Shown: positions 1 through 63,957, counted from the whole stretch's first letter. The stretch is 63,957 nt of DNA, filler included, from Guillardia theta CCMP2712 (GCF_000315625.1; 3 parts of 3 records of this genome joined end to end with filler, not necessarily neighbours in it), one strand, 5' to 3'. Translations and numbers: made by a program. Notes: generated by a model not told the origin, from the sequence alone.

Positions 1-1264
1 GCTGTTGCTCATAGCCGTCGCCGTCTGCTTCCTGTGCCTTCTCCCAGCCCGTCGCGCTCGGGCGAGGAGCTTGAGTCTTCGCTTCAACGACGCGATCTCA
101 TTCTGCTCTGCTGCCAAGCTTGTCGCCAGTGCTGTCTCGAGGACGAGCGAAGATGCTCCCTTCCCTCCTCCTGCTGCTGCTGCTCCCACTGCCCCTCCTG
201 TTCCTCCCCCTGCCTTCCCTCTGCTCTCCGTCCTTGTCTGTGCAGCTCCTGACCCCGTGTCAGAAAAGCACCACCACCACCACCACCACCACCACCAGCA
301 CCACCACCTCTACCAGCAGCACCAGCAGCAGTACCTGTCTGAGGTGGGGGATGCAGGGAGGAAACCAGGCGAGACATCTGCTGCTGTTGGAGCAGCTCAG
401 AAACGCTCAACGGGGGAGGAGCAGACCTTAGCCTCCTCTAGCCTCCGCTCAGTCTGCTGGATGAAATCCTCCTGCATGACCTGCTCGGGTTGTCACTGCT
501 CGCATGCTCGCAAGCTCCTTGCAACGAGCTGCGACGCTACACAGCACGCGGCATGCAAAGACCGAGGGAGAACAATCGCAAGTGCTCGATCCATTCGCAG
601 CGATCACAAGGCACAGAGGATGATTTGGGAAAGGACAGGAAGGACGGAGGTAGAGAAAGGACGGGAGGGAGGGAGGGAGGGAGGGAGGGGGAGGGAGGGT
701 GAAAGGGGGGGGGCAACGGGAGGGAGGGGAGGAAGTCGAGGAGTGGAGGCAGGGGAGGCAGGGGATGGGAACGAGGCACAACGAGAAAGGGTTGATAGCT
801 GTCGACATCACCTCCTTTGCCTGCAGGGAGTTCAATCTGTTCCGAGTCTGCTGGGTCTGCTGCTGTACACTCTGGCGATGAACAACACCAGCATCACACA
901 CCCGGATCCAAGGCGTCAGCATCATAAACCTGCAAGACACCCCGCGGATCTGTCTTGACTGCTGTCTTGACTGTCTTCCATGGAACAAGTTTGTTTCCGA
1001 CCCGGTAAGTTGTGTAATGCTTCGGGGGCGGCCTTGCCTTTGGGAGGCAGTCGTCAAGTTTCACGGCCTGCGGTAGATGGATGAGGGAGAGGCAAGAGAA
1101 GGGCGAGAGGAGACCTGAGTCGCACAGAGATCAGCATTCTCAGCAAGAGCAACATCGTCGTTGTTGAACGAGTCCTTCTCGCCCCCATACAGCAGGGTGG
1201 AGGAAAGCAAGACGCAGCATGCAGCGAAGACGCTGAGCGGGATCAAGAGCTTTCCTCCGGCCAT
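1..1264 (-). CDS. Hypothetical multi-exon protein, runs off the window edge
   Basis: ATG at 1264 is followed by a hydrophobic signal/anchor-like stretch (MAGGKLLIPLSVFAACCVLLSSTLL). Further minus-strand coding-looking segments (QQQTQQTRNRLNSLQ; ALATSLAAEQNEIASLKRRLKLL) are separated by simple-repeat-rich intervals. The exon structure is not resolved. Confidence 0.35.
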
Positions 1265-1440
1265 GGAGTTGGGATGATGTCAAGAACTCTTCACTTCACT
1301 TCTTTCCCTCTCGTTGACCAACAAGTCCATCCTCCCCATGGGCTTGAGATTGGTTCCGATGCCTGCAAACATCACTGAGGTATTGAAGGAAGAGGGCATC
1401 ACGAGAGGATCGGCAGACAAGGAGGGAGGATGAAACATGG

Positions 1441-1660
1441 CGCTACATCTACTACATCTACACCTAGTCGAACTACATCTACATCTACTTCTACTACATC
1501 TACATCTACTCGAGCTGTATCTACTTCTACTACATCTACATCTACATCTACATCTACTCGAGCTGTATCTACTTCTACTACATCTACATCTACATCTACT
1601 CGAGCTGTATCTACTTCTACTACATCTACATCTACATCTACTCGAGCTGCATCTACATCT
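1441..1660. repeat. Compound (TCTACA)n microsatellite with higher-order units containing CTCGAGCTGTAT
   Basis: Directly visible; it generates several spurious ORFs. Confidence 0.9.
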
Positions 1661-2257
1661 CCTTCCCCTCTCTGCTGCATCCTCTGTCGTCGCTTCTCGC
1701 CATCTTTCACCCTGCACTGCCTTCCCTACCCCTCAAGCCTCCATGACTCATCGCCTGCTCCTCATCCCCCCACATGCCGTCACTGCGGCCGGCCAGCTGG
1801 CGGCCGGCCGCCGGCTGGGCCGCCGGCGCCGCGCCGGGCTTCCGAGGCCCGTACGGTCCGTCGGAACTCAGTTCGTGACCGTGACCGGGCCGTGACTGGG
1901 AGTCACGCCGGGCGGCCCGGCCGGCCGGCCGCACTCGAACTTCGAAGTTGGCCAGTTGGCCTGTTGTCAGTACAAATCATGACGAGTGCAAGACTGCCGA
2001 CTCGAGTCAGTCACTGAGTACAACTTGAATAACGGTACAGGCTGGAGTACGCAGCGGCTTCGCAGTTTATGATACATAGCCGCATAATAAGTTACAGTGG
2101 CACTGACTTGCTAGTTAGTTTCAAGTCACAGGCTTACAGTCTACTAGTGCATGACGGTCAATCGCTGCTCTCCATGTCAACGTCTGAATGAAGTGGAGAA
2201 TGAGTCTGTTGGGTCGTTGAAGCGGCATCAATCCTTCTTCCCCTATACAACACAAAG

Positions 2258-4868
2258 TCAGTCACTGTCCATTGCAATGTAACATGTCCGTGACACGCAC
2301 CGCCGTACACCTTCGTTGGCAATATCGTTCCTCTTCCTCTTGTTCTTTCGACCTGTATTGCTCCGACATAACCTTTTGTACATAGTCGTGTATGAAAGCT
2401 CAGTGAATCTTTCTCTCTGTTTTTTCCATGCATTCGGTCCATACTTTTCCTTGACAAGTTCAACGTAACCATGATTGAAGCACTCTGAATAGTTCTCATG
2501 GTTGATCCCAATATCAGTACTCAAATTTGCAAGTCTTCTGCCCATTCCCTCGATGGCCAACATGACTGCTTTGGCTTTGCAAAGATTCTTCTTCATGTTG
2601 GAACACACTAGATCTGTTCCTTCCAACCGTTTGAGTGGACCAATACGCTTCCATTCTCCATCGATCTTCTCCTCTTGCCCTAGGTGCCATTTCTGCCACA
2701 TACTTTTGCACGGCGTTTTCTGAGGGAAAATAAAACCTTGAGGTACAGGATGTTCCATTCCCCCCCATGTAAACGTTTCGCCTTCAATCAGTATGCCTGT
2801 CCTGTCGTTAATAATTGGCAGTTCCCCTCCACCCCCTCTCCCTGTCAGTTCCTGAGGACCATGCATCCTTCTCGACGTCTGAAGTCCTTGCGTGATTTCA
2901 CTGAATCTTCTATTCATCATGGTTTTCATATCCTCCCGCAGCTTTTCCAAACCTCTATGAGCTAGTGGAATGGCTCCGTTCACCTCAAAGTTTCTAATGA
3001 TTAACTGGTAAATGTCTTGCGGTAGCGAAGTTGAAACACTCATCACTGTATCCTGCAACAGCTTTGTTCCCTGTTCTTGACTCTCTCGCAGCTTTCTGAT
3101 TTCAGCCACATTCATCACGTGCATCGGAACTCCAGTGCAGGTCATACCGCATTCTTCGCATTCCCCGCGACAAAAGCTGATATGATGCTCTTTCAACTCT
3201 TGTAAAAATTGCATTGTTCTTGAGCCTTTTACTGCAAAAACAGGTGAACCCCATAGGAAGTGGTGACTTGGAAACATGTCTTTGAGACGGTCCAAATGGT
3301 ACACTATCTGCGCAAGGAACATTGGTAAACATCTCTTGTAGCTGTCCGGGAACGTGTCGTACCCATCAATGAACTTGTGCATACCAATATCGTAGATTCT
3401 TGCCAGACCTTCCCTGGTGAAATGAGGAGGTAAAACATCGAAATTCTCGCTCTTTGTGTTGTTCCCTGCTAGAATACGCCCACAGTATTGATCATTGCCT
3501 GGTTCCACTGTTCCAATGCACCTGTCCTTGGAGTTACCTGGTCCTCCCGGAATGCCTAGTAGATGCGTCACGCTCCCCTTTCTGAAACTGTGCGAACCTG
3601 CACATTTAAAATCTCAGTCTCAAGATTTCACTCCCAGGCTAGCACTTACCAACGTCCCTCCATACTTCCTCCTGCATGCCCTCTGTGGACAATACTCTTC
3701 TCAAGACTTGACCAAACCTCTGCTTCTGGTCGTTTCCCAGAAAAAATTTGGTGTGACATGTCCTCATTCTGGTTTGGGAAAACGCATACAAAGCAATGGC
3801 CAGGATAGGACAAGACATAGGTTTGTTGGGTGCTGCAAATATGTGCCTTGTTCTCGGAGAAAAAATGTCGGCGTCAACACCCCCTTGGTCCATCTTGGTC
3901 TTCAATATCGTCAGCTTCAAGCAGTCGTTCTCCCAATCAAAGTGTTCCAGATGTAGAATGTCTAATATTTCGCTTGTACAGCAACAGTTCCACATGATCG
4001 TGGTAGCAGCAAATCCGAACAAGCTTGTTGATCCTATCTCTCGTGCCATAGTATCTGAACGTATCTGGGTCATCTTTTCACAAATAATTCCATACTCTCT
4101 CACTGCCAAGACACATTCGCCTTCTTTTGATTTCATCACTCCCGTGGATTTCTTTTGAGTAACTACCCTTCCATAGCCTTTGATCAGTCGACTGAGCCGG
4201 TCGTTTAACGTACTACCCGATGGCATTCCAGTCGCGTCAAAAGCAACATTTCTGTCTCTGTAATATGCTTTCAAGGCACTCTTGTACCCCTTCAGTGCTC
4301 CTAACGACAGCGTTCTCTTGCTTGCCTGGTATCCTGAAATGTCCTCGTTATCATGCTCGTGTACGTTATGCGGATCATCCTCCTGCTTTTCCTGCTCTTC
4401 CTGATCTCCGTCTTCCTGATCTCCGTCTTCCTCATCTTCGTCTTCCTCATCTTCGTCTTCCTCATCTTCGTCTTCCTCATCTTCGTCTTCCTCATCTTCC
4501 TGCTCTCCCTCAGGCTCTTGACCTTCGTTATCATCTTCCTGATCTTCATCAGTTCCCGCTATCCCATCTCTACTCTTGGACGATCCTCTTCTCTTTCTAG
4601 ATTTTGGTAAGTCAGTATTGGTGACAAGGTCTCCAAACAAACTCTTCAAATCTTTCCATGCCATTGGGAGTATCAATTCGCCGTTCTCGTCGACAGCCCT
4701 GGGATTCACTTTGAGTAAGAGACGCACGATCCTATTGATCTTGCATCGGTAAACTTTCTTTGTACTATCAGCGATGACTTTGTTCTCTATCAGGTCAAAT
4801 GCCCTTTCTTGTCGTCGTCGTCGCTCCTCCGACATCATGACATGATTTGCTCTGATCAGGGGTTGCAT
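2258..4868 (-). mobile_element. Crypton-type tyrosine recombinase gene, 2 exons (4868-3650, 3597-2258; ~852 aa), catalytic residues apparently altered
   Basis: A 52-nt GTAAGT...TGCAG intron (3649-3598) joins the two ORFs and creates DVG-SHSFRKGSVT (HxxR motif). Other Crypton-like motifs are GYKSALKAYY, W-N...HFDWENDCL..KTKMDQ, RHIFAAP..P.SCPILAIALY, DQYCGRILAG, LPPHF, LAQIVYH, CTGVP and a C-terminal 'WGG.EHPVPQGFIFP..MWQKWHLG..IGPLKRL' domain. The start codon is the first ATG and is uncertain. Confidence 0.85.
4405..4500 (-). repeat. 15-nt coding repeat giving an acidic DEEDE/DQEDG insert in the Crypton protein
   Basis: (CTCATCTTCGTCTTC)n on the + strand, in frame within ORF 3639..4994. Confidence 0.85.
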
Positions 4869-6184
4869 TTTTCGTAGTTTTCGTTCTGGGGTGGTCGGTG
4901 GATCAAAGGGGTCCAACCCCTGTGATTCTCTGATGATAAAGGGGTTGGGGTACCGAAAGGGGGTAGGGTATACAAAAATGTTACTCAATGTCACTATGAG
5001 TCAGCCTACCTTCTTGAGAGTCAGCCAAAAATATATTGAAACTTCCATTTTCTCCGGCGGCCCGGGAGTCCGGTCACCTGGTGCCAGCCCGCCGCGGGCG
5101 GCCGGGCCCGGCCGCCGGTCAGGGCGGATCGGACTCGCTAGTGAGTCCCGGACTTCGGGACTCCGGAGCCCGGCGGGCCGGGATGGGCCGGAGTCCGATC
5201 CCGAGCCGTGGGCTCACGGCCGGACCGTAGGCTACAGTACGGCGTGCCAGGCATCTCGCAATACTCGGAATGTATCGTACTTCAAGTAAAGTCACTCATG
5301 GCAGACTCAGTCGATGACTTCACCGGCCCGCGTGGGCCGGACTCGGCGGCGCACTGCGCCGCGGCAGTGCGCACACGGTGGCACCGTCTCAGTGTGACAC
5401 TGGCAAGCCATACCATTCGGTCGTCGGAGATCGGACTCAGCGGCGGCCGACACCTGAAAAAGCATCATGGCATGCAAAGATGACCAACAAAAGGGTAATG
5501 AAAGCCACGGCCCGGGTGATTGCAGAAAACTTCAAATGTGCAACTCCTTTTCCGAAGTTCTGCGACTCCGTGAACCGTTGAACAGACCGCCGAGCTTTCG
5601 AACTTGAAGCCAAGTTTCTCTCATACTACGTGACTTTGCGAAATAGACTTACACTGGCACAATTTGGGTGATCGTCAAATGAGGGGAAAAATGGGCTTCA
5701 GGCGATGCAGAGTCCTACGGGAATCAGCAGGACGAAGGGCAAGCAAAAAAAGACGAGTCGAAGAAAAGGATGATGGAATTGAACAGCTTCCTGGTGGCCA
5801 TGGAGCAAACCGTGTAAAAGTGAGGGAATTGTTTGTCATGAAACTTGTGCAGTCTACATCAGAACTGATGTCATATTGAAAGGATTGAAGAACTGCTTAT
5901 CGAAAGGATGCGGAGACTGATAGGGGTGAAAACGGTTCAGACGCCACTACCCAACAAATCACCCAGCGATGCCACCGTGAACCTGTTGTCTGCACAGAAC
6001 ATCGGTATATTGAACTTGAAAGTAAAAACTTGACAATTGGCTGAAACTGTTGTTTATAACTTGGAAGTTTTTAAGAACATCAGGAACTGTTGCTTTGTCG
6101 ACAGGAAGTTGTTCATGAGAAATAAGCAGGGAATACAATACAAAAACAGGGCTCCTCCATAGCACGAGTTAACTAAACAACCAT

Positions 6185-6634
6185 TCATCGATGCTCAGAA
6201 CCAATGTCGGACAAGAAGGAGTTGATCCTAACTGGACAGACCAGCCACCCGTGGTCGTCAAAGGTTCCTTCACACTTGCTGTCCTCTTGACTTAACATGT
6301 TGTTTTGACAGCTTTGCAGATCCGATGGATGGGGGCTATCTTCCATGGAGCTAGAGTCTCTCTGTCCATCATGCGATTCGCTTGCCCTCTGTGTGCTGGG
6401 CTCGCTCTCTTCCTCAAGTGTTTCCGTCACATGCCTCCATGTTCGCCGGTTCCAGATATCGCGCACAGCTTTCGGGGTGATGCCATACTTGTTGGCGAGG
6501 ATTCGGCTCTGCGAAGTAGGACACCATGTACTCTCTGCTGGGAAGAGGACGCGCACCTGAAAGATGTCACGGGCAATTCGATCGTCTATGCGAGCTCGTC
6601 GCTTGACCACCAGGCGCTCGGACGAGGAGGACAT
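6185..6634 (-). CDS. Small intronless helix-turn-helix protein (~149 aa)
   Basis: ATG at 6634. The motif 'RARID..IARDIF...SRILANKYGITPKAVRDIWNRRTWRHVT' resembles an HTH family I recall as expanded in cryptophytes. It is followed by a low-complexity tail. Confidence 0.6.
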   Translation of the reverse strand: MSSSSERLVVKRRARIDDRIARDIFQVRVLFPAESTWCPTSQSRILANKYGITPKAVRDIWNRRTWRHVTETLEEESEPSTQRASESHDGQRDSSSMEDSPHPSDLQSCQNNMLSQEDSKCEGTFDDHGWLVCPVRINSFLSDIGSEHR

Positions 6635-7906
6635 TCCAGGCGCGCGGCCGCTACAACTGACTGGAATCTCCAAACAATCTCCCCGTAGAAGTTCGCACAA
6701 TATCTCGCAACGATTCGCTCTCTGGCTATAAAAAACACAACGTTTCGCCCTGCTACGACCTTGAGATAAAACAATCTTGTAAAGCTGTTTCCAAACTTCT
6801 TGCGAATTGTTTTCGAAAGATTTGAAATGTTACGTTTTGGATTCAACATATTTCACTGGGTGCAAGCACACGACCTTGTACACGGAAAAGACCTATCAGT
6901 TGCGACTAATCAACTTGGCAACATATAGCGAATCCGTAGTTGGTATTTCAAATTTTCTGCGAGAATTTGCAGTGATCGATTCATTCTTTCGGTCGAGGGG
7001 CGTAACTTCACCGTTTACTACCGTACTGCCAGGATAGTTCGAGACTCGGTCGGACGCCCGGCCGTTTCGCTGACGGTTATAACGGCGCGACCGTGACTGA
7101 GTCCTGGGGCCCGGCCGGGCCGCACCGTGACTGGCCGGGCAGTGAAAACGAGTCGCTCGGACTCTGAGTCCGGGAACCGGCCGCACCGCCGTGGCCGTGG
7201 CCGCGGCCAACTTTCACGCGGCCCGGGTGGCACCGTCCGACCGTACTGACCGGCCCCGGGCGACCCGGCGGCTTCCGAAGTTCGGCGAGGCAGTAGACTC
7301 CCGTAAGCATTTCAAGATTAATAAAATGCGAAATACTAGGCTAAGGGCCGTAGGCTACTCAGCGGCGTCCGAAGCCAAGTTTTCCAAGTTTACCAGTCGC
7401 AATACTCAGTTAAAATTGTCACAGTGAACAGTGGTGCTTGAAGCGAATTGTTACTGCGGCGGCACTGTGAGCTTGGCAACCTTCACTGTATGAACCGGGT
7501 GCGGCCAGGCACAAAGGTGAACGCCGTACGGTCCGGCGGATTGCAAGTTGTCCTGTTCGACTCGCGCACGGAGCTTCGAGCCTGGAAAACTTGAGCAGAG
7601 AAAGCCAGTGCGCTTCACAAGATAAAACTAACTCGCGATGAACTCGATCATAGAACTGAATGCATAAATGTCATCTTTGTTAGCGCAGTTCCGCTCGTCG
7701 CTTCCGAAGTTCTCTAATGAACTCGAATTCTCCGCTCGCAACTTAACGTCGATGAAGAACCTAGTATACACAACAGGAAGCTGTACATCTTGAATTGACA
7801 TATCGGCAACAGCTCCGTCGGAATATTTACACCAGTGATGAACTGAAGTGCACAGTTAGGGAAAGGGTATCGAACCTAAGAGCATCATACCACTTGAGAA
7901 GAATGC

Positions 7907-8691
7907 CTAGTCCTCGTCCATTTTTCCAGCTGGTTCATCATCATCATCATTGTCATTTGAATCCATTCCACTATCCTCTTTGTCGTCGTCTTCTTCCTCT
8001 TCTTCCTCTTCTTCTTCATCTTCGAACCTGATGTCTGTGGCATACATCTGAACATACTCCTTGATCTTGCTCGCGTATTTCTCAGGATCTCGAATCATCA
8101 AGGCTGCAGCTTCGCCATTGAGAGGATCCGTGGGGTTGGGATACGTCAGGAGCTGAGGCAAAATACTTCGAAAACATTGATCAAATCTGCACCCGGTGTT
8201 ATCAAGGTGCTTCGAAAATCTAACATAGAGTGAGCATACCAAACATCGGACTCCAAGATTGGTTGATGACATCTAGACAGACCGATCCAGACCTGTACAA
8301 TACCATTCAAAGGAAGAAGACATCGAATGCAGGAAGTGAAACATACATCTCGTCGACATTGGGATGGTACATGCGGTTCACAAAGCCGATGCTCGGAGAC
8401 TTGTACGGATAGTTCACAGGAAGCTCCACGTGAACTTTCCAGGTTCCTCCCTCATAAGGGGCTGTAAGCAAACACGAGGATGTCAGTCAGGGCATGTCTC
8501 GACGTAGCAGACTATCACTGTCTTTCGGCCCGTTGAACTTGACATTGAACTCAGACATGTTGTCCTTGACCATTTGCACTTCATGGTCGCTCATCATGCT
8601 GTAAAGGCATCTATCAGCATCACTCTTTCAATTTCAGGTGCAATTACAGCTTCATCAGATCCATTTCTCGTCGCTTGGATGGTGACGACAT
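7907..8691 (-). CDS. UBE2H: Ubiquitin-conjugating enzyme E2, UBE2H/UBC8-like, 5 exons
   Basis: Spliced translation reads [15 protein letters not shown]|MMSDHEV..FNGPKD|[38 protein letters not shown]|[17 protein letters not shown]|[30 protein letters not shown]. It has the HPN motif, the active-site Cys and an acidic tail. Confidence 0.93.
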
Positions 8692-9949
8692 GACTGTTGC
8701 TGCCTAGTGCGGAAGTACACTCTGCATCACAACAGTCAGGCCTGAGCACAAGATAGAGCGAAAGAAGAAACTAGCTGTTCAAGTGACTTTAAATGATGAA
8801 CATCAACAGGCATATCATGGTATCATGGTATCGTCAGGCCAAAAAGGATGCTCTCGGACAACACAGCAAAAAAAATGAAAAAATGGTTGCCATCATTTGC
8901 AGTTTCAGGCGCAGAAGGGAAGGATGAGCATGTAATCTAGACAGCGCGCTGATGAGACAGGGGCCAGATGATTTTCAGAACAAGTCCCATCAACGAAAAT
9001 GCTTTGTGTAAAACAAAAGTATTGTTGCAGCCGGTTGAGTCGGATCTGCAACAAACTCTTCGTCTCAAGAACCTCGACCATGGAACAAGCACTGAGAAAA
9101 GGAGAATCCATGGCTTCACTCGCCCGTCCTCATCCTCCCGGTTGTCATCTCGCTATTCCTCCTCACTTCTGCCGACTCATCACAAATCCGAACAAACAAT
9201 CCCCGAGTTGCAACAAACCGTCGCAACATGATTTTTACTTTGCTGTTCTCACCAACACACTCGTTTCATCGCTTTCTAGCCCTTACATATCCTCTCTCAA
9301 CCTCATCTTCTACCATTCAACTCTATTTCTCTTTCATCTGAGGGTTTTTTTTTATCTTTTTTTCGTTTTTTTTTCTCACAAGCCCCTACGCGGCAAATCT
9401 GTTGATGTTGACCGTACTCCTTCCCCAACCCATTATATGATTTTAGTTAAATAGGATTCTGATACAAAAATATTTAGATAATTGTTCAAATGGTTATTTA
9501 ATTTCCCTAAGAAATTTGATTGACTATTAAATATCAATAGTTTATTATAATAAATAGTACTAAAGAGTTTTAGCTGGCTGAGAAGGCTGGCATCCGCCCG
9601 GCCGCACTGTCACATTGCCATCAGCACTACGACCGGGTACTGATGCTCAAGTTGCCGGGCCCGGCAGCACTGAGCTGAGTGTCCCGCCGGCTGAGCCGCC
9701 GGCCCGACGGTTCAGTGAGGCCTGCGGCCCCCGGGCCGCCGAACTTCCGAGCCTAGACGCTACTTTGCTCTGAGTTGTCGCACAGGCCGCCCCGGCAGGC
9801 CATACGGCTCAGTTCAGTGCCGTGACGCAGTGGCACCGTGACTGAGGGCGGTCCCGAGCCTCGGACTCAGTCCGGCGGGGCTGGTGACCGAGTAGGCTGA
9901 AGGATGGATCATGATAAAAGTGAAGTGACAGTACCATACAGTGTACTGG

Positions 9950-12900
9950 CAAGTCAGACAAGAACGCCCTGAAAGGCGTGAAAGTTTTCCCCTCCCCCTC
10001 CTCTCTCCTCGTCCTCGCCCCCCTCCTCGATCGGCTGGTCGTTGCCTCCGTCCTCGTCTTGCCAGCGGGTGTCGGGACTTCCGACCTGACAGGCGACGAT
10101 CAACGCACAAGCTCGACGACTGCAGGACATGCGACATGTGACAGTGAAAGGGAGCGAAGAGGAGGAGGACGAGGAGGACGAGGACGAGGAGGTGATGGTG
10201 GTGGACGGTACGAGGCGGGGGCAAAACGAACAGGATCAAGGAGGAGTGACGAGGAGGGGGTACGAAGAGGAAGAGGAGGAATAAGAGGAGCCAAGCTCCA
10301 GCACCTACCGATGGCTGGGTGTTGGGGCTGCCCATCTTCTCGACGAGAGGAACGAGCGCACGTACCAGTCGAGCCTAGAAGAGAATTCGTCAGACACCCC
10401 TCCTCGTCCTTGTCCTCGTCCTCGTCCTCGTCCTCTTCCTGCTCGTCCTCATCCTCGTCCTCTTCCCCCTCGTCCTCATCCTCCTCCTCCTCCTCTTCCT
10501 CCTCGTCCTCATCCTCGTCCTCGTCCTCCTCGTCCTCTTCGTCGTCCTCTTCGTCGTCCTCTTCGTCGTCCTCGTCCTCGTCCTTCCTCGTCCTCTTCCT
10601 CGTCGTCCTCGTCCTCGTCCTTCCCTCGTCCTCTTCCTCCTCCTTGTTCCTTCTCCTCGTTGTGTCCTCTTCTTTCCTCCTCCTCCTCCTCGTCCTCGTC
10701 CTCGTCCTCCCACCCCCCTCTCTGTTGCTGCTAGGCCGTCACCTGCTTCACGTCAAAGACGCTCGCTCGGTTTGGTGTCCAGTCCTCGTCACGCTGGGGA
10801 AGAGCAGGAGGAGCAGGAGGAGCCTGTTGATGAAGAGCAGAACAGGAACAGAAGGTGAGTTCATGAGCACACAGACATATCAACAACTTCTACCTCCTCC
10901 TCCTCCTGCTGCTGCTGCTGCTCCTGCTGCTGCTCCTGGTGCTCATCTTTTCTGCTCCTGCTCTCTTCAACTTGCTCGGCGGCAACGTCGTCAGATCTCC
11001 GGAGTTGCTTCTGCAGCCGATACAACTTGTCGTTGGTGGATTGCAGCTGGGCAGAGAGGTAGTCACAAAGTTCCCGCTGATGCTCGAGATCCTTGCGGAG
11101 GAGGGCGGAGGCTTCTTGGTCAAGAATCCTCTGAGATTGCAGATGACGTCTGGACGCTTCCCAGTCGTGCTTCTCCTGCTGCAGCAGCTGCAGCTGCTCT
11201 TCGACCTTGCAGAAGTCGTCGTGCAGCTGGTTGAAGCGAACGTCTTCCGTCTGCAGCTGCACTGAGGAGGAGGAGCGAGGGGGGGCGCGAAGACACTGGG
11301 AGGAGGACAAAGTTGTAAGAAACAACAAAAAGAGAGAGCAGAAGATAAAATACCTTACACGTAGCCCATACATGAAAGCAAAGCAACTTGCAAGCATTGT
11401 CTGACAGCAAACATCCCCTATAAACATTCTGCATGATGTATGTGGTGACCTCCAAGTATACAATCCAATATCTGAACGCCCTCCCCTCCTCCCGTCCTCG
11501 TATCCGCCCTACTGCCTTCCCCAGCGCTGCTCGCCGCCACCCCTCCTCCCTCGTCCTCTCCGCCCACGCCCCGAACGCCCTCCCCTCCTCCCGTCCTCGT
11601 ATCCGCCCTACCGCCTTCCCCAGCGCTGCTCGCCGCCACCCCTCCTCCCTCGTCCTCTCCGCCCACGCCCCGAACGCCCTCCCCTCCTCCCGTCCTCGTA
11701 TCCGCCCTACTGCCTTCCCCAGCGCTGCTCGCCGCCACCCCTCATCCCTCGTCCTCTTTGCCCAAATCTTGATTACGGTCTTGCTTGTTTTGCGTTTTAG
11801 GGTTTTCCAGTTTGATTTCAGGTCGTCCCTCCGTGTTTTTATCAGTTTTGTGTGATTTACCCATGATGTCACCAACATTAGTTTTGTTCTTGTTGTTTGT
11901 TTCGACAGAATGATTTCAGTCTTTCTTTTGCTTGTTCGGCTTTCATCACATTGTTGCGACCATATTGCCAGAATCCGTTTCTTGATTTTTCCCTCTTTGC
12001 GATGTTTCAACCTTTCGTTCTTCTGTTTTCTGTTCTTCTTGTCCTTTATACCCCGAATCCACAAACTCACCGCCTTGTCAAGGCATGATTGCTTCAATTT
12101 TGTCACCATCATCTCACTCATCTTTCTCATTCTGGTCCCCCGAACAATGCTGTCGGACTTCCCTTGGCGAACAGTCTTCTCTACCTGTACAACTCAAGCA
12201 TCACGCAACCCACCTTGAACATGTTCAGCATCCCACCTGACTCCTGATCTTTGAGATGCTATCACCCGCAGCCTGCTCCAACGACTCAAACAGTGTATTC
12301 ATCACAACCCTGACCTCTCTCCTCCCTGTCTCCTTCCTCTATCCTTCTTCTCTCCCTCCTCCCTCCCTCCACCCTCCCTCCTCCCTCCCTCCTCCTTCTC
12401 CTCACCCCCGACGGCGCTGCTGCCCTCGGAGTTCCTCGGAACTCCAACACAATCTCTGGAGGCGTCTGCTCAGACATGATCAGCAGCAGGGAACATACAG
12501 CACACCAACCTGGCAGCAAGCGTTCTTCTTGTAGGTCGCCCCAGTCTCCCTCGTGGCAGATTTCTGACTCGCCATCGTCCTCCGCCTTCCGACCTCAGCT
12601 CCTTGACATGAAGCAGTCAGCAACACGAGGAGTTTGACTTTGAACGCAAGGAGATTGACTTTGAGCACAAGGAGATTGACTTTGAAGACAAGGAGAACCC
12701 GAGGACTATTGGCTTTTGATACAAGGAGTTTGATTTTGAAGACAAGGAGTTTGACTTTGAAGACAAGGAGTTTGACTTTGAAGACAAGGAGAACCCGAGG
12801 ACTATTGGCTTTTGATACAAGGAGTTTGACTTTGAAGACAAGGAGTTTGACTTGGGACACAAGGAGGTTGACTTTCACTTCACAACCTTCCTGTTTTGTC

Positions 12901-13388
12901 CATCTTGATTGAGTTTTCAGCTCTCGGCACAGTTCAGGCCTTATAAGGTCCGATGGCCCTGAAAACGCTTCAGACAAGGACGAGCGCAAGTCAGCAAGAG
13001 AACCTGTCATGTCCGGCCGGGCGAGGCGTGAGGTATCTCTGCTGAAGACATCTGCAAGGAGTTTGAATTCAGAGCACAACAAGTTCACATCTTCCCACGC
13101 CCTTGTACCACAACCCTCACGCAACAACGAGAGCAGTCTACTGTCTTGAAGTACCTCGTCCTCCTTCGTATCCTCTTGTGCTACTCTCTGCATCTCTGCT
13201 TGGCTGGGGCCCCGCTTGCAACCTGTTTGTCCGATGGCCGGCATCATCGCTGGTGAGGGGCAGCATGTTTTCAGGGCCCTTTTCCTGTGACCCTCTCCTC
13301 TCAAACCTGGCAACTCCAAAGGCTCTGAGAGCTGTCTTGGACGGGTCGATGTCTGCAGGAAGGCAAGTTGAGGAGGCGGGTCAAGCAT
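9950..13388 (-). CDS. Multi-exon coiled-coil protein with Trp-periodic, Sfi1-like repeats (boundaries approximate)
   Basis: ORF 11120..12130 has W at about 33-aa spacing and three near-identical 33-aa units. ORF 10861..11463 carries a coiled-coil exon (LQLLQQEKHDWEASRRHLQ...). Confidence 0.45.
11474..11757 (-). repeat. 99-nt coding tandem repeat, ~3 copies (RRAALGKAVGRIRGREEGRAFGAWAERTREEGW)
   Basis: Unit starts at 11474, 11573 and 11672; near-identical copies with no spacers. Confidence 0.9.
12620..12875. repeat. 21-nt minisatellite (AAGGAGTTTGACTTTGAAGAC) with a 96-nt higher-order duplication
   Basis: Monomers are directly visible; GAACCCGAGGACTATTGGC occurs at 12695 and 12791. Confidence 0.85.
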
Positions 13389-13964
13389 GTCGCTTGCTTT
13401 CTACCTTCACCGTCGTCTTCGTCACCATCGTCGTCGCTGGACTGCGTCGCTACCATGCAACGGGCGGTCAGCCTGTCAGCGCCTCGCCCATGGCGTGGGA
13501 CGCAGATCAACTCGTCGTCTGTTCACAACAGCAGCATCAGGTCCAACCATGCACTTCACAAGTCAGCGCCCACCTCCATCCATGTGGTGATACACGATTC
13601 TCCTGCTCCCCGAGGCTTCCGAGTAGGGGAACAGCTTGCCGATGTTGAACATGGTGCGGGGCCCAGCCCTTGAGGCACTGTTGACACCCTTGCAACTTTC
13701 TGTCCTTTGTGTCCTCCTCTTCTACCACATTTTACTCAGTGTTGACGTGTACTTTCGTCTGTGATGCACTCTGATAGTGGGCCCTCAGTAAGTCCCCAGA
13801 CAGGCTCTTCAAGAGCCCAGGCTGACCGTCTGTGAGCTGGCAGGAACAGGCTGACACAAGTCTCAGGCTAGGAGCCTGAGCCTGACTCCCGCCGCCTGCC
13901 GTCCCTGGGCTTGCCGCAGTGCCATAACGTTTCAAGTTTGTCTAGCGCGCTCTATATGCGGTCA

Positions 13965-14690
13965 ATTGACTCGGGGTGTTGATCGCCGGGTCACCTCTCA
14001 GTCACTTATCGTGAGACCGGCGGTAAGTTCCCGGCGGTCGGCTGCGGCCCGCCGACCGTACCGTAGTACCGTGAGAGTCCCATTGCCACGGTGCCACGGA
14101 CCGCCGGAGTACGGTGCCAGGCCGCTCAGGGCCCTGCGGAGGCCCCGGCGCCCAGCGGACTCGGGACTGATCAACTTGTACCTGCGGCAACCGTGACGGC
14201 GGGCGGCGTCGTACCGTACCTGTACGGTCGGACTTCGGCGAGCAATCGCCTCCGACTCTGAGCTCCGAGGCTCCCGGGGGCCCCGGAGTCCGAGCCTCGG
14301 AGTCCGAGTCCCGGCCCCCCCCGGGCCCGGTCACGGTACTAGTACTAGGCTAGCCTGGCCCTACTGACGGAGTGAAACTTTACGGTAGTACCGTACTACG
14401 GTACTCTGTCACAGTGCCAGACAGTGATTCCGCCGGCGCCGCGCCCGGCCGCCGAGCCCAGGCTGTCGGCCCTGCCCCCGCGGAGCCCGCAGTCACCGGG
14501 GCGGGCTGAGTCCGGCGCCGCGAGTCACAGTACTGTCCCGGATCTCGCAACGGACCGCCCGGGCCGCCTGTTGCCGCTGAGCGGCCGGTCCGCGTGTCCG
14601 TCGGATCGGACGGGCCCGGCGGGCGGGTGCCCGGCCGGTCAGCCAACATTCTGGATACTGTTCTAGACCGTGGCACCACTCGCCAGTGGT
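13965..14690. promoter_or_regulatory. CpG-rich intergenic island; similar islands at ~1780-2015, 5050-5460, 7040-7380, 9590-9900, 21185-21290
   Basis: Sharp local enrichment of CCGG/GGCC/GTAC/(G)ACTC/CTCAG words, with no credible ORF, located between genes. The regulatory role is inferred. Confidence 0.4.
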
Positions 14691-15791
14691 AGCGTTGTAA
14701 TTGTTTAATTAATATTGAGTAAAGAAGTGAGTAGTCACGGTGTACTTAGTTCGATTACGGTACCCATAGACCGTGCCACCCCTATCTTGACGCAATGAAA
14801 TAGGGGTGGGGTGGTTGGAAGTGAAATGGGGTGGCCCGTGGTGCCCGACGAACTGTAGCGGGCCTATCTGCTGTAATTGACTAAAAGTTCTAGTAGGGAG
14901 TCAAATGGTGGTTGGGGGTAGGGGGTGGACCCTCGTGCGCCTCATACTGTCCCATGGCAAAGGGTGGTACCATGTACGGTGGTACCCGGGCCAGGGAGTA
15001 GTACCGGTGTTTGAAATATTTATGTCAAGTACAATTGGAGTTGGGGGTGATGGGGGGGGTTGACATGCCGGGGTGGGGTGGATCGGATATCAGGGTGATT
15101 TCTGGGTAGGGGTAGTCACTGAGTGGGGATGGGGTAGCAAGGTACTGAGGGTGGGGTGGGGGTTTGTTTCAAGTGTGCATTGGCAGGAGGGGTGGGAAAG
15201 CTAAGCCTGATCCTGCCATGGCAAAGAGCGATGATGACAGGAGAGCAGAGGAGCGAAGAGAGGAGAGAGGGGAGGGGAGGGGAGAGTACAAGACAGGACA
15301 GAACATGAGAGAGGAGAAGAGAGGCGAGAGAGGAGAGGACAGAGAGGAGAGGACAGGAGAATGGAGAGGTTAGGAAAGAGGGAATAAAAGACGAGAGGAG
15401 GGAATGAGGAAGGGCGAGAAGGGCAGGAGGAGGTGGCAGAAGAGGGGGAAAGCATCAGAGGAGAAGCAATAAGATTGGAGCATGACTTGAGGAGGAGGCA
15501 ATCAGATTGAAGTAGGAAGGAAGCGACAGGGGAAGGGGATGGGAGGGAAAGAGGGCAAGAGGGAATTGACAAGTGAGAAAGCGTCAGACTAGGAGAAGAG
15601 AAAGCTTTCGAAAAGAAGTATTTGACAATCAGAGACGGTGCCATGAACCCTCAACGATGAGAATGACTGCGTTCACTGTATTGTTTGTTGAAGAAGCTAT
15701 TCCCTTCAACCGTGGAATCCCTGACCTTGACTCCGGTAGATGTCACCATGCAAGACAAGAAATGATCTTGAGGGGTCGCTGTGATCCCTGA

Positions 15792-16166
15792 ATGACGGCC
15801 ATGAGCGCGGTACCACAGATGCAGCAGGAGAAGCTGGATGCTAGTTGCCGTGACATGATGCTGATCCTGGAGGACGTGGTGCAGTTGTTCAAGTTGTTGC
15901 AGGGGAAGTCAAGCTCGTGCTCGTTTGTGAGCCTCTGCTCAGAAACCTTCACCAAGGTAGCCATGCTGCACCTGTGCGAGCCGGCGGATGCCAAGGGACA
16001 CGCCTCCGACACTCTCCTCTCGTTCCTCACCAACGACATCGCGCACTTGCTCGCAGCCTCGTCTGACCCGCCCGCCGTTAGTGAAGGGCCTGAAGGCGAG
16101 GGGAGGGAGGAAGAAAGGGAGGAAGAGGAAGAGGAAGAGGCGGGGGATGAAGAAAATGAGAGAGAG

Positions 16167-16208
<42 letters not shown>

Positions 16209-18970
16209 GAAGACGAGGGAGAGGAGGACGAGGAGGAGGACGAGGACGAGGACGAGGACGAGGAGGAAGAGGAGGAGGAAGAGGAAGAGGAAGAGGAAGA
16301 GGAGGGCAAGGATGGAATCGTAGAGAAAGAGAGCTCTCTGGTTCAGGGCGAGACGTGTATGAAGAAAAAGCAGACCCAATTGAAAGGCCAACAGGAGACC
16401 GTCCAGAAGGAGGAGGAGAACGAGGATGAAGATGACGATGACGATGACGACGATGAAGACGAAGACGGGGGCGAGGAGGTCGACGAGGACGAGGAGGAGG
16501 AGGAGGAGGAGGATGACGAGGAGGAGGATGACGAGGAGGAGGAGTTGGAGGAGGATGAAGGGAAGGGAAGGAAAAAAGCAGTTGAAGGGGACAACAGCAC
16601 GAGGCTGGACCAGCAAGGAGATGAAGGTGACCATGAGCTGGAGAATGAAAACACTCTGAGGGCAGCGACGGCTGCGGCGGAGGCAGCCAAGATGAGCATG
16701 GCGTTGATCGAGGAGTGCAACAAGGAGTTCACAGAGCTGCAGAAGCGCATGGAGAGCCTGGAGCAAGAGCTGGCGCAGAAGAACGAGCTGCTAGCAAGGC
16801 AGCAGGAGGAGATGATTCAGAAGAACAATGAACTTGCTAGACTGCGAGACAACAGCTCCTTCCACTTCGCTCGCACCCCGAGCAACAACCAGGTTGATGA
16901 TCTATTTGGTGGAACACTGGGACTGAGTCAACTTCAGTCCAGCCCCTCGGCAAAGTCCAGACTTGCTCTCAACACCGCCATCGAAGTCGCTCTTGTGCTT
17001 GTCCCCCTTCTCCCCTCGTCACGATCCCGTTGCAGGTCATCCCGTCCTCGGAGCTCAACCTCACTTTCCTGCCAGAGAACCTTCTTGGCACAGGAACGTA
17101 CTCAGGTGGGCTGGTTGTGACGTCCACAGCTCCGCCCCTGCTGATTCCGCGTCCGACCGCAGAGGTGTACAAGTCAACAAGGCAGGTGGCAATCAAGGCG
17201 TTCAAGGGAAGGTTCAGCCCGCAGAGATTCAGAGACTTCAAGCATGAGGCTGAGATGCTGCACCTGGTTCAGGGTGTCCCTGGTGAGACCACAGCTGGTT
17301 CCCTGCTGCCATCTCAGCTCCTCCTCCAGGGATCTGCAGGCTGCATGGGATCTGCATCGACTCGCTCCCCAACCTCTACCTCGTTACCGAAGTCATCCAG
17401 GGAGTCACCCTGGAGAGCTTGCTCGAGCAGTACTCCACCGTCGGCCTACCCTTTCTCCGCTCCCTGCATATCTCACGCAATATCGCGAGGTAACCCTCTT
17501 CTCCCTCTTCTCCCTCTTCTCCCTCTTCTCCCTCTTCTCCCTCTTCTCCCTCTTCTCCCTCTTCTCCCTCTTCTCCCTCTTCTCCCTCTTCTCCCTCTTC
17601 TCCCTCTTCTCCCTCTTCTCTCTCTGCTTCCTGGCTTCCTCGTGTGCCCTCTCTCCTCACCCGCCATGCTCGCAGCACGATGCAGCAGGTGCACAGCAAA
17701 GGTCTGATCCATCGCGACCTCAAGCCGAGCAACTGCATCATCCTCGACACCAGCCCGCCCTCCGTGAAGCTCGTGGACTTCGGGCTGGCCTGCACCGTTC
17801 ACGGCGAGTACATGACAGCAGGTTCACATACCTGCCTCTCGCCTGCCTCATAGCGTCTCTCCAGAGGAGCAGGACGGAGCCGGCACGCCAGCCTACCAGG
17901 CGCCTGAAGTGCTCAAGAAGGAGGCGTGCGGCCTCCCCTCCGGTCTTCCGACGGCCCTGTAGGCTCCGCTGACGATGCAGCAGACGTCTACTCGTTCGGC
18001 ATCATCGTGTGGGAGCTGCTCAGTGGTCGGATCCCCTACGAGGTGAGGCTGGTGACGTGGCGCTGGAGGAGAGGTTGACAGGCGAGACCTCAGGGGATCA
18101 GCCTGGAGGAGATGAAGTCTGCTGTCATCGCAGGTCCCGCAAGCCTCCTGCCCCTCCTCCTTGTCCTCCCTGGGTGATCTTGTTGAGCAGGGAAACGCCT
18201 GCCTGTCAGACCCACGTGGAACAGGGTGAGTGCAAGGAGAGCGATGCTGCCGCGAGGGAAGAGAAGGAGCAGGGAGCAGGGAGCAGGGAGCAGGGAGCAG
18301 GGAGTGGGGAGCAGGGAGCAGGGAGCAGGGAGCAGGGAGCAGGGAGCAGGGAGCAGGGAGCAGGGAGCAGGGAGCCGAGACCAGGGAGCAGGGAGCAGGG
18401 ACCCCCCCCCCAGGGAGCAGGGAGCAAGGAGCAAGGAGCAGGGAGCAAGGAGCAGGGACAGGGAGCAGGGAGCGGGAGCAGGGAGCGGGGAGCAGGGAGC
18501 AGGAGCAGGGAGCAGGGAGCAGGGAGCAGGGAGCAGGGAGCAGGGAGCAGGGAGCAGGGAGCAGGGAGCAGGGAGCAGGGAGCAGGGAGCAGGGAGCAGG
18601 GAGCAGGGAGCAGGGAGCAGGGAGCAGGGAGCAGGGAGCAGGGAGCAGGGAGCAGGAGGAGGGTATAGCGTTGACTTCAAAATCCCAGGACTTGGTGATG
18701 ATGATGATTTCCTGTTGGGAACCAGAAGGTCAGCGGAGACCGACGTTCTCTGCTCTCATAGCAAGGATCTCAGCGCTGATCGCTGAAGTTGTCAGTCCCA
18801 TGCTGCTCTGGTGGATGCAACCTGACTTGCTGGCAGGAACGAGCATCGGGGCGAACGCCGTCAACTGGTCGAGCTTGATGGATGCCTTGGTTCCTATGAC
18901 GATCATGGCAGGACACGTAGGGAGCACAACGAATGGCGGCGGGGTTTTGGGCAACATGGAGGAACTGTGA
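15792..18970 (+). CDS. Protein kinase (TKL-like) with acidic and coiled-coil N-terminus, many introns
   Basis: Kinase subdomains appear in order across exons: LGTGTYS/EVYK, VAIK, FKHEAEML, YLVTE, HRDLKPSNC, DFGLA, GTPAYQAPE, DVYSFGIIVWELL, CW...RPTF. The gene ends are approximate. Confidence 0.85.
17494..17620. repeat. Intronic (CCCTCTTCT)n 9-mer repeat
   Basis: Perfect 9-nt tandem array that starts right after a GT donor. Confidence 0.9.
18266..18656. repeat. Intronic (GGGAGCA)n 7-mer repeat
   Basis: Directly visible; lies between kinase exons. Confidence 0.9.
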
Positions 18971-19127
18971 GGAGGAGGCAGGAAGAAAGATCGAAGATAT
19001 GAACCGTGTGGTTGATTTGTAAATAGATATTCATTTGCAGATTTAACATGTTACAAGTTCCAGGGGCGAACGTAACTCATGGGGTTTAGCAAAAAATAAG
19101 ACATAAGGAGCGGGTGGCCCAGGATCC

Positions 19128-20872
19128 TTAGAAGGTATAGCGAGCAGCGTCGCTGTACTGGCAGCCTGAGCGCTGGATCACGACTCCGGCGGTGTAGTGA
19201 CCGCACTTGACCGAGTCCTGCCAAGGGTGTCAAAGTTGTCAAACGCTGAGCATGTCAGAATCACCTCAATGGACTTTCCGAGCATCAGCCCAGCAAAGAA
19301 GCCACCGCAGAAGGCGTCTCCTGTGAGGTAAGTGAGGGGCGGTCGATTGTGAGGGAAGACGAAGGAGGGCGAGGGGGAAGGCGAGGAGAGGAGGAGGAAC
19401 GAGAGAGAAGGAGCATGGCGTAGAGAAGGAAGAGGAGGAGAGGAAAACAGGCAGGAGAAAGGAGGGCAGAAGCTCTTACCAGCTCCGTTGGTGTCGACGA
19501 CTTTGTCCACCTTGGTGACGGGGTACTCAGTCGCTCCCTCGGGAGTAGCGACGATGGTGCACTCAGAGCCCTGGGTGATGACAACCATGCGGGGCTTGGA
19601 GGAGTTCTTCTTGGGCAACTTGGCAGCCTCGATCGCGATCTCCTTGACGGAGGTGGCGCTGAAGCCGAAGGCCTTGCCCATGGCGGCAGCCTCGGACTCG
19701 TTGCCGACGACGATGTCGAGGTACTCCCATGCCTCCTTGAAGGCGTTGAAGAAGGGAGGAACCTCGAAGAGGAAGGGAGCAGAGGTGTTCATGATCATGG
19801 TCTGATCAAACAGCACAGTCAGGTTCAACTAGGAGGAGGAGAAGAGGAGGAGAAGAGGAGAAGAGAAGAGGAGGAGGAAGTGGTGGTGGTGGTGGAAGAG
19901 GATCGGACCTTGTTGTTGTCATGAGCGTGCTTGGCCACGTGCATGATGGAGTCGGCGGAGTGAGTGAGCACGAAGCCGGCGATGTAGTACATCTGAGCAG
20001 CGGCGATGGCGTCCTGTACGGGCTTGCTCTGCGTCCACGCGATGGTGTACTTCTCAGCAGCAGCCAGGTTGGCCATGAGCGAGCGCTCTCCTCCAGACAC
20101 GAGCACAGCGCAGGTTCCCGTCGGAGTTCCCTCAGCCTCGTAGTAGAGGGTCGTGAGCCCATCAGCAGCTGCTGCCTCCTTGAGCTTCTCGCCAAACTTG
20201 TCCTTGCCGATGGAGCCAGCATACGTGACAGCTCCGGGCTGGTTGATCTGCCACTGGGCGACACGGGCGGTGTTCTGTGTGGCTCCACCAGCGATGTACT
20301 GCACCTTGTGGTTGTTCACGAGGTCGTCGAAGACTGGGATGTGCTTCTCCTCGCAGAGAATGGCGTTGTTAAGCTTGACCCCGTACTTGTCCAGGAAGGC
20401 CTGGTCGACATCTGGAGCAAGCATCAGCAGAGGCGGAGGTCGGGCTGCATCTAGAAATCTCCCTCTAACAGCACATCCTCTCTCTTGCTATCCTACTATG
20501 ATAGACGGATTTTCTTCCGCTCCCACCCACCCTCCCCTCCCCTCCCACTTTCAGGATCTTCGGTTCCGTGACATCAATTCCAAGAGATCCCAAGGCATTG
20601 CGAGCTATCAATCGAACTATTTCGAAGCTCGTGGGATCTAGTGCGCCGTGCACCATCCTCCCTATCCCTCAACTCCTCTCCTTATTCGAGCATCTGCTTC
20701 AACTCGAAACTGGTCGCGCCCCGTTCGTCGTATCCTCAACTTGTTCGTCCTCCTCCTCCCATGTATCCCTCTTGTCCCCTTCCGACTCTCCTCTCATCCT
20801 CTCCTCTCCTCCTCCTCTACCTGCGGAGATGTCGAGGAGGGGGTTTCCGATACAGAAGAGTTTCTTCGCCAT
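19128..20872 (-). CDS. ADK: Adenosine kinase (PfkB family), multi-exon
   Basis: Spliced translation reads MAKKLFCIGNPLLDISA|DVDQAFLDKYG..YIAGGATQNTARVAQW..PTGTCAVLV..ERSLMANLAAA|..NTSAPF..GNESEA..VITQG..VDTNGAG|DAFCGGF|..CGHYTAGVVIQRSGC, ending at a TAA at 19130-19128. Confidence 0.95.
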
Positions 20873-22217
20873 AGCGTCGCTACCTGAGCCTGCTCGGGTT
20901 TCCTTTTTCCCTAAGTCTCTTGAGACCACCCCCAACTCTTATATGTCAGTTCTAAATTTCTCCTTTGAAATATGTTATCAAATTTGAAAACTTTTCTATC
21001 TTATTGAAAAATAAAAGTATATTTGAATGTACCCTACCCCACAATTTCTACAGACTACCCCCCACGTGCAGCTCCACTAAAAATAACTTTTTCCTCGGTG
21101 TAAAGTCTGTGTTACATGGTGTGATCTCAATAACCCACCCCAAGTCCACCACAGTGGCGGAATGGTAGGGGTGGTGATGGCAGGCACTGAGTGGCCCGGC
21201 GGCCCGGCCCGGCCCGTGCCATGATAATCGAGCCCCGGGCCCGGCGTACGGGCCGCCGCCGTGAGTGGCAGGCGCCCGGTTGATGAACTTCCTAGTAGTG
21301 TTGTCCTCGTACTGATTTTAACTTAACTTTGAGTAAAACCTTGGGATCTTTGAACTTGGCAGCCCGATCATGGGGGGCTGAAGTCCCGGGGTCATGAGGC
21401 ACCACCGGTCCTGAGGACTACAATTTTGTAGGGGAAATAGGGGGTGATATAGGCATACGGCTACCACAAGAGGGTGGTATCACCCGCACCTCCGACCTAC
21501 AGTACCGGATGTACTAAAAGGTTTAGTCATCTCCGAGGCTTCGGACCCAGGGGCCCGTTACTCCTCGAGGTACCCCCGGAGTTACCGTACTGCCGGAAGT
21601 GAACATGGGTGGTATTATGACCCCCTATTCTTCCATCTGAACTATCTGAAATGATGGGGTCTGGGGTTGTCAATATTATGGATAGGGGGGTGGGGGTGGG
21701 GAAGGAGTACTGACGGTCGGGGTGGATGCCGCCTGAACCAGCGGGAGGAGAGGAGGGTCGGGCGAATGTTGGCATGGCGGCGGCGGGAGGAAGGAGGGAG
21801 AAGTGCAAGGAGAGGGAGGAGAGGAGGAGAGATGGAGGAAGGAGGAGGAAACGGTCGGGTTCGAAGAGAAGTGCTGGAGGAGAGGTTGGGTAAGGAGGGG
21901 AGTGAAGGGTCCGAGCCAGCTGGAATGAGGAGTTTTGTTTGCATGTAGAAGGCGATGAGAGGGAAGGAGAAGAGGAGGGGGGAGAGAAGAGGAGGGGAAA
22001 TGAAGCATGTGTGAGAATCTGATGAAGTGCAATCAAAGGTGAGAGGAAGAATGAAAAGTTTAGGGTTGCCAGAGCTAGTGAAATGTTGGGATGAGGGGAT
22101 GGTAGGAGAGGAGGGAGAGCAGGTTGGAAGATCATCACGAAACGACACTGAAAGTCTCACTGTCAGACGTGGCTTGACTTCTGATCCTTCACAGGCACAT
22201 TCACTTCTCTATCTGCC

Positions 22218-23925
22218 ATGCAAGCAGGGATAGGTGCGGACGGGGTTGCTGAGAAGGACACTGATTGGGCTGATTCAGGGATATACTTCAAGCACAGGGG
22301 AAATGGAAACTACTTCGTTGCCGACATCCTCCCTGGATCATCCGCAGCACAAGCCAGTCTGATCCGTAGGCTTGCATGGGAGGCGGCAACGGGTCGGTGA
22401 CCACTTGTTCCAGGAATCAACGACGAGCTTCTGCAAATCGACGATTACACCATCAGCCCCAACACGACGCTGGAGGATGTATCCCAGCTCCTCCTGCTCC
22501 CCCAGCCGCTCTCTGACGCTGCTGGTCAGATTCGAACGAGGATCCTCGGGAATCCGGACACTACCGTCCGCCTTGTCTTCCGGCGTCAAGACCAAGAGCG
22601 GAACGACTATGAAGGCGGGAACGGAGATCTGTACTTCTATAACGTGGAGCTGGTCAGAAAGTTGGATCGGAAGCAGATGGGAGACGAAATGGACCCGCAA
22701 GACTCGGAGGTAGCAGCCAGGGTCAGGATGTACGAGGAAGAGATCATCAGGCTACGGCGGGAGCTGTTGATCTTGCAGCAGTATGTTGGATCTTGTTGCA
22801 TCGGAGGCCTCCCGAGTCGGGGAGGGACTGACGTCTGCTGTGCTACAGAAAGACAGAGGAGAACCCTCGGAGCAAAGCCCTTGAGGCAGAGCTAAAGTCC
22901 AAAGTTGAAGACATGCGTGAGAGGAGGAGGTGGATAGCTCTTGATGGTCTCTTACCACCTGCTTGCAAGGTCGTTATGAGCAGATGCTGCTGCAGAGCCA
23001 GGAACACACGAGAATAGCAGAAGAGGAGGGGAAGGTGGCACGAACTTCCTGCTGGGCACGGAGCTGACGGCGTGCAGGATGTCCTCGACAAGCTCACCAG
23101 GCTCCAGCAGGACAACGAGCGACTGCAGGCCCGTGAGAAGGAGCGAGGGAGGGTGAGAAGGCCTGCTGGGGGGGGTCGAGAGGCTGACAGCTGGACTTGT
23201 GTTGGAAGGCGCTGGAGGAGCTGCAGCAGAAGAACAGCAGCCAGATGTCGATCCTGACGAGCTCGCGCCTTCAGCTGGAGCAGGCAAGGACGATTGCTTG
23301 TGCCCGGGGTCAGAGGATGGTCTGACAATGGAGCGCAGGCTGTGGCGAACGAGAGGCAGAAGCGAGCGAGTCTGGAGAAGGACCTTGGTTTCATCTATCA
23401 AGAGATCCAGAGGAGGCAGGCGGAGCTGTCCAAGAGGAGGGAGAGCAAGGCGAGATTGCTCGACGACCTGCGTCGGGGTCATCAGTCGCTGCAGGAGGTC
23501 CACAAGGTACTTCTCTGACGCTGCCTCCTCCTCCTCCTCCTCCTCCTCCTCCTCCTCCTCCTCCTCTGAGGTGCGCGTCAAGGTGCAGGAGGACCAGGTT
23601 GCGTCCCTTGCAGAGGTCATGTCTTCTCTGGACAAGGTGAGGGAGGGAGGAGAGGAAGACGAGGGAAGAGGAGGAGGATTACAGAAGGAGCGAGAAAGAG
23701 AGGGGAAGGGAAGGAGGAGAAGTAAAAAGGAGGAGGAGAGGAAGCTAAAGGAGGTTGTGACTGCTACGTCAGATCAACCTGGCAATCACTACCAAGATCG
23801 ACTCGTTTATCAACTCGTCGTCGGTTAGGAGGTATGAAGTGTCGTCGAGAGAGGCTTACACTTGATCGGGCGGAGAGGAGGAGCAGGAGAAGAACAAACA
23901 AAAGTCTCGTCCCGATAGTTGAGAA
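22218..23925 (+). CDS. PDZ-like domain + coiled-coil protein, multi-exon (ends uncertain)
   Basis: GIYFKHRGNGNYFVADILPGSSAAQASLIR|INDELLQIDD resembles a PDZ fold. Downstream exons are heptad-rich (YEEEIIRLRRELL; LTRLQQDNERLQ). Confidence 0.55.
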
Positions 23926-23973
23926 CAACAAGACGACGAGATGAGTTATAGATGATTTACATTCAAAACAAGA

Positions 23974-25799
23974 TCAGAATCCCGTCAACTTCTCCTCCTG
24001 CCCCTCCTGCCCCTCCTGCGCTTGCCCCGTCCTGCTCTTTCTCCTCCACCTCCCCCCCCCTCCCTCGCCAGTTCCGATACCGTTGCTGAAGTTGGCTTTG
24101 CTTCACGACCTTGTCCCTCACTCTTTCACACCTTCAACGAGCTGAAGTTGTAGATGTCCGGGAGGTCAAACCTGCAGTCCAGTGAGACCCTCCGCATCCT
24201 CCCTTCTGACTTACGTGTTGGGAATCTGAACGATCTCCTCCTCGTCTTCGTCCTCCTCCTCCCTCTCGCCGCCTCTCCTCTCCTCTGCTCGCGGGTCAGT
24301 CTGTGTACGGTCAAAGGTGGAGGTGCTTGCCTAGCTGGGGAGTATCGACATCCATCTTGTCCTTCCGCTCCTCCTTGGGCTGAGACTCGGAGCTGCTGCA
24401 ACGTTAAAGCAGAAAGACAAGGGAAGCAGGGGAGGAGAGGAAAGAAGGAGAGGAGAGGAGGAGATGAGAGAGGAGAGGAGAGGAGGGGAGAGGCAGGGGG
24501 AGGGAAGGGGAAACGGAGGAGGAGAGGATAGAGTTAGTTACCTTGATTGCTGGGGCATAACGGACATAAGGAAGGCATGAAGGAGTTTAGTCGGCTGAGG
24601 CAGAACTGTGTACAAGTGAGTCTCTGCAGCCAAAGAAAATCCTTCCTCCTTCTCTTCTCCCCCTCCCCCCTTACTCTTCCACCTCGTCGTCCTCGTCCTC
24701 ATCCTCCTCTATCCTCCTCTTCTACACTCTCACCATGCGCAGGAGCAGAGAGGATGTCGTGCGTTAGGGAGCTGTCCTCCTTCTTGCTGGCATCCAGTAG
24801 CCGCTGCTGCTTCCTCTGCTTCCTTCCCTTCTTCCCTGCTCCGAACGCCAGGCTGAACATGGAGGCTCGACCCGCCTCCTCCTCAACCATTATCTCTCTT
24901 TCCTTGTGCTCCTCCTCTCTCCCCTCGCCGTCCACCCTGTGGAAGCCGCCTCGTCCCGCTACCGTCAGCCACGCGTTGTCCCTCCCGCTCTCCGCGTCCC
25001 ACACGTAGGCGAGGAACGAGGAGCCATGGCCGTGAGGAGAGAACAGCTTCGAGGTCTTGGGAACCTTCCAGACCTGGGAGGGGACGGAGCTGCTGGCGTT
25101 GCAGCGGAGGATGAAGGAGACGTCGTCAGCCGCGACGGAGAAGGCGAACTCGGGCCGAGACGGGTGGGCGACAAGGCCGCAGGAAGAGACATCGAAGGCC
25201 CAGGACAGCGAGCAGGACAAGAGATTCCAGACCGCTACGGTGAAGCGGGAGGCGGCGACGAGGGAGGGGGAGGAAGGGAGGAAGAGGAGGGTCTCGATCG
25301 GCTCGGTGACGCTCGCATGCGACAACACCTTCTTGAGCTCCAGCGGCTCGCTGGTCCAGACGGTGACGTTGCAGTAGAAGGCGATGGCGAGGAGCGTGCC
25401 GTCGGGAGAGAAGCAGGAGGCCCTGAGAAGCATGTTTAAGTCCTCTCCTCTCCGCTCCGCTCCGCTCCTCCTCTCCTCTCCTCTCCTCTCCTCTCCTCTC
25501 CTCTCCTCTCCTCTCCTCTCCTCTCCTCTCCTCTCCCTGACCTGCATGGAACTTGTCGGTAACTCCCGACTGCCGTGCATTTCCACGTGCTAGTCGGCAG
25601 GGCCTCCCTCGCCTTCGCCTCCTTGCCGGACCTGCTGGGGGGCGCCATGCCCAGGTCCCTGCTGGAGAGCGTCCAGAGCTTGAAGTTGCCGTCGAAACCA
25701 GCACTGAGAGAGGAGAACTCAACGAAGAGAAGAGAGAGAGGAGAGGAGAGATAGAGCGACAGCGAGAGACAGAGAGAGACAGAGAGAGAAGGATACATG

Positions 25800-25831
<32 letters not shown>

Positions 25832-28172
25832 AGGAGGAGGAGCAGGAGCAGGAGGAGGAGGAGTCTCGGGTTGTACCTGACGACGCTCTGGTTCACAGGG
25901 TTGAACGTGAGGGTTCCGACCCGTCCGTTATGTGGGTTAACGATCCGAGTCAGCGCCTGGAACATCCCGTCGGTCAACCTCCAGAAGCTCAGCTGGAAGA
26001 AGGCCCCAGCTGAGCTGTCATCTCCCTCCACCCCCTTATCCTCCTGCGAGGGACGGGGTCCGTGGACCACCGCCAGGTGCTCCCCGTCCGAGCTGACGGC
26101 AAGCTGAAGGATGCGGGGGTTGGGGTCAACGGGCCTCTTGGCCTTGCCGTACTCGGCGTGGATAGGAGCCTGGGAGATGGTATTCCTGTTGACCACCTCT
26201 AGAGACTGCACATGCTTGCCGTTGACAGAGTCCCAGATCTGCTGGAAGGTGAGACGATAGCGGAGGATGAGATTGAGGAGAAGGAGGGAGGGAGGGAGGG
26301 AGGGAGGGAGGAAGAGGGAGGAAGAGGGAGGGAGGGAGGAGGAGGAGGAGGAGGAGGAGGAGGAGGAGGAGGAGGAGGAGGAGGAGGTGGTGGTGGTGGT
26401 GGTGGTGGTGACGGGTTGGACTCTCAACCTGTAGTGTCGTTCCTCTTGGGTTCAACAGGACATGTCCGTGTCTCGGCTCGATGCCGAGGATCGAAGCAAA
26501 GCTACTCGAGTCGTCTGCTCCCCCCTTGGTCCCCTCACTGGGTATGGGGAGGAGGCGCAGAGTCTTGACGATCTTCCTCGTTAGCAGATTCACCAGCTGG
26601 ACATTCTGCTCGGTCCGTCAGCTCCCCGCACTCTCCTCCTCCTCCTCTCCTCTACCTGCTCCTCGCACAGCACGGCAACGACTGTCCCGCAGCTGCTGAC
26701 GGCCATGGCGTTGACAGGTCCTCCGAGTCGCGGGAGGAACTGACGGTAGCCAGTCTCCAATTGCCACATCACCAGCACCCCCTCATTCCCTGCTGAGAGC
26801 AGGTACGCCCCGTCCTCGCTGATCCCCATGCACCTGACCGCGGACGCATGCCAGTGCATGTTGTGCTTGCTGCAGACGGGAGGGTCGGAGACGCCGCTCT
26901 TGTCATGCAGCACGTTGAACCAGAGGAAAATCTCCCCTCTCTCGTCTCCCACGGCCACGAACTTGCCCTCCGGGTGGCAAGTGACCGCCACCACGTCCCT
27001 CGCGTGCCTGAGCTCGACGGGCTTCCTCTTGTCGTCGTCTGCTGAGTCCGTGTAGAACAGGAGGAGGTCTCTGCCGGTGACAGCGAAGAGCGTGTTGCCG
27101 TCCGCGGTGATGGAGAGCTTCGCCGGGGTCCTTGTCTTGAACAGTCTCTGTACAGAAGTGAGGATACAAGTGCGAGCTAGTAGGAGAAAGTCGAGCTGCA
27201 GGACACATAACAACAGATGCAGGGGCAGGGGCAGGACGAGCAAGAGGAAGAAGGAGCAGCAGCAGCAGCAGCAGCAGCCAGAGCATGAGCACGAAAAGGA
27301 GCAAGAGCAGGGAGAAGCAGGAGGAGGACGAGGACGAGAAGCAGCAGCAGCAGCAGCAGGACAAGGAAGAGCAGGAGGAGGAAGAGAAAGAGCAGCAGGA
27401 GGAGGAGGACAAGGAGCAGCAGGACAAGGAAAGCAGGAGGAGGAGCAGGAGGAGGAGCAGAAGGAGAAGGAAGGGCAGCAGCAAGATCTGCTCACCTTCT
27501 GCCGCCCTGTCTCCAGATCCACCACGTTCACAGTTCCAGAGGACTTCTTGCCCCCCTCCTTCCCCTTGCCATCTCCCTCCTTGACCATTGCAACATAGGC
27601 AAGCCTGGCATCGGAGGAGAGGACGAAGCTGTTGATGGGGAATGGCAGGCTCCAGACCTTGAGGTCCGTCCCGTCCGAGACGTCCCACAGCCGTAGGCAG
27701 CCGTCCAGGGAGGAGGTGAAGGCCTGAGAGACGTTGAAGGGATGGAGGGAGATCCCTGAGACCTGCCGCGTGTGCCCCTCAAGAGCGAACATCTTCTTCC
27801 CCGACAGTGTACTGTGAACTTCCACATGGCTCGCCCAGCTCGTGAGCATTTTCTTCCCGTCCCTGCTGAAGCACACTGCTGCATGCACACGCTCGGTCCT
27901 CGGCTCTCTCCCTGACCCAGGTCCATCCCTTCTCCCTCTCCCGTCGTCCCTCCTGTGCTGACCACCGCTGCTCTTCTTCCCGCCCTCCTTCACGGTTTCG
28001 CCCCCTTTTCTCCCCTGATCGTTCTTCTCCCCTCCTTGTTCGCCTTCTCCTTCTTGCTCCTCTCCTTTCCCTCCGCCTCTGTTCCCTTGTCCCTCATCCT
28101 CTTCTCCTCTCCGCCTCTCTCCTCCTCCTTCTCCTCCTTCCCCTCCTTCTCCTTCCCTTTTCCTTTCGCCAT
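23974..28172 (-). CDS. WDR75: WD-repeat protein WDR75/UTP17 (SSU processome), multi-exon
   Basis: Contains LEGHTRQV..TSSLDGCLRLWD, HWHASAV..GAYLLSAGNEGVLVMWQLETGYRQFLPRLGGPV, TAGFDGNFKLW, CFSPDGTLLAIA and a C-terminal 'ILSAPAH..PSFMPSL' segment. The termini are approximate. Confidence 0.85.
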
Positions 28173-28352
28173 CTTTCCGCACGTGCGCCCCCGCCTCAGG
28201 AATTCTTACCCTCATCCCCCCGCTATTCAAGTTTCTGGTAGCGCCATAACCGTCGTAACCGTTATAATGACCACCACGGTGACCAGGCTTATCTCAAGAC
28301 ATGGGAGGGGGCAAGATGGAAGCGAGGGGAAGGCGGAAGTTGGTGGGCGGGG

Positions 28353-28598
28353 GGCAGGACAGGACAGGACAGAGCAGGACAGGACAGGCAACAGAGCAAG
28401 GCAGGGCAGGGCAGGGCAGGGCAGGGCAGGGCAGGGCAGGGCAGGGCAGGGCAGGGCAGGGCAGGGCAGGGCAGGGCAGGGCAGGGCAGGGCAGGGCAGG
28501 GCAGGACAGGCAACAGAGCAGGGCAGGACAGGACAGAGCAGGGCAGAGCAGGGCAGGGCAGGGCAGGGCAGGGCAGGGCAGGGCAGGGCAGGGCAGGG
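28353..28598. repeat. (GGGCA)n / (GGACA)n pentamer repeat between divergent genes
   Basis: Directly visible. Confidence 0.9.
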
Positions 28599-28820
28599 GA
28601 GGACTATGCAAACTATTATGCTGCTATTTGTGAAGCCTCCAAGTTTTGAACGAGTGGAAGTAGAGAGAGGGAATAGGAAAAGGGGTTAGGCCAAGGCAAA
28701 GCAATTCAAAATACCTTGACGAGATGATGCTGATTTGTTGTTCCCGGCATGATCTTGCGATCATGTTCACATTTCGTCTATTATCCTGACAGTCTTTCGC
28801 ATCATGCAGTGCAAGGACAC

Positions 28821-29704
28821 ATGGCGGAATCTGTTCGATCGAAGTTTCAGAGGTCAGTAAGGAAGCTGATCCGCATGGGGAGGAGAGATTCCTTCGTGGG
28901 CTTCGAGGAGCAGCCCATTGTCAACTTCATCAGGCACAGGTACGATGCTGTCAAGGACGTGTTTGTCAAGGATGAAGTGAAGGCGATGCTGGAGACAAAC
29001 ACTCTCAAGGTGGCGCTGGAAGGAGCGACGAGGGAGCTGTACAGGATCAAGATCATGACTAAGTTCCGAGGGAGCGACAACTACGTTGCCAAGAGGTACA
29101 AGAGTCACGTGCAAGCCACCGACGAGATGTACTTCACGGACTGCAAGATGCAGGTGAGGAGCTGTGGTGCCCGCGGGGAGAGGAGGAAGGAGGAGGGAGG
29201 GAGGGAGGGAGAAGGGAGGGAGGGGGAAGGGAGGGAGGGAGAAGGGAGGAGGAGGGCTGACGTCGCTGAAAGATGATAGCCAAGAAGATGGCGGACGACT
29301 TCAACAAGCTGAAGCCTCCCACCGGATCGACTTCCTAGAGAGTTTCGTGCTCGAGATGGCAACGGGGGACGGAGGAAAGCAGCTCTTCACAGCCGAGAAG
29401 TTCGTCCAAGGAGACTACCAGAAGCATTCCTCCAACAGCGGGTTCGTGCAGGAGGTTCACCATAGGATGACTCCCCACGCCTTCAGCCACTTCAGCTATG
29501 TGCACAGCAAGGGAAGGTTGATGATTGTGGACATCCAGGGTGTGGGAGACCTCTGGACAGACCCGCAGGTGATGCGGTGGAGGAGGCCAGCGCGTGCCCT
29601 TGTCCCTCTTGCTTCCATCGTGCTGCTCCCTGCTCCCTGCTCCCTGCTCCATGCTCCATGCTCCATGCTCCATGCTCCTTGCTCCTTGCTCCCTGCTCCA
29701 GCAC

Positions 29705-29740
<36 letters not shown>

Positions 29741-31113
29741 GCTCATCCTCCTCTCTTCTCCTCTCCTCCATCTCCCCCCTCTTTCTCTTCTGCTCATCTT
29801 CCTTTTCACAGATTCACTCGGTCGAAGACGAGCATGCCTTCGGCGTGGGCAATTTGGGCCTGACGGGCATCGCAAAATTCTTCCGCACCTACCACTACAA
29901 CCCGCTGTGCGAGTGGATAGGCCTCATTCCCTTCCAGCAGAGCCCCAGCGACCTTCCACCTTCCATAGACTGGGAAGAGGTGGGCTGCAGCTGGGGTTGG
30001 AGGAGGCGGAGGGGTGAGGGTGGGATGGCAGGCGGCGCATGATTGGAAACTGAGCGACCTGGCGAAGAAGAAGAACTCGCAGCGACCGTTCATAGCGAAG
30101 CTGTAGGTTGAGGAAGGGGGAGGGAGGGAGGGGAAGGAGTGGAGGAGAAATAGGTGATTGGAGAGGAATACAGACGGGAAGGGAGGAGAGAAAGATTATG
30201 CTGGAATAGCAAGTGGCTGGAAGAGAGCGAAGGAAAGAAGAGAGGAGGGAGAGGAGGCAGGGAGGAAGAGAGAGGAGGGAGAGGAGGGAGAGGAGGGAGA
30301 GAGCGAGGCATCGAGGGAGGAAGGAATGTAGAGGAGGAGGGAGGGAGGAAAGGGGAAAGGATCGTAGGGTAATGTACATGACGGCAGGTGCTCAAAACTT
30401 GGAGCAGACGTGCATTTCCAGATGGCAAAGATGTACGAGAATGGAGTCTTCAGCGATGACGGGTGAAGAGAAGAAAGTTTGTTGCATGACATGATGAACA
30501 TGCTGACAGTCGTGGCGATGTTGAGTCTGCCTTGTTCATGTGCAATGTGCCGCTAAGATGGGATATGCTAAGGCGAATGTGATCATGGCCAAGGTGAGAA
30601 GAGGGAGAGGGAGAGGGAAAGCGAGAGGGAGAGGGAGAGGGAGAGCGAGGGAAAGAGGGAGAGCGAGGGAAAGAGGGAGAGCGAGGGGGAGAGCGAGAGG
30701 AAGAGCGAGAGGGAGAGCGAGGGAGACAGGAAGGGAGAGGGAGGGAGAACCAGAGGGAGAGGGAGAGGGAGGGAGAGAGACGGGGAGGGAGTGGGAGGGA
30801 GGGAGGGCAAGAGCGAGAGAATGCGAAGGAGAAGAAGAAAGGAAACAACACTGTCAGAAGGACGAAGGCAACAACTACAGCTTCCATCATGATTGTGCTA
30901 GAACAATTTGTTCCTTCCTCCTCTTCTTCCTCTCGCCTGCTCATCGCATCTCTGCTGCAGCTCTACTCGGGTATTGCCCGAGACGTGCTCCGAGACTACA
31001 AGATGGAGGAAGACCCTGGCAAAGCGTTCGAGCACTGGTACGTGGGAAGTGAAAGGGAAGGAGGAGGGAGAGAGGGAGGGAAAGTGGGCAGGAGACAGGA
31101 AACAGGAAGGGCG

Positions 31114-31197
<84 letters not shown>

Positions 31198-31395
31198 CAG
31201 CAGACAGACGTGGACGTGGACGTGGGCGTTGACGAGGACGAGGACGGACAGGAGGAGCAGGAGGAGCAGGAGGAGGGATTAATGATTGTGTCAGGCTGGA
31301 AGCGGCGAAGGAGAAGGAGCACACGGCCATGCACATGGTGGCGCAATTCTACGAGGGGACTCTGACGGCTCCTAACGTCGAGATCTCCTACAAGT
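28821..31395 (+). CDS. Alpha-kinase (eEF2K/MHCK-like) with probable Sel1-like C-terminal repeats; 3' end lost in a gap
   Basis: Contains EGATRELY, YVAKRY, YFTDCKMQ, IDFLESF, EKFVQGDYQKHSSNSG, TPHAFSHFSY, VDIQGVGDLWTDPQ|IHS and FGVGNLG..GIAKFF..YHYNPLC. Later exons (KAFEHW|LEAAK..AMHMVAQFYEG) look Sel1-like. Confidence 0.9.
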
Positions 31396-31396
31396 A

Positions 31397-31430
<34 letters not shown>

Positions 31431-31503
31431 CGATGACGATGACGATGATGATGATGATGNNNNNNNNNNNNNNNNNNNNNNNNNNNNNNNNNNNNNNNNN
31501 NNN

Positions 31504-31515
31504 TTAATTAATTAA
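31504..31515. other. Artificial contig linker TTAATTAATTAA inside an N-run
   Basis: All-frame stop palindrome flanked by Ns; an identical copy lies at 55321-55332. Confidence 0.9.
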
Positions 31516-33171
31516 NNNNNNNNNNNNNNNNNNNNNNNNNNNNNNNNNNNNNNNNNNNNGGAGGTGGTGGTGGTGGTGGTGGTGGAAGAGGAGGAGGTGG
31601 TGAAGGAGGAGGAGGTGGTGGTGATGGTGGAGACAGAAGAAGCAGCTGCTATAGAAGCTGGTGCCATTAGGAGGCAGATCGCAAACGGAAGGCCTTTACC
31701 TCTGAGTGCCGAACGAACACGATGCTCGCGATCGGGGCTTTGTCAGCCGAAGTTTCAGACATTCACATCTCTCCTCCTCTTCTCCTCCCAACTTCCTCCT
31801 CCTACATCACCAATTACTCTTCCTCTTCCTCTTCCTCTTCCTCTTTCTATTCCTGCTGCTGCTGCTGCTGCTGCTTCTCCTCCTCTTCCTCCTCCTACTT
31901 CTCCCAGTCCTCCTCATTCCCTGTCTCCATCTCCCAGTTGTCCTCATCACCACATCACATAATCAATATTCCCTAACTGCTTCAACTGCTCTTTCTGCCT
32001 CTGCTGCTGCTGTGACTCCTCTTCACCACCGTCCCCCCCCCGGCTTTCTGCTGCTGCTCGCGCTGCTGCTCTCCCTCTCTCCTCCTCCTCCGCTCACCGT
32101 CGTTGTCCTCTGTGTTGACTTCAGCATCTCCATGATGTTCTCGGGAGTCCCCCCCTGATCCCCAGGTCAGACGGTGAGCAGCAAACAACAAAAATCAACT
32201 CACATTGCTCAGCGCCTCCCTCTACGACCTCGCCTCGTCTTCCCACTCCTCTTCAATCGTCTCATCCATCGCATTCTTCCAAGCCACCTTCGGCTCATCC
32301 AGCTCCTCGTTCTCTGTTCCCTCCCGCTCCTCCTCTTTTTCCTACAGTCCCCACCGTCTGTCAACTAAACTTCCACATGCTTCCACCCTCACCGCAACTG
32401 CAGGCAATTCCAGCAAGGAGGGCTTCATCAGTGCCACGTGCAGCTGGAGCGCTTTCTCCACGTCCTCTTTGCTCTCCTGCTGAGCAGCTACCGGCACTTC
32501 TTCTATATTCCTGCTTTCCTTCCTCCTGTTTCTCTTCCTCTTCCTCTCCATCCTTTTCCTCCTCATACTCTTTAATCCATCAATACGGCTATTCGATCCC
32601 CCGGCCTCCCCACTCCGACTCTTCCTGCCTGTCTGCTCGCTGCTTGAGGAAGATGATGTTCTTCGTGATCTGCACGAGGATGAGGGGAGAGGGAAAGAAT
32701 CGCACGAGATACCTCGCATTCGATGTTCCTGCTTTTCACGTCCTCCTCGAAGGGCAGAACTACAATACATCGTTCCGACGAGTCTACGAACTGTACTTCG
32801 TTCGTGCTAATATCTTTCTCTTCCATTCCACCCTCAGCAGCTTTGAGAGCAAAGGATCCTCCCTTTCGGCCCTCCCTCATCCCTCTTCTGATCCCGNNNN
32901 NNNNNNNNNNNNNNNNNNNNNNNNNNNNNNNNNNNNNNNNNNNNNNNNNNNNNNNNNNNNNNNNNNNNNNNNNNNNNNNNNNNNNNNNNNNNNNNNNNNN
33001 NNNNNNNNNNNNNNNNNNNNNNNNNNNNNNNNNNNNNNNNNNNNNNNNNNNNNNNNNNNNNNNNNNNNNNNNNNNNNNNNNNNNNNNNNNNNNNNNNNNN
33101 NNNNNNNNNNNNNNNNNNNNNNNNNNNNNNNNNNNGACCTTTGAGTAAAACTATTTGGCGCGCAAAAAACC

Positions 33172-36068
33172 ATGTCGTCGTCGTCGTCGTCGCAGCAGCT
33201 GCAGGCGGCGAGGAGGGAGGAGAGCGATTCCGTGGAAGAGCAGCGAGAAACCAAACGACTCAAGGTGAGTACCGAGCTCAGCAACGACGCCCATTCAACG
33301 ACTGCAGCGGAGGTAGAGCGGGCGCGGGCGGAGCTGAATGAGGCTCGCGCAAGCAAGGACCAAGAGCAGATAGACGCAGCAAAGGAAGAGCTTGCTCGGG
33401 CGGAGCTCAAGGCAGAGGTAGAGCTTGCGCGGGCGAATGTAAAAGCGGCGCGCACAAGCAAGGACAGCGCGCAGATAGCCGGAGCAAAGGAAGAGCTGGC
33501 GCGGGCGGAGCTCAAGGCGGCGCGCGCAAGCAAGGACCACGAGCAGATAACCGCAGCAGAGGTAGAGCTTGCGCGGGCGGAGCTCAAGGCAGAGGTAGAG
33601 CTTGCGCGGGCGGAGCTCAAGGTGGCGCTCGCAAGCAAGGACCACGAGCNNNNNNNNNNNNNNNNNNNNNNNNNNNNNNNNNNNNNNNNNNNNNNNNNNN
33701 NNNNNNNNNNNNNNNNNNNNNNNNNNNNNNNNNNNNNNNNNNNNNNNNNAAGGACGAAGCGGAGATAGCAATGGCGAAGGCAAATGTATCAAGGGCGGAG
33801 CTGAAGGCAGAGGTAGGTCTCTTGAGGGCGCAGCTGAATGCAGTGCTCGCAAGCAATCACGAAGAAACGATAACTCAATCAAAGCTAGCCTTGCGCATCG
33901 CTGAGTCANNNNNNNNNNNNNNNNNNNNNNNNNNNNNNNNNNNNNNNNNNNNNNNNNNNNNNNNNNNNNNNNNNNNNNNNNNNNNNNNNNNNNNNNNNNN
34001 NNNNNNNNNNNNNNNNNNNNNNNNNNNNNNNNNNNNNNNNNNNNNNNNNNNTTCTGCAGTCATGCATGCAGTCTCGAGAAATATCCTTGAGTTGGAGAAA
34101 TACTGAAGGCTGCGATGTGCATAGAAAAATCGCTGGGATCAAAAGCTAGGTCGTTGAGCGAATCAAACCAATCGACAAAGTAGTAACCGATAGTGCGGAT
34201 CGAGCAGCTTGTACAGTCTCATGCATGATTGAGGCTGCTCGGGAAGCGGAAAATCGTTGTGTGCGGCAGACTACTTCGTACGAAACCCAAAGACCTCACG
34301 ATATTGCTTGTTTGGATACACCCAGGAACAGGAATTATATCTTCAGGTGGACAGTATCTCGCAGCTCATCAATGTAGCAATCGATCTAGACCTCCAAGCG
34401 TGTGATCAGAAGCTTGCATTTGATAAACCAGATGAGTGCAAGGTGAATGTTTTGGAAATTGATATTCTGGAATCCAGTTGGAATATTCTTGGTGCACTCG
34501 GATACCTGTTTGGGAAGACTGAAACTGTAGCCAAGGTGACGTTGCAGCATGCAAAGAAGTGGACAAAGGACAAGGACTTGTGGCTGCTCGTCGATGAAGC
34601 GATACCGGGGTATCAGGATACCACCGACCTTGTAAACCCAATCGCTCGACTGGTCTTCTTCAAACGTATTCTTCGTAATGCAGGCTTTAACACTATCATG
34701 CTGGGGACAAACACTCTGGTGATGAATTTCAACAAAGCTTTGCGACAGACCGACAACAGCCGAGGTCGGAACCTAGAGCATTTAGTGTGTATCACCCATC
34801 GAGCGCTTCCTCCGATGATTTTACAATCTGAAAAGCAGCATGCTTTGCTCAGGAGTTTGTTTGGGGAGGAGCAGTGCAGCTTGTTTCTCGACAACGTTAA
34901 CCCATGGCTTTGCAATCAGATGTTGAAGGGCTTCAAGGGCGCCACGGAAGAGATAAAAGACCGCGCAGATTTGTTTCGAGATCTGGCTGGTCCAGTGTTG
35001 GCAGAAAGGCGTAAAGAAAAGAAGAATCTCAGCGATGCATCGTTGTATTGTATGTTTCAGATTGCAACGCACGATGCCATTTCCCAGGCACACATCATGC
35101 AAGGGTTCGGTCTCTTGAACATCTGGCCACAAGGCGAAGTCCCTGCACGTGGTAGTCCGGGGTCAATCATTGATCTTGATCGGCGTGATGACAAGATTTA
35201 CATGATGAATACAGATATCCACAACATATCCTGCAGGTTTCCTCCGGCCTGGGCCGATCCCATCACTACAGGGATTTGCGCTGGTGGCGGAAGACCTTTT
35301 CGCAATTTAGCATCAGGGCTCGAGGTGTTGAGGAGGATTCACCAAGATACTGTCAAGCCCAGGGAGGATCCCACAGCAGTAGATGCAATGCGTAGAGGCG
35401 GGAATGTTCTCGAATCGTTTGGGGCAGTCGTCCTTATGTTGACAAGCTGGGCCAAACCAGAGGACATTCTATCGACTCTCAGCTATCATTGTGGACGAGA
35501 AGTGAAGAGCACAGTGACGCAGGTGCTTGCTGCCGTGGATGACAAGGAGGCTGCAGAGCAGTTCCGGCAAGTTTTGACGAGATGTTTGTGTAATCTGATT
35601 CCCCTTCGTGACGATGAAAGTAACATACTTGACGGAGAAGTTTTCGGCTACTACATTCGTTGCATGGATAAGCGCGAACGAGACGGATGCTTTTCTGGCC
35701 CTGTCTTCGGTCCTGATAGGAGAAGAATGAAGGGTGCAGCAGAGTTCAAGAACTGGAGAGTGTCGGTCAATTCATCTGATCTCAAGTGTTTTGTGGAAAA
35801 GCTGTCCAAGAATGGAGAGGACCTCCTTCTCTTCATGGCGCCAGCCTTTGGAGATTTTAAGTACGAGTGGATCTTACCACGATTAGGGGTTTCTGATTGG
35901 TTGGTTCTGCATTGGACAATTGATGGGGCGCATCTAGATTGGCGTACTTTCCACCATGTAGTCCAAGACGGTGAGAAAAGATACAGAATTTTGGTGCTTA
36001 TGGAGGTCGGGTTATCAACGAAACCTTTTTGTGAACCGTCGATGCGCCAAGATCAGATTGATGCCTAG
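33172..36068 (+). CDS. Repeat header + P-loop NTPase + PD-(D/E)xK nuclease (Crinkler-like), copy 1, gapped
   Basis: Same gene as copies 2 and 3, but interrupted by N-runs and with small indels at ~34050-34250 next to a gap. Confidence 0.7.
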
Positions 36069-36609
36069 CATGGGTTACATGGGCTGGAGAATCATGTATA
36101 ACATGGATGCAGACATCAAACACCAGAGCAGGGATGCCGCAGCCTCAGTCACGGTGAAGTTGAGCTAGTGTCAAAAATACTGATCGAGCTGGATAAAGCC
36201 CGTTGCGGATACTAAAGGAGACCGTATGACAGACACGTGGCTTTCAGTTTCAATCTTGACAGCTAGCTCCTTATTCATGCAGGCAAAGTGTGACGACCTT
36301 GAAACCCCATGTCGATTTTTGAACGAATGAAGATAGCAGACATCGTTGGGAGCACCCATTGACATTCATGATTCCATCTAGGCAGTCTTTGCAGCAGGAC
36401 AGTCATACTGCTTGACTCAGAAGTCGGACATAGTGTTGCTGATCACAACATGCCGATGGCTGACCTCACTCTGTTTCGATTGACCTGTTCAGCACGTATA
36501 TTGACAACTTACGTAGAGGAACTGATGATTCCGATCATCAGTAGGCGTCATTTTCAAGTTTCATATTCTGGATAGCAAACTGCTTGAGATTACGAGAGTA
36601 AAGCCTGAT

Positions 36610-36885
36610 CTTTCTTTTCAACAGATCAGGAGAGCAGAGAACGAGTCGACGCGATCTTGAAAATCGTATTTCCATATGTGCCAACACTGCGAACGCGTGC
36701 CGTGGTTGAAGTTGGGATGGCATCAGTGATATACCACGAACAATTTATTCGAGAGATGATGCCAAGGAATCAACCCTTGTTTCGAACTACTCTTTTGTTG
36801 CAACCTGGTTTTGTACAGACCCTCAGGAAGCATGTTACGATAGAAGGTCATGATAAACGGCAAAATGTATATCTCCAGATGTGTG
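36610..36885 (+). mobile_element. Crypton-like recombinase fragment, copy 1
   Basis: The frame reads ERVDAILKIVFPYVPTLRTRAVVEVGMASVIYHEQFIREMMPRNQPLFRTTLL. This matches the post-catalytic Crypton segment (compare LAQIVYHLDRLKDMFPSHHFLW in the 2258-4868 gene). Confidence 0.5.
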
Positions 36886-37199
36886 CCGAATCTCTCTCTG
36901 TCTCTGTGTCTTTCCCTCTCTCTCTGTCTGTCTCTGTCTGTCTCTGTCTCTGTCTGTGTCTCTGTGTGTCTCTGTCTGTCTATCTGTCTGTCTGTCTGTC
37001 TCTCGATCTCTCTTGCTCTCTCTTGCTCTCTCTCTCTCTCTGTCTGCCTCTCTGTCTCGGTCTCTGTCTCTGTCTCTCTGTCTCCCTCCCTCCCTGCATC
37101 CATCCCTGCCTCTGTCTCTGTCTCTGTCTCTGTCTCTGTCTCTGTCTCTGTCTCTGTCTCTGTCTCTGTCTCTGTCTCTGTCTCTGTCTCTGTATCTCT

Positions 37200-37961
37200 C
37201 TCTCTCTCAGCTCCTTGCCGCTCTCATTGCTGGGGTTCCTCGCCATGGCGCTAGTTTACAGCCCCATCGCCTCCTCATCAACCTCATCAAGCTTGGTAGC
37301 GTCGAGGTTACAGTGACCTGTGCCTTCGGCATCAACAACGATTCCTTTAGCCTTGAGTATCCGTTAGCTCCTCCCTCCCTCCCTCCCTCCCTCCCTGTTT
37401 CCCTTGCCCATCCTCCCACCTCTCCTTGCTTGGCATAGGCTATGAGAGATGTCTGCTTCCTGGGCAACCTCAGCACCTGCACAATCAGCATGGCGACGGC
37501 GGACGAGTAGACGGCATGACCGAAGACGGAAATGCAACCGAGGAAGAGGCTCTCGTTGCCAGCCTTCCTACTCTCAACGGTCACAAGCAGGGAGTGGAGA
37601 GAGGAGGAGGAAGGAGGAAGGCTGGGAGGGGTGGAGGAGAGGATGGGAGGGCGAGGAAGGGGGTTGAAGGAGATGGGGGAAAGGAGGAGATGGAGAGGTC
37701 TCTTACCTCCTCCGTTCCATTTCTGCTTCAACTCCCTGCGCAAGCTCTACTACCACTCTCTCCGCGTATGCTCGAAGCGTCTGTGTGCCATGTCAGCAGC
37801 TGATCCTTCTCCTCCTGCACCAACTTTGCCATGCCCTGCAGCGATGTAGTCTGCCAGGGACGCGTATCCTGAATAGCAGAAGAAAGAGAGAAAGGGAGGA
37901 AGAGGAGATGAGGAGAGTCGGGACGGAGCATGATGAAGATGAAGATGATGATGAAGATGAA

Positions 37962-38017
<56 letters not shown>

Positions 38018-40560
38018 GGAGGAGGAGGAGGAGGAGGAGGAGGAAACCAGACACAGAACATGTGAGTTGCTGATAGAGCGTTGCTGTGCTCTTTTCTTTT
38101 TCAGCAAAGGCCTTTCTCGCCTCCTCCTCCATAGTGCCATCGTAGATTCCAGCCAACACCGTCTACCCCTCAGTCAGCCAATGCACCTCCACGAGGAGAT
38201 CAGAGGAGGAGGCGGGGAAGGAGAAGGAGGAGAGGGAAGATGAGAAGAGAAAGAAGACGGGGAAGTAGGCGGGGAAGAAGGAGGTGAACAATGAACGATC
38301 GGAAGGGAAGGGCCTGAGAGAATGATTGAGTGGAAAAAGAATGTTGAAACTTGGAGTTGATGATCAACAAGAAGAAACATCAGCATGGAAAGGAAGGGGA
38401 CAGGATGAGGAGGAGAAGGAGGAGAGGGAGGAGGAGGAGGAGAGGGAGGAGGAGGAAGGGTGGGGGGGAGGAGGAGGGGCGTACAGGCTTCGGAGCTCCC
38501 ATGAGCCATGCTGTCTCCAGTCAGCGGCCTGTCCTTCCCTCATCATCCTCTACCTCACTGCAGGTCCTCGGTCACCTGCAGACGAGGAGAAGGAGATGCC
38601 GTGCGGAGCACGGGAGGCTGCGCAGAGGGTTGAGAACCACCTCCTACTTCCTTGTCAGCGCTCCCATCCCACGACATGAAGCAGAGAAAGAGATAGGGTG
38701 TGATTTGGACGAGGAGAAGGAGGAGGAGGAGGAGGAGGAGGGAAGAGTTAGGAGAGGAAAGAGAAAAGATTGGACACGAATCGAGGATGGGAAGGAGACG
38801 AGGAGATGAAAGAGGGGGGTGGGGAGGTGGGGGCGGGAAGGAGGAGATGGAACGATGGAACGATACCTCGAGGAGGAAGCCTTGATCCTGCCCTCCGCCG
38901 TCAGGATGCGAGCTAGATCTTCCTCTGGGGAATTCCCTTGCGGTTGGTCGGTCTGCAGAGCATGATGGGTCAAGGAGAGGAGAAAGGAAGAAGAGGATGG
39001 AAGGAGGAAGAGGAGCGAGGAGAAATGGGAGAGAGGAGGGAAAGGAGGAGACGGTAGTTCCGAGCAGCAGCTGCAGCTGCTGCAGCTGCACGCTAGGAGA
39101 ATATAGTGAAAAGAAGAGAGAAAAGGAGGAGGAGGAGGAGGAGGAGGAGGAGGTGGAGGAGGAGGNNNNNNNNNNNNNNNNNNNNNNNNNNNNNNNNNNN
39201 NNNNNNNNNNNNNNNNNNNNNNNNNNNNNNNNNNNNNNNNNNNNNNNNNNNNNNNNNNNNNNNNNNNNNNNNNNAGACAGAAGAAGCAGCTGCAGCTGGT
39301 GCCATTAGGAGGCAGATCGCGAACGGAAGGCCTTTACCTCTGAGTGCCGAACGAACACGATGCTCGCGATCGGGGCTTTGTCAGCCGAAGTTTCAGACAT
39401 TCACATCTCTCCTCCTCGACCACCTATTCTCCTCCCAACTTCCTCCTCCTACATCACCAATTCGTCTTCCTCTTCCTCTTCCTCTTCCTCTTCCTCTTTC
39501 TATTCCTGCTGCTGCTGCTGCTGCTGCTTCTCCTCCTCTTCCTCCTCCTACTTCTCCCAGTCCTCCTTATCCCCTGTCTCCATCTCCCAGTTGTCCTCAT
39601 CACCACATCACATAATCAATATTCCCTAACTGCTTCAACTGCTCTTTCTGCCTCTGCTGCTGCTGTGACTCCTCTTCACCACCGTGCAACCCCCCCCCGG
39701 CTTTCTGCTGCTGCTCGCGCTGCTGCTCTCCCTCTCTCCTCCTCCTCCGCTCACCGTCGTTGTCCTCTGTGTTGACTTCAGCATCTCCATGATGTTCTCG
39801 GGAGTCCCCCCCTGATCCCCAGGTCAGACGGTGAGCAGCAAACAACAAAAATCAACTCACATTGCTCAGCGCCTCCCTCTACGACCTCGCCTCGTCTTCC
39901 CACTCCTCTTCAATCGTCTCATCCATCGCATTCTTCCAAGCCACCTTCGGCTCATCCAGCTCCTCGTTCTCTGTTCCCTCCCGCTCCTCCTCTTTTTCCT
40001 ACAGTCCCCACCGTCTGTCAACTAAACTTCCACATGCTTCCACCCTCACCGCAACTGCAGGCAATTCCAGCAAGGAGGGCTTCATCAGTGCCACGTGCAG
40101 CTGGAGCGCTTTCTCCACGTCCTCTTTGCTCTCCTGCTGAGCAGCTACCGGCACTTCTTCTATATTCCTGCTTTCCTTCCTCCTGTTTCTCTTCCTCTTC
40201 CTCTCCATCCTTTTCCTCCTCATACTCTTTAATCCATCAATACGGCTATTCGATCCCCCGGCCTCCCCACTCCGACTTTTCCTGCCTGTCTGCTCGCTGC
40301 TTGAGGAAGATGATGTTCTTCGTGATCTGCACGAGGATGAGGGGAGAGGGAAAGAATCGCACGAGATACCTCGCATTCGATGTTCCTGCTTTTCACGTCC
40401 TCCTCGATGGGCAGAACTACAATACATCGTTCCGACGAGTCTACGAACTGTACTTCGTTCGTGCTAATATCTTTCTCTTCCATTCCACCCTCAGCAGCTT
40501 TGAGAGCAAAGGATCCTCCCTTTCGGCCCTCCCTCATCCCTCTTCTGATCCCGTGAAGGC
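37200..40560 (-). pseudogene. Possible degraded multi-exon gene, divergent from the NTPase gene and repeated in each unit (also ~45110-48500, partial 31620-32896)
   Basis: Non-repetitive, coding-like blocks lie between SSR-filled intervals (MEEKDISTNEVQF.., ESKEDVEKALQLHVALMKPSLL.., LAGIYDGTMEEEARKAF.., [23 protein letters not shown]). Some contain stops, and I do not recognise the family. Confidence 0.3.
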
Positions 40561-40824
40561 TCCTGGCGTCCTGCCCGGCGTCAGTGTTGTTCCCACCTGT
40601 TCCCAGCCTTGTCCCCCGCCTCCTCCGTTTCGGACAAGATCCTTTATTGACTGAGATACTTTGTTGGAGTAGCGGTTTTCGCTGTCCTCGGTTTCCTAGT
40701 ATTTTGTTGGTGTAGCATTTTTCGCTGCCTTCTCCGTTTCCGGATGTCTGGTTGAGGCGGGTTTGTAGGGTTTATCCTCGTCCTGTGAGACCTTTGAGTA
40801 AAACTATTTGGCGCGCAAAAAACC

Positions 40825-43800
40825 ATGTCGTCGTCGCAGCAGCTGCAGGCGGCGAGGAGGGAGGAGAGCGATTCCGTGGAAGAGCAGCGAGAAACAAAAA
40901 GACTCCAGGTGAGTACCGAGCTCAGCAACGACGCCCATTCAACGACTGCAGCGGAGGTAGAGCGGGCGCGGGCGGAGCTGAATGAGGCTCGCGCAAGCAA
41001 TGACCAAGAGCAGATAAACGCAGCAAAGCAAGAGCTTGCGCGGGCGCAGCTGAAGGCAGAGGTAGGGCATGCGCGGGCGAATGTAGACGCGGCGCTCGCA
41101 AGCAAGGACAGAGCGCAGATAGCCGGAGCAAAGGAAGAGCTGGCGCGGGCGGAGCTCAAGGCGGCGCGCGCAAGCAAGGACCACGAGCAGATAACCGCAG
41201 CAGAGGCAGAGCTTGCGCAGGCGCAGCTGAAGGCAGAGGTAGAGCTTGCGCGGGCGGAGCTCAAGGCAGAGGTAGAGCTTGCTCGGGCGGAGCTCAAGGC
41301 GGCTCGCGCAAGCAAGGACCACGAGCAGATAACCGCAGCAAAGGAAGAGCTTGCTCGGGCGGAGTTCAAGGCAGAGGTAGGGCTTGCGCGGGCGGAGCTC
41401 AAGGCAGATGTAGAGCTGGCTCGGGCGGAGCTCAAGGCGGCTCGCGCAAGCAAGGACCACGAGCAGATAACCGCAGCAGAGGCAGAGCTTGCGCGGGCGG
41501 AGCTCAAGGCAGAGGTAGAGCTGGCGCGGGCGGAGCTGAAGGCGGCTCGCGCAAGCAAGGACCACGAGCAGATAAACGCAGCAGAGGTACAGCTTGCGCA
41601 GGCGCAGCTGAAGGCGGCGCTCGCAAGCAAGGACGAAGCGGAGATAACAATGGCGACGGAAAATGTATCAAGGGCGGAGCTGAAGGCAGAGGTAGGTCTC
41701 TTGAGGGCGCAGCTGAATGCAGTGCTCGCAAGCAATCACGAAGAAACGATAACTCAATCAAAGCTAGCCTTGCGCATCGCTGAGTCATCGCTTGCAAGCA
41801 TCCGTGCATCTACACCTCTGCGGGTGGATGTTCTAGGTAATCTCTCTTTGCTGAGCAAATGTGCGTCCATGGCGAGCATTGTGTGAAAGTGTATCTTCAA
41901 CAACGTGTGAGAAGCAGCTCACTGAACTATTTCTTGCAGTCATGCATGCAGTCTCTGAGAAATATCCCTTTGAGTTGGAGAAAATACTTGAAGGCCTGCG
42001 GATGTGCATAGAAAAATCGCTGGGATCAAAAGCTAGGTCGTTGAGCGAATCAAACCCAATCGACAAAGTAGTAACCGATAGTGCGGATCGAGCAGCTTGT
42101 ACAGTCTCATGCATGATTGAGGCCTGCTCGGGAAGCGGAAAATCGTTGTGTGCGGCAGACTACTTCGTACGAAACCCAAAGACCTCACGATATTGCTTGT
42201 TTGGATACACCCAGGAACAGGAATTATATCTTCAGGTGGACAGTATCTCGCAGCTCATCAATGTAGCAATCGATCTAGACCTCCAAGCGTGTGATCAGAA
42301 GCTTGCATTTGATAAACCAGATGAGTGCAAGGTGAATGTTTTGGATATTGATCTTCTGGAATCCAGCTGGAATATTCTTGGTGCACTCGGATACCTGTTT
42401 GGGAAGACTGAAACTGTAGCCAAGGTGACGTTGCAGCATGCAAAGAAGTGGACAAAGGACAAGGACTTGTGGCTGCTCGTCGATGAAGCGATACCGGGGT
42501 ATCAGGATACCACCGACCTTGTAAACCCAATCGCTCGACTGGTCTTCTTCAAACGTATTCTTCGTGATGCAGGCTTTAATACTATCATGCTGGGGACAAA
42601 CACTCTGGTGATGAATTTCAACAAAGCTTTGCGACAGACCGACAACAGCCGAGGTCGGAACCCAGAGCATTTAGTGTGTATCACCCATCGAGCGCTTCCT
42701 CCGATGATTTTACAGTCTGAAAAGCAGCATGCTTTGCTCAGGAGTTTGTTTGGGGAGGAGCAGTGCAGCTTGTTTCTCGACAACGTTAACCCATGGCTTT
42801 GCAATCAGATGTTGAAGGGCTTCAAGGGCGCCACGGAAGAGATAAAAGACCGCGCAGATTTGTTTCGAGATCTGGCTGGTCCAGTGTTGGCAGAAAGACG
42901 TAAAGAAAAGAAGAATCTCAGCGATGCATCGTTGTATTGTATGTTTCAGATTGCAACGCACGATGCCATTTCCCAGGCACACATCATGCAAGGGTTCGGT
43001 CTCTTGAACATCTGGCCACAAGGCGAAGTCCCTGCACGTGGTAGTCCGGGGTCAATCATTGATCTTGATCGGCGTGATGACAAGATTTACATGATGAATA
43101 CAGATATCCACAACATATCCTGCAGGTTTCCTCCGGCCTGGGCCGATCCCATCACTACAGGGATTTGCGCTGGTGGCGGAAGACCTTTTCGCAATTTAGC
43201 ATCAGGGCTCGAGGTGTTGAGGAGGATTCACCAAGATACTGTCAAGCCCAGGGAGGATCCCACAGCAGTTGATGCAATGCGTAGAGACGGGAATGTTCTC
43301 GAATCGTTTGGGGCAGTCGTCCTTATGTTGACAAGCTGGGCCAAACCAGAGGACATTCTATCGACTCTCAGCTATCATTGTGGACGAGAAGTGAAGAGCA
43401 CAGTGACGCAGGTGCTTGCTGCCGTGGATGACAAGGAGGCTGCAGAGCAGTTCCGGCAAGTTTTGACGAGATGTTTGTGTAATCTGATTCCCCTTCGTGA
43501 CGATGAAAGTAACATGCTTGACGGAGAAGTTTTCGGCTACTACATTCGTTGCATGGATAAGCGCGAACGAGACGGATGCTTTTCTGGCCCTGTCTTCGGT
43601 CCTGATAGGAGAAGAATGAAGGGTGCAGCAGAGTTCAAGAACTGGAGAGTGTCGGTCAATTCATCTGATCTCAAGTGTTTTGTGGAAAAGCTGTCCAAGA
43701 ATGGAGAGGACCTCCTTCTCTTCATGGCGCCAGCCTTTGGAGATTTTAAGTACGAGTGGATCTTACCACGATTAGGGGTTTCTGATTGGTTGGTTCTGCA

Positions 43801-43957
43801 TTGGACAATTGATGGGGCGCATCTAGATTGGCGTACTTTCCACCATGTAGTCCAAGACGGTGAGAAAAGATACAGAATTTTGGTGCTTATGGAGGTCGGG
43901 TTATCAACGAAACCTTTTTGTGAACCGTCGATGCGCCAAGATCAGATTGATGCCTAG
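40825..43957 (+). CDS. Repeat header + P-loop NTPase + PD-(D/E)xK nuclease (Crinkler-like), copy 2; exons 40825-41836 and 41940-43957, ~1009 aa
   Basis: A 103-nt intron GTAATC...ACTGAAC..TTTCTTGCAG (41837-41939) fuses the two ORFs in frame. Motifs are Walker A IEACSGSGKS, Walker B LWLLVDE, a sensor-like IMLGTN, RDGNVLES, and nuclease-like R-ERDG...AEFKNW. Confidence 0.8.
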
Positions 43958-44534
43958 CATGGGTTACGTGGGCTGGAGAATCATGTATAACATGGATGCA
44001 GACATCAAACACCAGAGCAGGGATGCCGCAGCCTCAGTCACGGTGAAGTTGAGCCAGTGTCAAAAATACTCATCGAGCTGGATAAAGCCTGTCGCGGATA
44101 CTAAAGGAGACCGTATGACAGGCGCGTGGCTTTCAGTTTCAATCTTGGACAGCTAGCTCCTCAAGTTGCCTACACCTAGTTCATGACGTGCTGGATATAT
44201 TCATGCAGGCAAGGTGTGACGACCTTGAAACCCCATGTCGATTTTTGAACGAATGAAGATAGCAGACATCGTTGGGAGCACCCATTGACATTCATGATTC
44301 CATCTAGGCAGTCTTTGCAGCAGGACAGTCATACTGCTTGACTCAGAAGTCGGACATAGTGTTGCTGATCACAACATGCCGATGGCTGACCTCACTCTGT
44401 TTCGATTGACCTGTTCAGCACGTATATTGACAACTTACGTAGAGGAACTGATGATTCCGATCATCAGTAGGCGTCATCTCAAGTTTCATATTCTGGATAG
44501 CAAACTGCTTGAGATTACGAGAGTAAAGCCTGAT

Positions 44535-44810
44535 CTTTCTTTTCAACAGATAAGGAGAGCAGAGAACGAGTCAACGCGATCTTGAAAATCGTATTTCCAT
44601 ATGTGCCAACACTGCGAACGCATGCCGTGGTTGGAGTTGGGATGGCATCAGTGATATACCACGAACGATTTATTCGAGAGATGATGCCAAGGAATCAACC
44701 CTTGTTTCGAACTACTCTTTTGTTGCAACCTGGTTTTGTACAGCCCCTTGGGAAGCATGTTACGATAGAAGGTCATGATAAACGGCAAAATGCATATCTC
44801 CAGATGTGTA
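44535..44810 (+). mobile_element. Crypton-like recombinase fragment, copy 2
   Basis: KIVFPYVPTLRTHAVVGVGMASVIYHERFIREMMPRNQPLF. Confidence 0.5.
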
Positions 44811-44903
44811 CTGAATCTCTCTCTGTCTCTGTGTCTTTCCCTCTCTCTCTGTCTGTCTCTGTCTGTCTCTGTCTGTCTGTCTCTGTCTGTCTGTGTCTGT
44901 CTG

Positions 44904-44959
<56 letters not shown>

Positions 44960-45853
44960 GATCTCTGTCTCTGTCTGCCTCTCGGTCTCGGTCTCTGTCT
45001 CTGTCTCTGTCTCTGTCTCTCTGTCTCCCTCCCTCCCTGCATCCATCCCTCCGTCTGTCTCTGTCTCTGTTCTCTGTCTCTCTCTCTGTCTGTCTCTCTC
45101 TCTGTCTCTCTCTCAGCTCCTTGCCGCTCTCATTGCTGGGGTTCCTCGCCATGGCGCTAGTTTACAGCCCCATCGCCTCCTCATCAACCTCATCAAGCTT
45201 GGTAGCGTCGAGGTTACACTGACCTGTGCCTTCGGCAGCAACAACGACTCCTTTAGCCTTGAGTGTCCGTTAGCTCCTCCCTCCCTCCCTCCCTCCCTTC
45301 CTCCCTGTCTCCCTTGCCCATCCTCCCACCTCTCCTTGCTTGGCATAGGCTATGAGAGATGTCTGCTTCCTGGGCAACCTCAGCACCTGCACAATCAGCA
45401 TGGCGACGGCGGACGAGTAGACGGCATGACCGAAGACGGAAATGCAACCGAGGAAGAGGCTCTCGTTGCCAGCCTTCCTACTCTCAACGGTCACAAGCAG
45501 GGAGTGGAGAGAGGAGGAGGAAGGAGGAAGGCTGGGAGGGGTGGAGGAGAGGATGGGAGGGCGAGGAAGGGGGTTGAAGGAGATGGGGAAAAGAAGGAGA
45601 TGGAGAGGTCTCTTACCTCCTCCGTTCCATTTCTGCTTCAACTCCCTGCGCAAGCTCTACTATCACTCTCTCCGCGTATGCTCGAAGCGTCTGTGTGCCA
45701 TGTCAGCAGCTGATCCTTCTCCTCCTGCACCAACTTTGCCATGCCCTGCAGCGATGTAGTCTGCCAGGGACGCGTATCCTGAACAGCAGAAGAAAGAGAG
45801 AAAGGGAGGAAGAAGAGATGAGGAGAGTCGGGACGGAGCATGATGAAGAGGAA

Positions 45854-45954
<101 letters not shown>

Positions 45955-48766
45955 GGAGGAGGAGGAGGAGGAAACCAGACACAGAACATGTGAGTTGCTG
46001 ATAGAGCGTTGCTGTGCTCTTTTCTTTTTCAGCAAAGGCCTTTCTCACCTCCTCCTCCATAGTGCCATCGTAGATTCCAGCCAACACCGTCTACCCCTCA
46101 GTCAGCCAATGCACCTCCACGAGGAGATCAGAGGAGGAGGCGGGGAAGGAGAAGGAGGAGAGGGAAGATGAGAAGAGAAAGAAGACGGGGAAGAAGGCGG
46201 GGAAGAAGGAGGCGAACAATGAACGATCGGAAGGGAAGGGCCTGAGAGAATGATTGAGTGGAAAAAGAATGTTGAAACTTGGAGTTGATGATCAACAAGA
46301 AGAAACATCAGCATGGAAAGGAAGGGGACAGGATGAGGAGGAGAAGGAGGAGAAAGAGGAGAAGGAGGAGGAGGAGAGGGAGGAGGAGGAAGGGAGGGGG
46401 GGAGGAGGGGCGTACAGGCTTCGGAGCTCCCATGAGCCATGCTGTCTCCAGTCAGCGGCCTGTCCTTCCCTCATCATCCTCTACCTCACTGCAGGTCCTC
46501 GGTCACCTGCAGACGAGGAGAAGGAGATGCCGTGCGGAGCACGGGAGGCTGCGCAGAGGGTTGAGAACCACCTCCTACTTCCTTGTCAGCGCTCCCATCC
46601 CACGACATGAAGCAGAGAAAGAGATAGGGTGTGATTTGGACGAGGAGAAGGAGGAGGAGGAGGAGGAGGAGGGAAGAGTTAGGAGAGGAAAGAGAAAAGA
46701 TTGGACACGAATCGAGGATGGGAAGGAGACGAGGAGATGAAAGAGGGGGGTGGGGAGGTGGGGGCGGGAAGGAGGAGATGGAACGATGTAACAATACCTC
46801 GAGGAGGAAGCCTTGATCCTGCCCTCCGCCGTCAGGATGCGAGCTAGATCTTCCTCTGGTGAATTCCCTTGCGGTTGGTCGGTCTGCAGAGCATGATGGG
46901 TCAAGGAGAGGAGAAAGGAAGAAGAGGATGGAAGGAGGAAGAGGAGCGAGGAGAAATGGGAGAGAGGAGGGAAAGGAGGAGACGGTAGTTCCGAGCAGCA
47001 GCAGCTGCTGCTGCAGCTGCACGCTAGGAGAATATAGTGAAAAGAAGAGAGAAAAGGAGGAGGAGGAGGAGGAGGTGGTGGTGGTGGTGGTGGAAGAGGA
47101 NNNNNNNNNNNNNNNNNNNNNNNNNNNNNNNNNNNNNNNNNNNNNNNNNNNNNNNNNNNNNNNNNNNNNNNNNNNNNNNNNNNNNNNNNNNNNNNNNNNN
47201 ATGGTGGAGACAGAAGAAGCAGCTGCTATAGAAGCTGGTGCCATTAGGAGGCAGATCGCGAACGGAAGGCCTTTACCTCTGAGTGCCGAACGAACACGAT
47301 GCTCGCGATCGGGGCTTTGTCAGCCGAAGTTTCAGACATTCACATCTCTCCTCCTCGACCACCTATTCCCCTCCCAACTTCCTGCATCCTACATCACCAT
47401 TCCGCTTCCTCTTCCTCTTCCTCTTCCTCTTCCTCTTTCTATTCCTGCTGCTGCTGCTGCTGCTGCTTCTCCTCCTCTTCCTCCTCCTACTTCTCCCAGT
47501 CCTCCTCATTCCCTGTCTCCATCTCCCAGTTGTCCTCATCACCACATCACATAATCAATATTCCCTAACTGCTTCAACTGCTCTTTCTGCCTCTGCTGCT
47601 GCTGTGACTCCTCTTCACCACCGTGCAACCCCCCCCCGGCTTTCTGCTGCTGCTCGCGCTGCTGCTCTCCCTCTCTCCTCCTCCTCCGCTCACCGTCGTT
47701 GTCCTCTGTGTTGACTTCAGCATTTCCATGATGTTCTCGGGAGTCCCCCCCTGATCCCCAGGTCAGACGGTGAGCAGCAAACAACAAAAATCAACTCACA
47801 TTGCTCAGCGCCTCCCTCTACGACCTCGCCTCGTCTTCCCACTCCTCTTCAATCGTCTCATCCACCGCATTCTTCCAAGCCACCTTCGGCTCATCCAGCT
47901 CCTCGTTCTCTGTTCCCTCCCGCTCCTCCTCTTTTTCCTACAGTCCCCACCGTCTGTCAACTAAACTTCCACATGCTTCCACCCTCACCGCAACTGCAGG
48001 CAATTCCAGCAAGGAGGGCTTCATCAGTGCCACGTGCAGCTGGAGCGCTTTCTCCACGTCCTCTTTGCTCTCCTGCTGAGCAGCTACCGGCACTTCTTCT
48101 ATATTCCTGCTTTCCTTCCTCCTGTTTCTCTTCCTCTTCCTCTCCATCCTTTTCCTCCTCATACTCTTTAATCCATCAATACGGCTATTCGATCCCCCGG
48201 CCTCCCCACTCCGACTCTTCCTGCCTGTCTGCTCGCTGCTTGAGGAAGATGATGTTCTTCGTGATCTGCACGAGGATGAGGGGAGAGGGAAAGAATCGCA
48301 CGAGATACCTCGCATTCGATGTTCCTGCTTTTCACGTCCTCCTCGAAGGGCAGAACTACAATACATCGCTCCGACGAGTCTACGAACTGTACTTCGTTCG
48401 TGCTAATATCTTTCTCTTCCATTCCACCCTCAGCAGCTTTGAGAGCAAAGGATCCTCCCTTTCGGCCCTCCCTCATCCCTCTTCTGATCCCGTGAAGGCT
48501 CCTGGCGTCCTGCCCGGCGTCAGTGTTGTTCCCACCTGTTCCCAGCCTTGTCCCCCGCCTCCTCCGTTTCGGACAAGATCTTTTGTTGGCCTGACTGATA
48601 CTTTGTTGGAGTAGCGGTTTTCGCTGTCCTCGGTTTCCTAGTATTTTGTTGGTGTAGCATTTTTCGCTGCCTCCTCCGTTTCCGGATGTCTGGTTGAGGC
48701 GGGTTTGTAGGGTTTATCCTCGTCCTGTGAGACCTTTGAGTAAAACTATTTGGCGCGCAAAAAACC

Positions 48767-51665
48767 ATGTCGTCGTCGTCGTCGTCGCAGCAGCTGCAGG
48801 CGGCGAGGAGGGAGGAGAGCGATTCCGTGGAAGAGCAGCGAGAAACCAAACGACTCAAGGCGAGTACCGAGCTCAGCAACGACGCCCATTCAACGACTGC
48901 AGCGGAGGTAGAGCGGGCGCGGGCGGAGCTGAATGAGGCTCGCGCAAGCAATGACCAAGAGCAGATAGACGCAGCAAAGGAAGAGCTTGCGCGGGCGCAG
49001 CTGAAGGCAGAGGTAGGGCATGCGCGGGCGAATGTAGACGCGGCGCTCGCAAGCAAGGACAGAGCGCAGATAGCCGGAGCAAAGGAAGAGCTGGCGCGGG
49101 CGGAGCTCAAGGCGGCGCGCGCAAGCAAGGACCACGAGCAGATAACCGCAGCAGAGGCAGAGCTTGCGCAGGCGCAGCTGAAGGCAGAGGTAGAGCTTGC
49201 GCGGGCGGAGCTCAAGGCAGAGGTAGAGCTGGCGCGGGCGGAGCTCAAGGTGGCTCGCGCAAGCAAGGACCACGAGCAGATAGCCGGAGCAGAGGTAGAG
49301 CTTGCGCAGGCGCAGCTGAAGGCGGCGCTCGCAAGCAAGGACGAAGCGGAGATAGCAATGGCGAAGGCAAATGTATCAAGGGCGGAGCTGAAGGCAGAGG
49401 TAGGTCTCTTGAGGGCGCAGCTGAATGCAGTGCTCGCAAGCAATCACGAAGAAACGATAACTCAATCAAAGCTAGCCTTGCGCATCGCTGAGTCATCGCT
49501 TGCAAGCATCCGTGCATCTACACCTCTGCGGGTGGATGTTCTAGGTAATCTCTCTTTGCTGAGCAAATGTGCGTCCATGGCGAGCATTGTGTGAAAGTGT
49601 ATCTTCAACAACGTGTGAGAAGCAGCTCACTGAACTATTTCTTGCAGTCATGCATGCAGTCTCTGAGAAATATCCCTTTGAGTTGGAGAAAATACTTGAA
49701 GGCCTGCGGATGTGCATAGAAAAATCGCTGGGATCAAAAGCTAGGTCGTTGAGCGAATCAAACCCAATCGACAAAGTAGTAACCGATAGTGCGGATCGAG
49801 CAGCTTGTACAGTCTCATGCATGATTGAGGCCTGCTCGGGAAGCGGAAAATCGTTGTGTGCGGCAGACTACTTCGTACGAAACCCAAAGACCTCACGATA
49901 TTGCTTGTTTGGGTACACCCAGGAACAGGAATTATATCTTCAGGTGGACAGTATCTCGCAGCTCATCAATGTAGCAATCGATCTAGACCTCCAAGCGTGT
50001 GATCAGAAGCTTGCATTTGATAAACCAGATGAGTGCAAGGTGAATGTTTTGGATATTGATCTTCTGGAATCCAGTTGGAATATTCTTGGTGCACTCGGAT
50101 ACCTGTTTGGGAAGACTGAAACTGTAGCCAAGGTGACGTTGCAGCATGCAAAGAAGTGGACAAAGGACAAGGACTTGTGGCTGCTCGTCGATGAAGCGAT
50201 ACCGGGGTATCAGGATACCACCGACCTTGTAAACCCAATCGCTCGACTGGTCTTCTTCAAACGTATTCTTCGTGATGCAGGCTTTAACACTATCATGCTG
50301 GGGACAAACACTCTGGTGATGAATTTCAACAAAGCTTTGCGACAGACCGACAACAGCCGAGGTCGGAACCCAGAGCATTTAGTGTGTATCACCCATCGAG
50401 CGCTTCCTCCGATGATTTTACAGTCTGAAAAGCAGCATGCTTTGCTCAGGAGTTTGTTTGGGGAGGAGCAGTGCAGCTTGTTTCTCGACAACGTTAACCC
50501 ATGGCTTTGCAATCAGATGTTGAAGGGCTTCAAGGGCGCCACGGAAGAGAAAAAAGACCGCGCAGATTTGTTTCGAGATCTGGCTGGTCCAGTGTTGGCA
50601 GAAAGACGTAAAGAAAAGAAGAATCTCAGCGATGCATCGTTGTATTGTATGTTTCAGATTGCAACGCACGATGCCATTTCCCAGGCACACATCATGCAAG
50701 GGTTCGGTCTCTTGAACATCTGGCCACAAGGCGAAGTCCCTGCACGTGGTAGTCCGGGGTCAATCATTGATCTTGATCGGCGTGATGACAAGATTTACAT
50801 GATGAATACAGATATCCACAACATATCCTGCAGGTTTCCTCCGGCCTGGGCCGATCCCATCACTACAGGGATTTGCGCTGGTGGCGGAAGACCTTTTCGC
50901 AATTTAGCATCAGGGCTCGAGGTGTTGAGGAGGATTCACCAAGATACTGTCAAGCCCAGGGAGGATCCCACAGCAGTAGATGCAATGCGTAGAGACGGGA
51001 ATGTTCTCGAATCGTTTGGGGCAGTCGTCCTTATGTTGACAAGCTGGGCCAAACCAGAGGACATTCTATCGACTCTCAGCTATCATTGTGGACGAGAAGT
51101 GAAGAGCACAGTGACGCAGGTGCTTGCTGCCGTGGATGACAAGGAGGCTGCAGAGCAGTTCCGGCAAGTTTTGACGAGATGTTTGTGTAATCTGATTCCC
51201 CTTCGTGACGATGAAAGTAACATACTTGACGGAGAAGTTTTCGGCTACTACATTCGTTGCATGGATAAGCGCGAACGAGACGGATGCTTTTCTGGCCCTG
51301 TCTTCGGTCCTGATAGGAGAAGAATGAAGGGTGCAGCAGAGTTCAAGAACTGGAGAGTGTCGGTCAATTCGTCTGATCTCAAGGGTTTTGTGGAAAAGCT
51401 GTCCAAGAATGGAGAGGACCTCCTTCTCTTCATGGCGCCAGCCTTTGGAGATTTTAAGTACGAGTGGATCTTACCACGATTAGGGGTTTCTAATTGGTTG
51501 GTTCTGCATTGGACAATTGATGGGGCGCATCTAGATTGGCGTACTTTCCACCATGTAGTCCAAGACGGTGAGAAAAGATACAGAATTTTGGTGCTTATGG
51601 AGGTCGGGTTATCAACGAAACCTTTTTGTGAACCGTCGATGCGCCAAGATCAGATTGATGCCTAG
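48767..51665 (+). CDS. Repeat header + P-loop NTPase + PD-(D/E)xK nuclease (Crinkler-like), copy 3; exons 48767-49544 and 49648-51665, ~931 aa
   Basis: Same 103-nt intron (49545-49647) and same motifs as copy 2, with a shorter header. Confidence 0.8.
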
Positions 51666-52219
51666 CATGGGTTACATGGGCTGGAGAATCATGTATAACA
51701 TGGATGCAGACATCAAACACCAGAGCAGGGATGCCGCAGCCTCAGTCACGGTGAAGTTGAGCTAGTGTCAAAAATACTGATCGAGCTGGATAAAGCCCGT
51801 TGCGGATACTAAAGGAGACCGTATGACAGACACGTGGCTTTCAGTTTCAATCTTGGACAGCTAGCTCCTCAAGTCGCCTACACCTAGTTCATGACGTGCT
51901 TGACGACCTTGAAACCCCATGTCGATTTTTGAACGAATGAAGATAGCAGACATCGTTGGGAGCACCCATTGACATTCATGATTCCATCTAGGCAGTCTTT
52001 GCAGCAGGACAGTCATACTGCTTGACTCAGAAGTCGGACATAGTGTTGCTGATCACAACATGCCGATGGCTGACCTCACTCTGTTTCGATTGACCTGTTC
52101 AGCACGTATATTGACAACTTACGTAGAGGAACTGATGATTCCGATCATCAGTAGGCGTCATTTCAAGTTTCATATTCTGGATAGCAAACTGCTTGAGATT
52201 ACGAGAGTAAAGCCTGATC

Positions 52220-52495
52220 TTTCTTCTCAACAGATAAGGAGAGCAGAGAACGAGTCAACGCGATCTTGAAAATCGTATTTCCATATGTGCCAACACTGCG
52301 AACGCGTGCCGTGGTTGGAGTTGGGATGGCATCAGTGATATACCACGAACAATTTATTCGAGAGATGATGCCAAGGAATCAACCCTTGTTTCGGACTACA
52401 CTTTTGTTGCAACCTGGTTTTGTACAGACCCTTGGGAAGCATGTCACGATAGAAGGTCATGATAAACGGCAAAATGTATATCTCCAGATGTGTGC
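52220..52495 (+). mobile_element. Crypton-like recombinase fragment, copy 3
   Basis: KIVFPYVPTLRTRAVVGVGMASVIYHEQFIREMMPRNQPLF. Confidence 0.5.
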
Positions 52496-52744
52496 CGAAT
52501 CTCTCTGTCGCTCTCACTCTCTGTCTGTGTCTGTCTCTGCCTCTACTTCTCTGTCTGTCTCTGTCTGTCTCTGTCTCTGTCTGTCTCTGTAGTATTTAGT
52601 TTTGTTTTTCTTCTCATGTTTTTCTCTTCGACTACAGTAATGAAACTGTTGCAAGAATATTCACCGCCGTCTGGGATCAGGAATGAAGTGAGGAACGAGG
52701 CTGCTGAGTCACAGCCAACTGACTCCGAGGACTCTCATAGTACT

Positions 52745-53450
52745 CTTTATTGACTGAAAAAGAAGGGCAAAGCGGAGCAAACAAAGGAGGGGGAGGATAA
52801 GGCCTACAAACCCGCCTCAATAAAATACTAGGAAACGAAGGAGGCAGCGAAAACCGGCACTCCAACCACGCAAGCGACGGCCGCATGCACTGCACGACAA
52901 GCAGGGGAACAAGGATCAGGACAAAGAGCAGTAGCGCAAGGCCCCTGCGAGGAGGACGGCAAGACCCATACGAGAGCGATACTGCCGAAACAGGCGAGCA
53001 CGCAAACGATGAAAGCCAGGGTCCCCATACACCGCCTCCTGAGCGCATCCATCCCACTCCGCTGTCAGCGTAGCTCCATGGTGATCCGCCAGGTACCAGA
53101 GAAACCGCAAAGCGTCAGCATGAAGAAGACCATCCGTACCTGCAGTGAAGGGAAGAAAGGCCTTTGGCGGGTGATGGGTGCCATAACTTGCGCGATGATC
53201 GGAAATCTTCTGTTGGGCGGGGCCGGAGAGCGCAGAAAGTCCGACGGGGCTGCCGCTGCTGTTGTAGGGATGTGTCATCGTGAAGTCCAGAACCAGCCCA
53301 TTCCAGGCGTGGGTGGAGAGGCCAGGGAGCCAAAGGTCGCCCATGTGTCGGTTGGTGGGGCCATGCTCGGAGGAACAAGGGTCCGGGTGTGTAGTAGTAT
53401 GAAAAGCCTGCGACTCGTCAATTTCCGCACAACACCGGGCATCCAGCTAA
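52745..53450 (-). mobile_element. 5'-truncated non-LTR retrotransposon with a restriction-like endonuclease (RLE) C-terminus, CRE-like
   Basis: RHMGDLWL..LVLDFTMTHP..AQQKISDH..FLPFTAGTDGLLHADALRFL..RSRMGLAV has the RLE pattern (R-x-[P/G]D, D-x-T, K, FxPF..G). It is followed by a 3' UTR with AATAAA at ~52751-52746. No RT domain is visible. Confidence 0.7.
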
Positions 53451-53611
53451 CAAGAATGAGCTAGAGCCGGGAGGGAGGGAGGGAGGGAGGGAGGGAGGGA
53501 AGTAGGCAGGCGGGCAGGCAGAGAAGGAGCATTGAGCAAGAAGCTATTCAATTCAGTGTGAGAGCCAGAAAGAGGACGTGAGAAGTATGAAACGCCTCGG
53601 ACAAGTAGGAG

Positions 53612-54970
53612 ATGAAGCCAAGGAAGCTTTCTAAGTGGAACGGGATCTCGCAGGTTCAAACTGACGACGTATCTGGCCAGGCAGAGCATAGAGCACCAAC
53701 CATGGTGGGAAGGCGGCAGATCTTGCACTGGCTCGGCGTCGACAGCCCTACGTCAAGGACTCTGCTTGTCCTCAAACTCGCAGTGTTCTTGGACATGGTC
53801 GGGGTAGGTCTATACGTTCCTCTGCTTCCCTTCTATTGGCGTGAGCTGGGGGTCAAGACCGAGCTGCTGGGTCTGGTGGCCTCAGTGTACCAGATCTCCC
53901 AGATAGTCAGCGGGGTGGTGCTGGGGTATGTTAGTGACCACATGTCGGGCAGGAAGAACATTCTCCTGCTCAGCTTCTTGGGGAGCGCAGTGTCGTACGC
54001 CCTTGCTGGGCTCTCGTACCAGAACTCTCTCATCTCCACCCTCGTGCTGAGCCGCTTCATCGTCGGGCTGGTAAAGCAGACCATGACCATCAGCAGGGCT
54101 ATCACGACTTCGCTCACCACCGACGAGGACAGGACTAGGTCCCTGTCGCATCTGCGCGCTTGCGCCACCCTCGCCTTCCTCGTTGGGCCCACCATGGGCG
54201 GCCTCCTCTCAAAGACCTTCAACAAGGCAGTACCAGCATACGCGGCTGCTGCGCTCTTCGTGCTCAATGCTCTAATGGTGCAGATCGTGCTCCCGAACGA
54301 CATCTCCTCGCATGCACACCCGGCCAAGGAGAAGAAGGAGGAGACGGAGGAGGAGGAGAAGAAGGAGGAGGAGAAACGCAAGACCCTCGTGCGAAGCAAC
54401 TCGACGGGCGCCGTGCAAGGGATCAGGGACTTGCTGGAGAAGGAGGGGCTGGGCAGCCTGACACTCATCAAGTTCCTCAACTCAGTCTTCGTGGCTGCCT
54501 GCCACGTGTTCTCATCCAAGTACGTAACGGAAAAATACGAGCTGGAGCCACACCACATGGGGTACCTCTCCTCTTACCAGTCTCTTGTCTCGCTAGCCTC
54601 TCAGACGGTACCGTCCGTGCTCCTTCTCCCCTCCCACTTACCCCTGACCTGCTTCCTTCCAGTACCTTGTCGCGGCCATCTCTAAGAGGTTTGGTGAGGA
54701 GAGGACACTGCAAGCCGCTTTCCTGGTAAGACTGAACGCCCAGTCTCTCCTCTTCCTCTCCTTCTCCTCTCCCTCTTCGCTCTTCGCTCACCACTCTCAC
54801 TACCACCATCACCTCCTCGACCGTCTTCTCCTCCTCGATCTTTCTCAGCTGCGAGCAGGTTTCCTGCATGGTCTCAGTGCTGGAAGGCTTCTCTCAGCAC
54901 ATCCTCATCTATGCTGCGCTGATCCCCATCCGCACTCTCTCTGGGGACCTCATCTCGCAGATGTTCGAGG
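53612..54970 (+). CDS. Major facilitator superfamily transporter (DHA1/TetA-like); 3' end lost in a gap
   Basis: Contains FLDMVGVGLYVPLLP, motif A GYVSDHMSGRKNILL, LSRFIVG and AFLVGPTMGGLL. Later exons read YLVAAISKRFGEERTL and ALIPIRTLSG. Confidence 0.85.
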
Positions 54971-55012
54971 TGCGGCTCTCAGAACTTTCGCTCCCCTTCC
55001 TGCCCAGACTTG

Positions 55013-55175
<163 letters not shown>

Positions 55176-55320
55176 GCGTGTCTCTCTGTGTGTGTGTGTG
55201 TCTCTCTCTGCCCCTCTATCAGCATGCTCCTCCTCCTCCTCCTCCTCCTCCTCCTCCTACTACTACTACTACTACTNNNNNNNNNNNNNNNNNNNNNNNN
55301 NNNNNNNNNNNNNNNNNNNN

Positions 55321-55332
55321 TTAATTAATTAA
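55321..55332. other. Artificial contig linker TTAATTAATTAA inside an N-run
   Basis: Same as 31504-31515. Confidence 0.9.
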
Positions 55333-55644
55333 NNNNNNNNNNNNNNNNNNNNNNNNNNNNNNNNNNNNNNNNNNNNGGCTAGTGGGGGGTAGGAGGGGTG
55401 GTAGGAAGGCTAGGGCCCGGGGTTTCTTACCACTGATTCAGGTTCAATCTCGGTACTAATGAAATGCTTTGAGTCACTACGGTACCATCAAAGGCGTTGA
55501 GTAAACTTGTCGAAGGCGAGGCGGACTCGCCTGGCTTCCGAGGCTGCCCAAGGTTGTCCGATCTATGCGATCAGTTCCAGTGATTGCGGGGCCCGGCAGC
55601 CGGGAGACTGCCCGGCATCCTGTGACCGGGCACTCAGTGTCGGA

Positions 55645-56205
55645 TCAGTTGCGCGCGGGGGGCCCCACTGTACGGTACTTGACGATCCCCCTTGTGACCT
55701 CGTTGACGAGGTTTATGTCACAGCCGCCCTCGCAAAGCCCCTCCATGCGGACCTCAACCCCTCTCTGCTGCTGCCCTCGACACATGCGAGACACGATCAC
55801 TGTCAGATCGTCCTTCTTCCCTATCATCGACCTATCCATCCTATTCTCCGTCCTCTCCCGCAGCCTTCCTCCAAGCCGCTCGACGAGGGCCCCGTCCCCG
55901 AAGTCACCGAGTACCTCCTCCGACATGGTCTCCAACGCCGATCTTCTCGCGCGGTCGTCTGAGCCCAGGTTCTCCCAGAAGCCGTCGCTTCCTGCCACGA
56001 TGATGTCGCCTGATCGCGCACACCTCTGCTGCAAGATCTCGTTCTTCCTGTCTCTGTACTGCCGCATGTGCCCTTGGTCCATCCCCGCCTGGTACGGAGG
56101 TCTCTCGCCGTTGACCCGCGGAGAATGGAAGCGAGGGGGCGACAGGTAGTCGCAGCGAACCCTGTACAGACATGTCAGCGACCCGCGGCTTGCTGTCAAG
56201 ACCAC

Positions 56206-56251
<46 letters not shown>

Positions 56252-57073
56252 CTGCGTGGAGAAGCGTCCAAGGTCAGCAGCGCCCACTGGCTGTCGCCCA
56301 GCTCGAGAGCATCGATCATGATCTCGTCCCTGCCTCTTCCCGGTGTGAGCCGAAGCGCTACCACAGTCGAAGACGCGATTTCGTGACAGCCAGAGGTCTG
56401 AGGCATGCGCATCCTCTGGATGCAGTACTCAAGCTTTTCAAAGAGATCGCCGTCCATGTTGACAGGCCTTGCCATGCTCTCTACAAGCTTCCTCGCAAAG
56501 ATCCCTGACCGATAGCCTCCCTCTCCTACCCCGTCACAGAGCACAGTCAAGCTGTCTTTGATCTCGAAGGCGTCATCATACGGCAGCCAACCGTGATAGC
56601 GAGGGTCCATGTGCTTGCCTGGCTTGCCCTTGAGGCCCACGTACGCCTCGCTGAAGATGCAGCTTCCAGGCTCTGGCCCAGGTGCCTGGGGCTTCGCCAG
56701 CCGCGGGTCACGGGCGGGCCGTGCGTACGGCCTGGCGACTGGGAGGTCAGCTCTGGAGCTTGGGGATGCTCCGCTCTGGGCTGGAGGGACGGCCAGATGA
56801 CTCTCTTGAGCAATCATGCCGTCTTGGAGCGCCATGCCGTGCATCTGCCGCATGGCTGTCTCGGGAGCTGTCCTCTGCTGCTGCTCGCTGTGTTGTTGCC
56901 TTGTACGGGGATGGAGCTGCGACAGCTCCTGCTGCCTCGCATGAAGGTCATCCTTGAGCCTTGCTATCATCTCCGACAACTGTTTGTTGAGCGTCTTCTC
57001 TTCCTGCAGAGCAGCCTGAGCATCTGCCCGCTTTGTCTGCTCGCGTGCGAGGCTGGCTTGAAGCGCTGTGAGG

Positions 57074-57115
<42 letters not shown>

Positions 57116-57666
57116 GCAGCTTGAGCCTCCAGCTCCATGCGTGTCTCTCGTTCACGGCTTAGCTCCGTCTGCAGTTTCTGTATGCAGGCCTCGAGGTCCC
57201 TGGTGGTGTCGATGGCTTGCTGGCGAGCTTGCTGGGCGGCAGCATGGGCTTGCCTCTCAGCCTCAAGGCTCTTGCGCAGCTCGTCAATCTGCTCCTTGGC
57301 TTTGCTTTGGGTCGTTTCTATCGCGCCGGCCATGTCCTGTACCTCTCCAAGGCCGTCTTGTAGCGCCTGTGCGTGTAGTTGCGACTGAGCGGCTTGCTTG
57401 TGGAGGGCGGACTGGGCGGTGCGCCGACACTTGAGCAGCAGCTCATGATACCTGACCGACTCGATCTGGTACTGCTTTGTCTTCTTGGTTTGATCTTCAA
57501 GCCTCTGCTCGAGTTGAAGGATCTCTAGCTTGAGCTCTTCCATGCCGAGCTCCTCGTCCTCACCGTCGGAGATGATGATGGCATCGCTCGCTTCATCCCC
57601 GGGCAGAGCGCCTGCGAGGCTGTCCTGATGGCTACCCGTCCTGCTTCGTTTCCTGCTTGGCAGCAT
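55645..57666 (-). CDS. Coiled-coil/polyQ + PP2C-family (PTC7-like) phosphatase, copy 1; one intron 56251-56162
   Basis: Metal-binding motifs YDDAF, LCDGVGEG, ASSTVV, LGDSQ, DIIVAGSDGFWENL and GKKDDLTVIV. The GTCAGA(GA)n...TACAG intron is 90 nt. The start is assumed at MLPSRKRS. Confidence 0.85.
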
Positions 57667-58143
57667 TCCAGTCTGATGAGAGCGGGTGGGAAAGTGCAAG
57701 GCGATTTTGTAGGGATGGACCGGGAAGTGGGGGATGGGAGAGGAAGGGGGTGGGGTGGTGACCGTGCTGGACAAACGCGTGGTGCTGAGAGGGAGAAAGA
57801 CGGGTGACCGCAGGTGAGTAGATCCGGAGAGGGTGGGGGTGGTATATGCTGTGAGAGTCTCTAGGCAGTAGGAGAGGCTAGTGGGGGGTAGGAGGAGTGG
57901 TAGGAAGGCTAGGGCCCGGGGTTTCTTACCACTGATTCAGGTTCAATCTCGGTACTAATGAAATGCTTTGAGTCACTACGGTACCATCAAAGGCGTTGAG
58001 TAAACTTGTCGAAGGCGAGGCGGACTCGCCTGGCTTCCGAGGCTGCCCAAGGTTGTCCGATCTATGCGATCAGTTCCAGTGATTGCGGGGCCCGGCAGCC
58101 GGGAGACTGCCCGGCATCCTGTGACCGGGCACTCAGTGTCGGA

Positions 58144-58704
58144 TCAGTTGCGCGCGGCGGGCCCCACTATACGGTACTTGACGATCCCCCTTGTGACCTC
58201 GTTGACGAGGTTTATGTCACAGCCGCCCTCGCAAAGCCCCTCCATGCGGACCTCAACCCCTCTCTGCTGCTGCCCTCGACACATGCGAGACACGATCACT
58301 GTCAGATCGTCCTTCTTCCCTATCATCGACCTATCCATCCTATTCTCCGTCCTCTCCCGCAGCCTTCCTCCAAGCCGCTCGACGAGGGCCCCGTCCCCGA
58401 AGTCACCGAGTACCTCCTCCGACATGGTCTCCAACGCCGATCTTCTCGCGCGGTCGTCTGAGCCCAGGTTCTCCCAGAAGCCGTCGCTTCCTGCCACGAT
58501 GATGTCGCCTGATCGCGCACACCTCTGCTGCAAGATCTCGTTCTTCCTGTCTCTGTACTGCCGCATGTGCCCTTGGTCCATCCCCGCCTGGTACGGAGGT
58601 CTCTCGCCGTTGACCCGCGGAGAATGGAAGCGAGGGGGCGACAGGTAGTCGCAGCGAACCCTGTACAGACATGTCAGCGACCCGCGGCTTGCTGTCAAGA
58701 CCAC

Positions 58705-58751
<47 letters not shown>

Positions 58752-58822
58752 GTCTCCCTGTCTCTGTCTCTCTGTCTCTCTCTGTCTCTCTCTGTCTCTC
58801 TGTCTGTCTCTCTCTCTCCCTT

Positions 58823-58876
<54 letters not shown>

Positions 58877-59698
58877 CTGCGTGGAGAAGCGTCCAAGGTC
58901 AGCAGCGCCCACTGGCTGTCGCCCAGCTCGAGAGCATCGATCATGATCTCGTCCCTGCCTCTTCCCGGTGTGAGCCGAAGCGCTACCACAGTCGAAGACG
59001 CGATGTCGTGACAGCCAGAGGTCTGAGGCATGCGCATCCTCTGGATGCAGTACTCAAGCTTTTCAAAGAGATCGCCGTCCATGTTGACAGGCCTTGCCAT
59101 GCTCTCTACAAGCTTCCTCGCAAAGATCCCTGACCGATAGCCTCCCTCTCCTACCCCGTCACAGAGCACAGTCAAGCTGTCTTTGATCTCGAAGGCGTCA
59201 TCATACGGCAGCCAACCGTGATAGCGAGGGTCCATGTGCTTGCCTGGCTTGCCCTTGAGGCCCACGTACGCCTCGCTGAAGATGCAGCTTCCAGGCTCTG
59301 GCCCAGGTGCCTGGGGCTTCGCCAGCCGCGGGTCACGGGCGGGCCGTGCGTACGGCCTGGCGACTGGGAGGTCAGCTCTGGAGCTTGGGGATGCTCCGCT
59401 CTGGGCTGGAGGGACGGCCAGATGACTCTCTTGAGCAATCATGCCGTCTTGGAGCGCCATGCCGTGCATCTGCCGCATGGCTGTCTCGGGAGCTGTCCTC
59501 TGCTGCTGCTCGCTGTGTTGTTGCCTTGTACGGGGATGGAGCTGCGACAGCTCCTGCTGCCTCGCATGAAGGTCATCCTTGAGCCTTGCTATCATCTCCG
59601 ACAACTGTTTGTTGAGCGTCTTCTCTTCCTGCAGAGCAGCCTGAGCATCTGCCCGCTTTGTCTGCTCGCGTGCGAGGCTGGCTTGAAGCGCTGTGAGG

Positions 59699-59740
<42 letters not shown>

Positions 59741-60279
59741 GCAGCTTGAGCCTCCAGCTCCATGCGTGTCTCTCGTTCACGGCTTAGCTCCGTCTGCAGT
59801 TTCTGTATGCAGGCCTCGAGGTCCCTGGTGGTGTCGATGGCTTGCTGGGCGGCAGCATGGGCTTGCCTCTCAGCCTCAAGGCTCTTGCGCAGCTCGTCAA
59901 TCTGCTCCTTGGCTTTGCTTTGGGTCGTTTCTATCGCGCCGGCCATGTCCTGTACCTCTCCAAGGCCGTCTTGTAGCGCCTGTGCGTGTAGTTGCGACTG
60001 AGCGGCTTGCTTGTGGAGGGCGGACTGGGCGGTGCGCCGACACTTGAGCAGCAGCTCATGATACCTGACCGACTCGATCTGGTACTGCTTTGTCTTCTTG
60101 GTTTGATCTTCAAGCCTCTGCTCGAGTTGAAGGATCTCTAGCTTGAGCTCTTCCATGCCGAGCTCCTCGTCCTCACCGTCGGAGATGATGATGGCATCGC
60201 TCGCTTCATCCCCGGGCAGAGCGCCTGCGAGGCTGTCCTGATGGCTACCCGTCCTGCTTCGTTTCCTGCTTGGCAGCAT
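58144..60279 (-). CDS. Coiled-coil + PP2C-family phosphatase, copy 2
   Basis: Near-identical to copy 1, with a 12-nt in-frame deletion (QARQ) and a longer intronic microsatellite. Confidence 0.85.
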
Positions 60280-60756
60280 TCCAGTCTGATGAGAGCGGGT
60301 GGGAAAGTGCAAGGCGATTTTGTAGGGATGGACCGGGAAGTGGGGGATGGGAGAGGAAGGGGGTGGGGTGGTGACCGTGCTGGACAAACGCGTGGTGCTG
60401 AGAGGGAGAAAGACGGGTGACCGCAGGTGAGTAGATCCGGAGAGGGTGGGGGTGGTATATGCTGTGAGAGTCTCTAGGCAGTAGGAGAGGCTAGTGGGGG
60501 GTAGGAGGGGTGGTAGGAAGGCTAGGGCCCGGGGTTTCTTACCACTGATTCAGGTTCAATCTCGGTACTAATGAAATGCTTTGAGTCACTACGGTACCAT
60601 CAAAGGCGTTGAGTAAACTTGTCGAAGGCGAGGCGGACTCGCCTGGCTTCCGAGGCTGCCCAAGGTTGTCCGATCTATGCGATCAGTTCCAGTGATTGCG
60701 GGGCCCGGCAGCCGGGAGACTGCCCGGCATCCTGTGACCGGGCACTCAGTGTCGGA

Positions 60757-61317
60757 TCAGTTGCGCGCGGCGGGCCCCACTGTACGGTACTTGACGATCC
60801 CCCTTGTGACCTCGTTGACGAGGTTTATGTCACAGCCGCCCTCGCAAAGCCCCTCCATGCGGACCTCAACCCCTCTCTGCTGCTGCCCTCGACACATGCG
60901 AGACACGATCACTGTCAGATCGTCCTTCTTCCCTATCATCGACCTATCCATCCTATTCTCCGTCCTCTCCCGCAGCCTTCCTCCAAGCCGCTCGACGAGG
61001 GCCCCGTCCCCGAAGTCACCGAGTACCTCCTCCGACATGGTCTCCAACGCCGATCTTCTCGCGCGGTCGTCTGAGCCCAGGTTCTCCCAGAAGCCGTCGC
61101 TTCCTGCCACGATGATGTCGCCTGATCGCGCACACCTCTGCTGCAAGATCTCGTTCTTCCTGTCTCTGTACTGCCGCATGTGCCCTTGGTCCATCCCCGC
61201 CTGGTACGGAGGTCTCTCGCCGTTGACCCGCGGAGAATGGAAGCGAGGGGGCGACAGGTAGTCGCAGCGAACCCTGTACAGACATGTCAGCGACCCGCGG
61301 CTTGCTGTCAAGACCAC

Positions 61318-61368
<51 letters not shown>

Positions 61369-61449
61369 GTCTCCCTGTCTCTGTCTCTCTGTCTCTCTCT
61401 GTCTCTCTCTGTCTCTCTCTGTCTCTCTGTCTGTCTCTCTCTCTCCCTT

Positions 61450-61499
<50 letters not shown>

Positions 61500-62901
61500 C
61501 TGCGTGGAGAAGCGTCCAAGGTCAGCAGCGCCCACTGGCTGTCCCCCAGCTCGAGAGCATCGATCATGATCTCGTCCCTGCCTCTTCCCGGTGTGAGCCG
61601 AAGCGCTACCACAGTCGAAGACGCGATGTCGTGACAGCCAGAGGTCTGAGGCATGCGCATCCTCTGGATGCAGTACTCAAGCTTTTCAAAGAGATCGCCG
61701 TCCATGTTGACAGGCCTTGCCATGCTCTCTACAAGCTTCCTCGCAAAGATCCCTGACCGATAGCCTCCCTCTCCTACCCCGTCACAGAGCACAGTCAAGC
61801 TGTCTTTGATCTCGAAGGCGTCATCATACGGCAGCCAACCGTGATAGCGAGGGTCCATGTGCTTGCCTGGCTTGCCCTTGAGGCCCACGTACGCCTCGCT
61901 GAAGATGCAGCTTCCAGGCTCTGGCCCAGGTGCCTGGGGCTTCGCCAGCCGCGGGTCACGGGCGGGCCGTGCGTACGGCCTGGCGACTGGGAGGTCAGCT
62001 CTGGAGCTTGGGGATGCTCCGCTCTGGGCTGGAGGGACGGCCAGATGACTCTCTTGAGCAATCATGCCGTCTTGGAGCGCCATGCCGTGCATCTGCCGCA
62101 TGGCTGTCTCGGGAGCTGTCCTCTGCTGCTGCTCGCTGTGTTGTTGCCTTGTACGGGGATGGAGCTGCGACAGCTCCTGCTGCCTCGCATGAAGGTCATC
62201 CTTGAGCCTTGCTATCATCTCCGACAACTGTTTGTTGAGCGTCTTCTCTTCCTGCAGAGCAGCCTGAGCATCTGCCCGCTTTGTCTGCTCGCGTGCGAGG
62301 CTGGCTTGAAGCGCTGTGAGGCGCTGCTGCTGCTGCTGCTGCTGCTGCTGCCTCCAGCTCCATGCGTGTCTCTCGTTCACGGCTTAGCTCCGTCTGCAGT
62401 TTCTGTATGCAGGCCTCGAGGTCCCTCGAGGTCCCTGGTGGTGTCGATGGCTTGCTGGCGAGCTTGCTGGGCGGCAGCATGGGCTTGCCTCTCAGCCTCA
62501 AGGCTCTTGCGCAGCTCGTCAATCTGCTCCTTGGCTTTGCTTTGGGTCGTTTCTATCGCGCCGGCCATGTCCTGTACCTCTCCAAGGCCGTCTTGTAGCG
62601 CCTGTGCGTGTAGTTGCGACTGAGCGGCTTGCTTGTGGAGGGCGGACTGGGCGGTGCGCCGACACTTGAGCAGCAGCTCATGATACCTGACCGACTCGAT
62701 CTGGTACTGCTTTGTCTTCTTGGTTTGATCTTCAAGCCTCTGCTCGAGTTGAAGGATCTCTAGCTTGAGCTCTTCCATGCCGAGCTCCTCGTCCTCACCG
62801 TCGGAGATGATGATGGCATCGCTCGCTTCATCCCCGGGCAGAGCGCCTGCGAGGCTGTCCTGATGGCTACCCGTCCTGCTTCGTTTCCTGCTCGGCAGCA
62901 T
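60757..62901 (-). pseudogene. Coiled-coil + PP2C-family phosphatase, copy 3, frameshifted
   Basis: A 10-nt duplication (GTCCCTCGAG, ~62421-62430) and a deletion at ~62350 split the coiled-coil region over three frames. Confidence 0.7.
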
Positions 62902-63380
62902 TCCAGTCTGATGAGAGCGGGTGGGAAAGTGCAAGGCGATTTTGTAGGGATGGACCGGGAAGTGGGGGATGGGAGAGGAAGGGGGTGGGGTGGTGACCGT
63001 GCTGGACAAACGCGTGGTGCTGAGAGGGAGAAAGACGGGTGACCGCAGGTGAGTAGATCCGGAGAGGGTGGGGGTGGTATATGCTGTGAGAGTCTCTAGG
63101 CAGTAGGAGAGGCTAGTGGGGGGTAGGAGGAGTGGTAGGAAGGCTAGGGCCCGGGGTTTCTTACCACTGCCATTCAGGTTCAATCTCGGTACTAATGAAA
63201 TGCTTTGAGTCACTACGGTACCATCAAAGGCGTTGAGTAAACTTGTCGAAGGCGAGGCGGACTCGCCTGGCTTCCGAGGCTGCCCAAGGTTGTCCGATCT
63301 ATGCGATCAGTTCCAGTGATTGCGGGGCCCGGCAGCCGGGAGACTGCCCGGCATCCTGTGACCGGGCACTCAGTGTCGGA

Positions 63381-63957
63381 TCAGTTGCGCGCGGGGGGCC
63401 CCACTGTACGGTACTTGACGATCCCCCTTGTGACCTCGTTGACGAGGTTTATGTCACAGCCGCCCTCGCAAAGCCCCTCCATGCGGACCTCAACCCCTCT
63501 CTGCTGCTGCCCTCGACACATGCGAGACACGATCACTGTCAGATCGTCCTTCTTCCCTATCATCGACCTATCCATCCTATTCTCCGTCCTCTCCCGCAGC
63601 CTTCCTCCAAGCCGCTCGACGAGGGCCCCGTCCCCGAAGTCACCGAGTACCTCCTCCGACATGGTCTCCAACGCCGATCTTCTCGCGCGGTCGTCTGAGC
63701 CCAGGTTCTCCCAGAAGCCGTCGCTTCCTGCCACGATGATGTCGCCTGATCGCGCACACCTCTGCTGCAAGATCTCGTTCTTCCTGTCTCTGTACTGCCG
63801 CATGTGCCCTTGGTCCATCCCCGCCTGGTACGGAGGTCTCTCGCCGTTGACCCGCGGAGAATGGAAGCGAGGGGGCGACAGGTAGTCGCAGCGAACCCTG
63901 TACAGACATGTCAGCGACCCGCGGCTTGCTGTCAAGACCACCCTTTCTCTCTCTCTC
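63381..63957 (-). CDS. PP2C-family phosphatase, copy 4, last exon only (window edge)
   Basis: Identical last-exon translation (DIIVAGSDGFWENL..GKKDDLTVIV). Confidence 0.8.
   Translation of the reverse strand, partial: RERERVVLTASRGSLTCLYRVRCDYLSPPRFHSPRVNGERPPYQAGMDQGHMRQYRDRKNEILQQRCARSGDIIVAGSDGFWENLGSDDRARRSALETMSEEVLGDFGDGALVERLGGRLRERTENRMDRSMIGKKDDLTVIVSRMCRGQQQRGVEVRMEGLCEGGCDINLVNEVTRGIVKYRTVGPPARN

Follow-up and report, generated by a model that had tools for sequence, protein, structure and literature searches.

We propose that three genes in the nuclear DNA of the cryptophyte Guillardia theta CCMP2712 probably represent a nuclear cryptophyte family of conflict-type, NTP-gated nucleases, each made of a header, an AAA+/STAND NTPase and a Mrr-like nuclease, a family whose amplification here has left an array of at least three copies lying head to tail. 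The array lies within the window (the whole stretch of 63,957 nt that was analysed, filler included). The initial annotation had read it as a three-copy tandem array in an apparently algal genome; the source bears out the algal origin, and self-BLAST recovered a repeated unit of 7.7-7.9 kb, present at least three times, with 95-99% identity between units 1-3, whose repeated stretches were seen at 31624-39163, 39275-47094 and 47201-52590. Each unit carries one two-exon gene; these correspond to GUITHDRAFT_104014, GUITHDRAFT_104016 and GUITHDRAFT_104018 (717, 1009 and 931 aa), currently annotated as hypothetical proteins, and their lengths match the spliced model. The features of the array are as follows:

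31624-39165, plus strand: tandem unit 1, 95-98% identical to units 2 and 3 by self-BLAST
33172-36068, plus strand: gene copy 1, GUITHDRAFT_104014, modelled at 717 aa, interrupted by N gaps and 1-nt deletions
39275-47100, plus strand: tandem unit 2, the complete reference unit (gene of ~3.1 kb and spacer of ~4.7 kb rich in microsatellites)
39879-40483, minus strand: small GenBank gene model of 105 aa, divergently oriented, ~340 nt upstream of the main gene
40825-41836, plus strand: copy 2 exon 1, encoding the 337-aa repeat header
41837-41939, plus strand: copy 2 intron, 103 nt, GT..AG, phase 1, spliced out in transcript contigs
41940-43957, plus strand: copy 2 exon 2, encoding the 671-aa body, with stop codon
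47201-52590, plus strand: tandem unit 3; likeness to the other units stops at 52590, from where the flank is unique
48767-51665, plus strand: gene copy 3, GUITHDRAFT_104018, 931 aa, two exons
48767-49544, plus strand: copy 3 exon 1, encoding a shorter header of 259 aa
49545-49647, plus strand: copy 3 intron
49648-51665, plus strand: copy 3 exon 2

Copy number was derived from a gapped, Sanger-era scaffold. The left end of unit 1 adjoins a scaffold gap, a run of at least 8.4 kb of N directly upstream of the sequenced piece, and three copies is therefore a minimum, because this run may hide more; the gene downstream of the array encodes an MFS transporter. Two further gaps (39166-39274 and 47101-47200) fall inside a (GGA)n microsatellite between genes, which every unit has at the equivalent place, and touch no gene, and an additional gap (32897-33135) ends 37 nt 5′ of the copy 1 ATG. 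Apart from the gene and its microsatellite spacer, the tandem unit contains no transposase, integrase, reverse transcriptase or terminal repeats, and a search within it for element ends or a linked transposase found no other recognisable gene and no repeats besides the unit itself. Nothing in the unit points to mobility.

The two-exon structure with a 103-nt intron, which had been predicted from the DNA alone, is confirmed by RNA: transcript contigs from three runs of three separate studies (X6, X9 and X14) skip exactly these 103 nt across 41837-41939, joining header to body, and X9 contigs include the unspliced form too. The intron is in phase 1 and so one exon 1 base and two exon 2 bases together form a Val codon; exons 1 and 2 of copy 2 give the 1009-aa GUITHDRAFT_104016. 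Between copies 2 and 3, exon 2 differs by nine substitutions, five synonymous and four nonsynonymous. Copy 1 is more damaged as written. Its gap at 33650-33749 lies within the header repeats and, taken as a literal 100 N, loses the frame, whereas copies 2 and 3 have 59 nt at this place, a length that would preserve it; its second gap (33909-34051, 143 N) corresponds to 143 nt of copies 2 and 3 that take in the 3′ end of exon 1, the 5′ splice site and the bulk of the intron. Directly after this gap, at 34076-34235, nine single-base deletions relative to copies 2 and 3 break the frame; these look like poor sequence near a contig edge. Copy 1 also carries a D449G substitution at a nearly invariant Asp. 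The array is taken to hold at least three expressed copies; transcript contigs carry additional combinations of the copy variants.

The header forms a separate N-terminal domain on its own exon, ahead of the enzymatic part. In copy 2 its 337 aa, rich in Ala, Glu, Leu, Arg and Lys, fall into repeats of 11 and 24 residues (periods of 33, 72, 105 and 138 nt in the DNA), with neither heptad nor hendecad hydrophobic periodicity. Paralogue P0003 has a homologous header (35% identity over 302 aa) and, at the equivalent header/body junction, an intron. The N-terminus is hydrophilic (mean hydropathy -1.48 over the first 30 aa), indicating no signal peptide, and no 19-aa window exceeds 0.94 in hydropathy, indicating no membrane segment; the protein is therefore presumably intracellular. 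No LxLFLAK, HVLVxxP or PF20147 match was found in the header, and its repeats matched no described header, so that the earlier description of an unrecognised repeat header, lacking a signal peptide and an LFLAK or ubiquitin-like element, stands.

Body residues are numbered here on the 671-aa product of 41942-43954, for which the AlphaFold model has a pLDDT of 81 and a pTM of 0.82. All the motifs first picked out from the sequence (Walker A, Walker B, MLGTN, DGNVLES, RERDG and AEFKNW) are found in this body, where the modules and motifs are placed as follows:

41969-43321, plus strand: AAA+/STAND-like NTPase module and following helical region, body residues ~10-460, from Foldseek and VIA
42122-42145, plus strand: Walker A, ACSGSGKS, body 61-68, kept in all full-length paralogues, its GK invariant in the distant set A2
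42467-42490, plus strand: Walker B, LLVDEA (hydrophobic strand, then DE), within body 176-183, conserved
42587-42655, plus strand: MLGTN (body 216-220), with sensor-1-like Thr/Asn after strand 4, and an invariant Ser-Arg
43424-43954, plus strand: C-terminal PD-(D/E)xK, Mrr-like domain, body 495-671, domain model pLDDT 84

The proposal of a P-loop NTPase is upheld by structural matches to AAA+/STAND proteins with both Foldseek and VIA: Walker A, Walker B, a polar sensor-1 and an ASCE fold with a helical lid are all present, and the fold neighbours include Apaf-1, NLRC4, CED-4, NLRs, ORC/Cdc6, MuB and TnsC, with DnaC and RuvB-like proteins also among the matches. Foldseek on the body returned Apaf-1 at E 4e-4 and NLRC4 at E 6e-4; VIA returned WRR4A at Z 9.2 over residues 23-458, MuB and ORC at Z 7.9 and TnsC at Z 6.8-7.5. 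The NLR alignments reach residue ~460, spanning the helical and WHD-equivalent region without singling out an HTH, and the helical region may include a winged helix; the DGNVLES motif lies within residues 447-455. Invariant columns comprise L217, G218, T219 and R237, which suggests to us a sensor-1-like role for the TN pair and an arginine-finger-like role for the SR pair, the latter favouring a classical AAA+ protein over a STAND protein.

For the C-terminal domain, the evidence supports a restriction-endonuclease (REase) fold of the Mrr-like PD-(D/E)xK type, from matches none of which is strong by itself (Z no higher than 4.6, Foldseek E of at least 0.03). About three-quarters of the top 50 VIA rows are PD-(D/E)xK proteins (Z 3-4.6), the Atlas gives Mrr_cat clusters at TM 0.41-0.54, and the domain model is in keeping with the alpha-beta-beta-beta-alpha-beta core of that fold, in which D opens strand 2 and (D/E)xK lies on strand 3. 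D544, E564 and K566 (D50, E70 and K72 of the domain model) are the candidates for catalysis, from RERDG at body 541-545 and AEFKNW within 562-568. D50 lies ahead of strand 51-58, with E70 and K72 at the end of strand 63-71, so that D-(19 residues)-E-x-K is set on the hairpin of these two strands, flanked by helices. In an alignment of 39 sequences D50 and K72 are invariant and E70 is at least 90% conserved, which sustains the initial call of a restriction-fold nuclease with a D..ExK motif. Paralogues P0006, P0015 and P0016 have lost the triad Glu or Lys, and therefore an active nuclease need not apply to every copy.

Paralogues at 33-61% identity occur in G. theta, Hanusia phi and Rhodomonas salina, each genome holding many divergent ones. 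A search of 1.84 billion cluster representatives gave only 77 proteins at E 0.001 or better, and the 24 matches at E 1e-30 or better are apparently cryptophyte sequences. Against 27 distant eukaryotic proteins (~650-800 aa) hhalign gave a probability of 100, with E 1.9e-40 over 515 columns, and inside this match the D...ExK triad is conserved from the cryptophyte paralogues to the distant relatives; a match of the whole body to an oomycete-dominated Atlas cluster (TM 0.59 over 550 residues) was also found. By these comparisons, proteins sharing this predicted body form a broader family with a sparse distribution in eukaryotes, of which the cryptophyte members are one part. The distant relatives have weak AAA_22 and TniB Pfam matches (the latter in one protein), and one of them bears a ubiquitin-type header. 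We also observed that one distant relative, P0052, is encoded 1 kb from a gene for a 1584-aa reverse transcriptase/RNase H.

The initial annotation had described the genes as Crinkler/RHS-type. The layout on which this was based holds, for the Crinkler-RHS (CR) proteins (Zhang et al. 2016, via PMC5289972) likewise run from a header through a P-loop NTPase and a helical region to a C-terminal REase with D...ExK; NTPase, HTH and REase form their commonest C-terminus (PMC5289972). CR proteins are also multi-copy, with lineage-specific expansion, and are known in free-living eukaryotes, some with alpha-helical rather than ubiquitin-like headers (PMC5289972). Homology to recognised Crinkler or RHS proteins is not established: PF20147 (Crinkler) and PF07999 (RHSP) gave no HMM match in the query, the paralogues or the 27 distant relatives, even at E 10, and no sequence model connected the protein to any Pfam, NCBIfam, PADLOC or PDB entry; text searches for proteins that might link the two groups also came back empty. 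The Guillardia protein further differs in having no signal peptide, LxLFLAK or HVLVxxP, and in its 11/24-residue tandem-repeat header, for which we found no match among described headers. The link to Crinkler/RHSP comes only from ESM language-model similarity, with feature neighbours bearing PF20147 (0.91) or PF07999 (0.84). Thus the NTPase-REase architecture is shared, and CR family membership is unproven because no sequence model connects the protein to PF20147 or PF07999. The hydrophilic N-terminus and the lack of a PF20147 match do not fit an oomycete Crinkler (CRN) effector in the strict sense, which has a signal peptide and a Ubl/LxLFLAK header (PF20147) with HVLVxxP at its end.

Other systems show partial likeness. 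In the comparison with STAND/AAA+ immune NTPases that have nuclease effectors (bacterial Avs3/Avs4 and NLR-type proteins), the NTPase-plus-helical module aligns with NB-ARC/NACHT proteins over ~270 residues (Z 8-9), the Mrr-like nuclease of Avs3/Avs4 matches the Guillardia nuclease domain (Z 3.3-3.9), and PF22722, a REase family associated with NACHT, is present in Atlas neighbours; however, the nuclease is N-terminal in Avs3/Avs4 and C-terminal here, the Guillardia protein has no TPR, LRR or WD sensor array, PADLOC was blank, and the invariant SR that follows sensor 1 points to the arginine finger of a classical AAA+ protein more than to a STAND arrangement. TnsC/MuB/TniB ATPases with a TnsA-type REase share the AAA+ fold (Z 6.8-7.9) and the PD-(D/E)xK partner, but in Guillardia both are fused in one spliced eukaryotic gene with a header, in a unit without transposase or element ends. 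Mrr-type endonucleases (PF04471) are the nearest structural neighbours of the C-terminal domain (TM 0.41-0.54, Z up to 4.6), without a sequence match, and the Guillardia domain adds a C-terminal beta-sheet (domain residues 120-157) to the minimal Mrr core.

In the conflict nuclease that we propose, the NTPase would time the cutting of nucleic acid by binding or hydrolysing nucleotide, probably along with oligomerisation, and the variable header could provide targeting, partner binding or self-association. We infer a role in genetic conflict, for example in protection from viruses or mobile DNA or as a kind of toxin, because patchy distribution, many paralogues, tandem amplification and variable header length fit such a role and do not fit housekeeping. 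A bolder idea, which we regard as rather unlikely, is that these proteins act as cell-autonomous immune nucleases in cryptophytes and, here and there, in other protists, as a eukaryotic counterpart of the bacterial Avs/NLR-nuclease systems with a sensing header, an oligomerising switch and a Mrr-like effector: the repeat header, which changes fast, would detect or bind an invader or else restrain the protein, and the AAA+/STAND-like switch would oligomerise once triggered, the Mrr-like domain then degrading nucleic acid. If so, an arms race against algal viruses would have left its mark in the tandem amplification and in the varying header lengths.

Considering other origins for the array, the NTPase and REase could be a relic or active Tn7/Mu-like module of a selfish or transposon-derived element, and the array its self-amplification. 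The structural matches to MuB and TnsC, the TniB match in one distant relative and the reverse-transcriptase neighbour of P0052 speak for this, as does the derivation of CR NTPase-REase modules from transposons summarised in PMC5289972 under the heading 'From Transposons to Toxins'. However, we hold it to be improbable: the unit has neither the enzymes nor the terminal repeats of such an element, its copies are strictly head to tail at one locus, as unequal crossing-over would give, P0003 stands single, flanked by ordinary genes, and TnsC and MuB fit no better than NLRs, Apaf-1 and ORC. Very improbable, too, is a housekeeping factor of DNA metabolism, such as a replication/repair AAA+ protein with an attached nuclease, that was simply duplicated; the fold matches include ORC/Cdc6, DnaC and RuvB-like proteins and expression is good (depth ~350 for the X9 contig), but so narrow a distribution (just 77 proteins, the closest 24 apparently cryptophyte), the many divergent paralogues per genome, the variable header length and the loss of triad residues in some paralogues argue against it.

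It is also very improbable that the array is partly an assembly artefact, with alleles, or a single copy expanded through scaffolding over repeats, posing as three genes. An N gap does recur at the identical microsatellite in every unit, and copy 1 has two internal gaps with low-quality sequence beside one; but the copies differ in header length (337 versus 259 aa) and by 9-11 exon 2 substitutions, unit-to-unit joins lie on either side of copies 2 and 3, the additional variant combinations in transcript contigs are what several expressed copies would give, and the upstream N run suggests under- rather than over-assembly. The low-complexity 105-aa gene model, a putative gene with no family match, recurs once per unit, three times at the same unit position.

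By self-comparison, the piece at 31560-55276 holds a unit of 7.7-7.9 kb repeated head-to-tail at 95-99% identity, with one long plus-strand gene per unit, the remainder being a spacer of about 4.7 kb rich in the microsatellites (TCTGTC)n, (ATG)n and (GGA)n. No Rfam family and no tRNA were found in the spacer, the overlapping ORFs on both of its strands are microsatellite or low-complexity translations without a family match, and no mobility gene was found in the unit. Blocks of strong strand skew, with many spurious overlapping ORFs, arise from extended tracts of (TCTGTC)n/(TC)n and (ATG)n at 36891-37208, 37930-38017 and 54900-55270, which lie in the spacer or at the right-hand end of the piece. 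The array, its right flank and the five runs of N inside the piece are laid out as follows:

31624-39163, tandem unit 1, gene on plus strand
39275-47094, tandem unit 2, gene on plus strand
47201-52590, tandem unit 3, gene on plus strand, similarity ending at 52590
32222-32826, minus strand, 105-aa GenBank gene model of unit 1
39879-40483, minus strand, 105-aa GenBank gene model of unit 2
47818-48422, minus strand, 105-aa GenBank gene model of unit 3
53612-54685, plus strand, MFS_1 transporter gene (PF07690, E 6e-32), first exon(s), marking the unique sequence to the right of the array
32897-33135, 239 N, ending 37 nt upstream of the copy 1 start codon
33650-33749, 100 N in the header repeats of copy 1, counterpart in copies 2 and 3 of 59 nt
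33909-34051, 143 N in copy 1, standing for exactly 143 nt of copies 2 and 3
39166-39274, N gap in the spacer, in the same (GGA)n tract as 47101-47200
47101-47200, N gap in the spacer, in the same (GGA)n tract as 39166-39274

The 90%-identity cluster of the ORF contains GUITHDRAFT_104014 (copy 1, 717 aa), GUITHDRAFT_104016 (copy 2, 1009 aa) and GUITHDRAFT_104018 (copy 3, 931 aa), which share one 1.05-Mb scaffold of Guillardia theta CCMP2712 and whose GenBank coordinates coincide with the window. The algal genome suspected in the initial annotation is thus that of a cryptophyte, and the array genes are among its annotated genes. They are already in GenBank as unnamed hypothetical proteins, and no mention of their locus tags was found in the literature searched.

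In copy 2 an ATG ORF at 40825-41886 overlaps a 698-codon ORF at 41861-43957; the initial annotation had proposed a two-exon gene, in which a 103-nt intron joins a header to an NTPase-nuclease region, and had named RNA-seq junctions across 41837-41939 as the check. This intron starts with GT, ends with AG, lies in phase 1 and links both ORF frames, and the copy 3 intron (49545-49647) is identical to it. Among public reads and contigs aligned to 41650-44100, contigs of three sequencing runs from three separate studies (X6, X9 and X14) omit exactly the 103 nt (reported as 41834>41938, ‘cut +2’), the shorter arm of the X6 contig at the splice joint measuring 185 nt; header and body (the 671 aa from exon 2) are therefore parts of one spliced transcript, as had been proposed. 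Run X9 also gave an unspliced contig of lower depth, and a Logan contig of genomic type follows the window DNA colinearly through the intron. The annotated lengths are those of the spliced models (337+1+671 = 1009 and 259+1+671 = 931). One X14 contig skips an extra 52 nt with GT..AG ends (window 42520-42573), in exon 2 downstream of Walker B; since 52 is not divisible by 3, the skip would shift the frame, and either a minor unproductive isoform or a quirk of assembly may explain it.

Exon 2 differs between copies 2 and 3 by nine substitutions (five synonymous and four nonsynonymous), their headers are 337 aa and 259 aa long, respectively, copies 1 and 2 are 11 substitutions apart, one of them D449G at an almost invariant Asp, and transcript contigs hold further combinations of the inter-copy variants. 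These findings point to several expressed copies and speak against a collapsed single gene. The paralogue GUITHDRAFT_113579 is a single gene flanked by ordinary genes (for a HhH-GPD glycosylase and an acyl-CoA dehydrogenase), and we thus regard the array as a local amplification. It may exceed three copies, since directly upstream of the piece (before 31560) the scaffold has an N run of at least 8.4 kb, which starts at the unit position shared by the inter-unit gaps. Copy 1 is possibly a pseudogene: its frame is broken by nine 1-nt deletions in a 160-nt stretch (34076-34235) right after the gap at 33909-34051, a gap whose 143-nt counterpart takes in the exon 1 end, the 5′ splice site and the greater part of the intron. 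Past 34235 copy 1 is open and 99% identical to the other copies, and we read the deletions as probable poor sequence at a contig edge. In the copy 1 header, the gap at 33650-33749, taken as a literal 100 N, puts the right fragment (codons from 33750) out of frame with the left ORF; the 59-nt counterpart of copies 2 and 3 would keep the frame, so that a header ORF continuous across the gap is plausible, if unproven.

Structure prediction and motif conservation support a putative P-loop NTPase and restriction-fold nuclease behind the header, although no match above threshold came from searches of Pfam, NCBIfam, PADLOC and PDB sequences with body, header or family profile. The AlphaFold model of the body, built from 17 homologues, is confident (pLDDT 81, pTM 0.82), and its Foldseek matches in the PDB are to Apaf-1 (E 4e-4, probability 0.98) and also to NLRC4, CED-4, ORC/Cdc6, RdrA and TnsC. 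In an independent all-against-all structural alignment the best Z among the matches listed was 9.2, to the NB-ARC of WRR4A (270 residues, model 23-458), followed by 8.0-8.3 to NLRP2, NLRP9, ZAR1 and Dark, 7.9 to ORC, MuB and Cdc6, and 7.5 to TnsC. Together with Walker A (ACSGSGKS, body residues 61-68) and Walker B (LLVDE, within 176-183), which are kept in all full-length paralogues, these AAA+/STAND fold matches support the P-loop NTPase of the initial annotation. L217-G218-T219 and R237 show no variation and N220 and S236 very little; in the model L217-N220 and S236-R237 lie just past strand 4 and before strand 5, and they may represent the sensor 1 and arginine finger of AAA+ proteins.

The C-terminal 177 body residues were modelled separately on a 39-sequence alignment (pLDDT 84). 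In that alignment D544 and K566 of the candidate triad are invariant and E564 is at least 90% conserved, the Glu or Lys being replaced in a few paralogues; in the model the triad sits on a beta-hairpin, with the Asp before the first strand and ExK ending the second, a predicted placement which is the canonical PD-(D/E)xK arrangement. Nearly all ESM Atlas neighbours of the domain are Mrr_cat (PF04471) or NA-iREase1 clusters (TM 0.41-0.54 over about 100 residues). Foldseek against the PDB with the domain alone found nothing significant (best E 0.027, a nucleoside phosphorylase, which we judged spurious), and in an exhaustive structural search of 48,161 chains Z was low, at most 4.6; however, by our reading PD-(D/E)xK proteins make up about three quarters of the top 50 of those chains, and include the LlaBIII nuclease domain, AF1548, Can2, AspBHI, Avs3, FokI, BamHI, Bax1, NotI, NucS, MspJI, Cap4, Cfr10I, BglII, HamA and CdiA-CT. 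The conserved D...ExK and these structural matches thus favour the restriction-fold nuclease that had been proposed, with the Foldseek null and the low Z weighing against it.

The header, the product of exon 1, is rich in Ala (25%), Glu (15%), Leu, Arg and Lys and consists of 11-residue and 24-residue units. It is 35% identical to the GUITHDRAFT_113579 header over 302 residues (E 4e-7 with compositional adjustment); that paralogue also has an intron at the header/body junction, and analogous repeat headers occur in other paralogues. By composition only, the header is a helical-type repeat, and as a Fourier test found no heptad or hendecad amphipathicity, we do not call it a coiled coil. Its match to T3SS_basalb_I (24.6 bits, below the cut-off of 32.4) was discarded as a coiled or low-complexity artefact. 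Each unit has one 105-aa gene model, which is divergently oriented to the main gene and starts some 340 nt away from the ATG of that gene. The model is low-complexity and without a family match; a role as immunity partner was not supported, nothing similar lying beside GUITHDRAFT_113579.

Searched exhaustively against 1.84 billion cluster representatives, the family profile found only 77 proteins at E <=0.001. Of these, 24 reach E <=1e-30 and are of cryptophyte type, the named ones belonging to G. theta, Hanusia phi and Rhodomonas salina, and a second tier comprises proteins of about 650-800 aa, mostly from unlabelled transcriptome or metagenome contigs and one from the chrysophyte Paraphysomonas. 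The second tier aligns with the cryptophyte profile over 515 columns (probability 100, E 1.9e-40), spanning Walker A/B, GTN, SR, DG..LE and the D...ExK(N) triad; weak Pfam matches (E up to 10) are to AAA_22 in 13 of 27 second-tier proteins and to TniB in two. One of them (P0086) has an N-terminal ubiquitin domain, and Pfam scans of the long N-termini of the distant relatives gave no Crinkler header. No viral relatives were found when IMG/VR was scanned with the family profile. An Atlas cluster of unnamed 676-aa proteins, dominated by oomycetes, can be superposed on the whole-body model (TM 0.59, 550 residues).

In the account given in PMC5289972, reporting Zhang et al. 2016, the predominant C-terminus of Crinkler-RHS-type (CR) proteins is NTPase + HTH + REase, their headers can be unrelated alpha-helical domains, and free-living eukaryotes are among their hosts; the G. 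theta layout matches the header + NTPase + REase described there. In a language-model feature search, the neighbours included Mucoromycota clusters with the Crinkler header PF20147 (0.91, 191-196 features in common), and a ‘Crinkler (CRN) family’ cluster with the RHSP domain PF07999 lay at 0.84. However, no HMM-level link to PF20147 or PF07999 was found in the query, its paralogues or 27 distant relatives, and word-index searches with the alignment of those relatives or with P0086 returned self-matches only and no named Crinkler proteins. The signal peptide, Ubl/LxLFLAK header and HVLVxxP of oomycete Crinklers are all absent from the G. theta protein, whose header is hydrophilic, without a membrane segment or a PF20147 match, in agreement with the initial annotation, which had seen no signal peptide or LFLAK/ubiquitin-like header. 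Its term ‘Crinkler-like’ is therefore apt as an architectural analogy, with homology unproven: the protein probably works like CR NTPase-REase proteins, is probably related to them and is a candidate member of that group.

The general architecture has been on record since 2016, and GenBank already lists the genes. They extend a known design and are not a new kind. The analysis offers a testable domain assignment for three hypothetical proteins, the G. theta paralogues and the Hanusia phi and Rhodomonas salina relatives, and a kind of header, built of tandem 11/24-residue repeats and encoded by its own exon, which differs from the ubiquitin-like Crinkler header. If, as we infer, the array genes serve in conflict or defence, a free-living photosynthetic protist joins the organisms that amplify NTPase-nuclease conflict proteins. 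Were the nuclease active and NTP-gated, the family would provide a tractable model for Crinkler/RHS-type modules outside pathogens, and would bear on eukaryotic reuse of AAA+/STAND-plus-nuclease logic from bacterial immunity.

On one metagenomic contig (L003) a 1584-aa RVT_1/RNase_H retroelement protein (5747-10501, minus strand) is found some 1 kb downstream of P0052, a distant relative; this single case is reminiscent of the link between trypanosome RHS genes and retroelements. Although G. theta is a marine culture strain, freshwater/lake metagenomes (X15, X17 and X20) hold contigs with 11-63% of the gene’s sampled words; these could reflect a relative, contamination or index sharing.
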